Shown one piece after another: positions 1 through 60,075 of a stretch of 60,075 bases of DNA. The stretch comes from Minisyncoccota bacterium (GTDB taxonomy: Bacteria > Patescibacteriota > Microgenomatia > UBA1400 > PJMF01), in NCBI GenBank assembly GCA_009991965.1, contig JAACWQ010000007.1, positions 1 through 60,075 of the forward strand, written 5' to 3'. Below the pieces are notes generated by a model, which worked only from the letters and a program-made list of their open reading frames with translations, was not told the origin of the DNA and made no database searches. Positions within the stretch are counted from its first letter, which is position 1. The number at the start of each line of letters is the position of its first letter. The translations under genes were made by a program, and so were the position numbers.

Positions 1-2520
1 AACACCACTATAGTTGGCAGCGCAGATTTTGTCGGTGGCACCAGTACTGGCACCCTCACCTTCTCTGGGGTCACAACTGACATAACTACGGGCACCAACC
101 AACACCTCGCGCTCATGCCAAATGGCACTGGCAACGTCGGCATCGGGACGACGGGGCCCTTTACCAACCTACAGATAGTTGGCAGAATGAATGTTGGAAC
201 GACCACCCAGTCTTCGTTTGCACATGCCAACTCTAAATTACAGATTCTTAGTGCTGGAGCCAGTGAAGCTTCGATTGGATTTTGGGAAAGTGGTCAAGCA
301 GCCGCTTTAATTGGTCACGCAGCATCAAGCTCAAATTTTTATATCACAAACACATATGCTGGTGACGCTATTGGAACCGCTGCAAAATCCATCACTCTCG
401 ATCAAAACGGCAACGTCGGCATTGGGACGACGGAGCCGAGTACAAAACTAGAAATTGTTGAGGGAAACGGAACAACTGTTTATCAAGAAGGCACTATTGA
501 TGTAACAAGAACCGTTAGTGGATATAGCGTTAACCCAGTGGGTATGAGGGCTACTGTCTCAGGCGCTGCGACTTATGAAGGCCATGGAGTATTCGGTGTT
601 GCAAGTGTTGAGGGAACCAACTATGGTGTTTATGGACTAGCTCAAGGAACCTCAACTAATTATGGAGTGTATTGTTTGGCACAATCGGGCACCACTAATC
701 GCTGTGGAGGAAATCAAGTGTGGACAAATACTTCTGACGCAAGAGTAAAACGCAACATCACAAAAATAACAAACGCTCTCGACAAAGTTACTAGCTTGCG
801 TGGAGTCAGTTTTTACCGCACCGATGACGGCTCAACAAACTTGCAAATTGGCTTTATAGCCCAAGAAGTCTTGCCCATTGTTCCAGAGGTAGTTCACTAC
901 GATCTAAGAGCCGATCTATACTCAATGGATTATGCATCTTTAACAGCACTGCTCACCAACGCCATTCAAGAACAGCAAGTCCTGATCGCCACCCTCGCCA
1001 CCAACGGCGAGCTCTCCTTCTCTTCCACCGGAGAAGTCCTCATCGCGGGGCAACTAGATAATTATCAAGTCACTGCTGGCATCGACGATTCGCTCGTTAC
1101 CAAAATCGCAGTTCTCGCAGAATCCGCGATTGGCAAACTCCGCGCTGGCCTTATCACCACCCAAGACCTCGTTGTCACCAAATCTGCCATTATTGCCGAT
1201 CTCTCGGTCACTACTCTAAGAATAGGTGAACAATCCATCCAAACCTATGTTGAGCAAATCGTAGCCACTGCTCTACAAAACAATTCACAAACACTCCCCG
1301 CCCAAACACTCGTCAGTCCTGTGGCCAATCTCGATTCGATTACTACCCAAACTGCAACTGTTTCTGGTAGCACCACTACGCAATCGCTCACTGTCTCGGG
1401 CGAAACCAAACTTGGTGCCTTGGTCGCCCAAGAAATTACCACCCCTACCCTCGTGGCCAGCCAGATCGAAGCCACCTCAGCGCGGATTGCCGCACTCGAG
1501 GTCGGTATGGCGCAACTCGAGTCGGTCCGCGCCCAGACTGCCGAGATCGTTGATGCCACTATCTCTGGTACGCTCTACGCCAACAACATTTACGGCTTTG
1601 AGGAAAAACTAGCTACCAGTCTGAGAGAACCGACTCTCCTCGAGACACTCCTTGGCCAACAAACAGCTGCCCCAGGCAGTGCTGACGCGATTGCAGCGGC
1701 AGAACTCGCTGGCTTCCAAGCCACCCCATCGGCTGCGCTCCAAGCGACACTAGCAGAGCTGCAACTCAGCGAGGGTGATGTTGTCCTCTCGAGCGCTGCG
1801 CTGTTTGTCGACCAATACTTCTCTGTCAACGGCACCGGCTACATTGCAGACTCCCTCGGCATTGGCAACAAACTCTATGTTGGTGACGGCCTCGAGTTCT
1901 CTGATGGCATGATTGCGTATAACCCAACCGGAGTTGAGCACCCTACTCTCTACATCCAGCCATCTGGTATGGGTTCCATCTCGCTGCTTGCTGGTCTGAT
2001 GACGTTGTCCGATGATGGGACAGTCGCGATCAACGGAGACTTAAACGTCGCCGGCACCCTCAAGACCGATACTCTACTCTCCAACTTGTTGCAACCAGCC
2101 GACTTTGGCAATCCATTCCAAGTGCAAGTGGCTGGTATCTCGACAGAATCTGGCCAGGTCAAGCAGTCGCGCTTTGAGATTATCAATGAGCTTGGTACGC
2201 CAGTGGCGACCATCTCCGCCCAAGGCAAGGCAGATTTTGCTGGCGGCATTGGGGTTGGCAGCGATACCCAAGTAGCAACTGGTAGCAGCGAAATAAATAC
2301 CGACAAAACTTCTGGTAAGGCCACGATCGCAGCTGGCACCAGCGAGCTTGTCATCCACTCTACCGTCCTGAGCGAGGACAGCCTGATCTACGTCACTCCG
2401 GGTGGCAGTACGGGAAATAAAGTTCTCTACGTCAAGAGCCAGCAAGCAGATCAATTTGTGGTTGGATTTGACAGCGCGACAACAAGCAACGTGTCATTCA
2501 ATTGGTGGGTGGTAAATTAA
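1..2520 (+). CDS. Fibre-like surface protein, 5' end outside the window, with an internal peptidase-S74 intramolecular-chaperone domain
   Basis: Frame 1 is open from nt 1 (NTTIVGSADFVGG...HLAL precedes the first Met at 115), so the gene starts upstream. It has repeated GNVGIGTT(G/E)P motifs. An S74-type segment, SDARVKRNI...LRGVSFYR...IGFIAQEV..PEVV...LLTNAIQEQQ, is present. Stop TAA at 2518-2520. Confidence 0.75.
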   Translation, partial: NTTIVGSADFVGGTSTGTLTFSGVTTDITTGTNQHLALMPNGTGNVGIGTTGPFTNLQIVGRMNVGTTTQSSFAHANSKLQILSAGASEASIGFWESGQAAALIGHAASSSNFYITNTYAGDAIGTAAKSITLDQNGNVGIGTTEPSTKLEIVEGNGTTVYQEGTIDVTRTVSGYSVNPVGMRATVSGAATYEGHGVFGVASVEGTNYGVYGLAQGTSTNYGVYCLAQSGTTNRCGGNQVWTNTSDARVKRNITKITNALDKVTSLRGVSFYRTDDGSTNLQIGFIAQEVLPIVPEVVHYDLRADLYSMDYASLTALLTNAIQEQQVLIATLATNGELSFSSTGEVLIAGQLDNYQVTAGIDDSLVTKIAVLAESAIGKLRAGLITTQDLVVTKSAIIADLSVTTLRIGEQSIQTYVEQIVATALQNNSQTLPAQTLVSPVANLDSITTQTATVSGSTTTQSLTVSGETKLGALVAQEITTPTLVASQIEATSARIAALEVGMAQLESVRAQTAEIVDATISGTLYANNIYGFEEKLATSLREPTLLETLLGQQTAAPGSADAIAAAELAGFQATPSAALQATLAELQLSEGDVVLSSAALFVDQYFSVNGTGYIADSLGIGNKLYVGDGLEFSDGMIAYNPTGVEHPTLYIQPSGMGSISLLAGLMTLSDDGTVAINGDLNVAGTLKTDTLLSNLLQPADFGNPFQVQVAGISTESGQVKQSRFEIINELGTPVATISAQGKADFAGGIGVGSDTQVATGSSEINTDKTSGKATIAAGTSELVIHSTVLSEDSLIYVTPGGSTGNKVLYVKSQQADQFVVGFDSATTSNVSFNWWVVN
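733..993 (+). other. Peptidase-S74 (tail-spike/endosialidase intramolecular chaperone) domain segment inside the fibre-like CDS
   Basis: The codon at 733 is the Ser of the T-S-D-A-R-V-K motif. About 87 aa match the S74 consensus as I recall it (SD.r.K.nI......l..L..v.f......-GfiAQev..v.Pe.v...). Confidence 0.7.
2482..2520 (+). repeat. Gene-end repeat copy A (the functional 3' end of the fibre-like gene, TSNVSFNWWVVN*)
   Basis: acaagcaacgtgtcattcaattggtgggtggtaaattaa. Homologous to copies at 2894-2935 and 4227-4268. Confidence 0.85.
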
Positions 2521-2528
2521 ATACCACA

Positions 2529-2557
2529 TTGACATTGTATATACAATGCAATATTAT
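2529..2557 (+). promoter_or_regulatory. Sigma70-like promoter (TTGACA-17-TATTAT) with a 16-bp perfect palindrome in the spacer
   Basis: TTGACA at 2529-2534, TATTAT at 2552-2557. The palindrome CATTGTATATACAATG at 2533-2548 is its own reverse complement. It sits 6 nt upstream of the GTG start of the RHH gene, so it is a plausible autoregulatory operator. Confidence 0.5.
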
Positions 2558-2563
2558 TAGTTC

Positions 2564-2839
2564 GTGAAGCAAATCGATTGGAGCGAGGAGAAAAAAATAC
2601 TACAAGACTTTGATAGCGGATTATTACAATCTGTTCCCAATCTTAAATCAGAAAGCAAACGCTACGCCAGTTATGCAAAGGCAACACTCGCCAAAAAGAA
2701 AACTATTTCTTTCAGAATTTCAGAGCCGGTACTCAACGAGCTTAAGTCGCGTGCCGAAGAAGCGGGATTGCCCTATCAAACGTTACTCTCAACCCTCATT
2801 CATCAGTTTACCAGCAGAAAAATTGCTCTTAAATTGTAA
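2564..2839 (+). CDS. Ribbon-helix-helix CopG/BrnA-type antitoxin-like protein, with no adjacent toxin gene
   Basis: The C-terminal KKTISFRISEPVLNELKSRAEEAGLPYQTLLSTLIHQFTSRKI matches the CopG-antitoxin/BrnA pattern (isiRl...l..lk..A...GipYQtLi...lh.y). GTG start; an in-frame stop lies just upstream at 2558. Confidence 0.7.
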   Translation: MKQIDWSEEKKILQDFDSGLLQSVPNLKSESKRYASYAKATLAKKKTISFRISEPVLNELKSRAEEAGLPYQTLLSTLIHQFTSRKIALKL

Positions 2840-2893
2840 TGTTGTTCCCGAATTTTTAACTTGACACATTAAATATTCGGTATATGTACCAGA

Positions 2894-2935
2894 ACAAATG
2901 TCGCTGTGCCGTTCAACTGGTGGGTGGTGAATTGA
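2894..2935 (+). repeat. Gene-end repeat copy B (translates TNVAVPFNWWVVN* in its own frame)
   Basis: acaaatgtcgctgtgccgttcaactggtgggtggtgaattga. Conserved with copy A at both nucleotide and peptide level, including a terminal stop. Not part of any long ORF in that frame. Confidence 0.85.
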
Positions 2936-2960
2936 CAGAGAGCAATTCTTGCAATATAAT
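2932..2960 (+). promoter_or_regulatory. Perfect consensus sigma70 promoter (TTGACA-17-TATAAT), 7 nt upstream of the ATPase-1 ATG
   Basis: TTGACA at 2932-2937 straddles the end of repeat copy B (aatTGA|CA). TATAAT at 2955-2960, ATG at 2968. The geometry implies a leaderless or near-leaderless mRNA. Confidence 0.6.
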
Positions 2961-2967
2961 TCACAGT

Positions 2968-4221
2968 ATGAATAAAAGTTATTCACAAGATGAATTATAT
3001 TACTCTCGCTGGCTCACAGAACATCTCAAAGACGCGCTGGAAACCCATGCGGTCATTGTCCTCACCGGCGCGCGGCAAGTAGGCAAAAGCACTCTTTTGC
3101 GCAACGAGGAACCGTTCCGTTCCTGGCGTTACCACACCTTCGACGATCTCGAAACTTTGGAGCAAGCGCGAACCAACCCAACCAGCCTCTGGGCCGGAAC
3201 AGAAAACATCGTACTCGATGAGGTGCAGCGAGCACCAGAAGTACTCTTGGCTGTCAAACAAGCTATAGACACTCATCCGAAGAAGTACCGCTTTGTGCTT
3301 TCCGGTTCAGCAAACTTACTGCTCATGCAGCAGGTCAGCGAGAGCCTGGCGGGGCGCGCCGTCTACTTTGTCTTGCACCCGCTCACCTTGGGTGAACAGC
3401 ATCGACAGCCTCCCCCCCCTTTGCTGACAGACCTTCTGAGCGCCCAGTGGCCCAGTGAGTCGCTGGTTGCTACACAGCCCCCAGAGCCAGGTAGCTTTCT
3501 CCTGCGCGGAGCAATGCCCGGGTTGGTGGCTCTCACGGCACCGGCAGCCTGGTTGCGCTGGTGGGAAGGCTATATCCTCACGTATCTTGAGCGAGACCTC
3601 AGACAGATTGCCCAAATCGATGCCCTGCTTGACTATCGCCGATTGATGGAACTCTTGGCCTTACATACTGGCCAGTTACTCAATCAATCTGAGATAGGCC
3701 GCGATGCTGGCCTCACACAACCGACCGCCCATCGCTACATCAATCTACTGGAAACCACACACCTTCTGGAGCGCCTTGCTCCCTATACTGCGGGTCGTAT
3801 CCAGCGACTAGTGAAATCGTCCAAAGTATTCTGGACAGATCCTGCCTTGCCAGTCTTTTTGTCTGGTTATTTCGATGAAGAGAGTCTCAGAACTTCTCGT
3901 GAATTTGGATCATTTTTTGAAGCACTTGTGTACCAACATCTGCGGGTATTGTCCGAGTTGATGGTGCCCAAAGCCCGTCTCTACTTCTGGCGCACCCGCA
4001 CGGGGCAAGAGGTAGATTTTGTTGTAGAACAGGGAAAAAAACTTTTGGCTATCGAAGTCAAATTGACCAAAAATCCTCACTACCAAGATACCGCAGGACT
4101 GCGCTCCTTTCTGGAAACACATAAAAGCGCACAAGGTGGTGTTTTGCTCCACGCAGGCAAAGAGATCCGGTACTTGGACGAGCGCATTATCGCCATACCG
4201 TGGACGCTGATAACTGGCTAA
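2968..4221 (+). CDS. AAA ATPase (AAA_14 type) fused to a DUF4143 / PD-(D/E)xK-like domain, paralogue 1
   Basis: Walker A LTGARQVGKSTLL, Walker B IVLDEVQ, C-terminal nuclease-like motif EVDFVVEQGKKLLAIEVK. I use Met29 of the tracked ORF (2884) because the upstream part is repeat copy B read in another frame and the consensus promoter sits at 2932-2960. Confidence 0.85.
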   Translation: MNKSYSQDELYYSRWLTEHLKDALETHAVIVLTGARQVGKSTLLRNEEPFRSWRYHTFDDLETLEQARTNPTSLWAGTENIVLDEVQRAPEVLLAVKQAIDTHPKKYRFVLSGSANLLLMQQVSESLAGRAVYFVLHPLTLGEQHRQPPPPLLTDLLSAQWPSESLVATQPPEPGSFLLRGAMPGLVALTAPAAWLRWWEGYILTYLERDLRQIAQIDALLDYRRLMELLALHTGQLLNQSEIGRDAGLTQPTAHRYINLLETTHLLERLAPYTAGRIQRLVKSSKVFWTDPALPVFLSGYFDEESLRTSREFGSFFEALVYQHLRVLSELMVPKARLYFWRTRTGQEVDFVVEQGKKLLAIEVKLTKNPHYQDTAGLRSFLETHKSAQGGVLLHAGKEIRYLDERIIAIPWTLITG

Positions 4222-4226
4222 ATACT

Positions 4227-4268
4227 ACTAACATTGCTGTACCGTTCAACTAGTGGGTGGTAAATTAA
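4227..4268 (+). repeat. Gene-end repeat copy C (decayed: TNIAVPFN*WVVN*)
   Basis: actaacattgctgtaccgttcaactagtgggtggtaaattaa. By-eye identity to copy B is ~80%. It carries an internal TAG where copies A and B have TGG. Confidence 0.85.
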
Positions 4269-4274
4269 CTAATT

Positions 4275-4325
4275 TTGTCGCAATTTATATAAATTGAGAC
4301 ATTTCATTGTCGCAATTTTATAAAA
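4275..4325 (+). repeat. Two direct copies of TTGTCGCAATTT + AT-rich tail, 32 bp apart, in the ATPase-2 upstream region
   Basis: ttgtcgcaatttatataaa at 4275-4293 and ttgtcgcaattttataaaa at 4307-4325. A possible promoter is TTGTCG(4307)-18-TACAAT(4331-4336). A GAAGG RBS precedes the ATG at 4358. Confidence 0.5.
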
Positions 4326-4357
4326 TGTGTTACAATATCACAAAGAAAGAAGGCAGT

Positions 4358-5488
4358 ATGATCGACCGAGTTCTTGAAAAGGACATTGAACAGTATCTCT
4401 TTCGCGGGCGCGTTATCACAATTTACGGCGCACGTAGAGTTGGCAAAACAACACTCGTCAAGAAAGTTCTGCAAAATCACCCGGACAAGCGCACCCGCTA
4501 CCTCAACTGTGACCTACAATCAGTGCAGACTGCACTCAGTATCAAAGAAGCCAAACCGCTCAAGTCTTACTTAGGTGAATATGATCTGGTTGTGCTAGAC
4601 GAAGCCCAAAATATCCCTGATGTGGGCAAAATACTAAAAATACTGGTGGACACGTACCCACAGATGCAAATTATCGCTACAGGCTCTTCCTCATTTGATC
4701 TAGCAAATAGTACTGGCGAGCCACTCACTGGGCGCGCCTATCCCCTGCGACTCTATCCTGTTTCTTTACAGGAGTTAGCAGGCAAAAGTGGTTACAGTAT
4801 CATCGAGCCACAACTGAATAACTTCCTACGCTTTGGTCTCTACCCAAGTATTATTGACCTCTCAGAACGAGACGCTCAGATCCAACTGCAGGAGTTGGTT
4901 TCAAGCTATCTTTATCGAGATGTGCTTGCATACATCGGCGTCAAACGCTCCAAAATGGTAAGCGACCTCTTACGACTCTTGGCGCTCCAAGTTGGTAATG
5001 AAGTATCCTACCCAGAACTGGGAACAATCTTAGGTCTAGATCGCAGAACAGTTCTCTCCTACATTGACATTCTAGAACAATCATTTGTTGTCTTTACCTT
5101 GAGTGGCTTCAGTCGTAACCTGAGAAAAGAAGTCAGTAAAACCCAAAAAATTTATTTCTATGACATGGGAGTTCGCAATGCTCTTTTGCAGGCTTTTGCG
5201 CCCCTCTCCCTGCGCAACGACGTGGGCGCACTCTGGGAAAACTTCTGTATTGTAGAGCGCCTCAAAAAAGCCAACAACACCGGACTTACCAATAATCGCT
5301 ACTTCTGGCGCACCTATGACAAGAAGGAAATCGACTACATCGAGGAGCGTGATGGGATTCTCTCTGGTTTCGAGTTCAAGTGGAATCCAAAGCGCAGCAT
5401 GAGGGTACCCAAGGAATTCCTGGATACCTACCCAGGCAGTACTGTCGAGCAAGTAGATAGAGGTAACTACTGGCGTCATCTACTCTAG
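4358..5488 (+). CDS. AAA ATPase (AAA_14) + DUF4143 / PD-(D/E)xK-like domain, paralogue 2
   Basis: Walker A IYGARRVGKTTLV, Walker B VVLDEAQ, C-terminal EIDYIEERDGILSGFEFK. Start moved to Met18 (MIDRVLEK), which has a GAAGG RBS 5 nt upstream. Confidence 0.85.
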   Translation: MIDRVLEKDIEQYLFRGRVITIYGARRVGKTTLVKKVLQNHPDKRTRYLNCDLQSVQTALSIKEAKPLKSYLGEYDLVVLDEAQNIPDVGKILKILVDTYPQMQIIATGSSSFDLANSTGEPLTGRAYPLRLYPVSLQELAGKSGYSIIEPQLNNFLRFGLYPSIIDLSERDAQIQLQELVSSYLYRDVLAYIGVKRSKMVSDLLRLLALQVGNEVSYPELGTILGLDRRTVLSYIDILEQSFVVFTLSGFSRNLRKEVSKTQKIYFYDMGVRNALLQAFAPLSLRNDVGALWENFCIVERLKKANNTGLTNNRYFWRTYDKKEIDYIEERDGILSGFEFKWNPKRSMRVPKEFLDTYPGSTVEQVDRGNYWRHLL

Positions 5489-5517
5489 TAGATAGACAAA
5501 AAACGGGCAACTTGACA

Positions 5518-6153
5518 CTATTTCACAATGCACACATTATTATGTGCAAATGGAATCATATAATAACGCTCAAGTGCCTCAACTCTTCTTTGGAGAGATT
5601 TTGAGAAAGCCTGGGCATAGCTTAGTAGTTTCTCTGTACTAATACCTACCAAAGACCACTCGCCTACTTCTGAGTATGCCAAGCCCCTATCTACAAGATA
5701 GAGCTGATCAATGATGGCCTTCTCTGGCTCTGCTAAGGCACCCAGTGGGGTTTGTGTGTAGCCAAAATAATACTTTTGGTCAAGTTGGCGAAATTGTACT
5801 TCTTGATCGCCGAGAAGTAGTTTCTTTGATCTCTTGGTCGTGGCAAAGGTGAGAGCGTATGGTTGCTGACTCAAAATACCGTGGCGGGCTAGTGCTGATT
5901 CGAAAGAGAGATATGACGGATAATACATTTGGTTGGCCACATGCTCGAGTTGAGCTGTTTGTGATTTAGTTTGAAATATTCCCCTAGAGAGACGTACTAG
6001 TGCGCCCCTCTTTACCAGGCGGTGGATAGAAACGGTCAGACTTTTTCTGGAACGATTAAAGATTTTTTCCAAATCTGCCATTGTAAAGTACGCCTGAGAA
6101 ACCTTCTCAAGTTCTTGAATAAATTGGTAATCGCTTATTCTTATGGTAGCCAT
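5518..6153 (-). CDS. abiEi: AbiEi-family antitoxin / transcriptional regulator (type IV TA)
   Basis: N-terminal wHTH-like FTMADLEKIFNRSRKSLTVSIHRLVKRGALVRLSRGIF, followed by PSYLSFESALARHGILSQQPYALTFATTKR, typical of AbiEi. Overlaps the upstream AbiEii gene by 13 nt. Confidence 0.8.
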   Translation of the reverse strand: MATIRISDYQFIQELEKVSQAYFTMADLEKIFNRSRKSLTVSIHRLVKRGALVRLSRGIFQTKSQTAQLEHVANQMYYPSYLSFESALARHGILSQQPYALTFATTKRSKKLLLGDQEVQFRQLDQKYYFGYTQTPLGALAEPEKAIIDQLYLVDRGLAYSEVGEWSLVGISTEKLLSYAQAFSKSLQRRVEALERYYMIPFAHNNVCIVK

Positions 6154-6692
6154 GATTCCAAGATTTTCCTTTCACTCTCTGGTAGGAATTTATGCATTTC
6201 TCTTTCTATACGCTCAAGTGTTGCAACCTGGGCTAGGACAGTGAGTGAGGTCACGCGACTGTTGAGTACGACCAATTCAAAATCGTCTCCCCTCTTCCAC
6301 TGCCCATCAATGCGACGAGTCGATGCCTCAAACTTGATTGAAAAGTTTTGCACCAAAAATGACTCTTTGACCTGAATCCTGACAAAATAAGTGTTTTGCT
6401 TTTGAATACATTCTGTAATGGTAATGGTATCGTATTCGTGCTCTATCGATCTCAGCACTCGGTCACACGACTCTTTGTCAAAATCACCAATCATGGAGAA
6501 ATCGAGATCCTCTGAAAAACGTGGGCAGCCATATGCCAACCGCAGTGCTGTGCCACCCTTGAACACAAATGAGCTGCCTATCTCGCTCTCAAACAACCTT
6601 TTCAAAACAATCATTTCATACTCCTCGCGCACGATTTGTTCTAAGGGGATACGAAGAGTTTTTTGCAGTTGGTCAGCTACTTGCTTGTTCAT
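6141..6692 (-). CDS. abiEii: AbiEii/AbiGii-family nucleotidyltransferase toxin (short, 183 aa)
   Basis: The FVFKGGTALRLAYGCPRFSEDLDFS motif (GGT ... EDLDF) is the AbiEii nucleotidyltransferase signature. Confidence 0.8.
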   Translation of the reverse strand: MNKQVADQLQKTLRIPLEQIVREEYEMIVLKRLFESEIGSSFVFKGGTALRLAYGCPRFSEDLDFSMIGDFDKESCDRVLRSIEHEYDTITITECIQKQNTYFVRIQVKESFLVQNFSIKFEASTRRIDGQWKRGDDFELVVLNSRVTSLTVLAQVATLERIEREMHKFLPESERKILESWLP

Positions 6693-6773
6693 AGTAAAAC
6701 CCTGTTTTTGTTAACTTCGATTGAACTATTATGACTCAAATCGTTTTTTTAGCAAGGGGCCCATTTTGGTTAC

Positions 6774-6802
6774 TTTACAAAAAACACCATAAGTTGTATA
6801 GT
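6774..6802 (+). promoter_or_regulatory. Sigma70-like promoter (TTTACA-17-TATAGT), 6 nt upstream of the ATPase-3 ATG
   Basis: TTTACA at 6774-6779, TATAGT at 6797-6802, ATG at 6809. Leaderless geometry. Confidence 0.5.
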
Positions 6803-6808
6803 ATTACT

Positions 6809-7996
6809 ATGCAAAAAAGACACATTTGGAAAAAATTGCTGCCAGAGATATCTACCAAAGAAATCTTAGTTATTACCGGACCACGACAGGTCGGGAAAAC
6901 CACCACCCTGCTATGGTTACTAGAACAGATCAAGGATACAAATAAAATATATCTTGACTTAGAAAACCTAGCAGATAGAGAACTATTTGAGATTAAGGAC
7001 TACAACACAGTCATCTCAGAACTCGAAAGTCGAGGCCTCACGACTGACCGAAAAATGTATATTGCACTCGATGAAATACAACTCCTACCCAACCTCCCGA
7101 GCATAGTCAAGTATTTATATGATCACTACAACATAAAATTTTTTCTCTCCGGATCAAGCTCATATTATATAAAGAATAGATTTACAGAATCGATGGCTGG
7201 CAGAAAAATTGTGTACGAGATGTTTCCGCTTTCATTCCAAGAGTTTTTGGATTTCAAAGACGTTGAGTATAAAATTGATACAAATATTTTTGAGAAAAAC
7301 TCATTTTCAGAACCTGCCTATCAAAAACTGTACATCCATTACCAAGAGTTTGTGGAGTTTGGCGGACTACCCCAGGTAGTACTTACCTCTAGCGTAGGGA
7401 GAAAACAACAACTACTCGAAGAAATTTTTAGCTCGTATATCAATATAGATGTCAACTCTATGGCAGATTTTAAATCAACCAAGGACCTAAGAAACGTCAT
7501 CAAGCTTCTGGCTACTCGTATTGGCAATAAACTAAATATCTCAGAAATAGGCAATATTGCTGGACTAAGCAGAATCACTGTAGAAAATTATATTGAATTT
7601 TTAGAGCAAACATATCTCATTTCTACTGTGTCTGTTTTTTCAACTTCAGAAGATGTCAAAACGCGCTTGCAAAAAAAGCTCTATTTTGTAGACACGGGAA
7701 TTGCCAACATCAATGCGGACCTATCTAGTGGCAGTAAATTTGAAAATACTATCCGACACCAATTACAGTTCTTGGGAAAAATTCAGTACTTTTCCGATAG
7801 GAATGGGGAAATTGACTTTATTCTAGATGATGGTTCAAAAAAAATAGCACTTGAGGTTAAAGAGACTCCAACAAAAACTGACTACACAACACTAACAAAG
7901 CGGGCAGCAAAGCTCCGGATACCTACTATCAGTGTCATTGGGCGTCAGCCTTCAGCAAATTTTACAAATTTTTTGTGGGGTGGATCAATTAGATAG
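6809..7996 (+). CDS. AAA ATPase (AAA_14) + DUF4143 / PD-(D/E)xK-like domain, paralogue 3 (AT-rich)
   Basis: Walker A ITGPRQVGKTTTL, Walker B IALDEIQ, C-terminal EIDFILDDGSKKIALEVK. Start moved to MQKRHIWKK (Met27 of the tracked ORF) on promoter geometry and alignment with the paralogues. Confidence 0.85.
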   Translation: MQKRHIWKKLLPEISTKEILVITGPRQVGKTTTLLWLLEQIKDTNKIYLDLENLADRELFEIKDYNTVISELESRGLTTDRKMYIALDEIQLLPNLPSIVKYLYDHYNIKFFLSGSSSYYIKNRFTESMAGRKIVYEMFPLSFQEFLDFKDVEYKIDTNIFEKNSFSEPAYQKLYIHYQEFVEFGGLPQVVLTSSVGRKQQLLEEIFSSYINIDVNSMADFKSTKDLRNVIKLLATRIGNKLNISEIGNIAGLSRITVENYIEFLEQTYLISTVSVFSTSEDVKTRLQKKLYFVDTGIANINADLSSGSKFENTIRHQLQFLGKIQYFSDRNGEIDFILDDGSKKIALEVKETPTKTDYTTLTKRAAKLRIPTISVIGRQPSANFTNFLWGGSIR

Positions 7997-7999
7997 AAG

Positions 8000-8407
8000 T
8001 TACCGCCCGCAAACGTAGTACACATTTGCAACTACTCCATCGCACTTTGCTCGGGATTCTGTAATATCTGGGTCGTCAGTGTTGTTGAGCAAAACGTACA
8101 GATTGTAGGAATCCTCACTATTCTGAATATATACAGCGTCTGCGGGTGTATCAGTTGAGTATGTTCCATTTGTGAACTCATCATGTGAAGAAAGGTCAGC
8201 TGGATACGCCTGATGATCATTATAATACAGGCGCAACGCCGACTGAAAGTCCTTGAGATCCGCCTTCTTGCGCGCATCGGCAGCTCGGCCACGAATACCC
8301 ACTAAATTAGGTAATAAAATAGCAGTCAAAACTGCAATAATTGAGATCACAACGAGTAATTCAATGAGCGTAAAGGCCCTTAGATAACGAATATTTCTAG
8401 AATGCAT
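8000..8407 (-). CDS. Type IV pilin-like / pseudopilin protein
   Basis: N-terminal class III signal RAFTLIELLVVISIIAVLTAILLPNL (prepilin cleavage/methylation motif). Confidence 0.8.
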   Translation of the reverse strand: MHSRNIRYLRAFTLIELLVVISIIAVLTAILLPNLVGIRGRAADARKKADLKDFQSALRLYYNDHQAYPADLSSHDEFTNGTYSTDTPADAVYIQNSEDSYNLYVLLNNTDDPDITESRAKCDGVVANVYYVCGR

Positions 8408-8945
8408 CTTCTTCTCCTACCCCAGTAACAGTTGGTGCTGGGGAGTTAGTGCTTGTAATAGCAAAATTACACTTTACCCCATCTGCACAAACTGAACCTC
8501 CATACTCCCCTGGAGCGCCCTCGCTTGTTTTGGCCGCTTGCAGATCATTAGAGTTCTCAAGCCTTGCATACAAAACATAGCGCGATCCATCACTATAATA
8601 GTAGTAATTATAGGCAGTTTTATCAATTGGTAGCGTTGCCATATAAATCGTAGTACCAGTTTTCCATTCACTTCCCCACTCACAAGCAGCAGCAGCGCAA
8701 CCCACAATCTTACCTGCAGCACTTACTGGATAAGCAGCATTGTCGTTATAGTACGTCTCCAGAGCAACTGCGATATTCTTGAGATCAGTTTTTCTCCGAG
8801 AATCTCGTGATTTTGTCTGACTGGAGGCAAAAGCACCAAGACCAATTGTCGCCAAAATACCAAGAATCGCAATCACGACCAACAGCTCCATGAGCGTGAA
8901 TCCACGGGAGAAAAATGAATGTTTTGACGACACAATATTCATCAT
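8397..8945 (-). CDS. Type IV pilin-like protein
   Basis: SRGFTLMELLVVIAILGILATIGLGAF prepilin N-terminus. Followed by the same ...DSRRKTDLKNIAVALETYYND helix pattern seen in its neighbours. Confidence 0.8.
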   Translation of the reverse strand: MMNIVSSKHSFFSRGFTLMELLVVIAILGILATIGLGAFASSQTKSRDSRRKTDLKNIAVALETYYNDNAAYPVSAAGKIVGCAAAACEWGSEWKTGTTIYMATLPIDKTAYNYYYYSDGSRYVLYARLENSNDLQAAKTSEGAPGEYGGSVCADGVKCNFAITSTNSPAPTVTGVGEEDAF

Positions 8946-8950
8946 ATACC

Positions 8951-9634
8951 TTAGTTATAACAATTAGCTATACATGCGCCTTGTGAGTTCGCGCCGTGAT
9001 AGTCTCTGTTGCATGTATTTGGGAAACCATTAATTATTTCTGTGCAAGACTGATTACTCAGCACACAGCACCAATCAAGTCCTGGTCCTGGCTCACCACC
9101 ACCTTCAGCGCCACCTTCGCCTTCGGCAACGCCACCTAACCCAAGAACCAAACCCTCGAGTGAAACTGCCGCTCCTTGTGCAACCCCGTAATCATAGATA
9201 ACCTCACCATCCACAATTCCACAGCCATTCTCGCCACCACAGTTGATCGCTATGCTAGCGTCGCTATGGTCTCGCTCCAGATCGGTAAGTATTCTATAGC
9301 CGAGTACTGGACAGGCAGGAGCGTCTCCGCCAAGCACACTATATAAATAAGGACCTTTCGTGAGCGGATCGCAGGGTACACTGCCTATATAGTCGTCCAA
9401 AATGGTGCTGCCTCCCCCACCGCAGTACAGCTCGAGTGTATCTGTGGGGGGATAACACGAGTGATCATTATAGTAATCCTCAAATACCACTTTCAGTTTG
9501 CTCAAGTCGCTGAGCCGCTTGCTATCTCTTCCCCGAGAGATCTGGGGAGCCATAAAAAAGTAACCCGCGATCAGTAGGAGGCCCAAGATAGCCACTATGA
9601 TAAGCACCTCAATCAGTGAAAAACCCTTTCTCAT
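8951..9634 (-). CDS. Type IV pilin-like protein with a Gly/Glu-rich linker and a Cys-rich C-terminal module
   Basis: MRKGFSLIEVLIIVAILGLLLIAGYF prepilin N-terminus. C-terminus ...GGAEGGGEPGPGLDWCCVLSNQSCTEIINGFPNTCNRDYHGANSQGACIANCYN. Confidence 0.8.
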   Translation of the reverse strand: MRKGFSLIEVLIIVAILGLLLIAGYFFMAPQISRGRDSKRLSDLSKLKVVFEDYYNDHSCYPPTDTLELYCGGGGSTILDDYIGSVPCDPLTKGPYLYSVLGGDAPACPVLGYRILTDLERDHSDASIAINCGGENGCGIVDGEVIYDYGVAQGAAVSLEGLVLGLGGVAEGEGGAEGGGEPGPGLDWCCVLSNQSCTEIINGFPNTCNRDYHGANSQGACIANCYN

Positions 9635-9700
9635 ATATGCACCAGTGTATCATTTTTCGGTCTGGCTTGCCTGTTTACAAAGCTGTTCATTCTTGCTTAA

Positions 9701-11773
9701 ATGAGACTCGCTAAAAGGAAAGAAAAAATGCAGCAATCAGACATGATTTCAAAAATAACACTCGGTGTTTTTGCTGTAGCGCTCGTCATCTTAGTCATTG
9801 GACTTTTTCCATTTACCGACAACTTCGTTTTCCAGAGTAAAACATACTTTCTGTTTGGTTTTACTGGTCTTATCGGTCTACTTTTTGCAGTAAGATCGAT
9901 GCGCAAACAAGCCATCTCAATTCTCTGGTCACCACTTTCGCTGCCAATTTTGTTGTTTGGCACCAGCATGCTCGCCTCGAGCTTACTCACCAACTCGTAT
10001 CCTCAAGAAAGCCTGCTCACCATGGGTGGCGTATTTATCGCTGGTAGTATCATTGCGCTTCTTGGTGGAACCATCCTGCCAAAAACCGCTGGCTCTGTGC
10101 TCCTCAAGACAATTGCTGTTGCAGGCGTACTCCTGACTGCAAGCACCGCCCTCCAATTGCTTGGATTTGGTCCAAGCAAACTACTCGAACCAATCTTTGG
10201 TCTAGCTTTGCCACACACGGTAGATTTCAACCTGACTGGCTCATCTTTCGTTGCTTTACAGGTGCTGTTGGTTGCAGCTGTTGGACTCGTAGCAACCATA
10301 CTACAAAACAAACACATTTCAAAGTTTTCTGCGGTGGTGCTGCCAATCCTTATCATTGGCATTGCGCTGCACGGCTGGACATTACTGCCCGGCAAACCAA
10401 GCGCACTCCTCTTACCTTCGCTCAAAGCCAGCTGGTCGGTTGCACTCGATACTATTCGTGAGCCTCGTGCTGCTCTTATCGGTGTCGGTCCTGCTGCGTA
10501 TGGCAATGTCTACCTCAAGTTTAAACCACTTTGGGTCAATACAACACCAAGCTGGAATCTTCAATTCTCTCAGGCTGCAAACGTACCACTGTATATGCTC
10601 ACAATTGGTGGTTTCATCGGTCTTGGTTCTTGGTTGTTTTTACTCGTCCGAATGTTCGCCGTAAACAAACAAAGTCGCAAAGATTCTCGTGCCGTGATTC
10701 TTACAGCACTTGTTTGTGGTCTGCTCCAATTCTTTGTGCCAACAAACGTAGTTCTCATTGGCCTGCAGTTCATATTGCTGACTGCATTTCTAGCAGGTGA
10801 GGCCGATCGATACACCCTGTTTAATCTCAAGGCCCCTTCGCTTTCCATTACCAGCGAAAATGGACAAAATGTAGAGACTTCCAAGGCAGTGGCTCCCATC
10901 TACCTCATGGCGTTGGTCGTTGCCGTTGGGTTTGGCGCGCTCCTCTTTTTCGTCGGCAAAGCCTATGCTGCAGAGCTTGCAATCCACCAGGGAACACTCG
11001 CTGCACAAAACAACGATGGTCTTGCGGTCTACAGCAATCATCAAAAAGCGGTGACTTTAAATCCCTACCTCGATGATTTGCGCAGACAATATGCGCTTAC
11101 CAATATGCTGATTGCAGCCGCGCTATCAAACAAAACAGATGCAACAGAAGAGGAAAAAACCCAAGTTGGAGAACTGATGCAACAGGCGGTACGGGAAGCG
11201 CAATCTGCCACCACTCTCGACCCAACTGACGCACAAAACTGGGGAGTACTTGCACAAATTTATCAAAACATGATTGGTATCTCCGATCAAGCAAGTGAGT
11301 TTGCGATCCAATCCTACATTACAACGATTGAGAACGATCCAACCAATCCTACGCTGCGCATCAGCTTAGGTGGATTATTTCTCAACGGAGAAAAGTTTGA
11401 GCAGGCAGCTACACTCTTTCAACAGGCAACAGAGCTGAAACCAGATATGCCAAACGGCCACTATAACTTGGCTGTTGCGCTTATCAAGCTCAATCAGCTT
11501 GAGGCTGCCAGAACTTCTTATCAACAAGTGCTAGCGCTCCTTGACCCAGCCTCAGAAGATTACACTACGGTAAATACAGAGCTTGAGAAGCTTGAGACTG
11601 CGCTGGCAGAACAAGCAAAACAACAAGGAGAACAAGCACCAGCTGAAGGACAAGATCCAAATGCACCAAGTATTACCGACCAAAATGTGTCTCGTGCTGG
11701 ACAAAGCTTATCGCAACCATCTGGAGATGACGTACAGTTTCCAGCAGGAGCTGATTTAGCCCCCGCTCAATAG
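9701..11773 (+). CDS. Polytopic membrane protein, O-antigen-ligase (Wzy_C)-like, with C-terminal TPR repeats
   Basis: About 430 aa contain ~10 or more hydrophobic helices and a loop, ALIGVGPAAYGNVY...ANVPLYMLTIGGFIGL, that resembles the O-antigen ligase loop. The C-terminal ~200 aa are TPR-like (AQNWGVLAQIYQNMI..., PNGHYNLAVALIKLNQLEAA). The start may instead be Met10 (9728). Confidence 0.55.
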   Translation: MRLAKRKEKMQQSDMISKITLGVFAVALVILVIGLFPFTDNFVFQSKTYFLFGFTGLIGLLFAVRSMRKQAISILWSPLSLPILLFGTSMLASSLLTNSYPQESLLTMGGVFIAGSIIALLGGTILPKTAGSVLLKTIAVAGVLLTASTALQLLGFGPSKLLEPIFGLALPHTVDFNLTGSSFVALQVLLVAAVGLVATILQNKHISKFSAVVLPILIIGIALHGWTLLPGKPSALLLPSLKASWSVALDTIREPRAALIGVGPAAYGNVYLKFKPLWVNTTPSWNLQFSQAANVPLYMLTIGGFIGLGSWLFLLVRMFAVNKQSRKDSRAVILTALVCGLLQFFVPTNVVLIGLQFILLTAFLAGEADRYTLFNLKAPSLSITSENGQNVETSKAVAPIYLMALVVAVGFGALLFFVGKAYAAELAIHQGTLAAQNNDGLAVYSNHQKAVTLNPYLDDLRRQYALTNMLIAAALSNKTDATEEEKTQVGELMQQAVREAQSATTLDPTDAQNWGVLAQIYQNMIGISDQASEFAIQSYITTIENDPTNPTLRISLGGLFLNGEKFEQAATLFQQATELKPDMPNGHYNLAVALIKLNQLEAARTSYQQVLALLDPASEDYTTVNTELEKLETALAEQAKQQGEQAPAEGQDPNAPSITDQNVSRAGQSLSQPSGDDVQFPAGADLAPAQ

Positions 11774-12964
11774 ACGCAAACACGTATTGTGGAGTAACTC
11801 CAAGTTATCGTGCGTTGCGGCACTGACCAACACTGGTGTAATGTCTGCGAACGTTTCTTTCTCAAGTAAGCTAAGCAATTCTTCCGAGTATAAGTCAGTT
11901 TTCGCGATACAAACTGCAGTCTCTATATCCAACAATGTTTTGTCATACGCAAGTAATTCATTACGTACGATCGAAAATTGCTCGTGCAGAGCTGTAATTT
12001 GCTCTGAAACAGGGGTCGTCAGTAGCTCGTCGGCTACTGAAAGCACATAGATAAGACCGCGGCAATGGCGGACATGACGCAAGAACGAAAGACCGAGGCC
12101 TCTGCCCTCACTCGCCCCAGAGATTAAGCCGGGAATATCTGCCACCACGCACTCTTGAGAACGATCTTCACTCACCAACATACCAAGCTGTGGCTCGAGG
12201 GTGGTAAATGGATACGCTCCAATGGCTGGTGTCGCCTGAGTAAGTACAGACAAAAGCGTGCTCTTGCCCACATTTGGCAAACCAATCAATCCAACATCTG
12301 CCAGCAATTGTTGCTCGAGAATCACCCAACGATCTTCACCAGGCGTACCATACTCGGCGCGCAGCGGCGTCGTCTCACGAGAACTTTTGAACAACTGATT
12401 TCCTCGACCGCCAAATCCGCCCTGACAAATAATCACTTCTTGGCCAGGTTCACTCAGGGTCGCAACCAATTTGTAGCCCGAAGATGCGAGATCCAAATTG
12501 GCCAACACTTTTGTTGTGAGGTTGTTTGGTTCCTCTGCTGCATCTTGGAGAGCTGGAGGGATTGGCGCTCCTTCTTTCTCGAGCAAAAACTGTGATCTTT
12601 CGACCAATTTGCTCGGAATTTTTTTTTCTAATCCTATGGAAAGACGCCGTTTCTGAGCTGGAGTATTTTCACTCACTTGCCAAACGCAGGTACCGACTGG
12701 CACCGAGACCACGACGTTTTCTGCTGCAGCTCCAGTACAATTTTTTGCACCACCTGCTTTGCCTGGCTCTGCCGAGATTGCATTGAGGCCAGAGTAACGC
12801 TTGAGGGTGCTTTGGCCGGCGTCAGCCCGCAAAATAATTGAGCCACCATTGCCTCCGGTGCCACCATCTGGTCCACCCTTGAGAATATACTTGGATCGAT
12901 GAAATGAGACGCGCCCTATGCCGCCTGAGCCTGCCTGTAGTTGAAGTGCAACAATATCAATCAT
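11756..12964 (-). CDS. obg: GTPase Obg/CgtA
   Basis: Obg fold (GSGGIGRVSFHRSKYILKGGPDGGTGGNGGSIIL) followed by a G domain (GLIGLPNVGKSTLLS, DIPGLI). Contains a ~60-aa insertion inside the Obg fold. Confidence 0.9.
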   Translation of the reverse strand: MIDIVALQLQAGSGGIGRVSFHRSKYILKGGPDGGTGGNGGSIILRADAGQSTLKRYSGLNAISAEPGKAGGAKNCTGAAAENVVVSVPVGTCVWQVSENTPAQKRRLSIGLEKKIPSKLVERSQFLLEKEGAPIPPALQDAAEEPNNLTTKVLANLDLASSGYKLVATLSEPGQEVIICQGGFGGRGNQLFKSSRETTPLRAEYGTPGEDRWVILEQQLLADVGLIGLPNVGKSTLLSVLTQATPAIGAYPFTTLEPQLGMLVSEDRSQECVVADIPGLISGASEGRGLGLSFLRHVRHCRGLIYVLSVADELLTTPVSEQITALHEQFSIVRNELLAYDKTLLDIETAVCIAKTDLYSEELLSLLEKETFADITPVLVSAATHDNLELLHNTCLRLLSGG

Positions 12965-12978
12965 GCGCGCATTGTACC

Positions 12979-14085
12979 TTACCTGAGAGAACTCTGTGGA
13001 TTTAGGAGCACACCACCCTGTCTGATCTCAAAATGGAGATGTGTGCCTGTCGAGCGACCAGTATTTCCCATTTGCCCTATGACGTCTCCTCTGTTGACGC
13101 GTTGACCTGGTTGAACCTGGATTACAGATAAATGGGCGTAGAGTGTTTGTGAGCCGTTGCCATGATCCACCATGATTCGATTGCCGTAACCGAAACCATC
13201 GAGCCAACCTGCCTGTGTCACAACACCAGAGTCTGCTGCCACAATTGGACCGCCAGAACCGTTCGCAATATCAATTGCCTTGTGATAGAAACTGTAGCTC
13301 TGTGTGATTCTGCCAGCAGCTGGCCAAACAAAGGAGCCAAATGCGGTGACCGAACCAGCGTCTGGTGTCAAACGAGCTGTGGTTGTTTGACGAATACCAG
13401 TGCTCGAAACTGCAACCCTGACACCATTTGGCACAACCAAAAACTGCCCTGTGGCGAGCTCAAACGTTTCGTCATTCAGGAAATCATTAAAGGGATAGTC
13501 AACCAACACCTGGACTTCTGAGCCCTCGAGACCATACTTTTTTCCAATTGAGTAAATTGTTTCACCTCGAGCCACTTTGTGCCGTATGCCATCGACGGGT
13601 AAAATACGCAATTCCTGGCCAGGCTGCAACTTACTTTTCTCGGTCAAGTCGTTTTCCCACAACAAAGTATTTACTTGGAGGCCATAGCGTTCGGCAATAC
13701 TAGAAAGCGTCTCTCCCTCTACTACAGAGTGCAAAAGCACCTCGCCGCCACGAAACTGACGCACTTCTTCAGCCTGCTGCGTATAAAAACTTGTACTATA
13801 GCCACCACCATTGAGCACTCCAGATTCAGTTTGGAGTTCTTCGCCCTGATCTGCATATGAGATGACCTTCGGCCCAATGATAATCGTAAAAAAAATCAGG
13901 CCGACCGTGCCGACGTGTAAAAATGGGCGGACGTATCGACCGCGTTTTTTATACAACGCGTCAACTAGCGTACTCTTTACAACTTCAAAATGGGTAAATA
14001 ATCGATAGCCACGAAACCTGATATACGCCCGCAATGAGTAAAAAAACGGTAAAAACTCTCTAGTGATGCTCATGTTCGCTCGCAT
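12979..14085 (-). CDS. Membrane-anchored LysM (x2) + M23 family metallopeptidase
   Basis: LysM segments (VVEGETLSSIAERYGLQVNTLLWEN and VARGETIYSIGKKYGL). M23 motifs (HKAIDIA, GNTGRSTGTHLHFEIRQGG). Confidence 0.85.
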   Translation of the reverse strand: MRANMSITREFLPFFYSLRAYIRFRGYRLFTHFEVVKSTLVDALYKKRGRYVRPFLHVGTVGLIFFTIIIGPKVISYADQGEELQTESGVLNGGGYSTSFYTQQAEEVRQFRGGEVLLHSVVEGETLSSIAERYGLQVNTLLWENDLTEKSKLQPGQELRILPVDGIRHKVARGETIYSIGKKYGLEGSEVQVLVDYPFNDFLNDETFELATGQFLVVPNGVRVAVSSTGIRQTTTARLTPDAGSVTAFGSFVWPAAGRITQSYSFYHKAIDIANGSGGPIVAADSGVVTQAGWLDGFGYGNRIMVDHGNGSQTLYAHLSVIQVQPGQRVNRGDVIGQMGNTGRSTGTHLHFEIRQGGVLLNPQSSLR

Positions 14086-14101
14086 TCTAACAAAGAAGCG
14101 G

Positions 14102-15307
14102 TTAGGACTTCAATGAGGCCAAAAATTCTTTGTTGGTCTTGGTGCGTCGCAAGCGATTGATTAGCGTTGTCGTGCGCTCTTCTCTATCGAGCATGTCGAG
14201 CATTCGATGCAAAGTGGTGATCGATTGGTACTCTACCGAGTCAAACAGCAGATCATCTCTTCTGGTGCCAGAGCGTTGGACGTCGATAGCTGGGTGCACT
14301 CTTCGTTCGGCCAACTTGCGATCTAAGTGAATTTCTTGATTCCCTGTTCCCTTGAACTCTTCGTATACCAGATCATCCATGCGTGAGCCAGTGTCCACGA
14401 GGGCCGTACCGATAATGGTAAGACTTCCCGGGGTCTCGAGGTTACGCGCTGCGCCAAAGAACTTCTTTGGAGGAAATAATGCCGCAGGATCAAAACCACC
14501 TGAAAGCGTTCTGCCTGAGGTTGGTATAGAAAGATTGTATGCTCGCGCTAGTCGAGTAATGGAATCAAGCAAAATCATGACATCTTTGCCCTCTTCTACC
14601 ATGCGCTTCGCTTTTTCTAGCGCTAGCTCTGCTACCTGACATTGATCAGTCGCAGACTCGTCAAAATTACTTGCTGCAACTTCGCCATCACCATTAGTGA
14701 TTCGCTCGATGTGACGCTTAATGTCGGTAACTTCCTCTGGTCGTTCACCAACTAAAACAGCAATGATATGAATTTCTGGGTGATTACTGGCTGTACCAGT
14801 CGCAATATCTTTCAGCAACGTAGTTTTTCCAGCTTTTGGCGGAGAAACAATTAAACTACGTTGGCCTTTTCCGATTGGAGCTACTAGATCAATAATACGA
14901 AGTGAAATTAAATCATCGCCAGATTCCAACTTGATTTGCTTATCTGGATAGACGGGTGTAAATGACTGAAATTTGTTGCGAAAAAGCGTTTGGTGTTCCG
15001 CCACTGGTCTACCATTTACTGTCTCTACCTGCATGAAACCCCAATAGCGCTCGTTTTCTTTTGGTTCACGAACTGGTCCAGTAAGCGTGTCACCAGGTCT
15101 AAGGTTAAACCTGCGAATCATCGAAGCAGCAATATAGGCATCTCGCTCGTCAAACCCACACATGCTGGCACGCACAACACCATGACCATCTCGAGAAGTA
15201 TCGAGCACACCAGTCAAAGTATTTTCTGCCTGTTTTTTCTGCTGTAGCGGCACAATTGGTACCACTTTTGGTGTTTGAACCACGTCTATTTTCTCATCTG
15301 CTTTCAT
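14102..15307 (-). CDS. rho: Transcription termination factor Rho
   Basis: RNA-binding domain followed by GQRSLIVSPPKAGKTTLL Walker A, ...LLDSITRLARAYN..., ...TGSRMDDLVYEEFKGTGNQEIHL. Confidence 0.95.
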   Translation of the reverse strand: MKADEKIDVVQTPKVVPIVPLQQKKQAENTLTGVLDTSRDGHGVVRASMCGFDERDAYIAASMIRRFNLRPGDTLTGPVREPKENERYWGFMQVETVNGRPVAEHQTLFRNKFQSFTPVYPDKQIKLESGDDLISLRIIDLVAPIGKGQRSLIVSPPKAGKTTLLKDIATGTASNHPEIHIIAVLVGERPEEVTDIKRHIERITNGDGEVAASNFDESATDQCQVAELALEKAKRMVEEGKDVMILLDSITRLARAYNLSIPTSGRTLSGGFDPAALFPPKKFFGAARNLETPGSLTIIGTALVDTGSRMDDLVYEEFKGTGNQEIHLDRKLAERRVHPAIDVQRSGTRRDDLLFDSVEYQSITTLHRMLDMLDREERTTTLINRLRRTKTNKEFLASLKS

Positions 15308-15587
15308 AAAAAAAGTCCTTATAGTTTGAAATTATTTGCCAATCTGTAGAGTCCGAAGGGAATGAATTGTGAGTAGTATGCCAGAAAAATGAGAATCTGT
15401 CAAAAAAACTCTTCAATCCTTAGTGGAAGCTCGGCTGCCTGCCCAACTCGCCGAACCTCCACTGAAAATTGATATAGTTGTAAGTAGAAAGATAGAATTT
15501 ACAAAACTATAGCGATACTGGTATTGTGTTCAAGTTATTGTCTTCGCATTCTTGATTTTATCAAAGGTGAAGACAACGTATGATAAA

Positions 15588-15634
15588 GGCATTATTACTC
15601 GTGGTCTGTCCAGCGGTAATAATGCTTTTTTCTT
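15588..15634 (+). terminator. Intrinsic-terminator-like hairpin on the plus strand inside the radA-rho intergenic region
   Basis: Perfect 10-bp stem GCATTATTAC (15588-15597) / GTAATAATGC (15615-15624) with a 17-nt loop, followed by TTTTTTCTTT. The U-tract is on the plus strand, although both flanking genes are on the minus strand. Confidence 0.4.
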
Positions 15635-15866
15635 TCCCAAACACTATTCCCTATCTCTAAATTCAGTCTATCTACTTTTAAAGAACACTTTTGAGTGCTT
15701 TGTTAGCCTTCGCACACAGAGTGATGGCAGTATAACTCTCTCCCAATTTTCAGTCAACCTATAGTTTTGTGTATGACTATCTTATAGTTATTTTAACTAT
15801 ACATTACTTGACTAATTACAAAAGTTTTCAACAACAATATTGTGATTGTATAGGGTGTGGAAAAGA

Positions 15867-17255
15867 TTACCGAATACCAAGTTCTTGCAAAACTGCAGCC
15901 ACAGTTTTGTGACTCTGATGAGAGAAGATCTTCTCTACTCCCAAGCGTTGCGCAGAACGGGCTCTAGAGTCAGCGTATGGTACCGAGCGAACTTCGCCGA
16001 GTAAACCAACTTCACCAATAAAAGCATACGAACGTGGCACTGGCTTATTGGCCAAAGAACTAGCGATGGCAACGGCAAATCCCAGATCTATCGCGGGCTC
16101 ATGGACAACAATGCCGCCTGCTACGCTCAAAAAAACGTCATATTGCGAGACTTGCAGCTTACAGTGTTTTTCGAGCACAGCTGCGAGTACTTGAATGCGC
16201 GAAAGCCCCACCCCACGACCAACTCTTCTCGGCATTGCCAGGTTAGAACGCACAACAAGTGCTTGCAACTCTATTAAAAGTGGGCGAGTTCCCTCCAAGA
16301 TACCAGCCAACACCGAACCAGGTGTGCCACTCGTGCCCTGTTGTACCAAAACGTCAGTCGGGTTGGAAACCTCCACAAAACCTTGCTCCATCATGCGAAA
16401 AACACCAACCTCGTCAGTTGCTCCAAATCGGTTTTTATAGGTACGGACGAGGCGCAAGTCGCTTGTTCGCTCACCAGAAATCTCTATAACAACATCTACT
16501 ATGTGCTCGAGCACTTTTGGCCCTGCGATGCCGCCATCTTTTGTGACATGACCAACAATAAAGACTGGCGTTGTGTGCTCTTTCGCCCACTGCGTGACAA
16601 CGCTGGTCACCGCACGAACCTGACCGACCGACCCAGCTGCGCCTGTCAACTCCTCACTACGAAAACTTTGCACGCTATCAACAATCACGAGATCGGGCTG
16701 CAACTTACTCAAAGCAACTAATGCCTTATCAATACTCTGAGTAGTAAAAAAATGCCAAGACGGGTCAGTTTTTTTCTGTTTCGAGTTTTCTTTGGCTTCA
16801 AAAGCTTGTAATCGATTGATTCGTAGGAGTATTTGTTCTGGGTTCTCTTCACCGCACAAGTACGCAATAACTGCCTGTTTTTGAGTATCTTTTGTACCCA
16901 TCACAGTTTTGAGTCCGATTTGCGTTAACAGGGTAGATTTTCCAATTCCCGGCTCGCCGGAAACCAACAAAACCGCTCCCCGCACAATCCCCACGTCTTT
17001 GTCATTTCCACCCAAAACTCTGTCTAACTCATCATAACCGCTAGAAAAACGCGAAAATGAACGGCTCAGGCGCTCGACCTCTGGTAGTGTGAGACTAGAA
17101 ATTGTCGAGTTTACTTTCTTTGCCACAACAGATGGGCCAGCAAGCGGCTCTTCGACAAGTGAGTTCCAGGTATGACACTGTGCACACTGCCCCTGCCAAC
17201 GACTAGCTTGCCACCCACATTCCTGACAGACAAAAACTGTTTCAGATCGTGCCAC
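15867..17255 (-). CDS. radA: DNA repair protein RadA/Sms
   Basis: N-terminal Zn finger CQECGWQASRWQGQCAQC, Walker A GEPGIGKSTLL, KNRFG motif, Lon-like C-terminal domain. Confidence 0.95.
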   Translation of the reverse strand: MARSETVFVCQECGWQASRWQGQCAQCHTWNSLVEEPLAGPSVVAKKVNSTISSLTLPEVERLSRSFSRFSSGYDELDRVLGGNDKDVGIVRGAVLLVSGEPGIGKSTLLTQIGLKTVMGTKDTQKQAVIAYLCGEENPEQILLRINRLQAFEAKENSKQKKTDPSWHFFTTQSIDKALVALSKLQPDLVIVDSVQSFRSEELTGAAGSVGQVRAVTSVVTQWAKEHTTPVFIVGHVTKDGGIAGPKVLEHIVDVVIEISGERTSDLRLVRTYKNRFGATDEVGVFRMMEQGFVEVSNPTDVLVQQGTSGTPGSVLAGILEGTRPLLIELQALVVRSNLAMPRRVGRGVGLSRIQVLAAVLEKHCKLQVSQYDVFLSVAGGIVVHEPAIDLGFAVAIASSLANKPVPRSYAFIGEVGLLGEVRSVPYADSRARSAQRLGVEKIFSHQSHKTVAAVLQELGIR

Positions 17256-17718
17256 GAGAATTCCTTCGTTTTTTTTCTAAAATGATCGTACTGGATATTG
17301 CGGGATTGTGTTGATGCACTACCACTACTCTACCACCTATTTCTTGCAGCAACTGTTGCTTCTCTGCCAAATGTGGAGAGTGGGATGAAACCGCAAGAAT
17401 GTCGGGATGAATTTTTTGCAACAATGCGCGATGCTCATTTGGATCCGAAAATTGTTCTGGCAACACAAAAACTTGTTCTGCGATACCAATCGCCTCCACC
17501 GCCCGTAGTCGTTCAGTTTGAGAATGATATGGTCTCATTTCTCCCTTTATCTGACGAACTCTCACGTCACTTTCGATACCAACGAGCAATACATCTCCAC
17601 ACTCTTTTGCCTTACGCAAAAACGCAACATGTTCCTTATGCAGGTGGTCAAACACGCCGGTCACCAGTACCACAACTTTTTTTTCTGTCATGCAAGTGCT
17701 TGCAACAACTCCCGCCAA
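17242..17718 (-). CDS. Cytidylyltransferase-family nucleotidyltransferase (stand-alone, ~150 aa)
   Basis: VVVLVTGVFDHLHKEHVAFLRKAKECGDVLLVGIESD resembles the (H/T)xGH Rossmann nucleotidyltransferases (TagD / RfaE-II / RibL type). The start may be Met10 (17691). Confidence 0.6.
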   Translation of the reverse strand: MAGVVASTCMTEKKVVVLVTGVFDHLHKEHVAFLRKAKECGDVLLVGIESDVRVRQIKGEMRPYHSQTERLRAVEAIGIAEQVFVLPEQFSDPNEHRALLQKIHPDILAVSSHSPHLAEKQQLLQEIGGRVVVVHQHNPAISSTIILEKKRRNSRGTI

Positions 17719-18557
17719 CGAGCGGTAATACTAGTATGTGTATCTCTAGGATGGAAATAGGCAGACGAATAACTCACCAACTCTCTCGTCATAGCCGATC
17801 GCATATACCAACGCTGGAGTGCGTAAGCTCCTGCATTAAAAACCACCGGTGAGGGTGCAAAAGAATTGCGGTCCGAGTACTGCGTCAAGCTCAAAACATT
17901 TCTATATGCATTGGGAATCACTCGACCAACCCATGCGTTGGCGAGCAAAAATAATTGTTTAGTGTTCCCTCTATCAAAAATCCAATCAGCCTGTAGCACT
18001 TCAAATGCTGTATAGACACTGTGTTTTTCGCTTGGCAAAGAAAGATCGTGGCTCTCAAGCCACATATTAAAACACCAACCGCTGGTGTGGGCATTTTTGC
18101 GAGAGCGATACTTGCCGAGCAACAAGCTAAGGAAAACTAGAATCGCTCGAGAAATCCAAAGTGTTTGTGGCATGGTAATGAGCAAAAAATCGAGATCATC
18201 ATTGTTGCGCGCCTGCCGCATTGCGACCGATCCTGTCACCGCCACGCCAGTAATCCAAGGGATAAATCGACAAAGTGTTACCACTTCATCCAACTGCTCT
18301 CGTTTTTGCTGAGCACGCTGTTCGCTGGTGAGTCGAAGCTGTATATCTGTCACACGTCCTGGTAAAAATACATATCCCGCTTGGTACTCAAGACGACCAC
18401 GCTCAACCAGCCACAGTAATTCCGCAACAAATACGGCTTTTGAAAAAGCAGCATTCTGACGCGTCAACAAGCGAAGCCAAAGTTCGCTAACCTGCAATGG
18501 ATATGAAAATTGCGCCGAGTACGCCACCGTCAAAATGATGGCTGATCGATAAGTCAT
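17688..18557 (-). CDS. Hypothetical protein with a Pol-beta-type nucleotidyltransferase-like motif
   Basis: Only weak evidence: VAVTGSVAMRQARNNDDLDFLLI resembles the GS...DxD nucleotidyltransferase signature. Coding potential is supported by ORF length and operon packing. Confidence 0.4.
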   Translation of the reverse strand: MTYRSAIILTVAYSAQFSYPLQVSELWLRLLTRQNAAFSKAVFVAELLWLVERGRLEYQAGYVFLPGRVTDIQLRLTSEQRAQQKREQLDEVVTLCRFIPWITGVAVTGSVAMRQARNNDDLDFLLITMPQTLWISRAILVFLSLLLGKYRSRKNAHTSGWCFNMWLESHDLSLPSEKHSVYTAFEVLQADWIFDRGNTKQLFLLANAWVGRVIPNAYRNVLSLTQYSDRNSFAPSPVVFNAGAYALQRWYMRSAMTRELVSYSSAYFHPRDTHTSITARWRELLQALA

Positions 18558-18584
18558 ACCCGCATTATACTTGGTGAAAAACGC

Positions 18585-20312
18585 TTATTTTGCTGAAAAT
18601 TGCTGCAGTGTTTGGGCTGTACCCTGCTCAACTTCTGTTAACACAGAACTCATGCTACTGCTACCAAGGAGGCCCGTTACTGCATTTTCATAGTAGCCGA
18701 TCATCTGATCGTTGATACCAGCGTCAAATGTATTGGAGCTTAGGTACCAACCGCTCGCAAACGGAGCATCTTGCAAAAATGGTCGAACAAGCTCATTGCT
18801 AGCCGCTTGATCAGCCAAATCTGTTCTCGAGTAAATTTCACCAAACGGACGAACAGCAGCCTGATCAGAATACAGTTTCAACTGAACTTCTTTGCTGCTC
18901 AAATACTTCAGTAACTTCCAGGCTATATCTTGCTGTTTACTCTGCTGACTCACTCCTTCTGCCCAGTACGATGCCCAAGCAATTCTCGTGTCACTCAATT
19001 GTGGCACCGGAGCAACGCCAAATTTAAGATCAGGGTTAATTGCTGCAATGTCATGCGCCCTCCAGGAAGGGGCGAAAAACATGGCCGTTTCACCTCGAGC
19101 AAAAGCCGTTGTTGAACTTGGCAGCGTACTGTTCCACACACCATCAGCTTTTTGAAAGTTGGTGTAAAACAACAGCGCATCTCGCGCCTCAGCAGAGTTT
19201 GGTTTAGCTAGGTCAGCACCATTTTGCAACATGAGGAGTGCAACAATATCAGAAAAGTGGTCAACATTGACCGCATTGCCAAGGGCGACACCACCACGTT
19301 GAATTGTGGAGCCAGATTTAATCGTGAGTTTTGCAGCCAACGTGCGCAACTCTGACCAAGTCTTTGGTGGATCGACCGCCGCTGTAGTCAATGCTTCTTT
19401 GTTATAAAAAAGCGCGAGTCCATCGTACATGAGTGGAATGCCAACCAACTGGCCTTGTACTTGCAATTGGCTTGCTGCAGCAGGATAAAACGTCTTCTGA
19501 AACTCAGAAGCTGAGTAAACTGAGGACGGCATGCGAGCGAGCTCAGCAGAAAGCGACGGAGTCCATGATGCGTGAAATCGAAATACGTCTGGCCCATTGC
19601 CCGAAGCAATTGCTGTTTGCAATCGCTGGCGATAATCTCGATACGACTGCTTTGTGTAACGAACAGAAACACCAGGATTTTCCTTTTCAAAATCTGCCAA
19701 AACCTGTGTCATTACCTCCGCTGGCTCCCACAAACCCCAGTACTCAATCGTCGTCGCTTGTGCAGTTTGTGCCGCAGGCGCCGCAGTTTTGCTCCCCGCA
19801 CCAGAACTGGAACCCGAAGAACTTGGCGGTGTGACAGAAGTACTTTTGCCACCAGAAAATGTTTTAATTGCCATAAAAATACCACCGACCACAACCAAGG
19901 CTATGAGCGCAAATGGCAAAAATCGCAAGGGTGATTTCTTTAAGCTTGCCAGCTTAGCCGCTGGTGCAGTAGCACCCTTCGTTTTTTCTGGCACTACCTT
20001 GATCATGTCAGAAACCGATTGTGGGGACGTAGGCGCTGTTTTATTCTCGAGGTCAGGAACATTTTGTGACAATTTTGTATTTGGTACCTGAGAACTTGAC
20101 ATTGAAGAAAGAGCGGTCAGCGTGCTCGGGGGCAAGACAGGAGCTGTCTTTGTAGCAACTGGTTGGAATCTTGATGGAGGCAGCGCAGAAGTAGGTGCTG
20201 AACTCAGTGGCCGGGGCGCGGGGATTGTTGGCTTTGGCGGAACTACTTGTGGTGTCGTACTTGGAACTGGTGAGCTCGGTGGTGTTGGTTTTGGTAGTAC
20301 AGTATCAGGCAT
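18585..20312 (-). CDS. Membrane-anchored extracellular solute-binding protein (ABC family-1 type) with a Pro/Ser-rich N-terminus
   Basis: About 130 aa of P/S/T-rich sequence, then one TM (LRFLPFALIALVVVGGIFMAI), then an SBP-like body (TIEYWGLWEP..., DVFRFHASWTP..., GIPLMYDGLALFYNKE). No permease or ATPase genes are adjacent. Confidence 0.7.
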   Translation of the reverse strand: MPDTVLPKPTPPSSPVPSTTPQVVPPKPTIPAPRPLSSAPTSALPPSRFQPVATKTAPVLPPSTLTALSSMSSSQVPNTKLSQNVPDLENKTAPTSPQSVSDMIKVVPEKTKGATAPAAKLASLKKSPLRFLPFALIALVVVGGIFMAIKTFSGGKSTSVTPPSSSGSSSGAGSKTAAPAAQTAQATTIEYWGLWEPAEVMTQVLADFEKENPGVSVRYTKQSYRDYRQRLQTAIASGNGPDVFRFHASWTPSLSAELARMPSSVYSASEFQKTFYPAAASQLQVQGQLVGIPLMYDGLALFYNKEALTTAAVDPPKTWSELRTLAAKLTIKSGSTIQRGGVALGNAVNVDHFSDIVALLMLQNGADLAKPNSAEARDALLFYTNFQKADGVWNSTLPSSTTAFARGETAMFFAPSWRAHDIAAINPDLKFGVAPVPQLSDTRIAWASYWAEGVSQQSKQQDIAWKLLKYLSSKEVQLKLYSDQAAVRPFGEIYSRTDLADQAASNELVRPFLQDAPFASGWYLSSNTFDAGINDQMIGYYENAVTGLLGSSSMSSVLTEVEQGTAQTLQQFSAK

Positions 20313-20393
20313 GGCAGAAATTGTGCTCTAGTCATCAAGGCGGCAATTTGCCACAATAGAGTAACTAGACAGTATTTATCATAGCACGCACAC

Positions 20394-22166
20394 ATGCCAT
20401 TGTCGCCAACTTTTTTTCAGTCGCACTCCAGAATTCTCATCCATTTGGCTGCAATTATTGCTCTGCTCTGCGGCTTAGTCGTTGTTGGACTTTTTGTTCG
20501 CTACCACCATCGTATGCTACCCAACATATATATAGATGACCAATTGGTCGGCGGCTACACCGCGCTCGAAACCCGCGAGCTACTCATAGCACATGCAGGC
20601 CAAGTAGCAGAGCACAAATTTACTATCGTCGTAGACGACATTGCAGTCGCAAGCAGCTCGAGTGAACTTGGGCTGTCTCGCATGATTGATCAAGAACTAG
20701 AAAAAGCCTTCGCGATCGGTCGGCAAGGTTCTCTTTTGCATCGAGTGAACGCGTTTGTCACAGCGCTCTTCAAAAAACAGTCCTTTACTACTAGACTCGC
20801 GTATCAAAAACAACCGCTCACAGATCTCATTACCAAACTTGCAACTCAAGTTGATTATCCTGGCATCGAACCACAAGCAACACTCAAATACAGCGGGAGC
20901 GTACGGTCGCTCAAAATTGATCCAGGCTCATTTGGCAGAAAAGTGAATCAAGCAGCTACTCGTGAAGCAGCCGTGCGCGCTGCAAATCAAGGTACATTTG
21001 AAATTACTGCTGTCGTCGCTTCGACCTCCGGCGAACTGAGTGAGTTTGAAGCATTGGCCGCCCAAGAGAGGGCCGCAAAATTTGTTGGCAAAAAAATTAC
21101 ACTGAAAAACGAAGACCAAAGCGTAACCCTGCGAGATCAAAAGCTCGTTCAGTTGCTTGCCTTCCCTACTGGTGTCAACGAACATGCGGTTACGGAGTTG
21201 CTTACCAATTGGGAAAGTACATATTATCGAGAAGCAAAAGAACCTGTTTTTGAGTACGATGAACACACGCTTATCGTTGCTTCTTTTGTGGCACCTCAAG
21301 ATGGCACCAAGCTTTCTGTGGGTGAGGCACGCACAAATTTGCTTGAGGCAATGACGCGCATTGAATCTGGAGACGAGACAGAGATACAACGAGCAGAACT
21401 TCCACTGCGCCGCAGCCCTCCTACGCGCTCACTTGGCGAAACCAACTCGCTTGGCATCAAAGAGCGTATTGGCCTCGGCACAAGTGAATACGCCCACTCT
21501 ATTCCCAATCGTATTTTGAATGTCGCACTTACCACTGGCAAAATCTCCTTACATATTATTCCACCAGGCAAAGAATTTTCTTTCAACAAAACACTCGGCG
21601 AAGTTTCCGCCAAAACAGGATTTCGCTCTGCCTACGTGATCAAAAATGGTCAAACTGAGCTTGGCGATGGTGGGGGCGTTTGCCAGGTAAGCACCACCTT
21701 GTTTCGGGCTGTGCTCAACGCTGGACTCGAGGTCACTCGACGCCTCCCCCATAGCTACCGGGTTAGCTACTACGAGCTAGACAACAAACCAGGAATTGAT
21801 GCAACCGTCTATGCGGGCGACACTGACTTTCGCTTTATTAATGATACTGGAAATTATATTCTGGTGTATGGCGAAGCAAATAGCGACAACCTCAGTATGA
21901 AAATCGAGCTGTACGGCACTAGCGACGGTCGTACGAGCGAAATTGTTGATCACGTCACCTGGAATCCACGCCCGCCACTGCCCGCTCAATACATCCCAAC
22001 CACTGCGCTTCCAGCGGGAAAACTGCAGCAAGTCGATTGGTCGGCACCAGGCATCAGTGCCAAATTCACCAATATTGTAAAAGATAAAAATGGTAATGAA
22101 CTCCACAACGACACCTACACTTCTGTCTATCGACCGTGGGCAGCCAAGTTTTTGCAGGGGGTATAA
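20394..22166 (+). CDS. VanW-family protein with an N-terminal TM anchor
   Basis: The C-terminal GGGVCQVSTTLFRAVLNAGLEVTRRLPHSYRVSYY is the VanW signature. Confidence 0.85.
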   Translation: MPLSPTFFQSHSRILIHLAAIIALLCGLVVVGLFVRYHHRMLPNIYIDDQLVGGYTALETRELLIAHAGQVAEHKFTIVVDDIAVASSSSELGLSRMIDQELEKAFAIGRQGSLLHRVNAFVTALFKKQSFTTRLAYQKQPLTDLITKLATQVDYPGIEPQATLKYSGSVRSLKIDPGSFGRKVNQAATREAAVRAANQGTFEITAVVASTSGELSEFEALAAQERAAKFVGKKITLKNEDQSVTLRDQKLVQLLAFPTGVNEHAVTELLTNWESTYYREAKEPVFEYDEHTLIVASFVAPQDGTKLSVGEARTNLLEAMTRIESGDETEIQRAELPLRRSPPTRSLGETNSLGIKERIGLGTSEYAHSIPNRILNVALTTGKISLHIIPPGKEFSFNKTLGEVSAKTGFRSAYVIKNGQTELGDGGGVCQVSTTLFRAVLNAGLEVTRRLPHSYRVSYYELDNKPGIDATVYAGDTDFRFINDTGNYILVYGEANSDNLSMKIELYGTSDGRTSEIVDHVTWNPRPPLPAQYIPTTALPAGKLQQVDWSAPGISAKFTNIVKDKNGNELHNDTYTSVYRPWAAKFLQGV

Positions 22167-22222
22167 AAATACATACATACCCGTGATACACTATCAGTAG
22201 TACATCTAGAGGAGAACTCCGT

Positions 22223-22432
22223 ATGCATGAAAATGAACAATCACTCTCGCCAGAAGAAGAAGCTAGATTAAAAGCACTTACTGAAGCTGCCGCTCAAACT
22301 ATTTCTGAAAAACAACTGAAGTCAGGAAGTGCTCGTCTGCTGGCAGCTATCCAAAATGGAGATCCCGACGAAACAGTACCTGTTGAGGAAGATGACAGTG
22401 AGTCATCTGAACCTAAGTCAGAAGCTGAGTAA
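22223..22432 (+). CDS. Small acidic hypothetical protein (69 aa)
   Basis: A GGAGG RBS lies 8 nt upstream of the ATG. Highly acidic C-terminus (VPVEEDDSESSEPKSEAE). No family recognised. Confidence 0.4.
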   Translation: MHENEQSLSPEEEARLKALTEAAAQTISEKQLKSGSARLLAAIQNGDPDETVPVEEDDSESSEPKSEAE

Positions 22433-22449
22433 ACGAGAGGTGCAACTAC

Positions 22450-22953
22450 TTACTCTATTTTCTGGCAACTTCTAATTAGTGCCTCGGGCGATAGTTTTTC
22501 TATAACGAATTCACTAACCAAACCATAATCTGATAGTGGTAGGTTTTTTGTTCCCTCCCACTCAGGTTTCCATGGAGCAGCAATAATGAGTTGAGTGAGT
22601 GATGCAATTTCTGGTGGAATAATAAAATTGTCAGACTCTATGTCAAGAGTTTTTGCTTCGGGATGAGCTGATGCTCTGTGCTGTTCAAGATCTTCTCTTT
22701 TTACTCGACAAACTAGAAATCTTCCTCCAGGTTGACCACTAATTCTTTGTCTGCAGTAGGTAGCTAGCGCCTCAATTGAGTCTGTAAACCACATACCTAC
22801 TATGCTCAGCTCAGATACCTCACCTACTCTAGCTTGATTAAATGGCTTATTAGGATTTTCAAATCTATAAAGGGTAATGTAATTTGGATCTGCGTATACT
22901 TCAGAAAGTGCGGTGTTTTTGACTTCTAATTGAGTTTCAAGGTTATTCATCAT
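22450..22953 (-). CDS. Hypothetical protein (167 aa), no family recognised
   Basis: Clean ORF in an AT-rich stretch, convergent with the 69-aa gene. No motif I can name with confidence. Confidence 0.45.
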   Translation of the reverse strand: MMNNLETQLEVKNTALSEVYADPNYITLYRFENPNKPFNQARVGEVSELSIVGMWFTDSIEALATYCRQRISGQPGGRFLVCRVKREDLEQHRASAHPEAKTLDIESDNFIIPPEIASLTQLIIAAPWKPEWEGTKNLPLSDYGLVSEFVIEKLSPEALIRSCQKIE

Positions 22954-23020
22954 TGGTTAACACTCACCATATTGTTGACTTCAACAAAATGATTTTTGGC
23001 TGATATTTAGATAGAAATAA

Positions 23021-23776
23021 TCATCTTTTACTCATCATATTCCCCATCCCCTCAACTGCGCGCAGCACCTCAAGTGGAACCGCAAAAATAACGGTATTTG
23101 ATTGATCAGAAGAAATGTCATTGATCGAGTTAAGAGTACGCAGATGCAGAGCGCCAGGTGTTGATGCCATCATGCTAGCCGCCTTCATCAGATTTTCTGC
23201 CGCGAGCACCTCACCCTCACTACTAATAATAGTAGCGCGCTTTTCTCGTTCGGCCTCAGCCTGCTTCGCCATCGTACGCACCATGGTCTCTGGCAACTCG
23301 ATATCTTTAAGCTCCACTGCCTCGACATCGACACCCCATTGATCAGTAGTTTTGTCGACCGATTCGAGAATTTGCTCAGCAATTTTTTCGCGATTACTCA
23401 ACAGTTCATCGAGTGTCGCCTCGCCAGCGACTCTGCGCATGGTTGTTTGTGCCAGCTGAGACACTGCCCAAAGCACATCTTCCACCTCGTTAATTGACTT
23501 GGCCGCATCAGCAATTTTGTAATAAATCACTGCGTTCATTTTGCACGAAACGTTATCGCGCGTAATGGTCTCTTGCTTTGGCACATCAACCGCCTTAGTA
23601 CGGATGTCTACTTTGCGAAAGGTTTGAAATATCGGCCAAATAAAGCGCCAACCGGGCTGAATAATGCTGGTAAAACGACCCATGGTGTACACCACTCCCC
23701 GCTCGTATTGATTGATCTGCTTGAGAAAAGACAGAAAGAAAACTATTACTGCTCCGAAAAAAATGAGGCTGCCCAT
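23021..23776 (-). CDS. SPFH/band-7 (stomatin/prohibitin-like) membrane protein
   Basis: TM (MGSLIFFGAVIVFFLSFL) followed by an SPFH body (YERGVVYTMGRF..., ...DVEAVELKDIELPE..., AEAEREKRA). Start moved to Met52 (AAGGA RBS 6 nt upstream), which removes the overlap with the divergent vapB gene. Confidence 0.85.
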   Translation of the reverse strand: MGSLIFFGAVIVFFLSFLKQINQYERGVVYTMGRFTSIIQPGWRFIWPIFQTFRKVDIRTKAVDVPKQETITRDNVSCKMNAVIYYKIADAAKSINEVEDVLWAVSQLAQTTMRRVAGEATLDELLSNREKIAEQILESVDKTTDQWGVDVEAVELKDIELPETMVRTMAKQAEAEREKRATIISSEGEVLAAENLMKAASMMASTPGALHLRTLNSINDISSDQSNTVIFAVPLEVLRAVEGMGNMMSKR

Positions 23777-23857
23777 GGTGATCCTTAATTTGCTGACACT
23801 ATAAGTAGTATAGCGCACTTGCAAGAGCCATAATTTTATACTAAAATTACTACTAGT

Positions 23858-24157
23858 ATGAAAATTCAAACTATAATTCGACCAAATCAAAAAGGGCAAA
23901 TTGTCATTCCAAAAGCAGTGAGAAAACAATTGGGTATAGATAGCAAAAGTCAGTTACATCTCATCACCTCAGGCACCTCACTCATCATTACTCTTCTAGA
24001 TGATCAAGAATTTCCAAAAATAGCTGAGACACAAACGTATGCAGATGTTCTGGCAGAAACTAAGGGTTCGTGGGCTGGCGACCCTTGGTTGGAGACCGAA
24101 AAAGCAAGAGAAAAAAATGAGCTTGCCGCTGCCGAGGATCGGAAACAGTCGTGGTAA
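23858..24157 (+). CDS. vapB: AbrB/MazE/SpoVT-fold antitoxin (VapB-like)
   Basis: IRPNQKGQIVIPKAVRKQLGIDSKSQLHL is a SpoVT/AbrB swapped-hairpin motif. Overlaps the downstream PIN gene by 7 nt. Confidence 0.8.
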   Translation: MKIQTIIRPNQKGQIVIPKAVRKQLGIDSKSQLHLITSGTSLIITLLDDQEFPKIAETQTYADVLAETKGSWAGDPWLETEKAREKNELAAAEDRKQSW

Positions 24158-24537
24158 TTCTTGATACCAATATTATTATTGACCATCTTCGACTCAGCGG
24201 CACACAGCCATCCCAATTAGAAATGCTGGTGAAAAAACTGCCAGACGACGACCTTGGCCTCTCAGTTATTTCAATTCAAGAGCTCTTTGCAGGCCAAAGT
24301 ACGAAGGATCCAAACAAAGCAACCTTATTGCTCAAAACCATCAGACCGTTGCGCGTGTTGGAATATTCCACACAGGTAGCAAAACTTGCTGGCGAGCTTG
24401 CTCGAGACCTCACCGCTCTAATTACTTTTGCAGACGCTGCAATAGCAGCTACTGCCCTGGAAAACCACTGCGTGCTTGCAACCCTAAATAACAAGCATTT
24501 TTCTCAAATTTCCAAACTTCGGCTGGTAAAAATCTAA
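24151..24537 (+). CDS. vapC: PIN-domain toxin (VapC-like)
   Basis: MVILDTNIIIDHLR (first PIN Asp), ...ISIQELFAG..., ...FADAAIAATAL..., ...LATLNNKHF. Confidence 0.85.
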   Translation: MVILDTNIIIDHLRLSGTQPSQLEMLVKKLPDDDLGLSVISIQELFAGQSTKDPNKATLLLKTIRPLRVLEYSTQVAKLAGELARDLTALITFADAAIAATALENHCVLATLNNKHFSQISKLRLVKI

Positions 24538-24567
24538 AGCTCTCTCCCGTCTGCTACAATCAAACTC

Positions 24568-26793
24568 ATGCAACCACGCTACGCCCCAGAGGAACACGAA
24601 GACAAAATCTACAAATTGTGGCAGAAACATGATGCCTTCAATCCCGATCATTATAAAGGTAAAAAAAGCGGACAAACCAAGCCTTTTTCCATTATCATGC
24701 CGCCGCCAAATGCCAACGATCCTTTGCACATCGGCCACGCCATGTTTGTGGCACTCGAAGATACGCTGACGCGCTTTCATCGTATGCGGGGCGACGACAC
24801 ACTTTGGCTCCCTGGCACCGATCACGCAGGCATCGAAACTCAGTTTGTGTTTGAGAAGAAGCTACAGAAACAAGGCAAATCGCGCTTCCAATTTGATCGA
24901 GATGCGCTCTACAACATGATCTGGGAGTATGTCCAAGAAAATTCTGACACCGCGGTTGACCAGATTAAGAAACTTGGGGCCAGTTGCGACTGGTCACGTT
25001 TCAAGTTTATGCTCGACGAAGATGTGGTGCGACTAACCAAAGAAACGTTTGCCAAAATGCAGAAAGATGGATTGATATATCGCGATATTCGCTTGGTTAA
25101 CTACTGCACCAAATGTGGCACCAGCTACTCAGAGCTCGAAATCCAATCGGTTGAGCAAACTACCAACCTCTACTACCTGCGCTATCCCCTCTTCGAGACG
25201 CCAGACGAACACATTGTGGTTGCCACCACCAGACCAGAACCTATTTTTGCCGACACCCACCTCGCCGTCCACCCCAAGGACAAAAAACACCAACATCTCA
25301 TCGGCACACAAGTAATTAATCCCCTCACCAAACAGCCAATGACTATTATCGCCGACGAGTTTGTCGACCCCAAGTTTGGCACTGGAGTCGTAAAACTAAC
25401 CCCCGCCCATGACGCGAACGACTTTGCTGTTGCCCAAAAACACAAGTTGCCCATGAACATCGCCATCACCCGCGAAGGCAAATTAACTGCGCTGGCGGGC
25501 AAGTACGCAGGACTTAAGGTTGCGACAGCACGCGAGCAAATTATTGCCGATCTAGACAAACAAGGATTGATAGAAAAAATTGATATAGCATACAAAAATA
25601 CAATAAAGACTTGTTATAAATGCGCTCGGATTATCGAACCACTTCCCCTGCCCCAATTCTTCGTAGCAGTCAACAAACCGGGCAAAAGTTTGACCGAAGC
25701 AGTTCTCCAAACACTTGCCAAAAAAGAAACAAAAATCTACGGCGCTGGTAGAGAAAAAATTCTCAAACACTGGCTGACTAATTTGAACGATTGGAACATT
25801 AGTCGCCAAATCGTTTGGGGTATTCGTATTCCTGTGTGGTATCAAATCGACGGACACGAAGATGCAATTTCGGCCTCGTTTTTGAATACCGCCGGCGAGT
25901 ACACATCTGGAACACTTACAGAATTACTCAAAAAACACTCACTCAAAACTATTGCCAAAGGCCTCCAAAGTCTCTCTGCTGACGCTGAGGTTCCGTACAT
26001 AGTTGGCGACTCTACACCCGCGAACAGACATGAGTACTTACCAGAAACCGACACATTTGACACCTGGTTTTCCTCGGCCCAGTGGCCAGTCAACACGCTC
26101 AAGACTACAAATAAAGGTGATTTTGCGCGATTCTACCCGACTACAGTGATGGAAACAGGCTACGATATTTTGCCATTTTGGGTTATGCGTATGATGCTGC
26201 TTGGGATTTATTTGACCAACAAATCCCCGTTTAGCGAAGTCTATTTGCACGGTCTCGTTCGCGACGAACACGGCAAAAAGATGAGTAAAAGCAAGGGAAA
26301 TGTCGTCAATCCTCTCGATATGGTGAGTAAGTATGGTGCCGACGCAGTTCGAATGTCACTCATAATTCGCTCCACTCCTGGCATCGATAAGTCCGTTGGC
26401 GAACGAGATTTTATCGCGATGCGCAATTTGACCAACAAAATTTGGAATGCTACTCGCTATGTTTCGATGCAAGAAATAACAGATACTTCTGCTCTACCCG
26501 GAGATACAGTTGTGTCAAAAAAAGTTGCAACGCTGAGCAAAGATATTGCCAAACTCCTCGAGAAAAGAAAAATCGGAGTCGCAGCAGACAACACATATGG
26601 TGCATTTTGGCATTGGTTTTGTGATGAGTGCATCGAGTCACACAAACAAACCACTATCTCGCTCGCCTGCTTGCGTAAAACGCTCGAAACATTCCTCCAA
26701 CTCCTCCACCCCTATATGCCGTTTGTCACCGAAGCTTGCTGGCAAGAGCTGCACCCTGAGTCACTACTTATCGAACACGCTTGGCCCACATAA
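24568..26793 (+). CDS. valS: Valine--tRNA ligase (short form, 741 aa)
   Basis: HIGH motif PLHIGHAMF, ValRS-typical TTRPEPIFADTHLAVHP, KMSKS motif KMSKSKGN. Lacks the long C-terminal coiled-coil of ~880-aa ValRS enzymes. Confidence 0.9.
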   Translation: MQPRYAPEEHEDKIYKLWQKHDAFNPDHYKGKKSGQTKPFSIIMPPPNANDPLHIGHAMFVALEDTLTRFHRMRGDDTLWLPGTDHAGIETQFVFEKKLQKQGKSRFQFDRDALYNMIWEYVQENSDTAVDQIKKLGASCDWSRFKFMLDEDVVRLTKETFAKMQKDGLIYRDIRLVNYCTKCGTSYSELEIQSVEQTTNLYYLRYPLFETPDEHIVVATTRPEPIFADTHLAVHPKDKKHQHLIGTQVINPLTKQPMTIIADEFVDPKFGTGVVKLTPAHDANDFAVAQKHKLPMNIAITREGKLTALAGKYAGLKVATAREQIIADLDKQGLIEKIDIAYKNTIKTCYKCARIIEPLPLPQFFVAVNKPGKSLTEAVLQTLAKKETKIYGAGREKILKHWLTNLNDWNISRQIVWGIRIPVWYQIDGHEDAISASFLNTAGEYTSGTLTELLKKHSLKTIAKGLQSLSADAEVPYIVGDSTPANRHEYLPETDTFDTWFSSAQWPVNTLKTTNKGDFARFYPTTVMETGYDILPFWVMRMMLLGIYLTNKSPFSEVYLHGLVRDEHGKKMSKSKGNVVNPLDMVSKYGADAVRMSLIIRSTPGIDKSVGERDFIAMRNLTNKIWNATRYVSMQEITDTSALPGDTVVSKKVATLSKDIAKLLEKRKIGVAADNTYGAFWHWFCDECIESHKQTTISLACLRKTLETFLQLLHPYMPFVTEACWQELHPESLLIEHAWPT

Positions 26794-26822
26794 TCGCAAC
26801 CTCAAGACTGCTATACTAAAGT

Positions 26823-27266
26823 ATGGCTTGGTTACATTCACTCGTTTTACACATCCGCCTGATCTGGTCGATCGGACTTTTTTTGGCCCGTATAGCGTTA
26901 TCTGAGCTCACACAACGCAAGCTCGCGCTCATCTCTACTACCGCAGTCATACTCCTCAGCGCCATCGCGCTTTTACAGGTAGTAAAAGCAGTAGAAACAA
27001 CCATCACTCCCCCCACTCCACTCGAGTTAGCCATCAGTACCGAGCCACTCAGTGCAACCTATCGACTCACCCCAGCAGAAGCCGAAGAACAGCTTTCGTA
27101 CTTCCTTAAGTTATACGAGCTACAACCCACGCATCGCGAAATTCTCCTCAATATCGGCATACTTTACGAAACACTTGAAAACACTCGAGAGGCCGAACGA
27201 TACTTCGACCTTGCGGCCAAAAGTAATCGCACCACTCCACACATTATTCGCGGAATTGAAAAATAA
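26823..27266 (+). CDS. Small membrane protein with a single TPR-like C-terminal repeat
   Basis: Two hydrophobic helices, then ...HREILLNIGILYETLENTREAERYFDLAAK (TPR-like). Confidence 0.45.
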   Translation: MAWLHSLVLHIRLIWSIGLFLARIALSELTQRKLALISTTAVILLSAIALLQVVKAVETTITPPTPLELAISTEPLSATYRLTPAEAEEQLSYFLKLYELQPTHREILLNIGILYETLENTREAERYFDLAAKSNRTTPHIIRGIEK

Positions 27267-27267
27267 T

Positions 27268-27951
27268 CTATTCTTTTGCTGGATCGCTCTTCTCTGTCTC
27301 GGAGGAACCCGCTTCTTTTGATTCTGTTGTTTCTTCTCCTGCAGCAGCATCTACAACAGCAACAACCTCTTCCTCTTTTTCTTCTTTAACCTCTTGGACA
27401 ATGACAAGCGGAGCCTCGAGTTCTTCTTCAGAAAGCTTAAGTTCTACCACCGCTCTATCGAATTGGAGCTCTGCCACACCTAGGGATTGCCCGATTTCTG
27501 TCAGAACAGAAATGTCTACAGTGATTCTCTCTGGAATATTAGATGGTAACGCTTCAATTAACAAAGTATCTCGCACGAGTAAAATATTAGCATTCTTAAC
27601 CACACACTCGCCGACTATCTCGAGTGGAACTTCTGCTTCAATCTTCTCTGCCAAATTCACGCGCTTAAACACCACGTGTAGGGGTTCTTTAGTAACTGGA
27701 TTTACTTGGATTTCTTCCAATAAAACCGGATATTCATCTTTGTTATCTACAACGACATATATAAGACCGGATTCGATGTCTTCTTGTTGCTTTTGTACCA
27801 CTCTTTTGGAGCATTTTATTGAAACCGATGGTTTTGACAAACCAAAGATATTTGCTGGTATATCACCATTTTTCAACATTTTCCCAATTGAGTCAATTTT
27901 AAAATCTCGAGATGAGACGTGAAATTTGTACGGCGCTACAGTTGATGTCAT
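27268..27951 (-). CDS. rplY: Ribosomal protein bL25 / Ctc form with an acidic C-terminal tail
   Basis: ...IPANIFGLSKPSVSIKC..., ...VQKQQEDIESGLIYVVVD..., EKIEAEVPLEIVGE, then an E/K-rich tail. Start set at MTSTVAPYKF (Met15 of the tracked ORF). Confidence 0.8.
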   Translation of the reverse strand: MTSTVAPYKFHVSSRDFKIDSIGKMLKNGDIPANIFGLSKPSVSIKCSKRVVQKQQEDIESGLIYVVVDNKDEYPVLLEEIQVNPVTKEPLHVVFKRVNLAEKIEAEVPLEIVGECVVKNANILLVRDTLLIEALPSNIPERITVDISVLTEIGQSLGVAELQFDRAVVELKLSEEELEAPLVIVQEVKEEKEEEVVAVVDAAAGEETTESKEAGSSETEKSDPAKE

Positions 27952-28014
27952 AATTCTTTCTTTAGACGAGTTTACTCGAGCATTGTAGCACAACTCTATA
28001 ACCGAAAAATGAGG

Positions 28015-30846
28015 TCAAAAGAATTTAGCTCCATACAAACGACTTTTCTCTTCTTTATCAGTGAAATTAATTGTTGTATCGTTTAATTCTGCTTGCGGAG
28101 CAATTCTCTCTGGCTGCAGCTCTGGTGGATAGCTTAGAGAAACACTCAGTGGAGCGGCGTTTGAACCTGGCTGCTTCTGGTTAAAAAAGACGTAAGATGA
28201 CGAGGTAGTGGCAAGCGAAAGTGGGGTGGAGTAAGAAAGTTCTGTGGTCAATGTGCCCCCAACTGGAACGGTGATAACCGCGCCAACCAAGGTCCGCTCG
28301 TGTTCAGTTGTCAGAGAAAGATCTTGAATTGAAATAGGGGAGCCATTGATGAGTAATTGTTCGTACTGTGAGCCTCGAGCCAAATAGTACCGCACAAAGG
28401 CGTGATATGGTCCTTTTGGCCAAGAACTTGACTGCGCGGTGTTTTTATACACCGTGGTTCTTGCGTGTTGTGCGAGTGTAGTAGAAAGTGTTATCTCGTG
28501 CGTAAGGTCTTTTGTCAGGTAGTAATTTGCTTTATTAATGCCAATGTTGGCCTCGACCTGATAAAACGGCTCAACCACACAGTTATCTGATGCGAGTTGA
28601 GAAGGGCAGGGTGGCTGCAAAACACTGCCACTCCAACCAAGCGCTTGAAACGTTGCTTGCTGAGACTCATCAGTCAGTGCAAACAATAAGTGTTGTTGCT
28701 CGGCCGCTTGCCTGGTGCTTTGTAGTATGGCGGGAAACTTTTCAACTGGCGCAGTCAGGAGTTTTTGCAACACTCTCTCGAGAACAACCGCGGAGTAATC
28801 CTTCGTTCCGCTCTCGGGAACCAAGACTGCTTCGGAGTGATACTCGAGGCGTTCAAAAAGATTTTTGTGTGTCAATACTTCGTTATATTCCGGCACATCA
28901 ATTGGTCCCAATGACTCAATAATATCCGCCAGACCTTGGGTGTCGATTGCGAGCACACCAGCAAGCTGCACATTGCGTGATCGATCAACAAACCAACGCA
29001 GAGTAGTGGCGGTAGTAGGAAAATCTGGATCCCAATTTGCGTCACGCGCATACCAATTTTTTTCTCCCAACAACCGCTCTATGTCTTGGGGTGGAGTCAC
29101 CGCACCACCAATACCCGCATCAAGTTCGTCACTGCCAATCGTCTGCACGTCAATTACTGAGCCCTGGACCAGGGTAACAAACGCCATGCTTTGTAAAAAA
29201 CCACCGGTTGGCCGCAGCTCTTGACTATTTTGAAACAAAATGGCATACGTTTGCTTGCTCGCAATGCCACTAAGAGCGGGGAGAAGAGGAACAATTTGTT
29301 GTTGTAAGCCAACTGCGCTCCGCAGGTCAGTAAGTTTAATCGAGAGTGCTGTCTGTAACTCTTGGTCTTCGCTCGACTCGCCTAGAATGTTAAAGAGTTC
29401 TGATTCGAGGGTTGCGAGTAATTCATAGGCTGTTTGCGACTGAGTCGTAGCGTTTTGGGCTAGCAAACTAATATCGCTGTCTGTTTGGCCAAAGAAGTGT
29501 TGCATGAGTGTTTGCTCTGTTTGGCGGGCTTGAGGCAAGGTCTCCGTATATTCTCTGAGAATTTTGGCGAGTGAAATGATTTTTTCAGCCTTAGATATCA
29601 TTGGTATATCAATCATTGATCCATAGCTATCAGCCTGTAACGCGAGTAGTGAATACCACCGTTGTTGCCAAACGCTTTGGGTTGGAGGCGGGGCATCGTC
29701 CTGCAATAAACTTGGCAACTCTGCCAAAACAGTACGTTGAGTGAGTGTCACACTGAGCCAAAAAAACAATGCCAAAAAAAGCATGCCAAGTGTTATGCCT
29801 GTTGAAATCAAACCAACCAGAAACAACGCGGTGTTTTTGCGCTTCTTTTTTGTTATGACTGTTTCTACCGCAACAACTTTTTTTGTTCGAGTTGTTTTGT
29901 GCTCTCGATATGAGTTGGCAAAAAGCGAGGTGATGTCTCCCACCACATCCATCACTTCTTTTTTGGGTGGCGCAATCACTTCTGGTTCTATCGCTGAAAT
30001 CTCCATTTCCTCAGCAACTTCCTCTACTGGTTGTTCGGCGGTGACAGTTGGGAGCACAAACAACGGTTGCCACTGTTGTGGCGAAGGTAAGGTTTTTATG
30101 TAGTTTTTTACAAAGTCTGACAAAGAAAAGAGCACTTTTTTTACCGATACATGAAAAGAAATTAATTTTGTTGTTTCGACTTGAATTGGGTTTAGAGCAA
30201 GCTGTGTCTGATGAATATTTTCATACAGCGTTTTTGCTTGGATGAGTAATTCGCTGCAGGCAATATCTGGGCCCTGAATTACAACACTCAATCGAGAGGG
30301 ATGAAACACAACGTGCTGCAGGTGTTCGAGCGCAGTTTGCAGCGAGCAGGGCGCAATCTCGAGCTCTGGCGAAAGCAGCTCTGTTGCTGGTAATTGCGCA
30401 AACACTTGTGCGAGCGGGGAAAGAGCGCCGCCATCGAGTAAATCGCGTATAAAAATAAGCTGTGTTTCTGGAAATAGCGCGGTCAGTTCCGAAAGAAAAT
30501 GTGCTTGTCGATTTGACACCTCTTGCCAAAGTCTGAGTTGCAGAGCAGGTGTGTTACACGGTGTTATGAGTGGAATCAAAAACTGCAGTTGGGGAAATCT
30601 GCCAAGCGTTGCAGCTATTTGTCTCAAATCCGTAGTTTGTGTTGGATCAAGCCAAAGCAGCACCCGATAGGCTCGCTGACACAATTCTTGCACGTGTTTG
30701 TCTTGCAATTTGTCTTGCGCAAAACAACTAATCGTCACGCCCTGCGTGTTGAGGGCCGCCACAATTTGCTTTGTGTGAGAATTTTCATCGGTAAAAAAAA
30801 CCACTTCAGGCTGATCGTTGATCGCTTGGGTCAAAAGGGCAGACAT
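28015..30846 (-). CDS. DUF4012-domain membrane protein (943 aa)
   Basis: N-terminal cytoplasmic part, one TM (ALFLVGLISTGITLGMLFLALFFWL), then ...RPTGGFLQSMAFVTLVQGSVIDVQTIGSDELD..., which I recognise as the DUF4012 core. Confidence 0.7.
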   Translation of the reverse strand: MSALLTQAINDQPEVVFFTDENSHTKQIVAALNTQGVTISCFAQDKLQDKHVQELCQRAYRVLLWLDPTQTTDLRQIAATLGRFPQLQFLIPLITPCNTPALQLRLWQEVSNRQAHFLSELTALFPETQLIFIRDLLDGGALSPLAQVFAQLPATELLSPELEIAPCSLQTALEHLQHVVFHPSRLSVVIQGPDIACSELLIQAKTLYENIHQTQLALNPIQVETTKLISFHVSVKKVLFSLSDFVKNYIKTLPSPQQWQPLFVLPTVTAEQPVEEVAEEMEISAIEPEVIAPPKKEVMDVVGDITSLFANSYREHKTTRTKKVVAVETVITKKKRKNTALFLVGLISTGITLGMLFLALFFWLSVTLTQRTVLAELPSLLQDDAPPPTQSVWQQRWYSLLALQADSYGSMIDIPMISKAEKIISLAKILREYTETLPQARQTEQTLMQHFFGQTDSDISLLAQNATTQSQTAYELLATLESELFNILGESSEDQELQTALSIKLTDLRSAVGLQQQIVPLLPALSGIASKQTYAILFQNSQELRPTGGFLQSMAFVTLVQGSVIDVQTIGSDELDAGIGGAVTPPQDIERLLGEKNWYARDANWDPDFPTTATTLRWFVDRSRNVQLAGVLAIDTQGLADIIESLGPIDVPEYNEVLTHKNLFERLEYHSEAVLVPESGTKDYSAVVLERVLQKLLTAPVEKFPAILQSTRQAAEQQHLLFALTDESQQATFQALGWSGSVLQPPCPSQLASDNCVVEPFYQVEANIGINKANYYLTKDLTHEITLSTTLAQHARTTVYKNTAQSSSWPKGPYHAFVRYYLARGSQYEQLLINGSPISIQDLSLTTEHERTLVGAVITVPVGGTLTTELSYSTPLSLATTSSSYVFFNQKQPGSNAAPLSVSLSYPPELQPERIAPQAELNDTTINFTDKEEKSRLYGAKFF

Positions 30847-30869
30847 ACTACAAAAGTATAGTCGGGGAG

Positions 30870-31283
30870 TTAGATTGCGTCGAGTGTGGTATTCACCAGC
30901 GCGTCAGCATGCGCATTTTCTTCTCGAGGAACATGTTGAAAATTGCAAGGTAATGATAGCTGTGCTAACAACTGCCAACACTGTTGCGCTAGATTGCGCA
31001 GGCGAGGTTCTTTAATTTTCCAGCGACGAGCAAGTTGTTCAACAACCAGTTTTGAGTCGAGTTTCCAAGTAATTTCTTGTACATCGGGAAGGGTTTTGAG
31101 TGTTTTTTGTAGCTGCTCTAGCCCAAGAATAACAGCGGTGTATTCAGCCACATTATTGGTTGTCTCGCCAAGGTATTTTCCAAACTCAAACACAACGCTT
31201 TTGTCATTGAAACAAACAACTCCAACAGCCGCTGGGCCAGGATTTCCACGCGCACCACCATCTGAAAAAAGCGTCAGCTTCAT
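30870..31283 (-). CDS. rnhA: Ribonuclease HI family protein
   Basis: DEDD pattern: LFSDGGARGNPGPAAVG, TNNVAEYTAVILGL, DSKLVVEQL, NAHADALVN. ATGA overlap with jag. Confidence 0.85.
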   Translation of the reverse strand: MKLTLFSDGGARGNPGPAAVGVVCFNDKSVVFEFGKYLGETTNNVAEYTAVILGLEQLQKTLKTLPDVQEITWKLDSKLVVEQLARRWKIKEPRLRNLAQQCWQLLAQLSLPCNFQHVPREENAHADALVNTTLDAI

Positions 31284-31741
31284 GCTTGCTTACGCTGGAT
31301 TTGCAATCTACGATCTCGACCATCGCCGGTCGAAATACTCTCAAGCTCTGCGGCTTCGGGCATTTCGCTCAATGCGGTGTGAATAATAAATCGCTCGTAT
31401 GCAGGTAAGAAAGAGTGAAAGGTATAGACCGACTCACCAGACAAGACGCGTTCGACTGCTTCTTTTGTGAGTTCTGTAAGTTTGTCTGCTCGTTGCTGTC
31501 GATAATCGTTGATGTTGAGAACAATTTTGTCTTCTGCTGTTTCCTGGAAAATAATGCGTGTTAGGCGTTGAATTGATTCGAGGGTTTCGCCATGAAAACC
31601 AATAAACAAACCAGAATCATCCTCTGGAACAGAGAGGGTAATTTGTTTTGTTTTGTCGAGTTGTTCTTCTGCATAGCCGATAGAGTCTGCCTCTAGGCCA
31701 CAGTGTTCGCACATCTGGGTTAAAAAAGCTTGAATGGTCAT
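31280..31741 (-). CDS. jag: Jag/KhpB-like RNA-binding protein (KH + R3H)
   Basis: Located immediately downstream of yidC. C-terminal R3H-like YERFIIHTALSEM. Confidence 0.8.
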   Translation of the reverse strand: MTIQAFLTQMCEHCGLEADSIGYAEEQLDKTKQITLSVPEDDSGLFIGFHGETLESIQRLTRIIFQETAEDKIVLNINDYRQQRADKLTELTKEAVERVLSGESVYTFHSFLPAYERFIIHTALSEMPEAAELESISTGDGRDRRLQIQRKQA

Positions 31742-32484
31742 ACTCGTTCTCCTCGAATTTTTTGCAGTACTCCTACTACCTGTTGTTTCATCCCGCCAAA
31801 GCCGGAAACATAATACTGCTGAATAACACTAAAAACTGTTGTAATTACCCAATATAACGCAAGTCCGGAAGGAAATCTCAGTGCAATAAAAGCGGTAAAA
31901 AGCGGCATCATAAAAATCATTTGTTTTTGCATTGTTTGTGCCATATCTCCAATGCCTTCTGGGGCTTTCTCAACTTTTTTTGCAGTCGACTTCTTATCAG
32001 GTGCTGTTTTGACTGGCGCCATCATGAGTGACAAAACGAGTTGTGTTAATCCGGCCAGCACTGGCAAAACATAGAGTGAGTCAGGATGTCGTAAATCGAG
32101 CCAAAAAAAATGTGGATTAATAACCACACCATTCACCACTTCTTGAGAAAGAAATTTGAGTAAAAATTGGTATAACACAATTAAAATTACTAGTTGAATA
32201 ATTTGAGGAATACAACCTGCGACTGGATTGACTTTGTTTTTTTGATATAGCTCAAGTTGAGCCTGCTGCATCGCTTTTTTGTCTTTTCCGTGCTTACCTT
32301 TTAGTTTGTCGAGTTCTGGTTGAAGATCTCGCATCTTTGTCATTGCGCGCTGTGACTGCAGGCTAAGAGGAAATAATAACGAGCGGAGGAGTAAAGTAAA
32401 AATGATAATCGCCCAACCCAAATTGCCCGTAAGAGTGTGGAGCTCAACGATACCAAGTGTAAATAACTGTGTAATCCATTGCAT
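31738..32484 (-). CDS. yidC: Membrane protein insertase YidC (short Gram-positive type)
   Basis: ...AIIIFTLLLRSLLFPLSLQSQRAMTKMRDLQPELDKLKGKH..., ...NPVAGCIPQIIQLVILIVLY..., five TM segments. Confidence 0.9.
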   Translation of the reverse strand: MQWITQLFTLGIVELHTLTGNLGWAIIIFTLLLRSLLFPLSLQSQRAMTKMRDLQPELDKLKGKHGKDKKAMQQAQLELYQKNKVNPVAGCIPQIIQLVILIVLYQFLLKFLSQEVVNGVVINPHFFWLDLRHPDSLYVLPVLAGLTQLVLSLMMAPVKTAPDKKSTAKKVEKAPEGIGDMAQTMQKQMIFMMPLFTAFIALRFPSGLALYWVITTVFSVIQQYYVSGFGGMKQQVVGVLQKIRGERV

Positions 32485-32492
32485 ATATCAAC

Positions 32493-32675
32493 CTAAATAC
32501 AAGTAATTAATTGCTTTCCAGCTCGAAAAAATGTTTTCCAATCTTTTGTTTGCACTGCGGTTAGTGTGATTTCTCCACAGGTTGGTGTGTGTTTACAAGG
32601 AATTGCAATACCAAACACGCTTGCAAGCAACACCTGACGAACAGCCCGAGAAAAAGAGTAGAGCGCAAGTAACAT
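32493..32675 (-). CDS. yidD: YidD-like membrane protein insertion efficiency factor (degenerate, 60 aa)
   Basis: Lies between rnpA and yidC. CKHTPTCGE resembles the CRFxPTCSxY motif, and a C-terminal ...QLITC is present. The sequence is divergent, so confidence is moderate. Confidence 0.5.
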   Translation of the reverse strand: MLLALYSFSRAVRQVLLASVFGIAIPCKHTPTCGEITLTAVQTKDWKTFFRAGKQLITCI

Positions 32676-33022
32676 TATTTTCCTGTCGAGGAGTATACCT
32701 TGTTACCTCTGTCTTGCAACTCCCGAAGTATGTGTGTTTTGTCCTGTGAGAGAAAGTTTTTTTGCAAAACCAAAACATATTCTAGGGGAGCGAGAACGTT
32801 TTGTTGTAGTAATTCTGCACAGAATGCTCTGGCGCGACGTTTTAATTTATTTCGTTCTACCGCTAGTCGTGTAGATTTTTTTGGGGCCATACAAGTAATT
32901 TGAGCTTCAGGATGAATCTGTTTGCGAATAAAGGTGGTAAATCCACTTCCAGAAAGCCGCGTGGCCTGAGAAAAAAAGTTTTTCTCACCCCGCAACTGTA
33001 AGCGGTTAATTTTTTTAAGCAT
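32675..33022 (-). CDS. rnpA: Ribonuclease P protein component
   Basis: Located directly after rpmH. Basic protein with LAVERNKLKRRAR (the RNR-like motif). Confidence 0.8.
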   Translation of the reverse strand: MLKKINRLQLRGEKNFFSQATRLSGSGFTTFIRKQIHPEAQITCMAPKKSTRLAVERNKLKRRARAFCAELLQQNVLAPLEYVLVLQKNFLSQDKTHILRELQDRGNKVYSSTGK

Positions 33023-33028
33023 ACAAAA

Positions 33029-33169
33029 TTATGAAACTGCCAGGCTTGTTCTGCCTTTTGCGCGACGACGCTTGATCATCATTTGACCACCTAAAGATCT
33101 CATGCGAGCCAAGAAGCCATGTTTGCGAATGCGTTTTTTTTGTTTTGGTTGCCAAGTTCTTCGTGACAT
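33029..33169 (-). CDS. rpmH: Ribosomal protein bL34 (46 aa; not on the supplied ORF track)
   Basis: Hand translation of the minus strand gives [46 protein letters not shown], the canonical L34 sequence pattern. Confidence 0.9.
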
Positions 33170-33179
33170 AGAGGCGGTA

Positions 33180-34280
33180 TTATACCACTCGAAATGGCAT
33201 CACGACGTAGAGAAATGAGGGAAGTTCAATAGAGCGAAATAAAACTGGCTTGAGGGGTTCGGTCATACTCAATTGCACCTCCAGAGAGGAAAACTGTTTT
33301 AACATATCGAGTAGATATAGTGCATTGAAAGCGACAACAAGTGCATTGCCAGTAACTTTTGCTGAGGTGAGTGAACCAACAAATGAGCCTTCAGTGGTAG
33401 TTGGCGTCGTGATTTCAACACCAACTTCGCTAAACGAAAACTGCACAATATGCGACGAAGCACTCGTAAGTACATGTGCTCTGCGGATTTGTTCGAGTAA
33501 TTCGTCTGCGTCACAGAGCACTGTGGTAGTTGCATCACTCGGAATTATTTGCTCAAAGGGAGGATACTCTCCCTCGACTAGGCGAGAGAAAATAACACTA
33601 TCACCGATATGTGCGAGTATTTGCTGTAATTCGTTAGAAATTAGCAGCTCTATTTGTGAGACGTCTTCTGATTGTGCGAGGCGTACATACTCAGAAATAG
33701 TGCGAGCAGGCACAAGTAGTTTTTTTGCTTCTGGCTCAGGAGGCATACCAAACACAGAAAGTCTAAAGCCGTCAGTACCCACTGCTCTAAAAGCAGTTGT
33801 AGAAAGTTCTAGTTGTACAGCGGTTAAAACTGGACGAGTTACATCTTTTGAGACACTCGGAAGAATATATTGTTCGACAGCCAACAAATCACTCGTAGCT
33901 AAAATAGTTTTTTCTCCAGTTACCTCGGGAAATTCTGGATATTCATCGATAGCGAGTGTTTGTAGTGTCACCTTCGTCGCGGTAGAAACCAAACTGAGTG
34001 CACCATTTTTTTCCTCTACAATTATTTCTCCCTCTGGAAACGAAGCAATTGTCGAAAGCAATAGTTTTCCTGGGACAACTATGGTTCCAGAAGCAACTAT
34101 GTTTGCCTGTACCGGCACTTGCATACCAAGATATAAGTCTGTTGCGGTTAAAAGGAGCGCATCTTGATTCACCGAAATATGGACTGCGGCTAAAACGGGG
34201 AGTTGCGGCTTTGTTGGTAGTACACGTTGAAGTTTTTGTAATGCAGAAAGAAAATATTTTTTAGAAACCGAGAATTGCAT
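33180..34280 (-). CDS. dnaN: DNA polymerase III beta sliding clamp
   Basis: 366 aa directly downstream of dnaA. The N-terminus [20 protein letters not shown]... and the three-domain length are typical of DnaN. Confidence 0.9.
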
Positions 34281-34534
34281 GTGTGCATTGTACTGTATTT
34301 ACTTAAGTATCAATTAGTAGTTGTTGTAGTAGTAGGCTGTATAAGAAGTGGGTATAAACATGCTTTTTACTCAAGAAATAAGCCGTGAATAAGTATTGTA
34401 AAAATCAAGGTAAAAAAGCGTGAATAATATGTGAATTATCGGGGATTGTAGGTGATAACTTTTGTAGCAATTACACAAAGAACAAAAAGCTTTACACAGC
34501 TACCCACATGCAATGCACTTGTTATCACCAACAA
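34281..34534. other. Candidate oriC segment (dnaA-dnaN intergenic region with a DnaA-box-like cluster and an AT-rich stretch)
   Basis: Matches to TGTGnATAA / TTATnCACA: CGTGAATAA at 34384-34392 and at 34419-34427, TGTGAATTA at 34430-34438, CTACCCACA at 34500-34508, TTATCACCA at 34522-34530. AT-rich run at 34290-34330. Confidence 0.5.
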
Positions 34535-36013
34535 TTAGGCCTGGAGAGATTTGCGAATAAAAGCTATTTCTCGTTGCAATTGTTGGTCGAGTAGCACTTC
34601 TTTTTCAATTTTCTTTACGGCGTGTAAAACACTCGTGTGATCTCGATTGGCAAACCAGCGACCAATTTCTATAAGCGGCAACGAAAGCTCTTGTTTGAGG
34701 AGATACATCGCGATATGTCGTGCAGTAACCAGATTTTTTACGCGACTTTTTCCTTTGATAGCAATTTGTTTGACCGAAAAATGTGTGGCAACGGTTTTAA
34801 TAATTTCACTCGGGGAAGTACGTTGTGAGAGACGTTGCTCCAACGGCTGAGAATTGGAGATGAGTTGTTCGATTAATTCTTCGTTAATTTCTCGACCCTG
34901 AAGTTCCACCGCAGAACGGAGAAGAGTAATAATACCCTCAATCCTTCGAGCTGAATCAACAGTTTCAGCAATGCGTTTCGCGAGATCAATTGTGATGGCG
35001 AGATTTTGAGCTTGGCTTTTGAGAAGAATAATTGCGGTTCTCAGTTCAAACGACGGTTCTTGAATATCAATCATAAGTCCTGCTTCAAACCGAGAACGCA
35101 AACGATCTTCGAGAAGACGAATTTCTTGTGGCGGTCGATCTGAAGTGAGTACAACCTGACAATTCTTTTTAGTTAGTGCATTGAAAGTATGAAAAAATTC
35201 TTCTTGCACCGCATTTTTTCCTGCAATAAATTGAATGTCGTCAATGAGAAGTACTTGTGCCGAACGATAGCGATCTTTGAATTGACTGGCTCGTTTTGTC
35301 TGAATGGCCTGGACAATTTCATTAGTAAACTCTTCGCCGGTACAGTAAATCATCTGACTCTGAGGATTGGCTCGCAAAATATTATTGGCAATCGCGTGCA
35401 TAAGGTGCGTTTTGCCGACCCCAACCCCTCCATATAGAAAGAGTGGATTATATGAGCTGCCGGGCTGATTTGACACCGCTGTGGCTGCCGCATGAGCCAT
35501 CTCATTACTGGTTGAGACCGCAAATGTTTCAAAAGTGAAGTCTGGGCGCAAACCAATCTGTTTACTGCGCAAAAGCCTGCGATCAATGGAGGCGGTCTCA
35601 AGTGTGGCGGGAGAAAATAACTCTTCAACTCGAGGGGATGGAGAGTACTCTGGTCGAGTAAGCAGCGAATTGAATGTCTGATTTTTGTCTGGCGCATGTA
35701 TTCTTTTTTCTTCTTTGGAGACCGTTGGGAGCGAACCGATAAAATAAACAACTTCTACCTGATGTTTGGTGAGGTCGCTCAGAGATTGGATAAACTTTGA
35801 GTGAAAATTCTTTTTGACGTTAGTTGAATGAAATGCGGTTGGACTAGTAATGGTAGCCTGCGCGTGCTGTGTATCAATATATTCAAGACTTGTGAGTGGG
35901 TTGGCGACAATCCACGTATTAAAAACAGCCGAGCTTAATTCGGTTTTGAGCTGCGCACAGCATTGCTGCCAAACACGAGAAACTTCTTCTGGTGAGAGAA
36001 TTTTGGATTCCAT
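34535..36013 (-). CDS. dnaA: Chromosomal replication initiator DnaA
   Basis: GGVGVGKTHLMHAI, LLIDDIQF, C-terminal DNA-binding ...ARHIAMYLLKQ...GRWFANRDHTSVLHAVKKI. Confidence 0.97.
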   Translation of the reverse strand: MESKILSPEEVSRVWQQCCAQLKTELSSAVFNTWIVANPLTSLEYIDTQHAQATITSPTAFHSTNVKKNFHSKFIQSLSDLTKHQVEVVYFIGSLPTVSKEEKRIHAPDKNQTFNSLLTRPEYSPSPRVEELFSPATLETASIDRRLLRSKQIGLRPDFTFETFAVSTSNEMAHAAATAVSNQPGSSYNPLFLYGGVGVGKTHLMHAIANNILRANPQSQMIYCTGEEFTNEIVQAIQTKRASQFKDRYRSAQVLLIDDIQFIAGKNAVQEEFFHTFNALTKKNCQVVLTSDRPPQEIRLLEDRLRSRFEAGLMIDIQEPSFELRTAIILLKSQAQNLAITIDLAKRIAETVDSARRIEGIITLLRSAVELQGREINEELIEQLISNSQPLEQRLSQRTSPSEIIKTVATHFSVKQIAIKGKSRVKNLVTARHIAMYLLKQELSLPLIEIGRWFANRDHTSVLHAVKKIEKEVLLDQQLQREIAFIRKSLQA

Positions 36014-36034
36014 AATATGTGGGGCAGAGAGTTA

Positions 36035-36064
36035 GTTATACACAGTCTTTTCCACACTTGGCAA
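36035..36064 (-). promoter_or_regulatory. Putative dnaA promoter (TTGCCA-18-TATAAC on the minus strand) with two DnaA boxes in the spacer
   Basis: On the plus strand, TTATACACA at 36036-36044 is a perfect TTATnCACA and TTTTCCACA at 36048-36056 is an 8/9 match. The -35 (tggcaa, 36059-36064) and -10 (gttata, 36035-36040) are read on the minus strand. Confidence 0.4.
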
Positions 36065-36078
36065 GGGAGAGATTGTTG

Positions 36079-37992
36079 TTATTGGGACGGAGGTTGGTAG
36101 TCGTCGATCGTGCTTGTGAGTGATTCTCGAGTAGCTTTTGGTACTTGGGGTACTACTGCAGTTTCCAGCGCTCTTTGTTTGTTTTTCTGCAAAATTTCTT
36201 CTGGATCCGTAGTGATAATGCCATGTTCCTCCGGACTTGCTACAACGCGGAGCGCAACGTGATTCTGTCCAGCAAAAAAGATGCCTTCGCCAACATCGGC
36301 GGTTACTAATAATTGCCGCTCTCCTTGCGAAAGATAAAACGTTTCCGCTAAAACAGGAATAGATGCGGTCGATTGTTTCATTAAAAACTGAATTGAGGCG
36401 TTTGAGATAATGGCTTTGCCATACTCATTGGAAACAAAATCTTCTACATCCTGAGTAATTGTGGTAATACCAAGGTAATATTTCCGCGCACGCTTGACCA
36501 TTGAATAGATAAAGGAGGCCGAATCCTTCGTCTTCATAAAGTACCAAGCCTCATCAATAACAAGAATACGTTTCTTGAGTTTTTTCTTCACCCGTGTCCA
36601 GATGTAGTCGAGGATAATATACATAGCAATTGGTCTCAGACCCTCTTCCATTTCTTTGACGGAAAAAACTGTTAGTTGATTGGTAATATCAAAATTGGAA
36701 GGTTGGTCAAAAATGCCGCGGAATGAGCCAGTGATAAATTTTTCCAAACGAGCCGCGATGTTATTGGCGTCTTCGGTTTCCATGCCAATCAGCGCTTTAT
36801 ACACATCTTCCATGAGTGGCGGCTCAAGAGTTTGGGTGGCTGGATCTGGCGTAATACCCTTGGCTTTGTAGGCGGCCACGAGCGCACGATCGAGGAGCGC
36901 ATCTTGCTGCGGGGTCATTTCACCCAGCATGACTTTGAGCAAACCATGGAGTGAAATTATTTTTTGACCAAGCTCGTTTTCACCCTCTTCGTAGATATTA
37001 GAAAGATCAAAGGGATTAATGCGCGCTTTTGAACTAAAAGTGAAATTGAGATATTCGCCCCCAACTGCCTTTGATAAATCTTCGTACTCATGCTCAGGAT
37101 CAAGCACAATAACCTCTATCCCAAACATAAGTTGGCGGAGTATCTCGAGTTTGACAGTATATGATTTTCCTGCACCAGATTTGGCAAAGATAATCATGTT
37201 GGCGTTTTCCATTTGGAAGCGGTCAAAAATAACCAACGAATCATTGTGTTCGTTGATGCCATACATAATGCCGCTCTCCATCGTCAACTCCGAAGAGGTA
37301 AAAGGAAAAGTGGTGGCAAGTGAAGTGGTGTCCATGTTGCGGGTTACAAGCAGTTTATCGACACCCATCGGCAACGTTGTTTTAAATCCCTCGTCCATTT
37401 GCAAGGTGGCGTTTTTGGAAACTATTAATAACGAGCCGAGTGACGACTGAATGCTCTTGGTTACGCGATTGAGTTCCTCAAGTGATTGCGCTGTTGCAGT
37501 GACATAGAGACCAAATTGAAAAAATCGTTCTGAGCCTTTGGCAAGTTCTTCGCGGATAAATCGTGCGTCTTCGAGTTTTACCTCGGTGTTGATATTGCTG
37601 ATTTTGCCATTGCGCAGATCTGATTGGATTTCGGCTTCCATCTCAGTAATTTTTCGCTTTAGGTTGTCGAGCACCTCTCCAGAATCAACTGGAAAAATAA
37701 ACATTGAAACATGCATTTGGTGCGGAAAGTTGATAAGTGGGCCAAGCCAGTTGGCTGGCACGCTTCTGGGGTAACCAGCCACAAAAAGCGTGCGCGTATA
37801 AGTCGAGTTAATTTTTTGATAGGTAAAATCAACCTCAATTGCCTCAGGAGCAATAATATCCTGAATTGTTACTAAGCCACGCGAAAACTCTTGAATTTTT
37901 TCAAGTGATCGAGCCTGAGCGTCATCCTTGGTGGGGGTGGTATCAGCTTTTGGCTTTTTTCCGAATGGTAGTAAAGAACTCAGGCTGGGCAT
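36079..37992 (-). CDS. virB4: VirB4/TrbE/ConE-family T4SS ATPase (lacks the most N-terminal VirB4 segment)
   Basis: Walker A MIIFAKSGAGKSYTV, Walker B RILVIDEAWYF, ...GITTITQDVEDF.... The N-terminal ...YTRTLFVAGYPRSVPANWLGPLINF... is typical of the VirB4 middle region. Confidence 0.85.
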   Translation of the reverse strand: MPSLSSLLPFGKKPKADTTPTKDDAQARSLEKIQEFSRGLVTIQDIIAPEAIEVDFTYQKINSTYTRTLFVAGYPRSVPANWLGPLINFPHQMHVSMFIFPVDSGEVLDNLKRKITEMEAEIQSDLRNGKISNINTEVKLEDARFIREELAKGSERFFQFGLYVTATAQSLEELNRVTKSIQSSLGSLLIVSKNATLQMDEGFKTTLPMGVDKLLVTRNMDTTSLATTFPFTSSELTMESGIMYGINEHNDSLVIFDRFQMENANMIIFAKSGAGKSYTVKLEILRQLMFGIEVIVLDPEHEYEDLSKAVGGEYLNFTFSSKARINPFDLSNIYEEGENELGQKIISLHGLLKVMLGEMTPQQDALLDRALVAAYKAKGITPDPATQTLEPPLMEDVYKALIGMETEDANNIAARLEKFITGSFRGIFDQPSNFDITNQLTVFSVKEMEEGLRPIAMYIILDYIWTRVKKKLKKRILVIDEAWYFMKTKDSASFIYSMVKRARKYYLGITTITQDVEDFVSNEYGKAIISNASIQFLMKQSTASIPVLAETFYLSQGERQLLVTADVGEGIFFAGQNHVALRVVASPEEHGIITTDPEEILQKNKQRALETAVVPQVPKATRESLTSTIDDYQPPSQ

Positions 37993-38000
37993 CGAGTATC

Positions 38001-38987
38001 CTAAATCTCCGGCATTGGAGGTGCAGCTGGCGTCGCCACTGGAGTCTCCGTAGGTGCTGGTGCTGTTGGGGCAGCCATACCTCCTGGTGGGATTGGTGTA
38101 ATAGGAGCCTGTCCTAGTTCTTGTACGGTTGCATTGAGGTCTGCCTGCGTTGTGGATTCATCGGCAGTTGGAACCATTGGTTCTGGCATGGTTGGCGCAG
38201 GCATTGCAGGCGCAGCTGGTGGCATTGGAGCCATCGGCACAACGGGAGCCATTGGTTCTGGTGTGGCTGCGGGAGCCGGGTTGGTTGGTATTTGAGCGTC
38301 CATATGCTCTCCTTGTATACGTGCGCGCACGAGCGGCGCACTATAACTACTACTTTCAGCGATATGTTGACCTTCAGCCGCCTCAGGGTTGTACTTAATA
38401 TAGAACAACTCGATAATTTCCTGAGTTGTGAGTTGGCGAGAAAACAGTCCAATACGCGCAAATTGGGCGGCTAAGTGATCTCGCTTTGGCTCAAGCAACT
38501 GTATCGCTTTTTCAATAATAACAGATCTCTCCATACTTTCGATCCCCGGAGATTGTTTGCCAGGCAATACACTTGAGGGTGCAATCATACCGAGCTCTAG
38601 AGGAGAGGCAGGGATGACGACATAGAATTTTTTGTCGAGCACGTTGCGATCGTGAATGAGATTGCTAACAAATTCTCGATATTTGCGAATTCTTCCTTGC
38701 ATGATGGGGGAGGAAGTTTCTGACTCTTGTTGTTCGAGAAGTTTGAGATATGTGGTGACGTCTTTAGTGCGCGAATTAATCACTATTTGAATAGGATAAT
38801 TCAGCGAATTTAAGAGGCCTGCGTAGGCATACATGATGGCATCTTGCTCTGCTTCTGCCAACAAACCAAAATTCATCGCATCAACTATCATAATGAGCGA
38901 AGTGGTGCCGTCCTTCATGAGCAATAAATCGTTGGTGATGTCGTAAATATCGAGGAATGATTGGGTTGTGGTTACTGTGTCGGGCAT
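38001..38987 (-). CDS. Protein resembling the N-terminal segment of Gram-positive VirB4 (ConE/Orf16/PrgJ type) with a Pro/Ala/Met-rich C-terminal tail
   Basis: TQSFLDIYDITNDLLLMKDGTTSLIMIVDAMNFGLLAEAEQDAIMYAYAGLLNSLNYPIQIVINSRTKDV matches my recollection of the VirB4 N-terminus (...i.dgiv..kdg.y..ileie.iNf.l.s.eEq..i...f..fL......iQi...). The tail from ~aa 232 is PMAP-type low complexity. Confidence 0.5.
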   Translation of the reverse strand: MPDTVTTTQSFLDIYDITNDLLLMKDGTTSLIMIVDAMNFGLLAEAEQDAIMYAYAGLLNSLNYPIQIVINSRTKDVTTYLKLLEQQESETSSPIMQGRIRKYREFVSNLIHDRNVLDKKFYVVIPASPLELGMIAPSSVLPGKQSPGIESMERSVIIEKAIQLLEPKRDHLAAQFARIGLFSRQLTTQEIIELFYIKYNPEAAEGQHIAESSSYSAPLVRARIQGEHMDAQIPTNPAPAATPEPMAPVVPMAPMPPAAPAMPAPTMPEPMVPTADESTTQADLNATVQELGQAPITPIPPGGMAAPTAPAPTETPVATPAAPPMPEI

Positions 38988-39038
38988 GATTGTTATTTTG
39001 TAGTTCTCATCGTAGCTTGTTTCAAGTAGCTCAGCAAG

Positions 39039-40256
39039 TTATGCGGTGCTGCGAATCTCGATAGGATCGACCAACTGACCAGTTAAAATAATACTTTGAC
39101 TAGGAAATTGTAGTTGGTCTTTTTCCGCCTCCACGACATATTCGCCATTAGCGAGAGGAGTGGTGATAAAGAATTGACCCAGGGCATTGCTTTTAACGGC
39201 GCGCTCTATTGAGCCGTTAGATTTGCGAATTTCTACAATGGCATCGGGTATAAGTTCGTTTTGTGCCGAAAGCACCATGCCAACAAGCTTGTTAGGGGTA
39301 TTTGGCTTGTCAGGAAATGGAAGGTTGTCGTTGAACACTGCTTTGCTTGTAGCGGCCGTTGCCTCTGCAGCAACAGCACCTTGGTCTGCAATAAAAACTT
39401 GTTCTTTTGGCGCTATTACTGGTAGTTTCTGCAAAACACCGTCATTTGACGTATCTATTTCGATAGAAATGGCTCGTGTCTTTGGGATGGAAATGTTTTG
39501 TGCTACTTGTTCGGTTGTTAGATACTCACTTTTTTTTGTGCGATCGGTTGCGGCATGAAGGAGTGTTTCTACGGTGGTTGCTGCTTCAATAGGTTGTGCG
39601 ACAGCGTCTTCTCCCTGAGAAAAACTGGTAAAAACTTGCTCAAACGAGCTTGTTTGTCGCAAATCCCGCACCCGAGTTTTAAGCATTGGTTTTTGGGTTA
39701 CGCGTGGTGGTGTAGTCGATATATTTTTCGCCCGCACTTTGGTTGTGTCAAACAAAGCGTTTATGTCTTGAATTTGTTGGCGTTCTTCTGCGAGCAAACC
39801 ATCGCTGGGGATTTCGTATTGAGTGGACGTCAAATACTCTTTAATTCGTTGTCGGCGAATAGGCGAGAGATCGATTTCTTGCTCTGGTGTTCTGCTGATT
39901 TTCCCCTGCTGAAACAAAAATGCGTCAGGAATTTTCACTTTTCGTTTCCAGTAATACTGTGTTGGTTTGTATAGCACTCTAAAAAACGTAATGATCCAGT
40001 GATCGATCGGTCGCTCGGCAATTGGGACAAACGCTGCTGCAGCACCAAGCCCGAAAGCAACGAACATAAGTGGCCACTTTATGATTGGGAAGAGGTTAGT
40101 GCTGTATATGACAAACGCAATAATTGCGCCGAGTGCTACTTCGCCAAACTGTTTGAGCGTCATACTCCCGACGATGTGAAATCGGTAACCAGTTATATCT
40201 TGTGGGATCGGATGTTCTCGCATATAAGCTCTTCCATTGTAGAGGTAATGGAGCAA
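39039..40256 (-). CDS. PrgI/VirB3-like membrane protein fused to a long extracytoplasmic extension with a carboxypeptidase-regulatory-like beta-sandwich
   Basis: The N-terminal PIPQDITGYRFHIVGSMTLKQFGEVALGAIIAFVIY plus a second TM matches the PrgI-family pattern. It sits directly upstream of the VirB4 genes. The C-terminal VGMVLSAQNELIPDAIVEIRKSNG...ALGQFFITTPLANGEYVVEAEKD is CarboxypepD_reg-like. Confidence 0.65.
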   Translation of the reverse strand: MLHYLYNGRAYMREHPIPQDITGYRFHIVGSMTLKQFGEVALGAIIAFVIYSTNLFPIIKWPLMFVAFGLGAAAAFVPIAERPIDHWIITFFRVLYKPTQYYWKRKVKIPDAFLFQQGKISRTPEQEIDLSPIRRQRIKEYLTSTQYEIPSDGLLAEERQQIQDINALFDTTKVRAKNISTTPPRVTQKPMLKTRVRDLRQTSSFEQVFTSFSQGEDAVAQPIEAATTVETLLHAATDRTKKSEYLTTEQVAQNISIPKTRAISIEIDTSNDGVLQKLPVIAPKEQVFIADQGAVAAEATAATSKAVFNDNLPFPDKPNTPNKLVGMVLSAQNELIPDAIVEIRKSNGSIERAVKSNALGQFFITTPLANGEYVVEAEKDQLQFPSQSIILTGQLVDPIEIRSTA

Positions 40257-40285
40257 AGAGCCAAGTTCAATGATGGGTTTGTCGT

Positions 40286-40867
40286 CTATTCCGTTAGAGA
40301 CTCTGGCCCAGCGCCAGATTCAGACAGAGATTCACCGTAACCTGCCAAAAATTCTTCTTTTGTGGTAGGGACAAAAAACCACTTTTGTTCGACCACATCG
40401 CCATCGACGTGCGCAACGACCGCAAGGCCGTTCTCTAAAAATACATGTACTCGAACAGAGTCTGGCGAACTCGTGTCATAAAGCACAAAGGTTGGTTGGC
40501 CATACTCGGATACATACCGAGATAGTGTGTGTTTGGGGTCAAAACTGATAAATTCTTTGACAAATTGCACTTTATTTTCGGTATCTACGTGGACTTGATT
40601 GGGGTGGACGGCAAAATCAGAAGCATAGAGATACTCTGTGTCGCCTTTTTCTGTTTTAATTGACTCTAGCGGCTGACCAAGCTCTTTTTGTTTGTTGGTG
40701 GAAAAAACATCCCCTGGTCGCGCCGCGCCAAAAGTTGGGGCAGCCTCTTCTGGTTTGGGTGTGATTGCCTGCAACGCAATAGCAGCGATAAGTAATGCAA
40801 ATGCCGAGACGGCCAGTGTGTGATACCAGCGAGCAAAAATCCAGTGGGGTTGGGATGGCTGTTGCAT
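40286..40867 (-). CDS. Bitopic membrane protein (N-terminal TM + ~150-aa external domain), function unknown
   Basis: TM is YHTLAVSAFALLIAAIALQAI. There is a 1-bp gap to the upstream giant gene and a 29-bp gap to the PrgI-like gene. The topology is that of VirB8/PrgL-type components, but no sequence motif is recognised. Confidence 0.5.
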   Translation of the reverse strand: MQQPSQPHWIFARWYHTLAVSAFALLIAAIALQAITPKPEEAAPTFGAARPGDVFSTNKQKELGQPLESIKTEKGDTEYLYASDFAVHPNQVHVDTENKVQFVKEFISFDPKHTLSRYVSEYGQPTFVLYDTSSPDSVRVHVFLENGLAVVAHVDGDVVEQKWFFVPTTKEEFLAGYGESLSESGAGPESLTE

Positions 40868-40868
40868 A

Positions 40869-43800
40869 TTAGTATTCTACCCCTCCAAATACATTATTTT
40901 TTAACCAAGCGTGTTCTTTGGGATGCACTTGTTTTAGGTTATACACCCTATAGTTGGTAACATAACGCGCTATTGCTTCGGCAAAAGCCTCACCGTCTGC
41001 GCACCGATCGGGAAAGGGATAATTAAAACAACTATACAGATTACTTGGCAATGTTGCTACAAAAGTTGCGCGCAGCCCAGCATTGCGATTGTCGACGATG
41101 TGTCCAAGTTCGTGAATAAGTGTGTACTCGGTAGAAATTGTACTCGAAAAGGTGGGTGTATACAGGGCAATAGAGTCACTGGAAGTTGTCCAGCCGTAGT
41201 ATCCACTCGCATTGCTTGCGAGTCGGTAAATAGTAATGGGACCTTTAGCACAGACAAGCGAGGTAAACTTCGGGTTTTCCAAAATTGAGGCGCTGTATGC
41301 TGCACGAACTTTACTCATGTCAGCATCGGTTGTGGTAATCGTAATGTAGGGATCTTTTTCTGTGCCGAGATTAATTCCAGCAGTTCCTGGGGTAAAACAA
41401 CCAATGGTTGGATTTCCAATGACAACTGCCGCAAGTGCGGTGATGGTTTCGTTGGTAGAAAGTTTGTTACCGGCGGTGTCAAACACATCAAAAGTAATAG
41501 TAAGTGTGTTAATCACCATAACATCTACTGCAGAGATGGTGAGGGAGTAGGTTGGTTCGGCAGGGCCCGTCATGATTTCTGGAGGAAAACTATTGAGTGT
41601 TAGTGGAGATTTGAGGCTAAGATCACAGCTGTGTTCTTGTTTTTTATCACAACCTTGATATGAAAAGGCATCTTTTACTTGTGTAACCTGAAGTCGATAC
41701 TCTTTTTTTGGCTCGAATTTGATGGCATAGGTGACATCGGTTGAAATAGGACTAACGCTGTCGTCAATGCTCTCCGGCGAGGCTGTTTTTTCGAGTGTGG
41801 CATATTTGGATAATTCTTCGGTTTTTCCAACCACTCCTTCCGACGGGACTTTGATTAAAAATGCGCTGTAAATAATAAACAACACTTGGATGGATAAAAA
41901 TAATCCAATACCAATGCCGATGAGTGGAGCGGCAGTCGCGGTGACAGCCGCAGCAGTTGCACCGAGAAAGCCAGTGAGCGACGAACTGCCAGCAGCGGTT
42001 GTGGTGGGGCTAGCTTGGGCGAACGCATCTCCCGCAACAGCACTCGTTTCTGGTGCGCTGGTGAGCGCAGTTTGTTGGCTATAGCTGAGTGGTTGGGTCG
42101 CACCAGTGTTTGCAGCCCGCATGGCCGACATTGATTGGCCTGCTCCACTACCCGAGCTGAGCGAACTACCTGCGGTGCCGAATGGAGAGATGGGCGCGTG
42201 GGGAGTCCAACCCATTAGGCCCGTCCATTGTCCTCCCAACCCAGGGATTGCTGCACCAACATTTGCCCCAATCATGCCACCGGCTACTGCACCAACTGGT
42301 CCTAGTGCTGCTCCGAGGAATGCGCCGATTGCTCCCCCAGCTGCACCACCAACTGTTGTGAGCGCATACAGTGTTTTGCCGACAGCGAGTGCTCCGCCAG
42401 CAAGGGCGATTTGTCGCAATGTTTTGTTCTGCCAAATTGCTAGTGCGGCTGCTGGAACTACGCCAACGCCGGTAGCTGCCAACCCAGCTTTTAACGCTGC
42501 ACCTTGGGCAAACTTTCCTGCTAATGCCTTGCCAGCTTTTTTCATTAGTGCACTACGAATAGAGCTGGCTATCTGCGATTTAGCACTAGAGGAACCTTGG
42601 CCGTAGTCATAGGTGTAGGGATCAGTGCCGACGTTCATCCCAGCTAGTTGGGTGATTGCGAGCGGAGCTGCTCCGGAGGTCATCGCGATTTGAATTGCGT
42701 TTTGATTGGACTCTCCTTCTGCTACCGCCAGTCCCATTTGGGCGGCAATCATGGCTGCTTGTTCATCTTTGATGTTTTGGATTACCTCAGCAAGCACTTG
42801 TTCGCGTAGTTTGGCGACCTTGACTTGTTGAATTGCAATTCGATCTTGGATATCCAGAATTGGATCAATTACATGTATATTTTCTGTCCCGATACCTACC
42901 AGGAATTTACGAATTTCTGTGCTGTTGTAGGTGTTAAGCTTGGGCGGAATGGGGAGTGAGCTAAATCCTGCAAACTGACTAGAAGAGCCAACACCTTCAA
43001 TCTTGTCATAGAGCTGTGATTGCACATCTTTGGGCAAAGAACTCCACCAAGCAGCGTGGTTTTTTTCCACGGGAGTAACGGGAGTTGTGAGTGCGGCGAT
43101 TGTTGTTTCTGCGCCAAAGCTCGTCAGCATTTGTCTCGACTGGGGGATGGCCGAAAGCGCTCGTTGTACGGAGGCTGGGTCACTTGGGATGGCGCCTTGT
43201 AGCCCGCCAGATTGCAAAAATTGTTGCCCACCACCCATTTTAAGATCGCTCAAACGAAGGCTGATTTGGCTTTGGAGTGTAGCTATAAAAATAGGAGCAG
43301 TGGCGGCAGTAAGTGTGCCTGCGGCAAGACCAAATGCAAGCTCGAGTCGATTGGCTGAGATCTTCTTGACAAACTCAGGTGCTGCATCGCCAAACTCCAA
43401 AATCATTGCGTCGATAGTCGCCGCGGTGTTTGCAACAACAATGGGAGTTGCTCCGCCCCCGAGTGAGGCTTGTAGGTCGGCAGCCAACGCATCTTTTGCG
43501 CCCACAGATCTCCCGAGAATGCCATTTCGATATACAGCCTCAAACTGCGCTGCTTCTGTAGCATCTGTTTGTTGTATGAATCTTCCATACTCAATGAGGA
43601 AACTAGTTATTTGTGGATACTGTGACGGTAGGTTGATTGCAAAACGTTGATAGAGAGAAAGTAGATACGTTGGGTCGCTTTGGGCCAAGCGTAGTTGGGT
43701 GTCGGTGAGATTGAGAATTTCTCTTCGGGCAAACTCCGCAAGATCTCGGCGAATATTTTGTGCCGAGAGATCAAGTTCTGGCGATAGTTTATACAAGAAA

Positions 43801-45152
43801 ATTCTCGTTTTGCGAAAAATCTCATACTCTGCGTGGGTGGCGAGGTACTCTGCAGCAGTTTTTTGCAACTCGCTTTCGGAGGTTGTTTGTGTCACAACTT
43901 GTTCTGGTCGTTCTTTTGGAATTGCTTCGATGACTGCGTGTTGTTTAATGGCAGAAACAACTTCCTGTTTTGGCAATTCGCCAATGATTTCTGCCAGCGA
44001 TAGATTATCAATTTCCAATTTTGCCAGTTTTTCAGCGAATTCCTCAGCACGCACTGGGCTGACTGCCGCAAGCTCGTCACCAAGTTCTGTGTATAAATGT
44101 GTGATTCCAGCAACTAATTTTGGTGTGGTGCCAATGGTATGGATAAATTGACCAAAAATAGTAAGGCGAAGTTTTCCATCTTCTCCGCTCAATAATTGTT
44201 GGGTACGTGTTGGGTGAGAGATCAAGAAGTGGTATAGTTCTTCGTTGAAATTTGCTGCAAGATCACTCCAAATTTGGTCAAGTTCTGCGCTGGCGTGATC
44301 ACCTCGAATGTTGTTGTAAAACTCAAATTCGAGCATCGACAAAAGGTTTTGGCGCTCAATCTGAAATTCTCTTGTATGTGATTGTAAGAATTTCTGAAAA
44401 TCTTCGCTAGTCTCTAGCTGTTGTGAATCAGTAGGTTCGCTTTGGTCTTGTCCTTCACCCGCATCACTCTGATCGGAAGAGCCAGCGCTGTAAGCAGTCA
44501 CTGCAGCAGAGATGGCTTCGCCGTCTACTTTGGCGCTAGAAACGTCGCTAGCTAGAGCACTTGTGGCGCTGTCCGAAGGAGTCGATACTGCCGCATGTTC
44601 TGCAATCGCGGCACTGGTAGGAACAATTATTCCCTTGCGAAATTCTTCAATGTCAGTGTCAGAAAATATGCTTGAAATGCGACCCGCAGTCTCTTTTCCT
44701 AGGCGTTTTAGCCAGTATTGCGGATCCATTGATTCAAAAAAAATGAGATGTGGGCTGTGATCCCAACTCCAAAATAATCGCGAGATATCGGTAATTATTT
44801 GCGCCCAATCAGGAAGAAATAGTAGCTTTGGTCTCTCAATTTCCCCTGTGTTGCCAAATTGCTTCTTGCCCTCTGTGGTCAGTTTTACCACTCCCTGGCT
44901 CAGCAGTTTAATAATTATTTCTTGGTTGTCGATCAATTGGTACTTGGAGTCAATCAGTTTGGTTAAATCGTCAAACAACTGAACAAGTTGCGGTCGTTCT
45001 TCTGGAGTGTAAACACCCAGACGCTTGACTTGATCGAGGGGAATAAGGTTGTCAGCCGAAAAAATTGAGCCAAATGCAGCCCGCGCTTGGTCGCGCAAAC
45101 CAGTATCTTGGGTGGTTGTTGGTTGTTGCTGATCTGTGTCGGTATCCGCCAT
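40869..45152 (-). CDS. Giant (1,427 aa) membrane protein: acidic N-terminal ~830 aa, Gly/Ala-zipper TM bundle, S/T/A linker, and a C-terminal external domain with an HExxH zincin motif
   Basis: Gly-zipper region ...GGAAGGAIGAFLGAALGPVGAVAGGMIGANVGAAIPGLGG.... Last TM PLIGIGIGLFLSIQVLFIIYSAFLI. HELGH is encoded at 41100-41114 (minus strand), with GEAFAEAIARY ~40 aa downstream as a possible third ligand. Confidence 0.6.
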   Translation of the reverse strand: MADTDTDQQQPTTTQDTGLRDQARAAFGSIFSADNLIPLDQVKRLGVYTPEERPQLVQLFDDLTKLIDSKYQLIDNQEIIIKLLSQGVVKLTTEGKKQFGNTGEIERPKLLFLPDWAQIITDISRLFWSWDHSPHLIFFESMDPQYWLKRLGKETAGRISSIFSDTDIEEFRKGIIVPTSAAIAEHAAVSTPSDSATSALASDVSSAKVDGEAISAAVTAYSAGSSDQSDAGEGQDQSEPTDSQQLETSEDFQKFLQSHTREFQIERQNLLSMLEFEFYNNIRGDHASAELDQIWSDLAANFNEELYHFLISHPTRTQQLLSGEDGKLRLTIFGQFIHTIGTTPKLVAGITHLYTELGDELAAVSPVRAEEFAEKLAKLEIDNLSLAEIIGELPKQEVVSAIKQHAVIEAIPKERPEQVVTQTTSESELQKTAAEYLATHAEYEIFRKTRIFLYKLSPELDLSAQNIRRDLAEFARREILNLTDTQLRLAQSDPTYLLSLYQRFAINLPSQYPQITSFLIEYGRFIQQTDATEAAQFEAVYRNGILGRSVGAKDALAADLQASLGGGATPIVVANTAATIDAMILEFGDAAPEFVKKISANRLELAFGLAAGTLTAATAPIFIATLQSQISLRLSDLKMGGGQQFLQSGGLQGAIPSDPASVQRALSAIPQSRQMLTSFGAETTIAALTTPVTPVEKNHAAWWSSLPKDVQSQLYDKIEGVGSSSQFAGFSSLPIPPKLNTYNSTEIRKFLVGIGTENIHVIDPILDIQDRIAIQQVKVAKLREQVLAEVIQNIKDEQAAMIAAQMGLAVAEGESNQNAIQIAMTSGAAPLAITQLAGMNVGTDPYTYDYGQGSSSAKSQIASSIRSALMKKAGKALAGKFAQGAALKAGLAATGVGVVPAAALAIWQNKTLRQIALAGGALAVGKTLYALTTVGGAAGGAIGAFLGAALGPVGAVAGGMIGANVGAAIPGLGGQWTGLMGWTPHAPISPFGTAGSSLSSGSGAGQSMSAMRAANTGATQPLSYSQQTALTSAPETSAVAGDAFAQASPTTTAAGSSSLTGFLGATAAAVTATAAPLIGIGIGLFLSIQVLFIIYSAFLIKVPSEGVVGKTEELSKYATLEKTASPESIDDSVSPISTDVTYAIKFEPKKEYRLQVTQVKDAFSYQGCDKKQEHSCDLSLKSPLTLNSFPPEIMTGPAEPTYSLTISAVDVMVINTLTITFDVFDTAGNKLSTNETITALAAVVIGNPTIGCFTPGTAGINLGTEKDPYITITTTDADMSKVRAAYSASILENPKFTSLVCAKGPITIYRLASNASGYYGWTTSSDSIALYTPTFSSTISTEYTLIHELGHIVDNRNAGLRATFVATLPSNLYSCFNYPFPDRCADGEAFAEAIARYVTNYRVYNLKQVHPKEHAWLKNNVFGGVEY

Positions 45153-45209
45153 ACCCTGTGATTATACGTGGTTTAGGGGGGTGACGGGAAATGCGAAATC
45201 TACTGGGAG

Positions 45210-45238
45210 TTGACAAATCTAATGCAATTTTATAAAAT
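45210..45238 (+). promoter_or_regulatory. Sigma70-like promoter (TTGACA-17-TAAAAT), 6 nt upstream of the vapB-2 ATG
   Basis: TTGACA at 45210-45215, TAAAAT at 45233-45238, ATG at 45245. Confidence 0.5.
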
Positions 45239-45244
45239 TACTGG

Positions 45245-45511
45245 ATGTACACAGCAACAGTCACTGCCCAAGGGCAAATCACTATTCCCATTGCGCTGCG
45301 TCGAGCGCTCAAGCTGGATCGAGCCAAGGTGATTATTACTCAGACTAATGCAGGAACCATTGAAATAGAGCCAGAGCCAGATATTATGTCATTGTTGGGG
45401 TCGGTAAAAGCAACCACAAGCAAATCGATTAGTGAAATAGTCGAAGAAGAGGTTTTGAAAGAATACAAAAGAACAGAAAAACGCCTGTCAAATACGCCGA
45501 TTATTGTGTAG
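45245..45511 (+). CDS. vapB: AbrB/SpoVT-fold antitoxin (VapB-like), second copy
   Basis: MYTATVTAQGQITIPIALRRALKLDRAKVIITQ is a swapped-hairpin motif. Immediately followed by a PIN gene. Confidence 0.75.
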   Translation: MYTATVTAQGQITIPIALRRALKLDRAKVIITQTNAGTIEIEPEPDIMSLLGSVKATTSKSISEIVEEEVLKEYKRTEKRLSNTPIIV

Positions 45512-45896
45512 CCGTATGCAAAAGTTATTTGTCGACACCAATGTCATCATTAGTTATTTGACCCAAAGAAACTTAGAACAAACCTTGGAGATAGTAAAAA
45601 CGTTTCAAGAAGCAAATGAGAATGAATTGCAACTATTTATTACCTCAGAAGTACTCCTCGAAGCTTCTTTCGTGCTCAAGCGCTACAACCTTTCGCGCCA
45701 AGAGATTGCACAAAAGCTATTGGCGGTAGTGAAATCACCCACTTTTTTTGTATCTGAGAAAGATATCTTTATAGGAGCTTTGGAACTTTTGAAAGATATA
45801 AACGCTGATTTAGCAGATTGTTTGTTGTACGTGCGCTCACGAAAAGCGGGCGCAGGTGTCTACACGTTTGATAAAGATTTTACTAAGTTCGACTAA
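45504..45896 (+). CDS. vapC: PIN-domain toxin (VapC-like), second copy
   Basis: KLFVDTNVIISYL..., ...TSEVLLEASFVL..., ...DLADCLLY.... The true start is probably MQKLF at 45516. The 3' end overlaps the convergent EamA gene by 4 nt. Confidence 0.8.
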   Translation: MCSRMQKLFVDTNVIISYLTQRNLEQTLEIVKTFQEANENELQLFITSEVLLEASFVLKRYNLSRQEIAQKLLAVVKSPTFFVSEKDIFIGALELLKDINADLADCLLYVRSRKAGAGVYTFDKDFTKFD

Positions 45897-46792
45897 GCTT
45901 GCTTTTTGCCAATTTGCACAATCGCAAACAGCAAAACAACCGCCGCCACAATTTGCGGGGGACTCAAAAACACGTGATAGACAAAGGCATCAAGTACTAC
46001 GGCCAAAAGCGGAAAGGTAAGCTCCAACATGGTTGAAACTTTGGCTTCAACCCGCTTGAGTCCTTGATAATAAATGTACAGTGCAACCATGCCGGTAGAC
46101 AGAGCGATAACAAAAAGTGTACCCAACTGTCCGCTCGTCACTTGGGCAAAACTAGCCATTTGACCAAACATCGCTACTGCCAGACCTGCAAATATACTGG
46201 TGAAGAAAAATCGCAAACTAGTACTCATTGCGGTCGATTGTTTGTTGAGCAGCGACTTAGATAGCGTTGTGCCCGATCCCCAAGCAACCGCAGCACCAAA
46301 GGCGAGTAGGGCGGCGAGCAAAGTCCCTGCTCCAGTGTTGAGATTAACAACCCCACTCGGGAAGGTAACAAAATATGCCGCTATGAGTGCCACCGCTGCC
46401 CAAAGCACAAACGATTTTGGCAACCGCTCTTTGAGAAAAATATGAGCAGTCGAAATTGCAAAGAGTGGCTGGAGTTTTTGCAGCAAGAAGACAACACTAA
46501 GCGAAATAAAGCTGACTTTGACGAGTGCAGCGGTAAACATCAGTGTACCCAGTAGCCCGCTGAGCATGGCAACGGCCGCAGCTTGCATGAGCCCGCGCTT
46601 GGTAATGGATTCTTTTCTGAGTTGGCGCACAAACAAAGGCACGAGCAGAATACTACCAATCAGGTGTTCTAAAAATACTATGGTAATTGGTGGCAGTGAG
46701 TAGAGGCTTCTGCGCAATAATCCATCGAGTGCCCAAAGTGAGGCGGCGACTATAATGAGCAGTGAGCCGAGAGGGAGGATTTTTTTTGTCAC
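45893..46792 (-). CDS. EamA/DMT-family transporter (10 TM)
   Basis: Two EamA-like halves, each with five hydrophobic helices (...ASLWALDGLLRR..., ...AAVAWGSGTTLSKSLL...). Confidence 0.8.
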   Translation of the reverse strand: MTKKILPLGSLLIIVAASLWALDGLLRRSLYSLPPITIVFLEHLIGSILLVPLFVRQLRKESITKRGLMQAAAVAMLSGLLGTLMFTAALVKVSFISLSVVFLLQKLQPLFAISTAHIFLKERLPKSFVLWAAVALIAAYFVTFPSGVVNLNTGAGTLLAALLAFGAAVAWGSGTTLSKSLLNKQSTAMSTSLRFFFTSIFAGLAVAMFGQMASFAQVTSGQLGTLFVIALSTGMVALYIYYQGLKRVEAKVSTMLELTFPLLAVVLDAFVYHVFLSPPQIVAAVVLLFAIVQIGKKQA

Positions 46793-46804
46793 AAGACTGA
46801 TAGT

Positions 46805-47263
46805 TTAGCGTAAAAGCTTGGATTTGACTATTGATACATCGCTCGCCAATTGTTCCTTGAGTGCAAGTAGCGAAATAAAATCCATTGGTGGGCGGACAAA
46901 TGCACCAACTTGAAACTCTACAAACTGGTCGTACACATCTGCAGTAAAATCAAGCACGTGGATCTCGAGCACATTGTGTGTCTCGCCTTTGACCAAACGA
47001 GGCCCGTAGTAGAGCGCTCCCATGTATTCATTTCCCCCCACACGCACTTTGGCAGCATATACGCCAGGGCTTGTTCGCAGGTTTGCTGGCCAAAGCGAAG
47101 GCTCAAGATTGAGACTGGGGAAGTTAATAGTGCGACCAGTTTGATCACCGTGTAGGACTAAGCCAGATATCCAGGTTGTCGGTTGTTTGTTCACACGCTC
47201 ATTATACCCGCTTCTCATACTCGGCAGGTCTGGGGTATAATTTGGGGTGTTATGGTGCCACAA
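46805..47263 (-). CDS. Stand-alone riboflavin kinase domain protein
   Basis: ISGLVLHGDQTGRTINFPSLNLEP...PGVYAAKVRV...GPRLVKGETHNVLEIHVLDFTADVYDQFVEFQVGAFVRPPMDF follows the RibF C-terminal kinase pattern (G.V..G...Gr..gfPT.N......GVY......rP......lEvh.lDf..dlY). The start is possibly Met16 (47218). Confidence 0.7.
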   Translation of the reverse strand: MWHHNTPNYTPDLPSMRSGYNERVNKQPTTWISGLVLHGDQTGRTINFPSLNLEPSLWPANLRTSPGVYAAKVRVGGNEYMGALYYGPRLVKGETHNVLEIHVLDFTADVYDQFVEFQVGAFVRPPMDFISLLALKEQLASDVSIVKSKLLR

Positions 47264-50200
47264 GAATCAGACATAAGCTCGCAAGAGCCAAAAAAAGAAG
47301 AGAAACTTTCTGGTGTTCGGGTCGCCGATCAATTAGAAGCGGCAATTAATGCAAAACATCGCGATCAAGTTGTAGCACTATTGGCACAGATTCCTGACGA
47401 CGATGCTGTTCAAGAATTAGCTGATGATTACCTGATTTATACAAGATTGACTGAATTGGCTGGCCTGGCCTCAGATTTTTTGGCGAGAAACATAGAGGCC
47501 GTATCCGAAGCTACGTCAGAGGTAGATTCATCAAATTTTGACCAAGATCGTCGGACACTAAATACGATATTGCATGAGGCTCAAATGGGAGCAATTACGA
47601 GTAGAGCAGATGCTCAATTTGCGATCAGAACCAGATTGATCGGAGATTTTGCTAATTTTTCGCCAGAAGAACAAGACGAAATAACCGGCTTGACCTCTAA
47701 AATACTCGCTCTTTTTCCCGTTGGTGTGGGAGTTTCTCAGGAGCCTCCAAGAGCTAGGGCGGAAAACTCATTTACTGACCAGACTCAAGCTGTTAGGAAT
47801 GCTATTGCAGCCACAGATCTAGATGCGGCATGGAATATTTTGCAGCCACTCATTGTAGGTCGTTTTGCAGTTGAGGTAAGTCCTACCGAGCGAAATGATG
47901 TTGCGCGACTCGCAGTTAAGATTTTTACTGCCAACATTGAACAATTAAGGCAATTAATTGCCGATCATGGTATTTCAGATGTAGTAACACAAGCTGTTCG
48001 AGCACTTGAGGCTAGAGTGCGCGCGAATCGCAACTTGTTTGTAAATCCTGCCGAAGCACAAGTTCTTTTGAGCACAATTGATGAGCTGCTTGATCAAGCT
48101 TTGGAAGAAGAGGTGGTTCCTGACGTAGCAGAAGATCGGGAGTCCTCAAGACAACGACTGTTGCAGGAATTTAATGAGGCTACTGAACAATTGCGAGAGC
48201 TGCTTAATAGAGCTGAGGCAATAAACAAAGAAACTGATGAGCTGCTTGAAAGTGATATTCAGGCTATGATCGATGAAACTTCTAGAGAAAGACGGATTTT
48301 AAATGCACCTGATTTTGAAAGATATTCTGGTTTGTTTGAATCAGAAATTAAGGTATTAGAGAGACGTTTGGCGAACATAACCCCACTTTTAGGTGAATAC
48401 AAAGATTTTTACAGGGTTGAGCAGTTGCGTTATATGCCAATAGAGCAACTAGCAAGACTGAGTAAGTCTAGAAATGCAGACCCATTTCTTTTTAGCAATA
48501 TTCGAGAATCAAATATGGATCCATATGATAAGGCGATAGCATTGGCAGCGCAAAATAGACTACTTGGTTCTTGGAGGGAAGGAGATTCTCCGGCAGAAAA
48601 TAGAGAGCGAGAGACATGGAAAGTTTGGTTGCAATATAAATATATGGAAGCAAAGTTGCAAAATGAGGCCGAAAAAGCTTCGTCAAAAAGAAGAACAATT
48701 GTTGATTCAAAAGACAAGACTAGCGCGCTAGAAGATGCTCTCAACTCACATGTGGTTTCAAGAGACGAGGTTATGAGAGTTATGGCTCATGATGTTCGAT
48801 GGGGTAATGATTTTAAGATATTAATAGCTGCCGCAATTGCGCAGGCAGGTTTGCGCGATGTTCCTCCAGGACATGTACGTTCACGATATCCATCACCAGC
48901 AGACACTGAGCGTAGGTTGCGTGACGAAGGCATTAGGCGCGAACCTATCATGACAAGTGAGGGGCAGATGGTGTTGGTAGATGGAAGAATTTACAAATAT
49001 TCTTCTGCAATGTCTTATGAGTCTCTTGCTGATGAGCAAAGTGGCAGAGCTGCCTTAGATAGATTTTTTCGAAATTTTATTATAGCTAATGCGCAAGATT
49101 CTCAGGAAGTAAGAAGACATGCTCACCCAATGGCTATTGAATTTGCAAATTTAGCATATATTACACACTCCCTCTTGGACGATTCGTTTTTAGAACTACA
49201 AGCTGCAACAAAGACAAGAGCTCACAATGCAATGGCTAGCGAGCCTGATACCCTAAGTATAAATAAATGTTTGGCAATTTCTCCTCACAGAGTTGCTCGA
49301 TATGCTCGCCCAAAAGATTGGTCACAGCTAATTTTTCCATATTTTGATCTTGAAAACATGCCAAGTTATTACTTTGAATCCGATGATGTTAAGCACCAAA
49401 TTTTACACACAGTGCACTTATTTGAAATCACTCAAAAAGTGCTATTTGATACAGATCAGTTTTTCCACGTACTGCCTTTCCCAAAATACCTAGAGCTGTT
49501 ATTTCCTAGTGTTAGGTCACTTGTTGAAATGCAGAAGGGAGAAACTATGTGGGTTTCAGCTTCGGAAGTGAGCGAAAATGAAACTGATCAGTGGTTGGTT
49601 GATCATAACAATAACTTGCTTGCTGTCCAAGACAGCGAAGGTAGTGTGTGGTCTCCAAATGATGCTAGAAATGATCGAGGCAGTGATTTTTTGGGCAGGT
49701 TTGAAAACCCACGTTCACTGAGAACTACTACGCTTAATTCAGCGGATGAGATCTCATACGGTCGCTTTATTTTGCCGAATCGAAACTCAGTAGACACCAG
49801 TACTGCAAAAGTGACATTTGAAAACAGAAGTTTTGGAGTAGTTGGCAAGCCCAAAGGTAAGGATTTGTATTTTATAGCAGAGAAAGGGTTTGAAAGGGTT
49901 CTTGAGTTGACCTTTGGCTCTCTTCCCGCAGAATTGAGTTATAGGGATATATTAGAAAGTTTTGGTGCTGGAAAGGCGGGGTTGCTCAACGAGTGTTTGT
50001 CTGCATGGGGTATGGCAAAGGTGTTCCCTTGGGAGAACTTAGACAGATTGTTGGCGCCATTGCTGGGTCATTATCTCATGAGACTTATTGCGGCATTCGA
50101 AAAGGAAATGCCGCGAGACAGAGTAGAGCTGGTAAAGGGCATATTCAGCCAACTAGGAAGAGCGTCAACGTATGGGGGTTTGGGTTATGAGAACTTAAGA

Positions 50201-50620
50201 TTGCAGGTCGATGGTGTTTTGCGAATGTTGGAAGAAGATCAAAATCATATCCAACCAATAAATCAGTTTAAAAATGTAACGGTTACTACCTGGGGCCCAT
50301 ATGGAATTACTGGCGACAAGACAATTAATCTTGCCCCATCTGTTAATTTTTACGAGAATCATCGAGAGAAAGAGCTTCATCAGGCAATAACGGAAATTTT
50401 TGTTGAAGAGCATCCAAGTAAGCCAATTCCACCCATATCTACTGCCGTTGGAGTGTCAATAAAACAAGGAATTTGGAGATTGGGTGAAAAGCTGAAATAT
50501 CAACCGCTAGATAAAGATCAGGAGCATCTTATTGCACAAGCAAAATGGGAGGCTTCAATTGCGCCGCAGATAGATAGGAATGTTGAGATAGTTGACAAAA
50601 AAGCCGGAAAAGAGTCTTAA
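47252..50620 (+). CDS. Large (~1,120 aa) soluble hypothetical protein, no recognisable domain
   Basis: Uninterrupted ORF with no TM or signal peptide. The N-terminal third looks acidic and helical. Start placed at Met24 (MVPQESD) to avoid overlapping the divergent kinase gene. AT-richer than its flanks by eye. Confidence 0.6.
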   Translation: MVPQESDISSQEPKKEEKLSGVRVADQLEAAINAKHRDQVVALLAQIPDDDAVQELADDYLIYTRLTELAGLASDFLARNIEAVSEATSEVDSSNFDQDRRTLNTILHEAQMGAITSRADAQFAIRTRLIGDFANFSPEEQDEITGLTSKILALFPVGVGVSQEPPRARAENSFTDQTQAVRNAIAATDLDAAWNILQPLIVGRFAVEVSPTERNDVARLAVKIFTANIEQLRQLIADHGISDVVTQAVRALEARVRANRNLFVNPAEAQVLLSTIDELLDQALEEEVVPDVAEDRESSRQRLLQEFNEATEQLRELLNRAEAINKETDELLESDIQAMIDETSRERRILNAPDFERYSGLFESEIKVLERRLANITPLLGEYKDFYRVEQLRYMPIEQLARLSKSRNADPFLFSNIRESNMDPYDKAIALAAQNRLLGSWREGDSPAENRERETWKVWLQYKYMEAKLQNEAEKASSKRRTIVDSKDKTSALEDALNSHVVSRDEVMRVMAHDVRWGNDFKILIAAAIAQAGLRDVPPGHVRSRYPSPADTERRLRDEGIRREPIMTSEGQMVLVDGRIYKYSSAMSYESLADEQSGRAALDRFFRNFIIANAQDSQEVRRHAHPMAIEFANLAYITHSLLDDSFLELQAATKTRAHNAMASEPDTLSINKCLAISPHRVARYARPKDWSQLIFPYFDLENMPSYYFESDDVKHQILHTVHLFEITQKVLFDTDQFFHVLPFPKYLELLFPSVRSLVEMQKGETMWVSASEVSENETDQWLVDHNNNLLAVQDSEGSVWSPNDARNDRGSDFLGRFENPRSLRTTTLNSADEISYGRFILPNRNSVDTSTAKVTFENRSFGVVGKPKGKDLYFIAEKGFERVLELTFGSLPAELSYRDILESFGAGKAGLLNECLSAWGMAKVFPWENLDRLLAPLLGHYLMRLIAAFEKEMPRDRVELVKGIFSQLGRASTYGGLGYENLRLQVDGVLRMLEEDQNHIQPINQFKNVTVTTWGPYGITGDKTINLAPSVNFYENHREKELHQAITEIFVEEHPSKPIPPISTAVGVSIKQGIWRLGEKLKYQPLDKDQEHLIAQAKWEASIAPQIDRNVEIVDKKAGKES

Positions 50621-50630
50621 TAAAATCGTT

Positions 50631-52310
50631 TTAGCTTGGTTGTCTGTTTCGTTTTTTTGCTGCGCTAACTTTGGCATGTTCATCACCACCAGATTTTTGA
50701 CCTTCAAGTATTTTGCTGAGAAGAATAGTGGGATCTTCAGCATCGAGGAATCTACCATCTTTGATACGATCTATCTGCTTTCGAATATTAAGGCCAAGTT
50801 GAGCACCAGATTTAAGACCAGGAGCCATTCCACCATAGGTCGTTCCATCTACATCAGCACCACTTCTAATTGATTTGAGCAGTTTTGTGCCTCTGTGACC
50901 TGCATTCCATCCCATTCTACCAGCATAATATCCGCCTGCCAGAGAATTTACTCCACCAGTTGCAACGGGAATCATATTTTCAGTCTTATTGAGTGCAGAG
51001 CCAATATTCTTTCCTGCCCACCCAGCAATCTGTTCGCCCAAGCCAGCCTTGGCACCCAATGTTTCTTTAATTTTCTTTACGACTTCGGGTAGTGCGAGTA
51101 GTAAAGCAAACCCGAGTAGCGGACTTGCTACCCCAGACACACCATTGCCGACCAAAAATGGTGGCATAAATCCACCCGATTTTACGGTAGCACCAGCAGC
51201 TCCAGCTTTGGTAAATTCATAAAAAAGTACGGTAACGAGTAGCACGGCGGGGAAGGCTGCAAGGTTGCCAATCATGCTTTTTATCCAGCCACTGAAAACA
51301 TTTTTACCTGGAATGGCTCCAATCATAAGTACAACGGGAGCAGTGACGACACCAACAATAATACTGGCATACGATTTCAGTAATTCAAAAAATAAGCGAA
51401 AAACCGCGATAACGATAGCAACTGCTAGTACAAGCGAGAGTGTAAGGCCAGAGATAATGGCAAGCAGGCCAGTGACGGAGTTTTCGACTCCTGCCATAGC
51501 CGTAATTAGTCCATTTACCAAATCTGTCGTTTCGCCGAGCTTTGATCCTATTGATTTTAGAAACGTCCCGCCCAACTGGAAAATATTCATGGTAATAAGC
51601 GTGGAGGAAGTACCCGCAGTATTTACATCTGCAAATATCCCGATAATCATATACATCGACAAATACATCATGTCTATCAAAAAGCCAGAAATGGCATACG
51701 AAAAAGTCACAAGAATCAGGCTGATCAAAATAGAAGGAATTGCTTGTTGGGCAGTGATGGCAGCTTGGCCACCAATTTTGGCGCGAAACATAATCATAAA
51801 GCCGATGACGATAAATAGAATAATAAAGAAAAAGTAGGAGATATTGCGGAATTTTTTCCAAAGCTCCAGGACTGGGTCGAGCGCAGCAAAGCCAAGACCT
51901 TGCGCTTGCGCTGGCGCAATACCAGCGGAGCGGGAGACGTCGGCCAAAAATCGATTCGTTCGGGCTGGCGGATAGGCATACATGCCTGCGATGAGGTTGG
52001 TCATGTTGCCAACCAGACTAGTGCTTTTTGCTAGCTGCTTGTTACTACCAACATAGGAGCCTTGTGTACCTGTGTCTAGACCTTCAGTTTTTTTTGAACC
52101 AACAATGTCGAGCACCCACTCCATAGCTACAAACCGAGTAGTGTTTTTGACCAAACATTCGAGCGAAGGGCTGTCGCAGTTTTCGACAGCTGTTTTGTAG
52201 GCGTCGTATTCCTCTTGGGGGACGGTGTAATTGTAGTCGTTTTGAGCAAAAACGGGTCGTGCCGAGAGAATCAACAAAAATAAAACGGTAGTGAGAACCC
52301 GCTTGAGCAT
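50631..52310 (-). CDS. Polytopic membrane protein, VirB6/TrbL-like by topology and context
   Basis: Signal peptide MLKRVLTTVLFLLILSARPVFAQ, a ~120-aa external domain, at least 6 TM helices and a Gly-rich cytoplasmic tail. Start moved to Met69 of the tracked ORF. No diagnostic motif, so the call rests on architecture. Confidence 0.45.
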   Translation of the reverse strand: MLKRVLTTVLFLLILSARPVFAQNDYNYTVPQEEYDAYKTAVENCDSPSLECLVKNTTRFVAMEWVLDIVGSKKTEGLDTGTQGSYVGSNKQLAKSTSLVGNMTNLIAGMYAYPPARTNRFLADVSRSAGIAPAQAQGLGFAALDPVLELWKKFRNISYFFFIILFIVIGFMIMFRAKIGGQAAITAQQAIPSILISLILVTFSYAISGFLIDMMYLSMYMIIGIFADVNTAGTSSTLITMNIFQLGGTFLKSIGSKLGETTDLVNGLITAMAGVENSVTGLLAIISGLTLSLVLAVAIVIAVFRLFFELLKSYASIIVGVVTAPVVLMIGAIPGKNVFSGWIKSMIGNLAAFPAVLLVTVLFYEFTKAGAAGATVKSGGFMPPFLVGNGVSGVASPLLGFALLLALPEVVKKIKETLGAKAGLGEQIAGWAGKNIGSALNKTENMIPVATGGVNSLAGGYYAGRMGWNAGHRGTKLLKSIRSGADVDGTTYGGMAPGLKSGAQLGLNIRKQIDRIKDGRFLDAEDPTILLSKILEGQKSGGDEHAKVSAAKKRNRQPS

Positions 52311-52387
52311 TCCGTTATTATAACAGGAGAGAGAGGCGAGGGAGAATGGGAGGATTCGTAGATTCAGTGTCTTGTACATACAATGTG

Positions 52388-52415
52388 TTGACATATGACA
52401 ATTATTCTGTAAGAT
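52388..52415 (+). promoter_or_regulatory. Sigma70-like promoter (TTGACA-16-TAAGAT), 6 nt upstream of the tacA ATG
   Basis: TTGACA at 52388-52393, TAAGAT at 52410-52415, ATG at 52422. Confidence 0.5.
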
Positions 52416-52421
52416 AAGAGT

Positions 52422-52706
52422 ATGAAAACACAGAAATCGCCTGCTGCAAAAAGCACTCACATCAATATTCGGATAGCACCAGTTCAGCGAGACCTGATCG
52501 ATCAGGCTGCTCAAGTACGGGGCAAAACACGTTCGGAATTTATTCTAGATGTGGCGGCTCGAGAAGCAGAGAATACGTTGTTAGATCAGCAGTTATTTTT
52601 ATTAGACGACACAAAGTGGGAGGCGTTTGCTGCAATTCTTGATGCTCCTGTCCGTCAACCAAAAACTCTACAGACATTGCTAGCTACTCCAGCTCCATGG
52701 GATTGA
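52422..52706 (+). CDS. tacA: DUF1778 / TacA-type RHH antitoxin
   Basis: KSTHINIRIAPVQRDLIDQAAQVRGKTRSEFILDVAAREAENTLLDQQLFLLDDTKWEAF is the DUF1778 pattern. Overlaps the GNAT gene by 10 nt. Confidence 0.85.
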   Translation: MKTQKSPAAKSTHINIRIAPVQRDLIDQAAQVRGKTRSEFILDVAAREAENTLLDQQLFLLDDTKWEAFAAILDAPVRQPKTLQTLLATPAPWD

Positions 52707-53209
52707 GACCAACCCCACTCACCAGATCACATGATTTGTCAGATTTTTCCTCTAGTGAACCAGAGCTGGACGATTGGTTGAGGCGTAGAGCACTACAAAA
52801 TCAACTTTCTGGCGCCTCTCGCACCTATGTTGTAGTAGTTAAAAATAAAGTAGTTGCCTACTATGCGTTGGCAAGCGGTTCTGTTATGCCGCAAGAAGCT
52901 CCAGGTCGGATTCGACGTAATATGCCCGATCCGATTCCAGTGGTAATTTTAGGTAGATTGGCTGTTACAGAGGCATGGCAAGGCAAAGGACTTGGCAAGG
53001 CATTGCTTCGAGACGCCATTTTACGCACTCTGCAGGTAGCAGAAAAGATTGGTATCAGAGCTATTTTAGTTCATGCTTTGCACGAACAAGCTGCCGCTTT
53101 TTATCAGCATCTTGGCTTTTTACCATCACCGATGAGTAAAACTATTCTGGTTCTCTCCCTCAAAGATGCTCAAGCAATCTGTAGACACTTCCCCGTTGAT
53201 ACACTCTGA
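52697..53209 (+). CDS. tacT: GNAT-family acetyltransferase toxin (TacT-type)
   Basis: FSSSEPELDDWLRRRALQN..., ...ILGRLAVTEAWQGKGLGKALLRDA... (acetyl-CoA binding Q/RxxGxG). Paired with DUF1778. Confidence 0.85.
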   Translation: MGLRPTPLTRSHDLSDFSSSEPELDDWLRRRALQNQLSGASRTYVVVVKNKVVAYYALASGSVMPQEAPGRIRRNMPDPIPVVILGRLAVTEAWQGKGLGKALLRDAILRTLQVAEKIGIRAILVHALHEQAAAFYQHLGFLPSPMSKTILVLSLKDAQAICRHFPVDTL

Positions 53210-53236
53210 ATTACATGGTATACCACTGATATAGTT

Positions 53237-54064
53237 ATGATAGATGCTGCTAAATTAACACAATTGACCGATCTGATCGCCCAAGCCAAATCTATTTTTG
53301 TTATTTTCCCTGCTACTGCATCGCCGGACAATCGCGCTGCTGCCGAGGCACTTGCGGCAAGTTTATCTCAAGCAGGCAAAGACATTCGATTATTGTCGCC
53401 CCGTACTCCAGAGTCATCTCGCTATCCGGAGTCGAGCGAAGTTGCGGTTACCACAGAGCTTGGCAATCAAAATTTGGTGCTCAGTTTTTCGTATGAGCCA
53501 GAGCAGGTGGACAATGTGAATTACCATATTGGCGAAGAAACGGGACGTTTTTACTTGACTATTAAGCCGCAGAAAGGCCAAAAACCGCTTGATCCTGCTT
53601 CGGTTGAGTTTTCCTACACTGGGGCAGAGGCCGACCTCATTTTTGCCGTTGGCGTCAAGGAACTTGCAGAACTCGAGCAGCTCTACATGAGTTACGAAGA
53701 TGTTTATAGTAGTGTGCCGATTGTTTCGATCACAAACTTTGAGCCACAATTTGCCACGCTGGCGATCAATGCCGGAAGTAGTCCTAGCTTGAGTCAAGAA
53801 GTAGCGCGACTGATTGCTGACCTCGGGTTTACGATTTCTCAAGACGCAGCTACTCAATTATTGTATGGAATTGAAATGGTGACCCAAGGGCTTGCTTCTC
53901 GCAGTGTTACGGCTGAGACGTTTGAAACTGTCGGGCAGTTGCTGCGACAAGGCGCGCGCAGGATTGGGTTTGAGCAAAAATCGATTGAGGTCACCAAAGA
54001 AGTGAAATCAGCTAAAAATGAAACCACCTCGATCAAGAAGAGCATGCCGATAGCGCGCGGCTAA
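53237..54064 (+). CDS. Hypothetical protein, DHH/NrnA-like fold suspected but catalytic motifs absent
   Basis: SIFVIFPATASPDNRAAAEALAASLSQAGKDIRLLSP resembles the start of NrnA-type DHH proteins, but the DHH His/Asp residues are not seen. Weak call. Confidence 0.4.
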   Translation: MIDAAKLTQLTDLIAQAKSIFVIFPATASPDNRAAAEALAASLSQAGKDIRLLSPRTPESSRYPESSEVAVTTELGNQNLVLSFSYEPEQVDNVNYHIGEETGRFYLTIKPQKGQKPLDPASVEFSYTGAEADLIFAVGVKELAELEQLYMSYEDVYSSVPIVSITNFEPQFATLAINAGSSPSLSQEVARLIADLGFTISQDAATQLLYGIEMVTQGLASRSVTAETFETVGQLLRQGARRIGFEQKSIEVTKEVKSAKNETTSIKKSMPIARG

Positions 54065-54069
54065 ATTAT
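54050..54069 (+). repeat. Direct repeat, left copy (end of the 53237-54064 gene: ..PIARG*)
   Basis: ATAGCGCGCGGCTAAATTAT. The first 15 nt are identical to 54749-54763. Confidence 0.9.
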
Positions 54070-54114
54070 AGTGTCCAGTTACTTTTTTGACCCTCATTTC
54101 TTTCTATTGACAAA

Positions 54115-54453
54115 ATGTTCATTTTAAAGAACAATATGTTGGTGAGGAAGAAAATTGTTGTTGCCAAATCAGCGCAAAAAGAATTTAAAAAATTATCACA
54201 AAATGTCCGTGCAAAGATAGATGCTCGAGCACAAATCTTAGCAAGGGATGGAAAACTAACTGAGCCATATGGTAAGAAAATCGATGACAAACTATTTGAA
54301 ATGAGATTGAGAGTTGGTGGTCAGTGGCGAGTGTTGTATGCATATGTTTTTAACAACTACGTTGTGCTATTGACAGTTTTTTTGAAGAAAACTCAGAAAA
54401 CACCTACAAATGAATTACAAAAAGCTCGTAAGCGACTGGAGGAATACATATGA
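54115..54453 (+). CDS. higB: RelE/ParE-superfamily toxin, Gp49/HigB-like
   Basis: ...KEFKKLSQNVRAKIDARAQILARDG...KKIDDKLFEMRLRVGGQWRVLYAYVFNNYVVLLTVFLKKTQKTP is the Gp49-like (DUF891) pattern. ATGA overlap with the HTH gene. The start could be Met8 (54136). Confidence 0.8.
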   Translation: MFILKNNMLVRKKIVVAKSAQKEFKKLSQNVRAKIDARAQILARDGKLTEPYGKKIDDKLFEMRLRVGGQWRVLYAYVFNNYVVLLTVFLKKTQKTPTNELQKARKRLEEYI

Positions 54454-54752
54454 AAAAAACTAGCATACAGCAGATGCAGATGAGTACAATTCCTTGGAAT
54501 GAGTTCAATATAGACTTTACCAATGAGCAACATAAAATTATTCAGAATGAAATTGCGTATTATGATGCACTACAATCCTTAAAAAAAACTAGAAAACAGC
54601 TTGGTTTAACACAAGCAGAGTTAGCAATTAGGGCAAGCATGCCGAGAACAACCATTACTAAGGTTGAGTCAGGAAGTTATAACCCAACACTTAGTACACT
54701 GATGACAATGGCTACTGCTTTGGGCAAACAACTGCGGATTACGCTAACATAG
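54450..54752 (+). CDS. higA: XRE-family HTH antitoxin (HigA-like)
   Basis: RKQLGLTQAELAIRASMPRTTITKVESGSYNPTLSTLMTMATALG is a Cro/C1-type HTH. Confidence 0.85.
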   Translation: MKKTSIQQMQMSTIPWNEFNIDFTNEQHKIIQNEIAYYDALQSLKKTRKQLGLTQAELAIRASMPRTTITKVESGSYNPTLSTLMTMATALGKQLRITLT

Positions 54753-54768
54753 CGCGCGGCTAATTTAT
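54749..54768 (+). repeat. Direct repeat, right copy (overlaps the higA-like stop codon)
   Basis: ATAGCGCGCGGCTAATTTAT. 19/20 identical to 54050-54069, offset 699 bp. Confidence 0.9.
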
Positions 54769-57700
54769 TTAATAACACGCAGGATCAGGATAATTTGCAG
54801 GCGGTGTTTTTGCTGGCTGTCCCATTTCATCTCGCAGTTTTTTCCAGAGACTCCAGACGTATTTTGCTTGTGGAGTGTGGGCGTTCCAAATTTGACCATA
54901 TGAATTTTCACCACGAACGGCAAACGCAGAGGCAAAGGCATTTTGATTGTCTGGATATTTTTGTGCCCCGGTCCACAACACAAGCCGACAAGCAGCATCG
55001 GCAGCAGCAGGGATGTTGGTGGGCGAACTAAAGTCTACACCCAGACCAGACATATATTCTGGAGTAAAACTAGTTGGTTCGTGGTTGGCACATGCCGAAG
55101 CACCAGTGTTGTAGGGCGTAGTCCAAATACCCCAAGCGCCAGGGGTAAATTGCCAGACGCCGCGTGCTCCCGCACTACTTTCGGTAGTATTGTTGTATAC
55201 AGAACTTTCTGAATGAGCGACGGCCAGCGCGAGCAGGGGATCGCAGCCATATCTTTGCGATGCTGCTTGGATGCTATCCCAAATGGTTTGTGATGGTGGG
55301 GTGAAGGTCACCGTGCTGTTATTCCAGTATTGGATATCAAACTTTATATCTTTGCCAAATTTGGAAATACTACCAACGTCGGAGTTACTGACTTCATCGC
55401 AACCAACTTCTCTGATGGTATTGGGAAAGAGATTGTCGCAGCTCATGGCCTCATCTTTACCAAGGTATGGCAACTCAAATTTCCTACCAAAAATCTGTTC
55501 GTATAAGGCCAAACCTGGCAATTTATTTGTGCCTGATTCGTCATCAGGTTTGAATAATTCAGACCAGAGCTCTAGGTTGCCGGCTCCATTGAGTCCACCA
55601 CACGATGAGTTGAGCATGATGTCGTAACCTTTTCCGGCTACGCTGCAACCATAACTATCTGTTACGAATACATGATCAGCTCCATCTGGTCCGCCCGGCA
55701 TGTTTGAGTTGAAGGTAGCTTTTGCACAATACGATTTTCGACCATTCATGCCCACGCCAACAGGAATGATGGCTGCACTCCCTTGTGAAAAAGGATCGAT
55801 TGATGTGTTGCCATTTTTATCAGTCCAAACAGCGCCACGCGAAAGGCAGCCAAATGTATAGCTTGGAACAAAATAATACCCAGGTTTTACACGGAAACTT
55901 GCAATGACATTTGTCCAGTCTTTTGTTCCCGTGGCTGGTACAAGCTTTGATCCTCGCTTGTCCCAAGCTTCTGGCTTTATTACTTCTTCAATAGGCACGT
56001 CTGGCGGTAGATACCAAATTTGTCCTGCAGTGATGTCGTAAGGACCCACGCCACAGCGTGGCATAGCACCATTCTCTGTCTGGTATTGTCCTGGATTCAT
56101 TGTCACGATACTCCCAGTTGTTATCAGCGTGCCGCCATCGAGAATTCTAGTGACAAGCTCCAGGGTGTAGTCAGATGATTGATCAAGAAAATATGCCTCA
56201 CTCCCTTGATCAATTGGTTCACAATTTTCTGGTGGTACGCCAGTTCTGCAGATACGAAATGAAGTAGTCGTGGTGTTGGTGAGGGTAAGTTCTTTTGCGC
56301 CGCAATAGCTGAGTGATTTTTGTGGTTCTTTTTGCTGGAGTCCAGCACAACGATCAAGCAAAAATTCCTCGGTAGTTTTGCATGCTGCAAGGTAGGTTTG
56401 GACAGAGCTGGCTTCTTTAGCCAATGCTCGTTGGATAGCTCGCAAGTAGTATCCCAACTTGGCACCTAGGAATTGAATTTGTGGCAGCTTGGGTAGATCG
56501 ATGGTAGCTACAATCGCGCTCCAACAATCTTTGCCCTTGGTACGTACACATTTGCCTGGATCAAAAATAGTAAATGACTCAGTATTCTTGGTTAATTTGG
56601 TCGTGCCGCCAAATAGTTCAAAGCGTTTGTTTAGGTTGGGGTCTTGGTTGATCGTCTCAATTTGTTTGTCGGTCAAAAAACTGTTGATCAGAACATTCTC
56701 AACTTCTGCCAGCTCATAGCCTACAGGGTAGACCAAATAGGCTTTGAGTGAGGTAGAGTCAGACAAGAAAGTGCCATCTCGGGTAGAAATCTTATTGATG
56801 ATAAATTTGCTAATCAACTCTCGGGCAACTTTGTCAGTACTTGTACTTGCGAGCTGTAAAAACAATTGTGTGACAAGTTCTGAGCCAAATGTTTCTGGGA
56901 AAATTGCTCTGGGGTTTTGTTGTTGTGCTGCTGCTGGCTCATCAATGCTGAATGATTGATCGATGTCTTCAGGTCCGGCGCAATTAAGCTGCTTGCCGTC
57001 AATTTGGTCTTGGGCATTTACGATATCAGTTAGGGCTTTGACGAGTTGGTCGTTGCAGGCAATACTGCCAGTGCCATTGGGTGGTTGGCCATCGAGACAG
57101 TAAATGGGATTGCTTGGACCCTGACCCATCACAGCGGTGACGGTATTGGCTAAAGTTGACTTAAGTTCTGTTTTTCGGTCAGCTGCCAGAGCTTGCTGGT
57201 TGACGGTAAGTAGGGAATCTCTCGCGAGCATGGCACCATCAGCAAAAAAAGGATACGCTTTTGAGTTGGAACCAGAAAAAGCATTCACACTTGGTTTGTT
57301 GGTGATGACATCGGGGATTTTAAACGCCACGACCAGGACCTCATCTCTAGGAAGTGTGCCATGAGCAAAAAAACTAAATAACTTATTTGGTTCTGGTTTG
57401 AGCTCTTTGAGACTCAAGACCAGAAATGCCAGACGATATCCACTCTCAGTGGTGAGCGGCACTTGCGTCAGGTCAGTAAATACTTGTTTTTTTGCTGCAT
57501 CTGAACTCTGTTCTAATTCTTTACAAATGGCCGTCATATTTTTTTCTTGGCCACCAGCTGAGCGATACTCTGCTAAGAGTGATTTGACGGTGTGACTGGT
57601 ATTTGGGATGAGAAATTTATAGAGCGCACACGCATCTGGGTTGATGAGCTTGGTGCACATATCGTCTTGCGCCCAAAGGTTTTTTGCTCCCTCAGCACAG

Positions 57701-59046
57701 CGTTGTGACTCAGAGAGGAGTGATTCGATGGGAGCGGAACTCAACTCGGCTTCGGAGTACGTGGTACTAGTTGGCTCTTGGTACGACCAGTACTCTTCGA
57801 GGTCACTTTTTATTTGGTACTTGCGCTCACTGTCTCGAAAGAGCGGCGTACGCGCGAGGGAGTAATCAAGTGTCAAAATTGGATTGAGGTTTAGTTCTTC
57901 ATCACCCCCGAAAGACAGAAACATCTTCACAATGTCTGCTGGACCCACTGAGCCAACGATTTGTTGTTCGGGAAAAGCGCAATACGCTTGATAGCCTTGT
58001 TCGACCAAATCAGCTTGGATTTGTGCATAGTCACGCCTACCAGGATCGGGATACAAACCAGCAAAGGGTGAAAGATGAAAAATGCTGGGGTTATATGCGA
58101 GGTTGGGCGCAGCTACACTGGAGCCGGGATCTGCGAGGGGATTCCATGGTTCAGTTTCGGTAATGATAAGTGGCTTAGAAAATCTGTCCAAATTTTGATC
58201 TTTCCAGTACTGCTGCATGCTTTGGCCAGCTGGGTACAAATTGCCGGCAAAGGCATCGATGCAGTCGAAATTTGCGCCTGCCTTTTGCATACCTTTATAG
58301 ATGCCATCAAAAGACGGGGAAGTTAAGTTAAATGCAGGAGAGAGCAGGCGTACATTACTTGGTTTGGCTGCACAAACAGCATTCATGTACTGTGCGAGAG
58401 CTGGCCCAATGCAATCAAAATATATATTTCCTGCTCCGCTTGAGTATCTGCCGCATTCTGGAGCAAACCAATTTTCTATATCCGGTTCATTTGGTCCGGC
58501 AATGGCGTAAAATTCTTTGCCCGCAGCTCCGCGAGAAAGTGTTTGTAAGAAATCAATGTAGTCTCCAGCAATTCTATTTGGATTGGCGTTCCACTTGTCG
58601 AAACCTAGTCCAGAGTCTGCGATGCCAATTCTGACAATTGTTGTACTGTTGTGTGCGTTTATAGCAGCCAGTACTGCTCCGGGATTATTTTTTTCGGCAA
58701 TTTCCAGCGTCCACTGCATGCCAAACGAGTCTGTTTTTTCGTACGTCCCATGCCCAAACGTGGTGGCAAAATTGACTCCGAGATTGCCACATTTACCTTG
58801 TACACCGCCACAGAGATCAAGTACCTGCGTGTCATGCAAATAGTGTTTTTTGAAGTGAGGATCAGGATTGGTGCCAAAGGGGTCAAAGAGAAGTGCTGCT
58901 TTAGTTTTACCCAAAACAAATTGTAGGTCTGCCTTGAAGGCATCAAAGTCTGAGGTTGTCTGTGCCTTACTTATTTTAGGGTAGAAAAGTGCTGACAATC
59001 CAAAAAAAAGTACCAAAACACTTGCTAGTAGCCAGGATTTTCTCAC
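54769..59046 (-). CDS. Giant (1,425 aa) secreted cell-wall hydrolase candidate: N-terminal clan GH-A-like glycosidase domain and C-terminal SLT lytic-transglycosylase domain
   Basis: Signal peptide MRKSWLLASVLVLFFGLSALFYPKISKAQ. AIAGPNEPD (aa ~186) and PLIITETEPW (aa ~297) are spaced ~110 aa apart, like the acid/base and nucleophile of (beta/alpha)8 GH-A enzymes. The C-terminal ...LALAVAHSESSVYNNTTESSAGARGVWQFTPGAW is the SLT signature. Confidence 0.75.
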   Translation of the reverse strand: MRKSWLLASVLVLFFGLSALFYPKISKAQTTSDFDAFKADLQFVLGKTKAALLFDPFGTNPDPHFKKHYLHDTQVLDLCGGVQGKCGNLGVNFATTFGHGTYEKTDSFGMQWTLEIAEKNNPGAVLAAINAHNSTTIVRIGIADSGLGFDKWNANPNRIAGDYIDFLQTLSRGAAGKEFYAIAGPNEPDIENWFAPECGRYSSGAGNIYFDCIGPALAQYMNAVCAAKPSNVRLLSPAFNLTSPSFDGIYKGMQKAGANFDCIDAFAGNLYPAGQSMQQYWKDQNLDRFSKPLIITETEPWNPLADPGSSVAAPNLAYNPSIFHLSPFAGLYPDPGRRDYAQIQADLVEQGYQAYCAFPEQQIVGSVGPADIVKMFLSFGGDEELNLNPILTLDYSLARTPLFRDSERKYQIKSDLEEYWSYQEPTSTTYSEAELSSAPIESLLSESQRCAEGAKNLWAQDDMCTKLINPDACALYKFLIPNTSHTVKSLLAEYRSAGGQEKNMTAICKELEQSSDAAKKQVFTDLTQVPLTTESGYRLAFLVLSLKELKPEPNKLFSFFAHGTLPRDEVLVVAFKIPDVITNKPSVNAFSGSNSKAYPFFADGAMLARDSLLTVNQQALAADRKTELKSTLANTVTAVMGQGPSNPIYCLDGQPPNGTGSIACNDQLVKALTDIVNAQDQIDGKQLNCAGPEDIDQSFSIDEPAAAQQQNPRAIFPETFGSELVTQLFLQLASTSTDKVARELISKFIINKISTRDGTFLSDSTSLKAYLVYPVGYELAEVENVLINSFLTDKQIETINQDPNLNKRFELFGGTTKLTKNTESFTIFDPGKCVRTKGKDCWSAIVATIDLPKLPQIQFLGAKLGYYLRAIQRALAKEASSVQTYLAACKTTEEFLLDRCAGLQQKEPQKSLSYCGAKELTLTNTTTTSFRICRTGVPPENCEPIDQGSEAYFLDQSSDYTLELVTRILDGGTLITTGSIVTMNPGQYQTENGAMPRCGVGPYDITAGQIWYLPPDVPIEEVIKPEAWDKRGSKLVPATGTKDWTNVIASFRVKPGYYFVPSYTFGCLSRGAVWTDKNGNTSIDPFSQGSAAIIPVGVGMNGRKSYCAKATFNSNMPGGPDGADHVFVTDSYGCSVAGKGYDIMLNSSCGGLNGAGNLELWSELFKPDDESGTNKLPGLALYEQIFGRKFELPYLGKDEAMSCDNLFPNTIREVGCDEVSNSDVGSISKFGKDIKFDIQYWNNSTVTFTPPSQTIWDSIQAASQRYGCDPLLALAVAHSESSVYNNTTESSAGARGVWQFTPGAWGIWTTPYNTGASACANHEPTSFTPEYMSGLGVDFSSPTNIPAAADAACRLVLWTGAQKYPDNQNAFASAFAVRGENSYGQIWNAHTPQAKYVWSLWKKLRDEMGQPAKTPPANYPDPACY

Positions 59047-59066
59047 CTAGATAGTATAACCGAAAC

Positions 59067-59474
59067 TCAGGGGGTTGTAGCGTCTTGTGTTTCGTTCGAT
59101 CGGGGAATGCGGAACTCTTTGATTTTGGTTATCCCTGTAAAGTTGGAAATCAGGTTGAGAATAATGAATGCTGAGAGAGCTACTACGATACCAATTACTC
59201 CGTAAGTAAGCGCGTTTTTGGCCTGACTCGTGTGTTTGCTGTCTCCACCAGACAGAAGCCATTGAAATGAGCCGTATATAAACATCACAAACGCCGCGAA
59301 ACCAATCAGGGGAATAATCACCGTAAAAATGTTGGCAAACAAACACTCAAGACCCTGGATGGTAGCCACGCCTTTTTCTACACAAACACCACCCCATTCG
59401 CTTGTTTGCGCAAAGACTGGCTGAGCACTCAGTATAAATAGTGTGGTAGCAGCAGTTACTGATCTTTTTAGCAT
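59067..59474 (-). CDS. VirB2/TrbC-like T4SS pilin candidate (135 aa)
   Basis: Signal peptide MLKRSVTAATTLFILSAQPVFAQ, then TM1 (FTVIIPLIGFAAFVMFIYGSFQWLL), an SGGDSKHTSQAKN loop and TM2 (YGVIGIVVALSAFIILNLI). This is the two-helix hairpin topology of T4SS pilins. Confidence 0.6.
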   Translation of the reverse strand: MLKRSVTAATTLFILSAQPVFAQTSEWGGVCVEKGVATIQGLECLFANIFTVIIPLIGFAAFVMFIYGSFQWLLSGGDSKHTSQAKNALTYGVIGIVVALSAFIILNLISNFTGITKIKEFRIPRSNETQDATTP

Positions 59475-59493
59475 GCACTGCTAGTATAGCAGT

Positions 59494-59973
59494 TTAGCCA
59501 CTTATTGGCCGCACATTGTTGAATAAATCTTCGTAAGAAGTAAATCCGAGGAATTTGAGAACGATAATAAAAATAGCCCAAGATGCGGCAACAATAACAA
59601 GGCCGATTACGGCAGCAACAATTTTACTTCGAGCTTCGCCTGTTTTGCCCTTGTCTCCGCCAGAAGTCATCCAGGCAAAAGCCGCAGTCACAAGCTGTAG
59701 CAATACGAGCAGAGCGCAGAGAAGCATCACGATTGTCAAAATCGAAGTAATCAGGGTGCCAATATCGGGAGAGTAGCCTTTGTAAAGCACGATATCTCCC
59801 TGAGGATAAGCGCTGCTGGTCGCTGAGCTTGACGCTGCTTGTGTAGACAAATACATGCTATCTCCAGATCGCACAACGCCAAGCGAGGTACCACTGGCAA
59901 ATATAGTACTAGGAGCTGCGGACAAAAGAAGAGCGGTGAGAAACAATGTTGCTTTTTGATACCCTTTGATCAT
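59494..59973 (-). CDS. VirB2/TrbC-like T4SS pilin candidate (159 aa), paralogue
   Basis: Signal peptide, then TM1 (LITSILTIVMLLCALLVLLQLVTAAFAWMT), an SGGDKGKTGEARSK loop and TM2 (AAVIGLVIVAASWAIFIIVL). Same SGGD loop as its neighbour. Confidence 0.6.
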   Translation of the reverse strand: MIKGYQKATLFLTALLLSAAPSTIFASGTSLGVVRSGDSMYLSTQAASSSATSSAYPQGDIVLYKGYSPDIGTLITSILTIVMLLCALLVLLQLVTAAFAWMTSGGDKGKTGEARSKIVAAVIGLVIVAASWAIFIIVLKFLGFTSYEDLFNNVRPISG

Positions 59974-60075
59974 GTTGGGTAGTATACAACATTATAAGCC
60001 TAATTGGACAAAAGAGTTACGTTCCACTCACGTTCACAATATTTAAGAACAGATCTTGGTAACTAGAAAAGCCCA

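Follow-up and report, generated by a model that had tools for sequence, protein, structure and literature searches.

The window, our term for the whole 60,075-nt stretch of DNA analysed here, comes from a Minisyncoccota bacterium, an uncultured organism. It opens inside the gene for a giant surface protein of the candidate phyla radiation (CPR, Patescibacteria), the fibre gene, whose product carries a Peptidase_S74 chaperone domain. The fibre C-terminus, FNWWVVN followed by the stop (also written FNWW[IV]VN), is conserved family-wide, and the segment before FNWW varies between alleles. In many CPR genomes an S74 fibre gene runs convergently towards a type IV pilin operon, usually with a gap of 27–300 nt between them. 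Here, the gap is a 5.5-kb island that holds AbiE, three PDC-S01-type ATPases and a decayed BrnTA pair (Table 1).

Table 1. Features of the fibre–pilin island and of the second site in the window.
Feature	Position	Strand	Remarks
Giant CPR surface protein (fibre) gene, 3′ part	1–2520	+	839 codons, open to window edge
Copy A	2476–2520	+	Live fibre gene end, allele class ...TTSNVSFNWWVVN and stop
brnTA promoter, TTGACA-17-TATTAT	2529–2557	+	11/12 consensus match
"RHH gene"	2564–2839	+	First ~10 brnT codons fused in frame to brnA (CopG/BrnA antitoxin)
Copy B	2891–2935	+	Displaced gene end, allele class xTN[VI]AVPFNWWVVN
ATPase-1 cassette, promoter and gene	2931–4221	+	DUF4143/AAA_14, PADLOC PDC-S01
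ATPase-1 promoter, TTGACA-17-TATAAT	2932–2960	+	12/12 consensus match
ATPase-1 gene, DUF4143/AAA_14	2968–4221	+	
Copy C	4224–4268	+	Displaced gene end, class as B; internal TAG
ATPase-2 cassette	4276–5488	+	26-nt inverted repeat 4276–4301, promoter 4307–4336
ATPase-2 gene, DUF4143/PDC-S01	4358–5488	+	
Scar: promoter and first five codons of AbiEi-type gene	5512–5562	+	Remainder deleted
AbiEi/AbiEii cassette	5563–6771	-	Genes 5518–6153 and 6141–6692
ATPase-3 cassette	6774–7996	+	Promoter 6774–6802, DUF4143/PDC-S01 gene; common to L058
Three type IV pilin genes	8000–9634	-	Convergent with fibre gene; conserved right flank of hotspot
Second site, copy 1	54050–54064	+	Last four codons and stop (IARG) of conserved DHH-like gene 53237–54064
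Toxin-antitoxin cassette and gene-end duplicate	54065–54763	+	
Gp49/HigB-like toxin	54115–54453	+	
HTH antitoxin	54450–54752	+	

A preliminary description of this DNA had reported that the last codons of the fibre gene recur twice downstream. The three direct gene-end copies are where it placed them, at 2479–2521 (A), 2894–2936 (B) and 4227–4269 (C), with start-to-start spacings of 415 nt and 1,333 nt. As it had also proposed, they bracket two units, one with the "RHH gene", here recognized as BrnT′-BrnA, and one with a DUF4143 ATPase. A search with a 24-nt core, allowing at most 3 mismatches, returned exactly three sites, A, B and C, compared with a mean of 0.00 matches in 100 dinucleotide-preserving shuffles. 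The three copies lie far beyond chance. Read in frame, copy A ends in ...TTSNVSFNWWVVN and its stop, copy B in ...RTNVAVPFNWWVVN and a TGA stop, and copy C in ...TTNIAVPFN, a stop (TGG to TAG), WVVN and the terminal stop. B and C are 81% identical and A and B 70%. Codon-wise comparison with the live L090 allele as reference places the start of homology at ~2891 in B and 4224–4227 in C, and we found no fibre homology upstream of B or C beyond these points. Between the brnA stop and B lie 47 nt of unmatched sequence; C adjoins the native ATPase-1 stop codon, beginning 0–5 nt after it.

In sequence comparison, B and C resemble the live L090 allele. They are not degraded copies of A; they represent this gene end in a different allele class, the one that is live in the sister lineage L088/L090. 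The "increasing decay" with distance from the live gene that had been described is anecdotal, because a single stop codon in C is its whole basis; B and C simply represent the other class. In the sister lineage, a live end reading ITNIDVPFNWWVVN and stop is followed by a first AbiE, a 55–70-nt remnant and a second AbiE that is 92–95% identical in nucleotides to the AbiE cassette of the window. The first 25 nt of the remnant are identical to the window's live fibre gene, and in L090 the remnant includes the conserved flank on either side, QFxVGFD and FNWWVVN. In L088/L090, then, an end of the window's allele class has been displaced and survives as a remnant, an arrangement reciprocal to the one described here, and the idea that each non-coding copy is an end of this gene family, either a former or a foreign one, is borne out. 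Whatever the variant of the model we prefer below, the L088/L090 arrangement takes at least two steps, which counts against it. Counted by event, remnants measure 15, ~20, ~45, ~45 and 55–70 nt.

The cassettes themselves are compact, each with its own sigma-70-like consensus promoter (for example, 12/12 at 2932–2960). The BrnT toxin has been deleted from the window's cassette, as judged from an intact BrnT and BrnA pair in L088 and a partial deletion in L058. The brnTA promoter contains a 16-nt palindrome, CATTGTATATACAATG, at 2533–2548, and its region is kept with the cassette in L058, L088 and L104. ATPase-1 lies in a cassette with a GC fraction of 0.54–0.62 and is 82–83% identical in nucleotides to GC-rich, Chloroflexota-like contigs (L106, L108, L109), the homology running exactly from the −35 box to the stop codon. 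At its left junction AATTAAC pairs with GATTGAC, a microhomology in the stop codon (TGA) of copy B, which overlaps the −35 box. ATPase-1 is a foreign promoter-to-stop fragment joined at microhomology within that stop codon; inspection of its junctions revealed no terminal inverted repeats. A truncated B orthologue in L058 retains ~14 nt of the ATPase-1 promoter, and the junction between B and ATPase-1 is older than the split from L058. Further along the island, the scar at 5512–5562 matches L088 5278–5328, and the ATPase-3 gene ends 3 nt before a pilin stop codon.

A similar signature had been pointed out at 54050–54768. It is present and of the same kind, comparative data identifying it as a duplicated end of the upstream gene. 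Here ATAGCGCGCGGCTAA occurs at 54050–54064 and again, as an exact 15-nt repeat, at 54749–54763, where the duplicate provides the stop codon of the HTH antitoxin. By itself this repeat is not significant, because 6 of 30 shuffles reach 15 nt. Across genomes, however, the same position is empty in L110, holds another cassette without duplication in L113 and holds HigBA with the 15-nt duplication in the window.

We then compared the fibre–pilin interval across related genomes, where an empty site, intermediate states and differing cassette contents all exist. The empty site, which the preliminary description had proposed to seek, is found in L061, with 27 nt between the fibre and pilin stops. L058 is an intermediate array (fibre, BrnTA, truncated B, Fic, ATPase-3), and in L104 the fibre gene is followed by BrnTA. 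Cassettes stand without any duplication in L048 and L073, and extra gene-end copies occur in only three lineages among >80 homologous loci. In L033, a 74-nt unit of gene end and spacer has undergone spontaneous tandem triplication. At the syntenic loci surveyed, no second fibre copy follows the fibre gene; pilin genes or cassettes do. The interval has the properties of a defence-island hotspot: conserved flanks, contents that vary among relatives, and defence or toxin-antitoxin genes, here AbiE, PDC-S01 ATPases, Fic and toxin-antitoxin pairs. The window's clone is 100% identical in three assemblies. We saw no circular intermediate, recombinant junction or population polymorphism, which counts against the recombination that we favour below.

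No integrase, transposase or other recombinase is encoded in the 60-kb window or in any cassette, extending to the whole window what had been noted for the immediate surroundings. Both strands of A, B and C with their flanks were folded, as had been suggested, and yielded no attC-like structure (z-scores of −0.54 to +0.71, no shared hairpin). The gene-end motif matched no IMG/VR viral contig, and neither intI, attI nor a common promoter Pc was found. Like integron arrays, the island contains small cassettes, often toxin-antitoxin, in the same orientation at one site; unlike them, it lacks attC hairpins, intI, attI and Pc, its cassettes have their own promoters and one of them is inverted. Nor do the repeats behave as an att core, which should be identical and constant in extent: A and B share 70% and B and C 81% identity, and lengths run from 15 to ~70 nt. 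The integron- or att-like site that had been envisaged is thus not upheld, given also the hotspot cassettes that have no duplication. Several other systems were considered and set aside. A transposon or casposon with target-site duplication finds no transposase or casposase gene, and the duplication lengths vary. The pdif (XerC/D) modules of Acinetobacter plasmids are likewise small, recombinase-less units, often toxin-antitoxin pairs such as brnTA or higBA, between short repeats; their sites are 28 nt long, XerC-spacer-XerD, dyad-symmetric and alternating in orientation. The repeats described here are direct, asymmetric fragments of coding sequence without dyad symmetry, unlike pdif. A diversity-generating retroelement was discarded, there being no reverse transcriptase in the window annotation (the sole RVT_3 match is an RNase H gene) and the differences between A and B/C not being adenine-specific.

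We consider it moderately likely that the copies are scars of serial insertion with end displacement, left by general recombination, homologous plus illegitimate, in a hypervariable island of defence and toxin-antitoxin genes between two convergent, conserved genes; ordinary recombination, not an integron-like machine, probably lies behind the stacked cassettes. Each piece of incoming DNA would have entered right where the fibre gene ends, and the previously live end, or an end fragment from the donor, would have remained downstream as a short non-coding remnant. ATPase-1 may have arrived first, leaving C, and the BrnTA cassette with a type-1 gene end later, leaving B. The cells would have taken up DNA and integrated it by general recombination, without any dedicated site-specific machinery, competence being assumed from relatives; Saccharibacteria are naturally transformable and integrate DNA via homologous recombination. 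Small circles consisting of a cassette and ~45 nt of gene end could integrate by single crossover, or linear DNA could enter by homology-anchored illegitimate recombination. The homology available for such a crossover is just ~24–45 nt and diverged, which weighs against this reading. We propose that only short remnants are seen because recombination with the live gene would eliminate any longer than ~70 nt. What had been described as repeated integration into a gene 3′ end, displacing the old one, therefore holds in part: the cassettes are 3′-end insertions, with L061 empty and L058 intermediate, and the integron- or att-like system finds no support.

The closest counterpart is the displacement of Rhs and CdiA C-termini with its orphan arrays (Jackson et al. 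2009, PMC2935791; Poole et al. 2011, PMC3150448). The Rhs model invokes homologous recombination and small circular intermediates without a dedicated recombinase, and predicts core fragments of variable length (PMC2935791). There as here, behind an intact gene lie dissociated fragments from alleles of the same clade, each retaining a conserved coding piece of variable length, and incoming DNA pushes the old end downstream; in our case, the allele classes of the remnants are live in sister lineages. Unlike in Rhs and CdiA, the fibre protein ends in its conserved part and not in a polymorphic toxin tip, and only 14–23 codons are displaced. The cargo also differs, consisting of promoter-bearing defence and toxin-antitoxin cassettes (BrnA, PDC-S01 ATPases, AbiE) instead of pairs of toxin tip and immunity gene, and one cargo gene is from another phylum.

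Two other explanations take the repeats as marks of insertion. The repeat pair could be a target-site duplication made when a foreign fragment was captured, by a staggered break or a microhomology template switch, the live copy having diverged later by allelic exchange. B and C are indeed alike in both length and class, and the gene they flank was captured from another phylum and can have brought no fibre-gene end of its own; the microhomology at the left ATPase-1 junction, the HigBA duplicate of exactly 15 nt and the triplication in L033 also fit. However, A and B, and likewise the live end and the remnant of L090, belong to different allele classes, so extra allele-replacement events would be needed every time. 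The L090 remnant and its adjacent AbiE are, moreover, both window-like and resemble one imported block, and the left edge of B would have to coincide with a later, independent junction. We regard this explanation as unlikely. Elements that integrate at the 3′ ends of tRNA or protein-coding genes are well known, as are their tandem accretion and integrase-less CIMEs, for example in the ICESt1 family at fda. By analogy, the ~45-nt gene end would be an att site at which a recombinase encoded elsewhere in the genome had accreted the cassettes in tandem, these being trans-mobilised mini-elements or remnants without integrase (CIME-like or IMEX-like). As in CIME accretion, direct 3′-end repeats delimit successive inserts, which may be without integrase, and the gene stays intact; three tandem repeats lie exactly at a gene 3′ end, B and C have left edge and allele class in common, and a perfect 15-nt repeat flanks the HigBA cassette. 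Set against this, no recombinase was found in the 60 kb or in any cassette and no element backbone either, the units are single promoter-to-stop cassettes of 0.4–1.3 kb, and repeat lengths and allele classes differ by event, A being unlike B and C across the presumed core. Cassettes without repeats occupy these hotspots in other genomes, and the motif is on no viral contig and has no dyad symmetry or fold. In addition, homology to a foreign chromosome sets the exact limits of ATPase-1, with no space left over for att arms belonging to an element. An att site is, in our judgement, also unlikely, and slightly more so. B and C start at the same codon, ±1, as a fixed site or a single duplication predicts; under our preferred reading this would be a coincidence of ~1 in 10 if the illegitimate junctions were independent.

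Could the copies instead have a function, or be what is left of whole genes? Remnants might serve as silent mini-cassettes for gene conversion of the tip before FNWWVVN, which is the segment that varies between alleles, or as regulatory or insulator elements. The L090 remnant covers both flanks, and B supplies part of the ATPase-1 −35 context; but B and C lack the left conserved flank needed for gene conversion, C contains a stop codon, no structure is predicted and nearly all homologous loci do without remnants, making a function very improbable. That deletions destroyed tandem fibre-gene paralogues and left just these copies behind, the refutation raised in the preliminary description, is extremely improbable. 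The locus is deletion-prone, as brnT, the truncated B of L058 and the scar at 5512–5562 all attest, but no tandem paralogue was seen at the syntenic loci surveyed, fibre homology is absent upstream of B and C, and just upstream of C a foreign ATPase gene has its native end intact.

The conserved 3′ ends of certain CPR genes might be reusable landing pads, at which minimal promoter-to-stop defence cassettes are captured, stacked and swapped between strains as small circles with ~45 nt of gene end. We think this broader proposal quite unlikely. Were it true, other phyla, for instance a neighbour or host from the Chloroflexota, would be the source of some cassettes, ATPase-1 among them, and the system would be functionally an integron with no need of an integrase, or with a recombinase so far unrecognised. 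In its single intergenic position, conserved flanks and differing defence contents among relatives, the locus resembles defence-island hotspots in general; particular to it are the gene-end remnant scars and the packing of cassettes from −35 box to stop.

The preliminary description had reported three copies of the fibre gene's last codons, and these proved to be present. A search with a 24-nt core, allowing up to 3 mismatches, returned exactly three sites in the window, compared with a mean of 0.00 in 100 dinucleotide-preserving shuffles. A repeat finder grouped them into one family of three, spaced 415 and 1,333 nt apart. We refer to the live gene end as A and to the downstream copies as B and C. 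A closes an 839-codon frame that is open as far as the window edge. B and C are 81% identical to each other, and A and B 70%. The copies had been described as increasingly decayed with distance from the live gene; codon-by-codon comparison does not bear this out. B reads RTNVAVPFNWWVVN* and retains its stop codon (TGA), and C reads TTNIAVPFN*WVVN* (asterisks mark stops), a TGG having become TAG; both resemble the live allele of loci L088 and L090 (ITNIDVPFNWWVVN), whereas L104 and L058 have live alleles similar to A (ATTSNVSFNWWVVN). B and C are not decayed copies of A and instead match the allele class of this sister lineage (type 2, as opposed to type 1 for A). Their left edges fall at the same codon, give or take one. 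An apparent two-codon insertion in B and C relative to A came from misalignment; alleles of both classes have the same length and differ by substitutions. The origin of the short interval between brnA and B was also sought, and no match was found in any locus. Finally, the CTGGTGG in the core matches E. coli Chi at 7 of 8 positions but lacks strand skew (8 plus, 8 minus); its excess of ~2.8-fold is near the ~2-fold excess of TGGTGG and thus fits codon usage.

In dozens of CPR loci the fibre gene is followed by pil1-pil2-pil3 on the other strand and then by a TPR protein; the gap is generally short. The fibre gene lies directly before the pilin operon in L061 (PFDI01000001; fibre C-terminal domain 83% identical at the protein level), where 27 nt separate the two stops; this locus is the empty site. 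In the window the same gap is filled by 5,476 nt, ending at most 3 nt short of the pilin stop. L058 (C-terminal domain 90% identical, protein) has the order fibre, BrnT'/BrnA, a truncated B (CTGGTGGGTGGTGAATTAA), Fic, ATPase-3 and pilins, and in L104 the fibre gene is followed by BrnTA. Distant CPR genomes (L048, L073) carry AbiE and DUF4143 cassettes at the same spot without remnants. The empty site and the varied cassettes show the fibre/pilin gap to be a recurrent hotspot for defence and toxin-antitoxin cassettes.

In L088 and L090, an AbiEi/AbiEii cassette comes after the live end, and 3 nt past the cassette stop there is a 55-70-nt remnant whose first 25 nt are identical to the window's live gene (51/55 identical overall). 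After this remnant comes an AbiE pair 92-95% identical in nucleotides to that of the window, whereas the flanking core genes are only ~66-78% identical. Fibre-gene ends of two allele classes have thus come together through an exchange that ran both ways between lineages. When degenerate remnants were sought in >80 homologous loci, extra gene-end copies were present only in the window lineage, L088/L090 and L033. In the last, an unrelated Patescibacteria MAG, the final 36 nt and a 38-nt spacer are triplicated in perfect tandem with a 74-nt period and no cassette between copies. Among 842 ORF ends in ~700 kb of CPR loci, only the fibre case and a DHH-like gene considered below were genuine stop-containing duplications; other matches were internal repeats of collagen-like or repeat-rich genes.

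Coordinates of features in the window, with island features in their order downstream of the fibre gene, followed by features in other loci
Feature	Position	Strand	Description
Fibre gene	1-2520	+	Peptidase_S74 chaperone domain
A, live gene end (core)	2476-2520 (2497-2520)
Fill between fibre and pilin stops	2521-7996
Palindrome	2533-2548		Perfect, 16 nt (CATTGTATATACAATG), within brnTA promoter
CopG/BrnA antitoxin (RHH gene)	2564-2839		In-frame fusion of ~first 10 codons of brnT to brnA
Interval between brnA and B	2847-2893		47 nt
B (core)	2891-2935 (2912-2935)
ATPase-1, extent of donor homology	2931-4221		DUF4143/AAA_14 family
C (core)	4224-4268 (4245-4268)
Inverted repeat upstream of ATPase-2	4276-4301		26 nt
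Repeated motif upstream of ATPase-2	4312-4324		TTGTCGCAATTT
ATPase-2			DUF4143/AAA_14 family
Scar	5512-5562		51 nt
AbiEi/AbiEii pair		-	Opposite strand to fibre gene
AbiEi, part reading through scar	5518-5570	-
AbiEii	6141-6692	-	183 residues
ATPase-3			DUF4143/AAA_14 family
Three type IV pilin genes			Convergent with fibre gene
17-nt direct repeat	19504-19520; 22418-22434		TCAGAAGCTGAGTAAAC
DHH-like gene	53237-54064
15-nt repeat	54050-54064; 54749-54763
L033 triplication	247-418	-
L058 brnT with internal deletion	4169-4555	-
L058 repeat 5' of Fic gene	~4090-4135	-	TTGTCGGG
L088 BrnT+BrnA pair	3129-3775
L106, L108, L109 ATPase-1 homology	5983-7252; 2512-3779; 189-1479
L110 DHH-like junction	4001-4883
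L113 DHH-like junction	389-1815

All three ATPases of the island are hits to PDC-S01, a candidate defence family in PADLOC; AbiE was confirmed alongside. The best homologues of ATPase-1 (82-89% protein identity) lie in GC-rich contigs, the closest named ones being Caldilineaceae and Anaerolineae MAGs, and its GC content is 0.54-0.62 against ~0.40-0.46 for its neighbours and ~0.45 for the genome. DNA homology of 82-83% to L106, L108 and L109 begins at the -35 box and ends with the stop codon. On the left, the junction falls within the stop codon of B (remnant ...GTGAATTAAC, donor ...CGATTGACAG; 5/6 microhomology); the right junction is the ATPase-1 stop codon itself, with C beginning 0-5 nt on. 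ATPase-1 came from a GC-rich donor together with its consensus promoter, and this may be a transfer from another phylum, possibly that of a host, into a CPR bacterium. The donor-like contigs are defence islands in which AbiE, Fic and a gene similar to ATPase-2 (65% protein identity) are also encoded, AbiE as a pair. In L058, ~14 nt of the ATPase-1 promoter still follow the truncated B (TTAACAGAAGCAGC), indicating that the junction between B and ATPase-1 is older than the split between the window lineage and L058. Packing from -35 box to stop is also seen in other cassettes, such as ATPase-3 in both the window and L058, and two AbiE boundaries are identical in the window and L088 with different neighbours.

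The island also bears marks of gene loss. The toxin is gone from the window's brnT-brnA fusion; L058 has a different and independent internal deletion of brnT, and the pair in L088 is intact. By these comparisons, the toxin has been lost and the antitoxin kept on two occasions, in the window and in L058. Of another AbiEi-type gene, the scar preserves just the promoter and the five initial codons. The convergent AbiEi reads through this scar, with a 17-residue tail unlike that of its 97%-identical L088 orthologue. AbiEii lacks a 41-residue internal segment of its L088 orthologue (224 residues), and this toxin may be inactivated. The palindrome in the brnTA promoter, the inverted repeat and repeated motif upstream of ATPase-2, and a similar repeat 5' of the L058 Fic gene are likely operators.

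The preliminary description had proposed serial insertion at a gene 3' end that looked integron- or att-site-like without the known machinery. The insertion part stands, given the empty site and the arrays in relatives; the likeness to an integron or att site is not supported. None of the three copies showed an attC- or att-like fold beyond shuffled controls on either strand, every cassette has its own consensus-like promoter, and the motif was absent from IMG/VR viral contigs. No integrase, transposase or reverse transcriptase was found in the 60 kb, in agreement with the earlier remark that no integrase or transposase is nearby. The likeness of the locus to an integron, or to integrative elements in tandem, is superficial, and it does not pass the defining tests of either. 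That B and C begin at the same codon, to within one, fits either a fixed site or a single duplication. Remnant lengths vary by event (15, ~20, ~45, ~45 and 55-70 nt). We regard a site-specific recombinase acting in trans as quite improbable. Pure target-site duplication followed by allele replacement is an unlikely explanation. Decayed tandem fibre paralogues could also yield a family of gene-end copies, but no similarity was found upstream of B or C, and the probability of this origin is low. That of functional remnants is low as well.

We consider serial insertion with gene-end displacement through general recombination to be the best-supported account, and somewhat more probable than all others combined. 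Two successive integrations into a type-1 chromosome would have involved circles carrying a cassette and ~45 nt of type-2 end. Such integrations would leave B and C sharing their class and left edge, A differing from both, and the newest cassette adjoining the live gene. ATPase-1, coming from another phylum, must first have been captured by an illegitimate event, consistent with the microhomology at its left junction. The L088/L090 arrangement would be better fitted by a contiguous imported block starting inside a donor fibre gene, through anchored or doubly illegitimate recombination of linear DNA. Given the minimal homology for RecA-type recombination, recombination between the live gene and remnants well over ~70 nt would delete the cassette, so that survivors would be biased towards short ones.

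The locus is akin to a defence-island hotspot in content and to an Rhs/CdiA orphan array in logic, differing from the latter in that it lacks a 'polymorphic toxin tip'. The account given above parallels the 'C-terminal displacement' pattern of rhs genes, in which dissociated fragments retain pieces of conserved core that vary in length and the proposed route is excision of small circles followed by single-crossover integration (PMC2935791). In Saccharibacteria, DNA is taken up and integrated through homologous recombination, and the conservation of com genes extends across CPR phyla (PMC10633639). Collectively, these data suggest that an integron-like cassette array can be built by general recombination alone at a conserved gene end, plausibly following natural transformation, and they extend the Rhs pattern to a non-toxin gene with defence cargo. 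Little is understood of how CPR bacteria, with their small, streamlined genomes, acquire accessory and defence genes. The locus offers a nucleotide-resolution record of such gain, with an empty site, intermediate arrays and exact junctions, that includes a defence-type ATPase with its own promoter from a Chloroflexota-like donor and reciprocal exchange of displaced gene ends between two sister lineages. Short non-coding copies of a gene's last codons are potentially a searchable hotspot marker.

A similar signature had been noted at 54050-54768, at the end of a conserved DHH-like gene whose relatives all end in ...SM[SP][IV]ARG. Here the insert is a Gp49/HigB-like toxin with an HTH antitoxin, followed by an exact 15-nt copy of the gene's last four codons and stop, which gives the antitoxin its stop codon. 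L110 comes from the MAG that also has the empty fibre site; in it, a convergent 1,435-residue gene lies 18 nt beyond the DHH-like gene, and this junction is an empty site. The 15-nt repeat is not significant on its own; we take it as real because of its position and the empty site. At the same position L113 has a BrnT-like and CopG cassette with no duplication; a duplicated gene end is thus something that insertion at these hotspots produces from time to time and need not leave. The convergent gene at this hotspot, of ~1,430 residues, has an SLT domain. A TacA/TacT pair upstream of the DHH-like gene is conserved in L110 and L111 and was not seen upstream in L113.

Homologues of the fibre protein's C-terminal ~260 residues all end in ...FNWW[IV]V[NQ]. 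A back-translated C-terminal pattern scanned against GTDB species genomes matched at least 80 loci (L008-L087), and in nearly all of those listed the match falls just before the stop of a very large ORF in a Patescibacteria MAG. Among the matches listed, many CPR phyla share the conserved FNWW[IV]VN-stop motif and convergent fibre-pilin-TPR synteny, and the nearest relatives with a name are MAGs that carry the labels Candidatus Pacebacteria and Saccharibacteria. Several to many matching MAGs labelled Gammaproteobacteria or Pseudomonadales are probably mislabelled, since their loci show the same CPR-type synteny. A PDB sequence search with the C-terminal domain found no relative. Recent mosaicism in the live fibre gene was considered and rejected, as sliding-window comparison with L058, L104, L061 and L090 gave no abrupt identity change near the 3' end.

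The window is chromosomal, as it carries dnaA, dnaN, rnpA, yidC, leuS, rho and obg. Assemblies of the identical clone came from ENA ERZ27293386, Logan SRR6053076 and JGI 3300004210. L002 and L007, from different samples, are 100% identical to the window over 11-15 kb (within 1-15500) and thus show no population polymorphism, and contigs of JGI 3300008255 and 3300025150 have the same genes. The longer assemblies of the clone that reach this region, L001/L006 and L007, have their starts in the fibre gene no more than ~80 nt apart, and L002 starts 1.5 kb further into it. Two short contigs from other samples (L004, L005) end at the same base within B (...GTTCAACTGGTGG). These ends were not counted as evidence of polymorphism; their cause could be mixtures of co-occurring strains sharing a 29-nt stretch identical to B, or real polymorphism. 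The longest exact direct repeat in the window is 17 nt, its copies 2,914 nt apart; the first lies within an SBP_bac gene on the other strand and the second spans the stop of a 69-residue ORF, and the repeat may be due to chance.

Follow-up and report, generated by a model that had tools for sequence, protein, structure and literature searches.

Gene content and chromosomal setting

The window analysed here, a stretch of 60,075 nucleotides from a patescibacterium of the class Microgenomatia, contains a T4SS-like core operon on the minus strand (36079-45152), whose five ORFs are separated by gaps of 1, 29, 51 and 8 nt and encode, in this order, a membrane giant, a bitopic protein, PrgI/VirB3-like and TrsD-like (VirB4-N-like) proteins, and the VirB4 ATPase. 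The operon belongs to a super-locus of approximately 34 kb with 11 pilin-domain genes. The G+C content of the locus equals that of its flanks, GC skew changes sign at approximately 28 kb, and pseudopilins of a separate type IV pilus system are encoded at 8000-9634. The features are as follows.

34535-36013, minus: dnaA, shown as context (translation; same strand as virB4 and 65 bp downstream of it)
36079-37992, minus: VirB4 ATPase, 637 aa (NCBIfam, Pfam and PDB matches; Walker A)
38001-38987, minus: TrsD-like protein, 328 aa, with a Pro/Ala-rich tail (homologue of the VirB4 N-terminal domain)
39039-40256, minus: PrgI/VirB3-like two-TM protein with a C-terminal CarboxypepD_reg-like beta-sandwich (profiles, TM scan)
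40286-40867, minus: bitopic membrane protein, 193 aa, partner of the HExxH-type giant (one TM segment, aa 14-38)
40869-45152, minus: giant, 1,427 aa (TM scan, AF2, Foldseek, positional orthologues)
47183-50620, plus: large soluble protein, 1,122-1,145 aa (conserved syntenic member of the super-locus)
50631-52310, minus: candidate VirB6-like polytopic protein, 559 aa (topology, synteny)
53237-54064, plus: conserved soluble protein, 275 aa, within the super-locus
54769-59046, minus: SLT giant, secreted or anchored, 1,425 aa (SLT domain; last gene of the pilin operon)
59067-59474 and 59494-59973, minus: two VirB2-like pilins, 135 and 159 aa (Pfam T4SS_pilin)

VirB4, TrsD-like and PrgI-like proteins

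The VirB4 protein scored 377 bits against the NCBIfam model conju_CD1110 (NF045971; cutoff 325), aligning with profile positions 179-733 of 752, and matched Pfam P-loop_TraG (E 3e-24) as well as AAA_10. It carries a Walker A motif (AKSGAGKS) at aa 270 and is the sole P-loop ATPase of the locus; among solved structures, the Thermoanaerobacter VirB4 (4AG5, E 3e-44) is nearest to it. The N-terminal domain of full-length VirB4s is missing from it. The neighbouring TrsD-like protein aligned with positions 112-235 of the VirB4_plasma profile, i.e. the VirB4 N-terminal region (E 2e-6), a region matched by 28 of 28 orthologues, 25 of which also matched TrsD (NF041427, best E 1e-7); JGI lists PF26593 (TraC-like) on one TrsD-like orthologue. 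The PrgI-like protein has TM segments at aa 40-73 and a CarboxypepD_reg match at aa 324-383. Its own PrgI score (25.7 bits, aa 16-97) lies slightly under the gathering score of 27, whereas its 28 orthologues all matched PrgI (best E 2e-9) and all carry the CarboxypepD_reg-like beta-sandwich. An alignment indicates that the gene probably starts at an ATG near 40223. A preliminary description, made from the letters alone, had proposed five close-packed genes beside dnaA encoding, among others, a VirB4, a VirB4-N-like protein and a fused PrgI/VirB3-like protein; ORF coordinates and profile searches agree with it on each of these points.

The giant and its small membrane partner

The 1,427-aa giant begins with an orphan domain of approximately 850 aa that has no signal peptide, is presumably cytoplasmic and found only six matches among 1.84e9 proteins. 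A Gly/Ala-rich membrane region and a TM helix (approximately aa 1072-1104) follow, and the C-terminal part comprises an extracellular beta-sandwich and a HExxH zinc-peptidase-like domain (HELGH at 1347, GEAFAEA downstream). In Foldseek searches, the AF2 model of aa 1081-1427 (pLDDT 74.7) matched Ig-like sandwiches (E ~1e-4) and, weakly, M1 gluzincins and IrrE-like zincins, a faint fold resemblance by which the HExxH domain may be a putative zincin-like peptidase.

Nearly every locus has a positional orthologue of the giant (1,100-1,680 aa), and the majority of these end in Peptidase_M23. Of 80 loci, 10 have the HExxH domain, and homologues of the 193-aa protein are confined to these 10 and present in all of them. 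The ectodomain peptidase has been swapped (most relatives have M23 where HExxH is found here), and the small membrane partner co-varies with it. The 193-aa protein has no match in Pfam or NCBIfam and resembles the 320-390 aa partner of the M23-type loci in its TM motif only. In the part of the phylum-wide survey available to us (PMC12102498), we found no mention of the giant, the peptidase swapping or the co-varying partner.

Pilins, wall hydrolase and further members of the super-locus

The two pilins at 59067-59973 passed the T4SS_pilin gathering score (40.6 and 26.8 bits; threshold 26.6), in agreement with their earlier identification, but the number given then was too low, as the window end severs the array. 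They are its 3' end; it continues past the window (L081:6986-9957) and comprises in full nine tandem pilin genes and two larger pilin-domain genes (L081:269-3015), whose products have large Cys-rich extracellular N-domains. In two lineages an ECF sigma gene adjoins the pilin array.

The SLT giant has a TM or signal segment at its N-terminus (TM scan) and an SLT domain at aa 1258-1303 (23.9 bits, cutoff 21.3), and its sequence shows an E-S motif (AHSESS), as expected from its earlier description as a wall hydrolase; it is a predicted lytic transglycosylase that may have a VirB1-like role. Its orthologue in a second locus (L084) is 35-40% identical and lies directly behind the pilin array.

The protein at 50631-52310 has a signal peptide, approximately six TM segments and a C-terminal tail (TM scan), and its syntenic position, with the hydrolase/pilin operon on one side and the core operon on the other, is conserved. 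At least 629 homologues were found in Microgenomates, none of which, like the protein itself, matched Pfam, and the protein had no PDB profile match. Chains of R388 TrwI/VirB6 recurred among the top Foldseek matches of its AF2 model (pLDDT 63) at non-significant E-values (~0.5-3). The earlier VirB6-like call therefore lacks support from profiles, and we regard the protein as a candidate VirB6 by topology, conserved synteny and this non-significant structural resemblance (best Foldseek E 0.5). No VirB8-like component was identified in the locus.

The large soluble protein (47183-50620) has no Pfam match, TM segment or Walker A; L084 and the P0021 locus each have a counterpart (979-1,444 aa) in the same position, encoded on the opposite strand (tblastn E 5e-13). 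The 275-aa protein, also without a Pfam match, corresponds in position to an L084 protein of 50% identity and has another counterpart in the P0021 locus.

Conservation in relatives and absence of mobility genes

Among GTDB species genomes labelled Pacebacteria, Woesebacteria or Microgenomates, VirB4 homologues of 72-93% identity were present in 80 of 179. Median identity was 81% for VirB4, compared with 55% for DnaA and 52% for YidC. Approximately 70 related species retain the gene order giant, small TM protein, PrgI, TrsD, VirB4, dnaA, with dnaN and yidC next in the syntenic series: dnaA follows virB4 in 68 of 69 loci, TrsD adjoins virB4 in 72 of 73, and the PrgI-like gene, with sub-threshold scores in some members, lies two genes upstream of virB4 in 66 of 66. 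An extended order (ECF sigma, pilin array, hydrolase, VirB6-like protein, large soluble protein, core operon) is conserved in distant relatives.

Pfam scans of the principal (non-nested) ORFs of the window (approximately 47 proteins) detected no coupling protein (T4CP), relaxase or recombinase, as noted beforehand, and the window contains no tRNA gene and no flanking direct or att-like repeats. The next 10 kb past its right end, where such genes and boundaries had been named as the signature of an ordinary ICE, are likewise free of T4CP, relaxase and integrase genes, of tRNA genes and of att-like repeats. The absence of a coupling protein thus applies to 70 kb of the contig, which is 101 kb long; the remaining stretch of approximately 31 kb or the other contigs of the genome may encode a T4CP, since VirD4-like genes lie far from virB4 in many Patescibacteria genomes (PMC12102498).

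The homology of VirB4, TrsD and PrgI to MPF-FATA conjugation proteins, the several toxin-antitoxin cassettes in the region and the coverage of part of one contig would be compatible with an integrated conjugative element, or a recent remnant of one, that lies near dnaA by chance and has its relaxase, T4CP and integrase outside the window. The position and order beside dnaA are, however, identical in approximately 70 species-level relatives, VirB4 is better conserved than DnaA, G+C matches the flanks, 70 kb are free of mobility genes, tRNA genes and att-like repeats, and the toxin-antitoxin cassettes are lineage-specific insertions missing in relatives; relaxases, moreover, are reported in only 103 Patescibacteria genomes in the survey text available (PMC12102498). 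This explanation is largely refuted and seems to us very improbable. The conserved order together with the stronger conservation of VirB4 points to a vertically inherited core system, and the earlier suggestion of a domesticated apparatus rather than an ICE is well supported.

Comparison with known systems

The order VirB3-like, TrsD, VirB4 and the multi-domain wall hydrolases are shared with the MPF-FATA modules of Firmicutes, examples of which are TrsC/TrsD/TrsE of pGO1 and PrgI-PrgJ with the PrgK hydrolase of pCF10, and the window VirB4 passes the equivalog cutoff of the family of CD1110 from CTn2. Unlike those modules, the locus resides in the chromosome, is inherited vertically, lacks a relaxase, T4CP, oriT and plasmid/ICE backbone, and encodes giant subunits and VirB2 pilins, the latter lacking in Gram-positive conjugation systems. 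Helicobacter ComB, a DNA-uptake T4SS, also works without a dedicated coupling protein in its locus. Bordetella Ptl and Brucella VirB share this trait (PMC12102498). All three, however, are of the diderm MPF-T type and have outer-membrane cores of VirB7/9/10, a counterpart of which is absent here.

T4SSs of Patescibacteria were described in 2023 and 2025 (Wang 2023 Cell, PMC10633639; Quiñonero-Coronel 2025 Microb Genom, PMC12102498; 2025 FEMS review, PMC12857230). The available text of these sources sets out the TrsD+VirB4 'split', PrgI, VirB2 pilin arrays, the absence of relaxases, a distant or absent T4CP and, for Microgenomatia, a position near dnaA, dnaN and rnpA. As far as that text of the survey goes, its clade resembles our locus in a VirB4 related to MPF-FATA, TrsD as the commonest partner, PrgI/VirB3, VirB2 arrays abundant in Microgenomatia, absent relaxases, a T4CP rarely near virB4, and a Microgenomatia virB4 near dnaA, dnaN and rnpA. 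It differs in that VirB6 is scarce in Microgenomatia, compared with a conserved polytopic candidate in our super-locus, and in that only 22.6% of Microgenomatia VirB3 homologues are virB4-associated (PMC12102498), compared with the PrgI-like gene in all 66 loci here.

The T4SS of Southlakia epibionticum ML1 (SEML1_0006-0019) belongs to a different class, Saccharimonadia, and Tn-seq showed its genes to be essential, those for VirB4, the VirB4-neighbour, PrgI and the pilins among them (PMC10633639). Both loci lie within a few genes of dnaA, share the order large protein, PrgI, TrsD-like VirB4-neighbour (unnamed in Southlakia) and VirB4, and encode tandem VirB2-like pilins and a VirB6-like polytopic protein (here the candidate), with a lysozyme-type hydrolase in Southlakia; in neither was a relaxase or coupling protein recognised. 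Both have large subunits, among them, in Southlakia, a protein of 1,105 aa or more with a C-terminal zinc DD-peptidase fold. In Southlakia, the genes for the hydrolase and the peptidase follow virB4 and separate it from dnaA, whereas here virB4 is the direct neighbour of dnaA and the operon opens with the peptidase giant. The peptidase fold is M15/Hedgehog-like in Southlakia, HExxH here and M23 in most Microgenomatia. Southlakia PrgI has no CarboxypepD_reg sandwich, and the Southlakia locus includes an NTF2-like (VirB8-like) protein that was not found here, as well as six pilins compared with 11 pilin-domain genes here.

The composition was therefore not, as had been supposed, an undescribed architecture: the split, PrgI, pilin arrays and large subunits were already published, and the locus is a lineage variant of a known system. 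Our minor additions are the super-locus with its 11 pilin-domain genes, the peptidase/partner swap and the syntenic VirB6 candidate.

Proposed working and role

Best-hit identity and NCBIfam family assignment would place the locus in the Patescibacteria T4SS clade, and we consider it very probable that it encodes a vertically inherited chromosomal T4SS of this Microgenomatia (Pacebacteria-like) patescibacterium, derived from monoderm (MPF-FATA) conjugation machinery and repurposed non-conjugatively. From its parts we infer how such a machine may assemble, what it may carry and in which direction. A VirB4 hexamer would power assembly and translocation, with its N-terminal domain supplied in trans by the TrsD-like protein and the PrgI/VirB3-like protein tethering it to the membrane; the membrane platform would consist of the VirB6-like protein together with the giant's membrane region. 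The large, diversified VirB2-like pilin set could polymerise into a pilus or conduit, and the two giant wall enzymes, SLT transglycosylase and zinc peptidase, might open peptidoglycan, the cell's own or that of the host.

The abundance of pilin-domain genes, including the two whose products carry large Cys-rich extracellular N-domains, could also indicate a device for pilus assembly and adhesion, in which a VirB2-type pilus, built of variable pilins and bearing two large pilin fusions of tip or adhesin type, would recognise the host and no substrate would be translocated. The ECF sigma gene beside the array in two lineages, the essential pilins of Southlakia, the lack of a nearby T4CP (the usual substrate receptor) and the variability of pilin arrays across Patescibacteria (PMC12102498) are consistent with it. 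Adhesion is, however, already provided by the separate type IV pilus system (pseudopilins in the window, and literature), and a pure pilus would leave the large domains in the cytoplasm, namely the N-terminus of the giant and the 1,145-aa protein, unexplained; we consider adhesion alone unlikely.

A pilus and wall-cutting enzymes would equally suit uptake of DNA, nucleotides or other host material, as in Helicobacter ComB, which also has no coupling protein nearby, or archaeal Ced; Patescibacteria cannot make nucleotides or amino acids, and VirB4 weakly matched the Ced ATPase models CedB (E 8e-16) and CedD (E 2e-8). These matches are far under the model cutoffs and reflect shared VirB4/HerA ancestry, and the window itself carries no pointer to transport direction. 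In Southlakia, natural transformation needs ComEC/T4P, and deletion of comEC leaves viability unaffected whereas the T4SS is essential, so nutritional DNA uptake is not the essential role there. Import in place of export is accordingly rated as improbable, a shade below adhesion.

By analogy with the essential Southlakia system of another class, the vertically inherited T4SS described here most likely serves host-cell contact and export rather than DNA conjugation, and its most plausible function would be the export of proteins or other effectors to a bacterial host.

Core operon

Five tightly packed minus-strand genes beside dnaA had been read, in the preliminary description of the window, as the core of a T4SS-like system, and all five were recovered as open reading frames separated, in order from the giant, by 1, 29, 51 and 8 nt. 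The dnaA gene lies on the same strand, 65 nt downstream of virB4.

Components of the T4SS locus in the window, with the basis of each call in brackets
36079-37992, minus strand: VirB4 ATPase (NCBIfam, Pfam)
38001-38987, minus strand: TrsD-like protein, 328 aa (VirB4 N-region/TrsD profiles)
39039-40256, minus strand: PrgI/VirB3-like protein, 405 aa (Pfam PrgI)
40286-40867, minus strand: bitopic protein, 193 aa (TM topology)
40869-45152, minus strand: giant, 1,427 aa (translation)
50631-52310, minus strand: polytopic protein, 559 aa (topology and synteny)
54769-59046, minus strand: SLT giant, 1,425 aa (SLT domain at aa 1258-1303; 23.9 bits against a cutoff of 21.3)
59067-59973, minus strand: two VirB2-like pilin genes (Pfam T4SS_pilin, both above the gathering score)

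VirB4 exceeded the cutoff of the CD1110-family equivalog NF045971 (377 bits versus 325), also matched Pfam P-loop_TraG and AAA_10, and contains a Walker A motif. The nearest solved structure was VirB4 of the Firmicute Thermoanaerobacter (4AG5; E 3e-44). Judged by these matches the protein is of the monoderm (FATA) type, and from its 72-93% identity to genes in Pacebacteria and Woesebacteria MAGs we infer that it sits in the Patescibacteria clade. Because its alignment is limited to positions 179-733 of the 752 in NF045971, it lacks the N-terminal domain. The neighbouring TrsD-like protein matched the N-terminal region of a VirB4 model (E 2e-6), as did 28/28 of its orthologues, 25 of which also matched TrsD. 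The PrgI-like protein itself fell 1.3 bits short of the Pfam gathering score (25.7 versus 27), but all 28 of its orthologues matched PrgI (best E 2.3e-9), and a CarboxypepD_reg-like sandwich is present at the C-terminus in 28/28. The VirB4, VirB4-N-like and PrgI/VirB3-like assignments made initially are thus upheld. Sequence-profile searches of the PDB with the TrsD-like and PrgI-like family alignments returned no matches.

A scan of 33-46 kb for promoters and terminators gave counts at chance level, with no terminator in the virB4-dnaA interval. The window shows no enrichment of DnaA boxes (19 against an expected 13), and the 65-bp virB4-dnaA spacer holds two boxes with one mismatch each. At about 28.0 kb, where the L25 gene meets the DUF4012 gene, the GC skew switches sharply from -0.22 to +0.09; this point is some 6.5 kb away from dnaA. 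If the skew is read by the usual convention, replication would run head-on into transcription of dnaA and of the T4SS operon. The DUF4012 gene (28015-30846) encodes a 943-aa membrane protein, is found downstream of dnaA-dnaN-yidC in 57/80 related loci, and may specify another envelope component of a conserved origin-proximal block.

Pilins, wall hydrolase and a VirB6 candidate in a conserved super-locus

To the right, the pilin array runs on past the end of the window. Nine tandem small genes match a profile made from six Pfam-positive pilins, as do two larger proteins (409/422 and 506 aa) with a Cys-rich N-domain and a C-terminal pilin domain, giving 11 pilin-domain genes when sequence beyond the window is included. 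The two large proteins, which are secreted, are encoded at 269-3015 of L081, the record that extends the window to the right (about 66.9-69.7 kb equivalent; custom pilin HMM, E about 1e-11), and could be tip or adhesin pilin fusions.

The SLT giant, whose gene directly follows the pilin array both here and in the distant relative L084, bears out the early call of a wall hydrolase: its SLT domain scores above the cutoff and an E-S motif is visible. With this domain, a predicted catalytic Glu and the company of T4SS genes, it has the features of a VirB1-like T4SS wall hydrolase. A sequence-profile search of the PDB gave nothing useful for this protein. Motifs at about aa 150-300 (GPNEPD...ITETEPW) are reminiscent of TIM-barrel glycoside hydrolases, with no profile match.

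Microgenomates contain at least 629 homologues of the polytopic protein, which has no match in Pfam, NCBIfam or PDB profiles. Chains of R388 TrwI/VirB6 recur among the top Foldseek matches to its AF2 model (pLDDT 63), at non-significant E values of 0.5-3. Its topology and conserved synteny fit a VirB6-like channel subunit, for which we regard it as a plausible candidate.

Two distant relatives, whose homologues of the polytopic protein are 44-47% identical, reveal a single conserved super-locus of about 34 kb that is kept across many species. Its order is an ECF sigma gene, the tandem pilin array, the giant hydrolase, a protein of about 300 aa (opposite strand), the polytopic protein, a large soluble protein (opposite strand), optionally ribF and eamA, and then the giant, a small membrane protein, PrgI with its sandwich domain, the TrsD-like protein and VirB4. 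The 1,145-aa ORF (47183-50620) and the 275-aa ORF (53237-54064) of the window therefore belong to the conserved neighbourhood of the system. The ECF sigma gene, at 6411-6959 of L081 (about 63.0-63.6 kb equivalent), is divergent from the pilin array that it adjoins, as it is in the locus P0021, and small ORFs downstream of it may encode an anti-sigma factor. Since the gene adjoins the array in two distant lineages, its position suggests dedicated regulation of the pilin/hydrolase operon.

The MazE/PIN, TacA/GNAT and HigB/HigA-like cassettes of the window are lineage-specific insertions. Toxin-antitoxin pairs occur at 23858-24537, 45245-45896 and 52422-53209 (two MazE/PIN and one TacA/GNAT, TacT-like), two of the three within the super-locus. 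A Gp49/HigB-like and HTH antitoxin cassette (54115-54752) is bracketed by a 20-nt direct repeat (ATAGCGCGCGGCTAA[A/T]TTAT; 54050-54069 and 54749-54768) that takes in the final codons of the 275-aa gene together with its stop. The cassette is missing at the equivalent position in L084 and so looks like a recent insertion with target duplication. Towards the left end of the window, three paralogous AAA_14/DUF4143 ATPase genes are grouped (2884-4221, 4307-5488 and 6731-7996) around an AbiEi/AbiEii toxin-antitoxin pair (5518-6692), and in the relative L052 the T4SS operon is interrupted by a fourth ATPase gene of this type. The same region encodes an 801-aa protein (115-2520) whose Peptidase_S74 domain (endosialidase chaperone) is typical of phage tail fibres, and three type IV pseudopilins with N_methyl motifs (8000-9634) that belong to a pilus system separate from the T4SS.

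Vertical inheritance and absence of mobility functions in the scanned region

Relatives of VirB4 with 72-93% amino-acid identity were found in at least 179 GTDB species genomes; where a label is given it reads Pacebacteria, Woesebacteria or Microgenomates, which identifies the class as Microgenomatia. Across 80 fetched loci, with counts taken over those having enough flank, the shared order was giant (1,100-1,680 aa), small membrane protein, PrgI-like, TrsD-like, VirB4, dnaA, dnaN, (rnpA), yidC and DUF4012. The dnaA gene followed virB4 in 68/69 loci, the TrsD-like gene adjoined virB4 in 72 of 73, and a PrgI-like gene accompanied it in all 66 that could be assessed. Median identity was higher for VirB4 (81%) than for DnaA (55%), YidC (52%) or DnaN (35%), and the G+C content of the core operon equals that of its surroundings. 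This retention of order, the identity of VirB4 above that of its housekeeping neighbours and the uniform G+C are those of vertical inheritance under strong purifying selection, not of an ICE. Many records of related MAGs bear the title 'uncultured Pseudomonadales', and single ones are called 'Limisphaerales' or 'candidate division TM6' (CP011212); loci concerned include L002, L006, L009 and L072. Because all have the Microgenomatia-type virB4-dnaA block at 75-89% identity, these titles look like taxonomic mislabels.

Pfam scans of the principal (non-nested) ORFs of the window, roughly 47 proteins that include housekeeping genes, toxin-antitoxin pairs and type IV pseudopilins, detected no coupling protein (VirD4/TcpA/FtsK-like), relaxase or recombinase/integrase, as had been noted initially, and precomputed Pfam matches for the next 10 kb past the right end likewise contained neither T4CP nor relaxase. 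The window, which corresponds to positions 37-60111 of a 100,917-bp JGI metagenome contig, has no tRNA gene and no direct repeats able to bound an element. VirB4 is the sole Walker-A protein, and the sole P-loop ATPase, of the super-locus; a second hidden ATPase was considered and rejected, as the other Walker-A-like string, GALAVGKT in the giant, falls within a Gly/Ala-rich membrane region. Over the window and the next 10 kb, the locus thus differs from an MPF-FATA conjugative element in having no relaxase and T4CP, integrase or att/tRNA boundary and, whereas the presence of such elements varies among relatives, in its fixed position next to dnaA in about 70 species. An ICE was rejected because of the synteny, the conservation and the lack of mobility signatures in the sequence scanned, and conjugation is a very unlikely function. 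The feature is real, and its original reading as a domesticated T4SS was correct.

Predicted exchangeable peptidase module of the giant

The giant begins with a domain of about 850 aa that has no signal peptide in the TM scan and is presumably cytoplasmic, followed by the Gly/Ala-rich membrane region, a strong TM helix (approximately aa 1072-1104) and an ectodomain of about 320 aa. AlphaFold modelled aa 1081-1427 (pLDDT 74.7) as a beta-sandwich and then an alpha/beta domain, the latter carrying HELGH (aa 1347) and a downstream GEAFAEA. With this model Foldseek retrieved Ig-like sandwiches (E about 1e-4) and, weakly, M1 gluzincins, phage IrrE-like proteins and metalloproteases. A Peptidase M23 (LytM-type) identity was rejected for the window protein, which gave no M23 (PF01551) match by Pfam and has HELGH...GEAFAEA in place of HxxxD...HxH. 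In most positional orthologues, by contrast, the C-terminal domain is a canonical Peptidase_M23 (Pfam E as low as 1e-14), seen in the loci P0123, L002, L008, L027 and L038 as well as the family consensus; the family profile matched PDB M23 structures at E 1e-19 through the M23 domain of the orthologues only. Because HExxH here stands where most positional orthologues have M23, the giant is predicted, from sequence and model, to be anchored in the membrane and to carry an extracellular zinc peptidase that can be exchanged.

The loci with homologues of the 193-aa bitopic protein are the very ones that have the HExxH module (10/80). M23-type loci have a different partner (320-390 aa), and the two partner types have in common only an N-terminal TM motif (hhalign probability 91% over 32 columns). 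By this comparison of loci, the wall-peptidase module and the small membrane partner are swapped together. Five close homologues of the 193-aa protein were found; its bitopic topology fits a VirB8-like protein, it has no Pfam or NCBIfam match, and by eye its sequence has a beta-rich look with two similar halves. An exhaustive HMMER search with the N-terminal 860 aa of the giant retrieved six proteins among 1.84 billion representatives, none informative, and the domain is an orphan at the level of sequence. A word-indexed search with the whole giant gave five matches, low-complexity words having probably saturated the candidate list.

Comparison with published systems

The combination of two giants, a split VirB4 and PrgI had been taken for an undescribed architecture, a view that does not stand, since such a composition was reported for Southlakia epibionticum (Wang 2023; PMC10633639) and in a survey of the phylum (Quiñonero-Coronel 2025; PMC12102498). 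The Southlakia T4SS (SEML1_0006-0019) lies a few genes from dnaA, is closest to Gram-positive conjugative systems, yet has essential pilins, and includes no recognizable coupling or relaxase proteins; it is essential by Tn-seq, and a need for epibiotic growth is known in that organism only (PMC10633639). Table S2 of that study lists a lysozyme/cysteine-protease protein, a protein of at least 1,105 aa ending in a Hedgehog/DD-peptidase fold, VirB4 with an unnamed neighbour, PrgI, a 998-aa protein, an NTF2-like protein, a VirB6-like protein of at least 1,085 aa and six pilins (PMC10633639).

The phylum survey describes a monophyletic VirB4 clade related to MPF-FATA, whose most abundant partner is TrsD, a remote homologue of the VirB4 N-terminus, together with PrgI/VirB3 homologues and VirB2 arrays, which comprise 2-11 genes and are found particularly in Microgenomatia and Saccharimonadia (PMC12102498). 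In the same survey, relaxases are limited to 103 genomes, VirD4-like genes are mostly distant from virB4, and the locus is near dnaA, dnaN and rnpA in Paceibacteria and Microgenomatia (PMC12102498). A FEMS review of December 2025 gives the same account (PMC12857230). The window agrees with the Patescibacteria-clade T4SS in its FATA-type VirB4, TrsD beside virB4, PrgI, pilin array, lack of a relaxase in the locus, and chromosomal site near dnaA. It departs from the survey in two respects: virB4-PrgI/VirB3 association was given as 22.6% for Microgenomatia and VirB6 as scarce in the class (PMC12102498), whereas in this clade a PrgI-like gene is invariably linked to virB4 and the super-locus has a conserved VirB6 candidate. 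The low PrgI association is probably due to scores hovering around the threshold.

Proposed working and implications

In the mechanism that we propose, a VirB4 hexamer would be anchored by PrgI/VirB3, with the TrsD-like protein supplying the missing N-domain of VirB4; the VirB6-like protein and the membrane region of the giant would form the platform, the pilins would build a pilus or conduit, and the SLT giant and the peptidase of the giant would cut peptidoglycan. The output would be host contact and probably export to the host. The apparatus may instead have an import role, or serve purely as a pilus or in adhesion.

The giant might act in a modular fashion as both 'wall-drill' and substrate platform, peculiar to the T4SSs of Patescibacteria, a three-part conjecture that we consider improbable as a whole. 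Its extracellular zinc peptidase could be exchanged between lineages (HExxH, M23, and possibly M15-like in Southlakia); the cognate small membrane partner could be exchanged alongside, tuning the system to host wall chemistry and so to host range; and the orphan N-domain could, with the 1,145-aa soluble protein, replace the coupling protein as substrate receptor.

To our knowledge, no T4SS had been shown to be essential to its bearer before those of Patescibacteria, which are also alone among monoderm systems in having VirB2 pilins, and we know of no cultivated representative of Microgenomatia. The locus leaves the published picture of these systems unchanged, adding one more member, from Microgenomatia, with lineage-specific module variants. 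Its additions are modest: a clean map of the super-locus, candidates for components that the survey lists as missing or scarce in the class (VirB6-like; virB4-linked PrgI; PMC12102498), and a testable co-swap in which the wall-peptidase module of the giant changes along with the small membrane partner.

Follow-up and report, generated by a model that had tools for sequence, protein, structure and literature searches.

A predicted HigB/HigA toxin-antitoxin operon between two copies of a neighbouring gene end, and its probable insertion without a dedicated recombinase

How do selfish modules that carry no mobility gene move between chromosomal sites? For toxin-antitoxin (TA) modules the entry into chromosomes and the subsequent movement have been described as poorly characterised (2026, PMC13617665). 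We analysed a locus that bears on this question, located in a stretch of 60,075 nucleotides from a Minisyncoccota genome, which we refer to as the window. It offers a clean natural case: the operon is intact, the target duplication is sharp, relatives have real empty sites, and congeners carry alternative cargo at this position. Coordinates below are those of the window, and features lie on the forward strand unless stated otherwise.

The locus is bounded by two convergent genes. Gene A (53237 to 54064 in the open reading frame list) encodes a conserved hypothetical protein of 275 amino acids for which a Pfam search returned no match. Over the full length, orthologues from congeners and metagenome loci share 63-82% of their amino acids with it, and the one from G005, a genome of another genus, shares 51%; the C-termini of the orthologues read SM[SP][IV]ARG followed by the stop. 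The closest relative of gene A (L028, 90% over 139 residues) belongs to a locus that is broken by a contig end. Gene H (54769 to 59046, reverse strand, from the same list) encodes a 1,425-amino-acid hydrolase with a Pfam SLT domain. Its C-terminus, PACY and stop, is homologous to the SCV and stop of the metagenome locus L020, and the position of the stop is the same. The DNA between these genes (54070 to 54748) has a GC content of 0.33-0.37 in the composition profile, compared with about 0.46 in the flanks.

This segment begins with a promoter, TTGACA-17 nt-AACAAT (54107 to 54135), which scored 10/12 in a promoter scan. Between its -35 and -10 elements an inverted repeat, ATGTTC-N8-GAACAA (54115 to 54134), is likely to be the HigA operator. 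The string TTGACAAAATGTTC...GAACAAT is kept in the homologous cassette L031 and is present in partial form in L032. The higB-like open reading frame (54115 to 54453) matches the Gp49 toxin family (PF05973) over the whole profile (1-90/90, E 1.1e-20). Because 54115 falls within the promoter, the true start is probably the GTG at 54142 or the ATG at 54136. The higA-like gene (54450 to 54752), with an XRE helix-turn-helix domain (Pfam HTH_3, E 3.5e-13), overlaps the toxin stop with its own start (ATGA, 54450-54453), and since the alignments of its homologues extend to residues 97-100 of 100 the antitoxin is full-length. The layout is that of HigBA systems, with the toxin first, the helix-turn-helix antitoxin second, coupling through ATGA and a palindromic operator candidate in the promoter. 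Judged by its sequence, the cassette holds an entire type II toxin-antitoxin operon of the HigB/HigA kind together with its promoter, and its AT-rich composition is foreign. Among species-representative genomes no near-identical donor was found, the best HigB match being 71% at the amino acid level, in a Ca. Paceibacterota MAG. In the Pfam search of the insert only Gp49 and the helix-turn-helix domain were detected, with no transposase or recombinase domain, and there are no terminal inverted repeats at the cassette ends.

The 15-mer ATAGCGCGCGGCTAA is present at 54050-54064 and again at 54749-54763, 699 bp away. The five nucleotides that follow, ATTAT and TTTAT, agree at four of five positions, so that the duplicated segments (54050 to 54069 and 54749 to 54768) match at 19/20 overall. 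The left copy comprises the last 12 coding bases of gene A, that is its final four codons, and the TAA stop; the right copy encloses the higA-like stop TAG (54750-54752). Both copies are identical (15/15) to the host genome's own gene A end, and all sampled relatives differ from them. The gene H open reading frame ends at 54769-54771, and removal of one copy with the intervening DNA would therefore leave the two stops 5 bp apart. In these respects our coordinates, spacing and sequence agree with an earlier note on this DNA, which had reported the repeat, its 4/5 extension and a residual gap of about 5 bp. The 10-mer AGCATGCCGA beside the left repeat occurs again within higA, at chance level.

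The earlier note had also held that a chance origin was unlikely, and here one caveat applies. Allowing up to two mismatches, ATAGCGCGCGGCTAA has only its two copies in the window, with 0.08 expected, and allowing one mismatch the same two are the only ones in the whole genome of 853,881 bp. Exact repeat pairs of 15 bp or longer and at most 6 kb apart nevertheless number 28 genome-wide, with about 6 expected by composition, the excess consisting mainly of paralogues and tRNAs. Nearby exact 15-mers are thus not rare, and the significance of this one stems from its placement: a match of at least 15 bp between two 40-bp windows at independently defined junctions has a p of about 8e-7. A chance repeat would draw on those expected pairs; for an assembly artefact speaks that the sequence comes from a MAG in which a variant contig (C11) was co-binned. 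Against these readings, both junctions are matched, a 20-bp repeat is shorter than the usual assembly k-mers, the same structure is present in many independent assemblies, and deletion of the interval recreates an architecture that really exists in relatives. We consider either origin extremely improbable.

That architecture is found at eight loci (L003 in G002, L017 in G005 and the metagenome loci L019-L024), where gene A and the hydrolase gene are separated by 1-30 bp, the cassette is missing, and a single gene end homologous to the left copy is present. The earlier note had proposed a search for such empty sites and had read the locus as a clean insertion footprint of a promoter-bearing TA cassette without mobility genes; the relatives, the foreign composition of the HigB/HigA operon, the promoter score and the Pfam result all bear it out. 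The empty sites settle that 54070 to 54748 is an insertion. The nearest of them by the C-terminal 300 amino acids of the hydrolase (78%) is L020, in which the stops are 1 bp apart, closely resembling the 5-bp gap predicted on deletion of the cassette. For a cassette-free variant of the window itself the expected junction is ...ATGCCGATAGCGCGCGGCTAA straight onto TTTATTTAATAACACG.

In three congeners the same intergenic spot is occupied by other cargo, a BrnT/CopG pair in G004, a Fic gene in G001 and an AAA/DUF4143 gene in G003, and none of these has a flanking repeat above background. That the conserved pair of genes encloses varying cargo raises the possibility that this lineage received the locus ready-made from a relative, through transformation followed by homologous recombination within the flanks; the duplication would then have arisen elsewhere, with no insertion de novo here. 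Neisseria minimal mobile elements (Saunders and Snyder 2002) are reported to be just such varied, mobility-gene-free cassettes of whole genes between conserved genes in different strains or species, reportedly exchanged through transformation and flank homology, and the site between genes A and H, whether empty or filled by HigBA, BrnT/CopG, Fic or AAA-DUF4143 genes, resembles them. A ComEC homologue is present in the genome. However, that concept covers exchange rather than first insertion or target duplication, and import would leave the duplication unexplained, since it would only have originated in some other genome. Further, both copies match the host's own gene A end at 15/15 and are unlike the end in every sampled relative. 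We therefore regard import as unlikely, although a second site in the window provides one further observation in its favour.

This second site is the end of gene X (115 to 2520), which encodes a protein with a Peptidase_S74 domain and whose true end, FNWWVVN and stop, is at 2497 to 2520. Beyond it lies a first cassette, which encodes a 91-amino-acid CopG/BrnA-like protein (2564 to 2839, Pfam) and has a TTGACA promoter and a palindrome of its own. A second copy of the gene end, recognised by sequence comparison, follows at 2903 to 2935, and its final bases form the -35 element of the next promoter. The second cassette is an AAA_14/DUF4143 ATPase gene (2968 to 4221; Pfam, and PADLOC PDC-S01 with E 6e-110), which in a search of the genus was found, among congeners, in the host genome only. 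It is followed by a third copy (4236 to 4268) that matches the second at 28/31. The corresponding locus in G004 has the first cassette and then the second copy, and the site is unoccupied in G002 and G003. The second and third copies are closer to each other and to the G002 allele than to the resident gene end, which is the point that favours import. The earlier note had seen in the repeats at 2482-4268 an echo of the HigBA locus; the echo is real and stronger than was claimed, three gene-end copies delimiting two cassettes. Displacement of a C-terminus of the Rhs/CdiA type was considered for gene X and rejected, since the stop codon is part of the copies and precedes the cassettes.

A brief survey of HigBA cassettes elsewhere, in which flanking direct repeats were counted at a score of 13 or more, found them at 5 of 18 in-family cassettes and at 12 of 70 from other phyla (17/88). 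The footprint thus recurs at roughly one fifth of Gp49-HigB/HTH cassettes, in several phyla. Control rates were 2/400 for random segment pairs and 3/71 for neighbouring genes, the latter a small sample. The repeats at the 17 cassettes all differ in sequence and form a continuum of 13-110 bp. Most correspond to terminator hairpins or to the 3' end of the gene upstream, and some span 5' regions or intergenic DNA (L038, L092). The distance from the left end of the cassette to the -35 element also varies between the window, L031 and L032. In Chamaesiphon, the repeat is 110 bp long and empty sites with a single copy were verified in four congeners; two cassettes that are 94% identical occupy different sites there and share their right end to about 2 bp. 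The Chamaesiphon copies G182 and G185 have no flanking repeat. Together with the three repeat-less cargoes between genes A and H, they indicate either that the scars decay or that there is more than one route. The suggestion in the earlier note of a common mechanism gains from the 17 homologous cassettes, and its suggestion that gene 3' ends are targeted is not borne out, given L038, L092 and the repeat-less cargoes. Survival of those insertions that spare both neighbours can account for the bias towards 3' ends.

These data bear on whether the repeat is the core of an attL/attR pair, the cassette being a minimal integrative element on which a recombinase of the host or a phage acts in trans; a Xer-like tyrosine recombinase, a large serine recombinase or a resolvase acting at a res-like site would be candidates. 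A length of 15 bp is typical of an att core, integrases characteristically enter gene 3' ends and duplicate them, and serial stacking of foreign DNA between gene-end direct repeats, as in phages and islands, is seen at gene X, whose end was used at least twice. The few recombinases of the genome, integrases and resolvases among them, lie on contigs other than that of the cassette; two are of the tyrosine type and two of the large serine type. The two Chamaesiphon cassettes have a common right end. A related case is the ParE/RelE 26 locus of Photorhabdus laumondii TT01, a TA operon missing in a close relative and located between two copies of a 24-bp palindrome, single when the site is empty, that resembles Tn3 res-I and was interpreted as a resolvase site (Belot et al. 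2026, PMC13617665). Our locus is similar in that the TA operon is missing from relatives and no mobility gene is present; it differs in that the repeat is the neighbour's coding end, has no significant hairpin or palindrome (z about 0) and shows no link to Tn3. Elements with attL/attR ends also have a cognate integrase and a fixed core, whereas no recombinase is encoded in or beside this insert and the repeats vary by site. They are unlike at all 17 cassettes, and the two sites in the window differ as well (ATAGCGCGCGGCTAA as opposed to the FNWWVVN gene end). The repeat derives from the target, being a conserved gene end in relatives with empty sites, and homologous cassettes contain no copy of it. 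Variable, target-derived repeats argue against a dedicated recombinase, and we assign site-specific recombination a small but appreciable probability. An integron was rejected, as attC-like structures are absent and the only tyrosine recombinases are the two Xer-like ones.

A trans-acting transposase, or an integrase like that of casposons, might instead have made a long staggered cut. In that case the repeat would be a genuine target-site duplication, and the cassette a non-autonomous passenger resembling a MITE. Staggered cleavage does yield target duplications, which measure 14-15 bp in casposons, often at gene 3' ends, and are long and variable in some members of the IS4 family. The duplication of about 15 bp and its gene-end location are thus casposon-like. 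In contrast to casposons, however, the insert is only 0.7 kb long and lacks terminal inverted repeats, and Cas1 (PF01867) had no match in the genome, which is 93.6% complete; at that completeness a trans-acting enzyme could be absent from the assembly. The missing inverted repeats also distinguish the cassette from DDE transposons and MITEs, as does a duplication of no fixed length (13-110 bp among related cassettes), and the variable distance between left end and promoter adds to the difficulty. We regard this origin as quite improbable.

The reading that we favour, with moderate confidence, is an illegitimate insertion mediated by the host without a recombinase, filtered by selection and held by addiction. 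The sequences themselves show the insertion, the derivation of the repeat from the target, the empty sites, the lack of mobility genes and the recurrence with repeats of variable length: a foreign higB/higA operon entered a gap of 1-5 bp between convergent chromosomal genes, and the last 15-20 bp of the target, consisting of the gene A end and a short spacer, were duplicated on insertion, with the consequence that genes A and H both keep intact ends. For the joining, the route of entry and the filters, we infer the following. There would be two independent joints, at which the incoming fragment was linked to replicating or broken DNA at staggered positions, and entry may have involved the ComEC homologue. 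Two filters may then have acted. First, in a gene-dense genome of 0.85 Mb the survivors would be those insertions that duplicate gene ends or terminators rather than delete them. Second, recombination between the repeats should easily reverse an insertion unless the cargo punishes its loss, as an addictive TA module would. Ku was not found in the genome. Several observations run against the favoured model. A repeat of 15-20 bp would also fit an att core or a transposase whose stagger is unusually long, the gene-X end looks like a specific site because it was used repeatedly, and the shared right end in Chamaesiphon hints at a defined element end. The repeat-less cargoes and the incompleteness of the assembly, from which a trans-acting enzyme could be absent, count against it as well.

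The joining process would be the same as the "insertion with long and variable target duplication" of restriction-modification (R-M) units (Nobusato et al. 2000, Gene 259:99; Furuta, Abe and Kobayashi 2010, PMC2853133). In those cases the repeats are unique in the genome and often lie across a start or stop codon, the inserts are low in GC, the species are mostly competent, and DNA breakage by the restriction enzyme was suggested as the driver (PMC2853133). The cassette described here is likewise a small, addictive, mobility-gene-free unit of deviant GC content between genome-unique direct repeats that are single in empty sites and extend across the neighbour's stop. It differs in its HigB/HigA cargo, in its CPR host and in its duplication of 15-20 bp, which is below both working cut-offs of Furuta et al., >30 bp in the genome-comparison screen and >20 bp in the repeat screen (PMC2853133). 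Given the continuum of 13-110 bp among homologues, we consider the cassette a short-duplication variant rather than a strict member of that class. The cut-off itself is operational and was intended to exclude att cores. Toxins of the RelE/HigB family cleave mRNA and not DNA, which argues against an insertion driven by DNA cleavage at this locus.

In a literature search for this footprint around TA loci we found only the R-M papers and the single 2026 Photorhabdus case. In streamlined CPR genomes, defence and addiction genes are thus seen to land repeatedly at convergent gene ends. We advance, as a proposal that we doubt slightly more than we believe, that a general recombinase-free route serves addictive modules, TA as well as R-M, from CPR bacteria to cyanobacteria, Bacteroidota and Firmicutes. 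If so, modules would enter at gene ends or terminators, either by illegitimate joining of both their ends or by template switching, addiction would explain why such cargoes, as opposed to ordinary genes, persist between direct repeats, and HigBA-type cassettes would be autonomous mobile units without a mobility gene. An excised circle or a tandem array of the present cassette is expected to join its end, ...ACGCTAAC, through a single repeat to ATTATAGTGTCC. Finally, a third candidate is G000:C4 3348/4578, where a 15-mer is found at two convergent gene ends with a 371-amino-acid ORFan between them; the ORFan is absent in G002, and both copies of the 15-mer look like native gene ends there.

The 15-mer ATAGCGCGCGGCTAA lies at 54050-54064 (+ strand), where it encodes I-A-R-G-stop, the end of gene A (53237-54064; 275 aa), and again at 54749-54763, 699 bp after the left copy; with the next five bases, of which four match, the identity is 19/20, and the duplication described in the earlier note is thus confirmed in the sequence. 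The stop of the higA-like gene (TAG, 54750-54752) falls within the right copy and that of the convergent 1,425-aa hydrolase, gene H, is at 54769-54771 (minus strand), so that deletion of one copy with the interval would leave the stops of genes A and H 5 bp apart, as had been proposed. No further copy of ATAGCGCGCGGCTAA turns up in the window when up to 2 mismatches are allowed, or in the whole genome (853,881 bp, 26 contigs) when 1 is allowed. No significant hairpin was found in the repeat sequence. The claim that such a repeat is unlikely to arise by chance stands only in part. Genome-wide there are 28 exact direct repeats of at least 15 bp that are no more than 6 kb apart, whereas composition predicts about 6; the surplus is made up mostly of paralogues and tRNAs. 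A 15-mer repeat is by itself unremarkable, and the improbable part is its placement at junctions (p ~8e-7 for a match of at least 15 bp between the two junction windows). A 10-mer, AGCATGCCGA (54041-54050), abuts the left repeat and has a second copy within higA (54636-54645); gene A reads AGCATGTCG at this position in all sampled relatives. The 951-bp region would be expected to contain ~0.4 such 10-mers, and this recurrence is probably due to chance.

In relatives, genes A and H lie side by side in convergent orientation, and at eight loci they are separated by 1-30 bp with nothing between them: in a congener (G002, locus L003), in a genome from another genus (G005, L017) and at six metagenome loci (L019-L024). 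The search for empty sites that the earlier note had proposed was therefore successful. The nearest of these loci by the C-terminal 300 aa of the hydrolase (78%) is L020, with the junction ...GCGCGGGGGTGA-T-CTATACGC..., and the window site is predicted to read ...GCGCGCGGCTAA-TTTAT-TTAATAACACGC... without the cassette; the stop of gene H occupies the homologous position in both. Each relative has one homologous copy of the repeat, as the end of gene A, which indicates that the repeat is target sequence. From this comparison of loci, we regard insertion with target duplication at the A/H site as secure.

The DNA between the copies has a GC content of 0.33-0.37 as against ~0.46 on either flank. 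It encodes a HigB-type toxin (Gp49/PF05973, E 1e-20, full profile) followed by an XRE-HTH antitoxin (HTH_3, E 3.5e-13), with the toxin stop overlapping the antitoxin start (ATGA). The antitoxin aligns with its homologues up to the last residues and is therefore untruncated. The promoter (TTGACA-17-AACAAT) contains an inverted repeat, ATGTTC-N8-GAACAA, and this string is kept in the homologous cassette of locus L031 and partly in that of L032, so that the inverted repeat is likely to be a HigA operator. No mobility domain was found between the repeat copies and no terminal inverted repeats at the cassette ends, in agreement with the description of a promoter-bearing toxin-antitoxin (TA) cassette lacking a transposase or recombinase. 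The host has a small candidate-phyla (CPR) genome, and the closest HigB homologue locus belongs to Ca. Paceibacterota. At L031:1400-1465 (genome G056, contig C2) a 60-bp relic of a HigA C-terminus, ~85% identical, lies directly upstream of the HigBA promoter, and the flanking repeat of this locus is the 3' end of its own cassette, which suggests tandem or replaced cassettes.

The likeness to the gene-end repeats at 2482-4268 is also real. Gene X (115-2520; 801 aa, Peptidase_S74 domain) ends in FNWWVVN-stop, and this end occurs three times in the window, at 2497-2520, 2903-2935 and 4236-4268, so as to delimit cassettes. Directly 3' of each copy is a promoter and a cassette: a CopG/BrnA-like gene (2564-2839) and then two tandem AAA_14/DUF4143 ATPases (2968-4221 and 4307-5488), the first of which matches PDC-S01, a candidate defence family of PADLOC (E 6e-110). 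In G002 and another relative, G003, the gene X end is bare and a convergent gene comes next. G004 has both the CopG cassette and copy 2 in common with the window's genome, which places their insertion before the split of these two genomes; the first ATPase with copy 3 is present only in the window's genome among those compared. Elsewhere in this genome (contig C4, 3348-4592; L139:1849-3093) the 15-mer CTACTTTAGCTTCTT lies at the stops of a 453-aa gene and of rpmG (L33) and brackets a 371-aa ORFan of lower GC. The ORFan is absent from G002, and G004 has a larger insert there. Since each of the two copies is similar to a native gene end of G002, a duplication at this site is not proven.

More useful than any single locus is the recurrence of such repeats around other HigBA cassettes, within the family and across phyla, of which we found no published report in the literature. 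Cassettes with HigB homologues were taken from the same bacterial family and, as a second set, from other phyla, and each was scored by its best ungapped direct match between two segments, one of 270 bp on the upstream side of the cassette and one of 175 bp that covers the cassette end and the DNA beyond it. Scores of at least 13 were obtained for 5/18 cassettes in the family and 12/70 from other phyla, as against 2/400 random segment pairs and 3/71 neighbouring ordinary genes from the same loci; for scores of at least 16 the values were 2/18, 10/70, 2/400 and 1/71 (Fisher's exact p = 0.004, cross-phylum cassettes versus neighbouring genes). No two flanking repeats are alike in sequence, and their lengths range from 13 to ~110 bp. 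Most correspond to part of the upstream gene, which has the same orientation as the cassette: either its 3' end with the stop (L068, L094) or its terminator hairpin (L054, L055, L057, L061, L067). A few span a 5' region or intergenic DNA (L038, L092). Outside the CPR, a 110-bp repeat surrounds the cassette of Chamaesiphon locus L068, and overlapping alignments to both repeats reveal one repeat copy at the empty site of four congeners (G170, G161, G185, G182). Two of these carry cassettes 94% (L151, G182) and 89% (L150, G185) identical to that of L068, no more than ~1 kb from the empty site, at other positions and without flanking repeats. Among the control genes, one of 221 aa (L116:4072-4737) has a 79-bp imperfect direct repeat on both sides and is possibly a further cassette whose insertion duplicated the target.

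How might these duplications arise? That the repeats are target-derived and change in sequence from site to site, that their length varies and that left cassette ends lie at varying distances from the promoter all speak against either a fixed att core or a transposase of set stagger. Restriction-modification (R-M) units are known to undergo "insertion with long and variable target duplication", the mechanism of which is not known; their repeats occur nowhere else in the genome and often lie across the start or stop of a neighbour, the inserts have deviant GC and the hosts are mostly competent species (PMC2853133). The A/H footprint matches this, and for the A/H cassette we favour a host-mediated illegitimate insertion, which would proceed through two staggered joints. 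Against this reading, the repeat at the A/H site is short enough for an att core; the end of gene X was hit repeatedly; the 94%-identical Chamaesiphon cassettes occupy different sites with the same right end (...TATTTAYC then CG) within ~2 bp; and a similar 24-bp duplication at a ParE/RelE operon was interpreted in 2026 as a Tn3 res site (PMC13617665). The genome has a ComEC homologue and few recombinases, all on other contigs; neither Cas1 nor Ku was found in it. We infer two filters upon illegitimate insertion. With 1-30 bp between convergent genes, only duplications of a shared end would spare both, and a repeat-flanked insert would readily be lost unless loss were punished, as by an addictive TA pair. 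The kind of event is already known for R-M units, with one published case for a TA operon; unlike the R-M cases, the A/H insertion has TA cargo, a short repeat and a CPR host, and is therefore a variant.

Judging from the relatives' sequences, within the genus the A/H gap is a hotspot for cargo that differs between species: a BrnT/CopG toxin-antitoxin pair in G004, Fic fused to MerR in G001, and in G003 an AAA_14/DUF4143 ATPase of the same type as that at 2968-4221. The cargo intervals in relatives are L002:2188-2762, L015:1829-2839 and L016:1654-2814, and the window site is 54065-54768. No flanking repeat above background was found around the cargo of these three genomes, and an ancestral spacer common to G001 and G003 sits on opposite sides of the cargo. 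Fic likewise occurs at this site in metagenome loci L026 and L027 and on a small contig of the window's own genome (C11, 2.4 kb; L018:1-2382), where a copy of gene A, 64% identical, is followed by a Fic gene in the same layout as in G001, L026 and L027. This contig probably represents a co-binned related strain or species, not a true paralogue.
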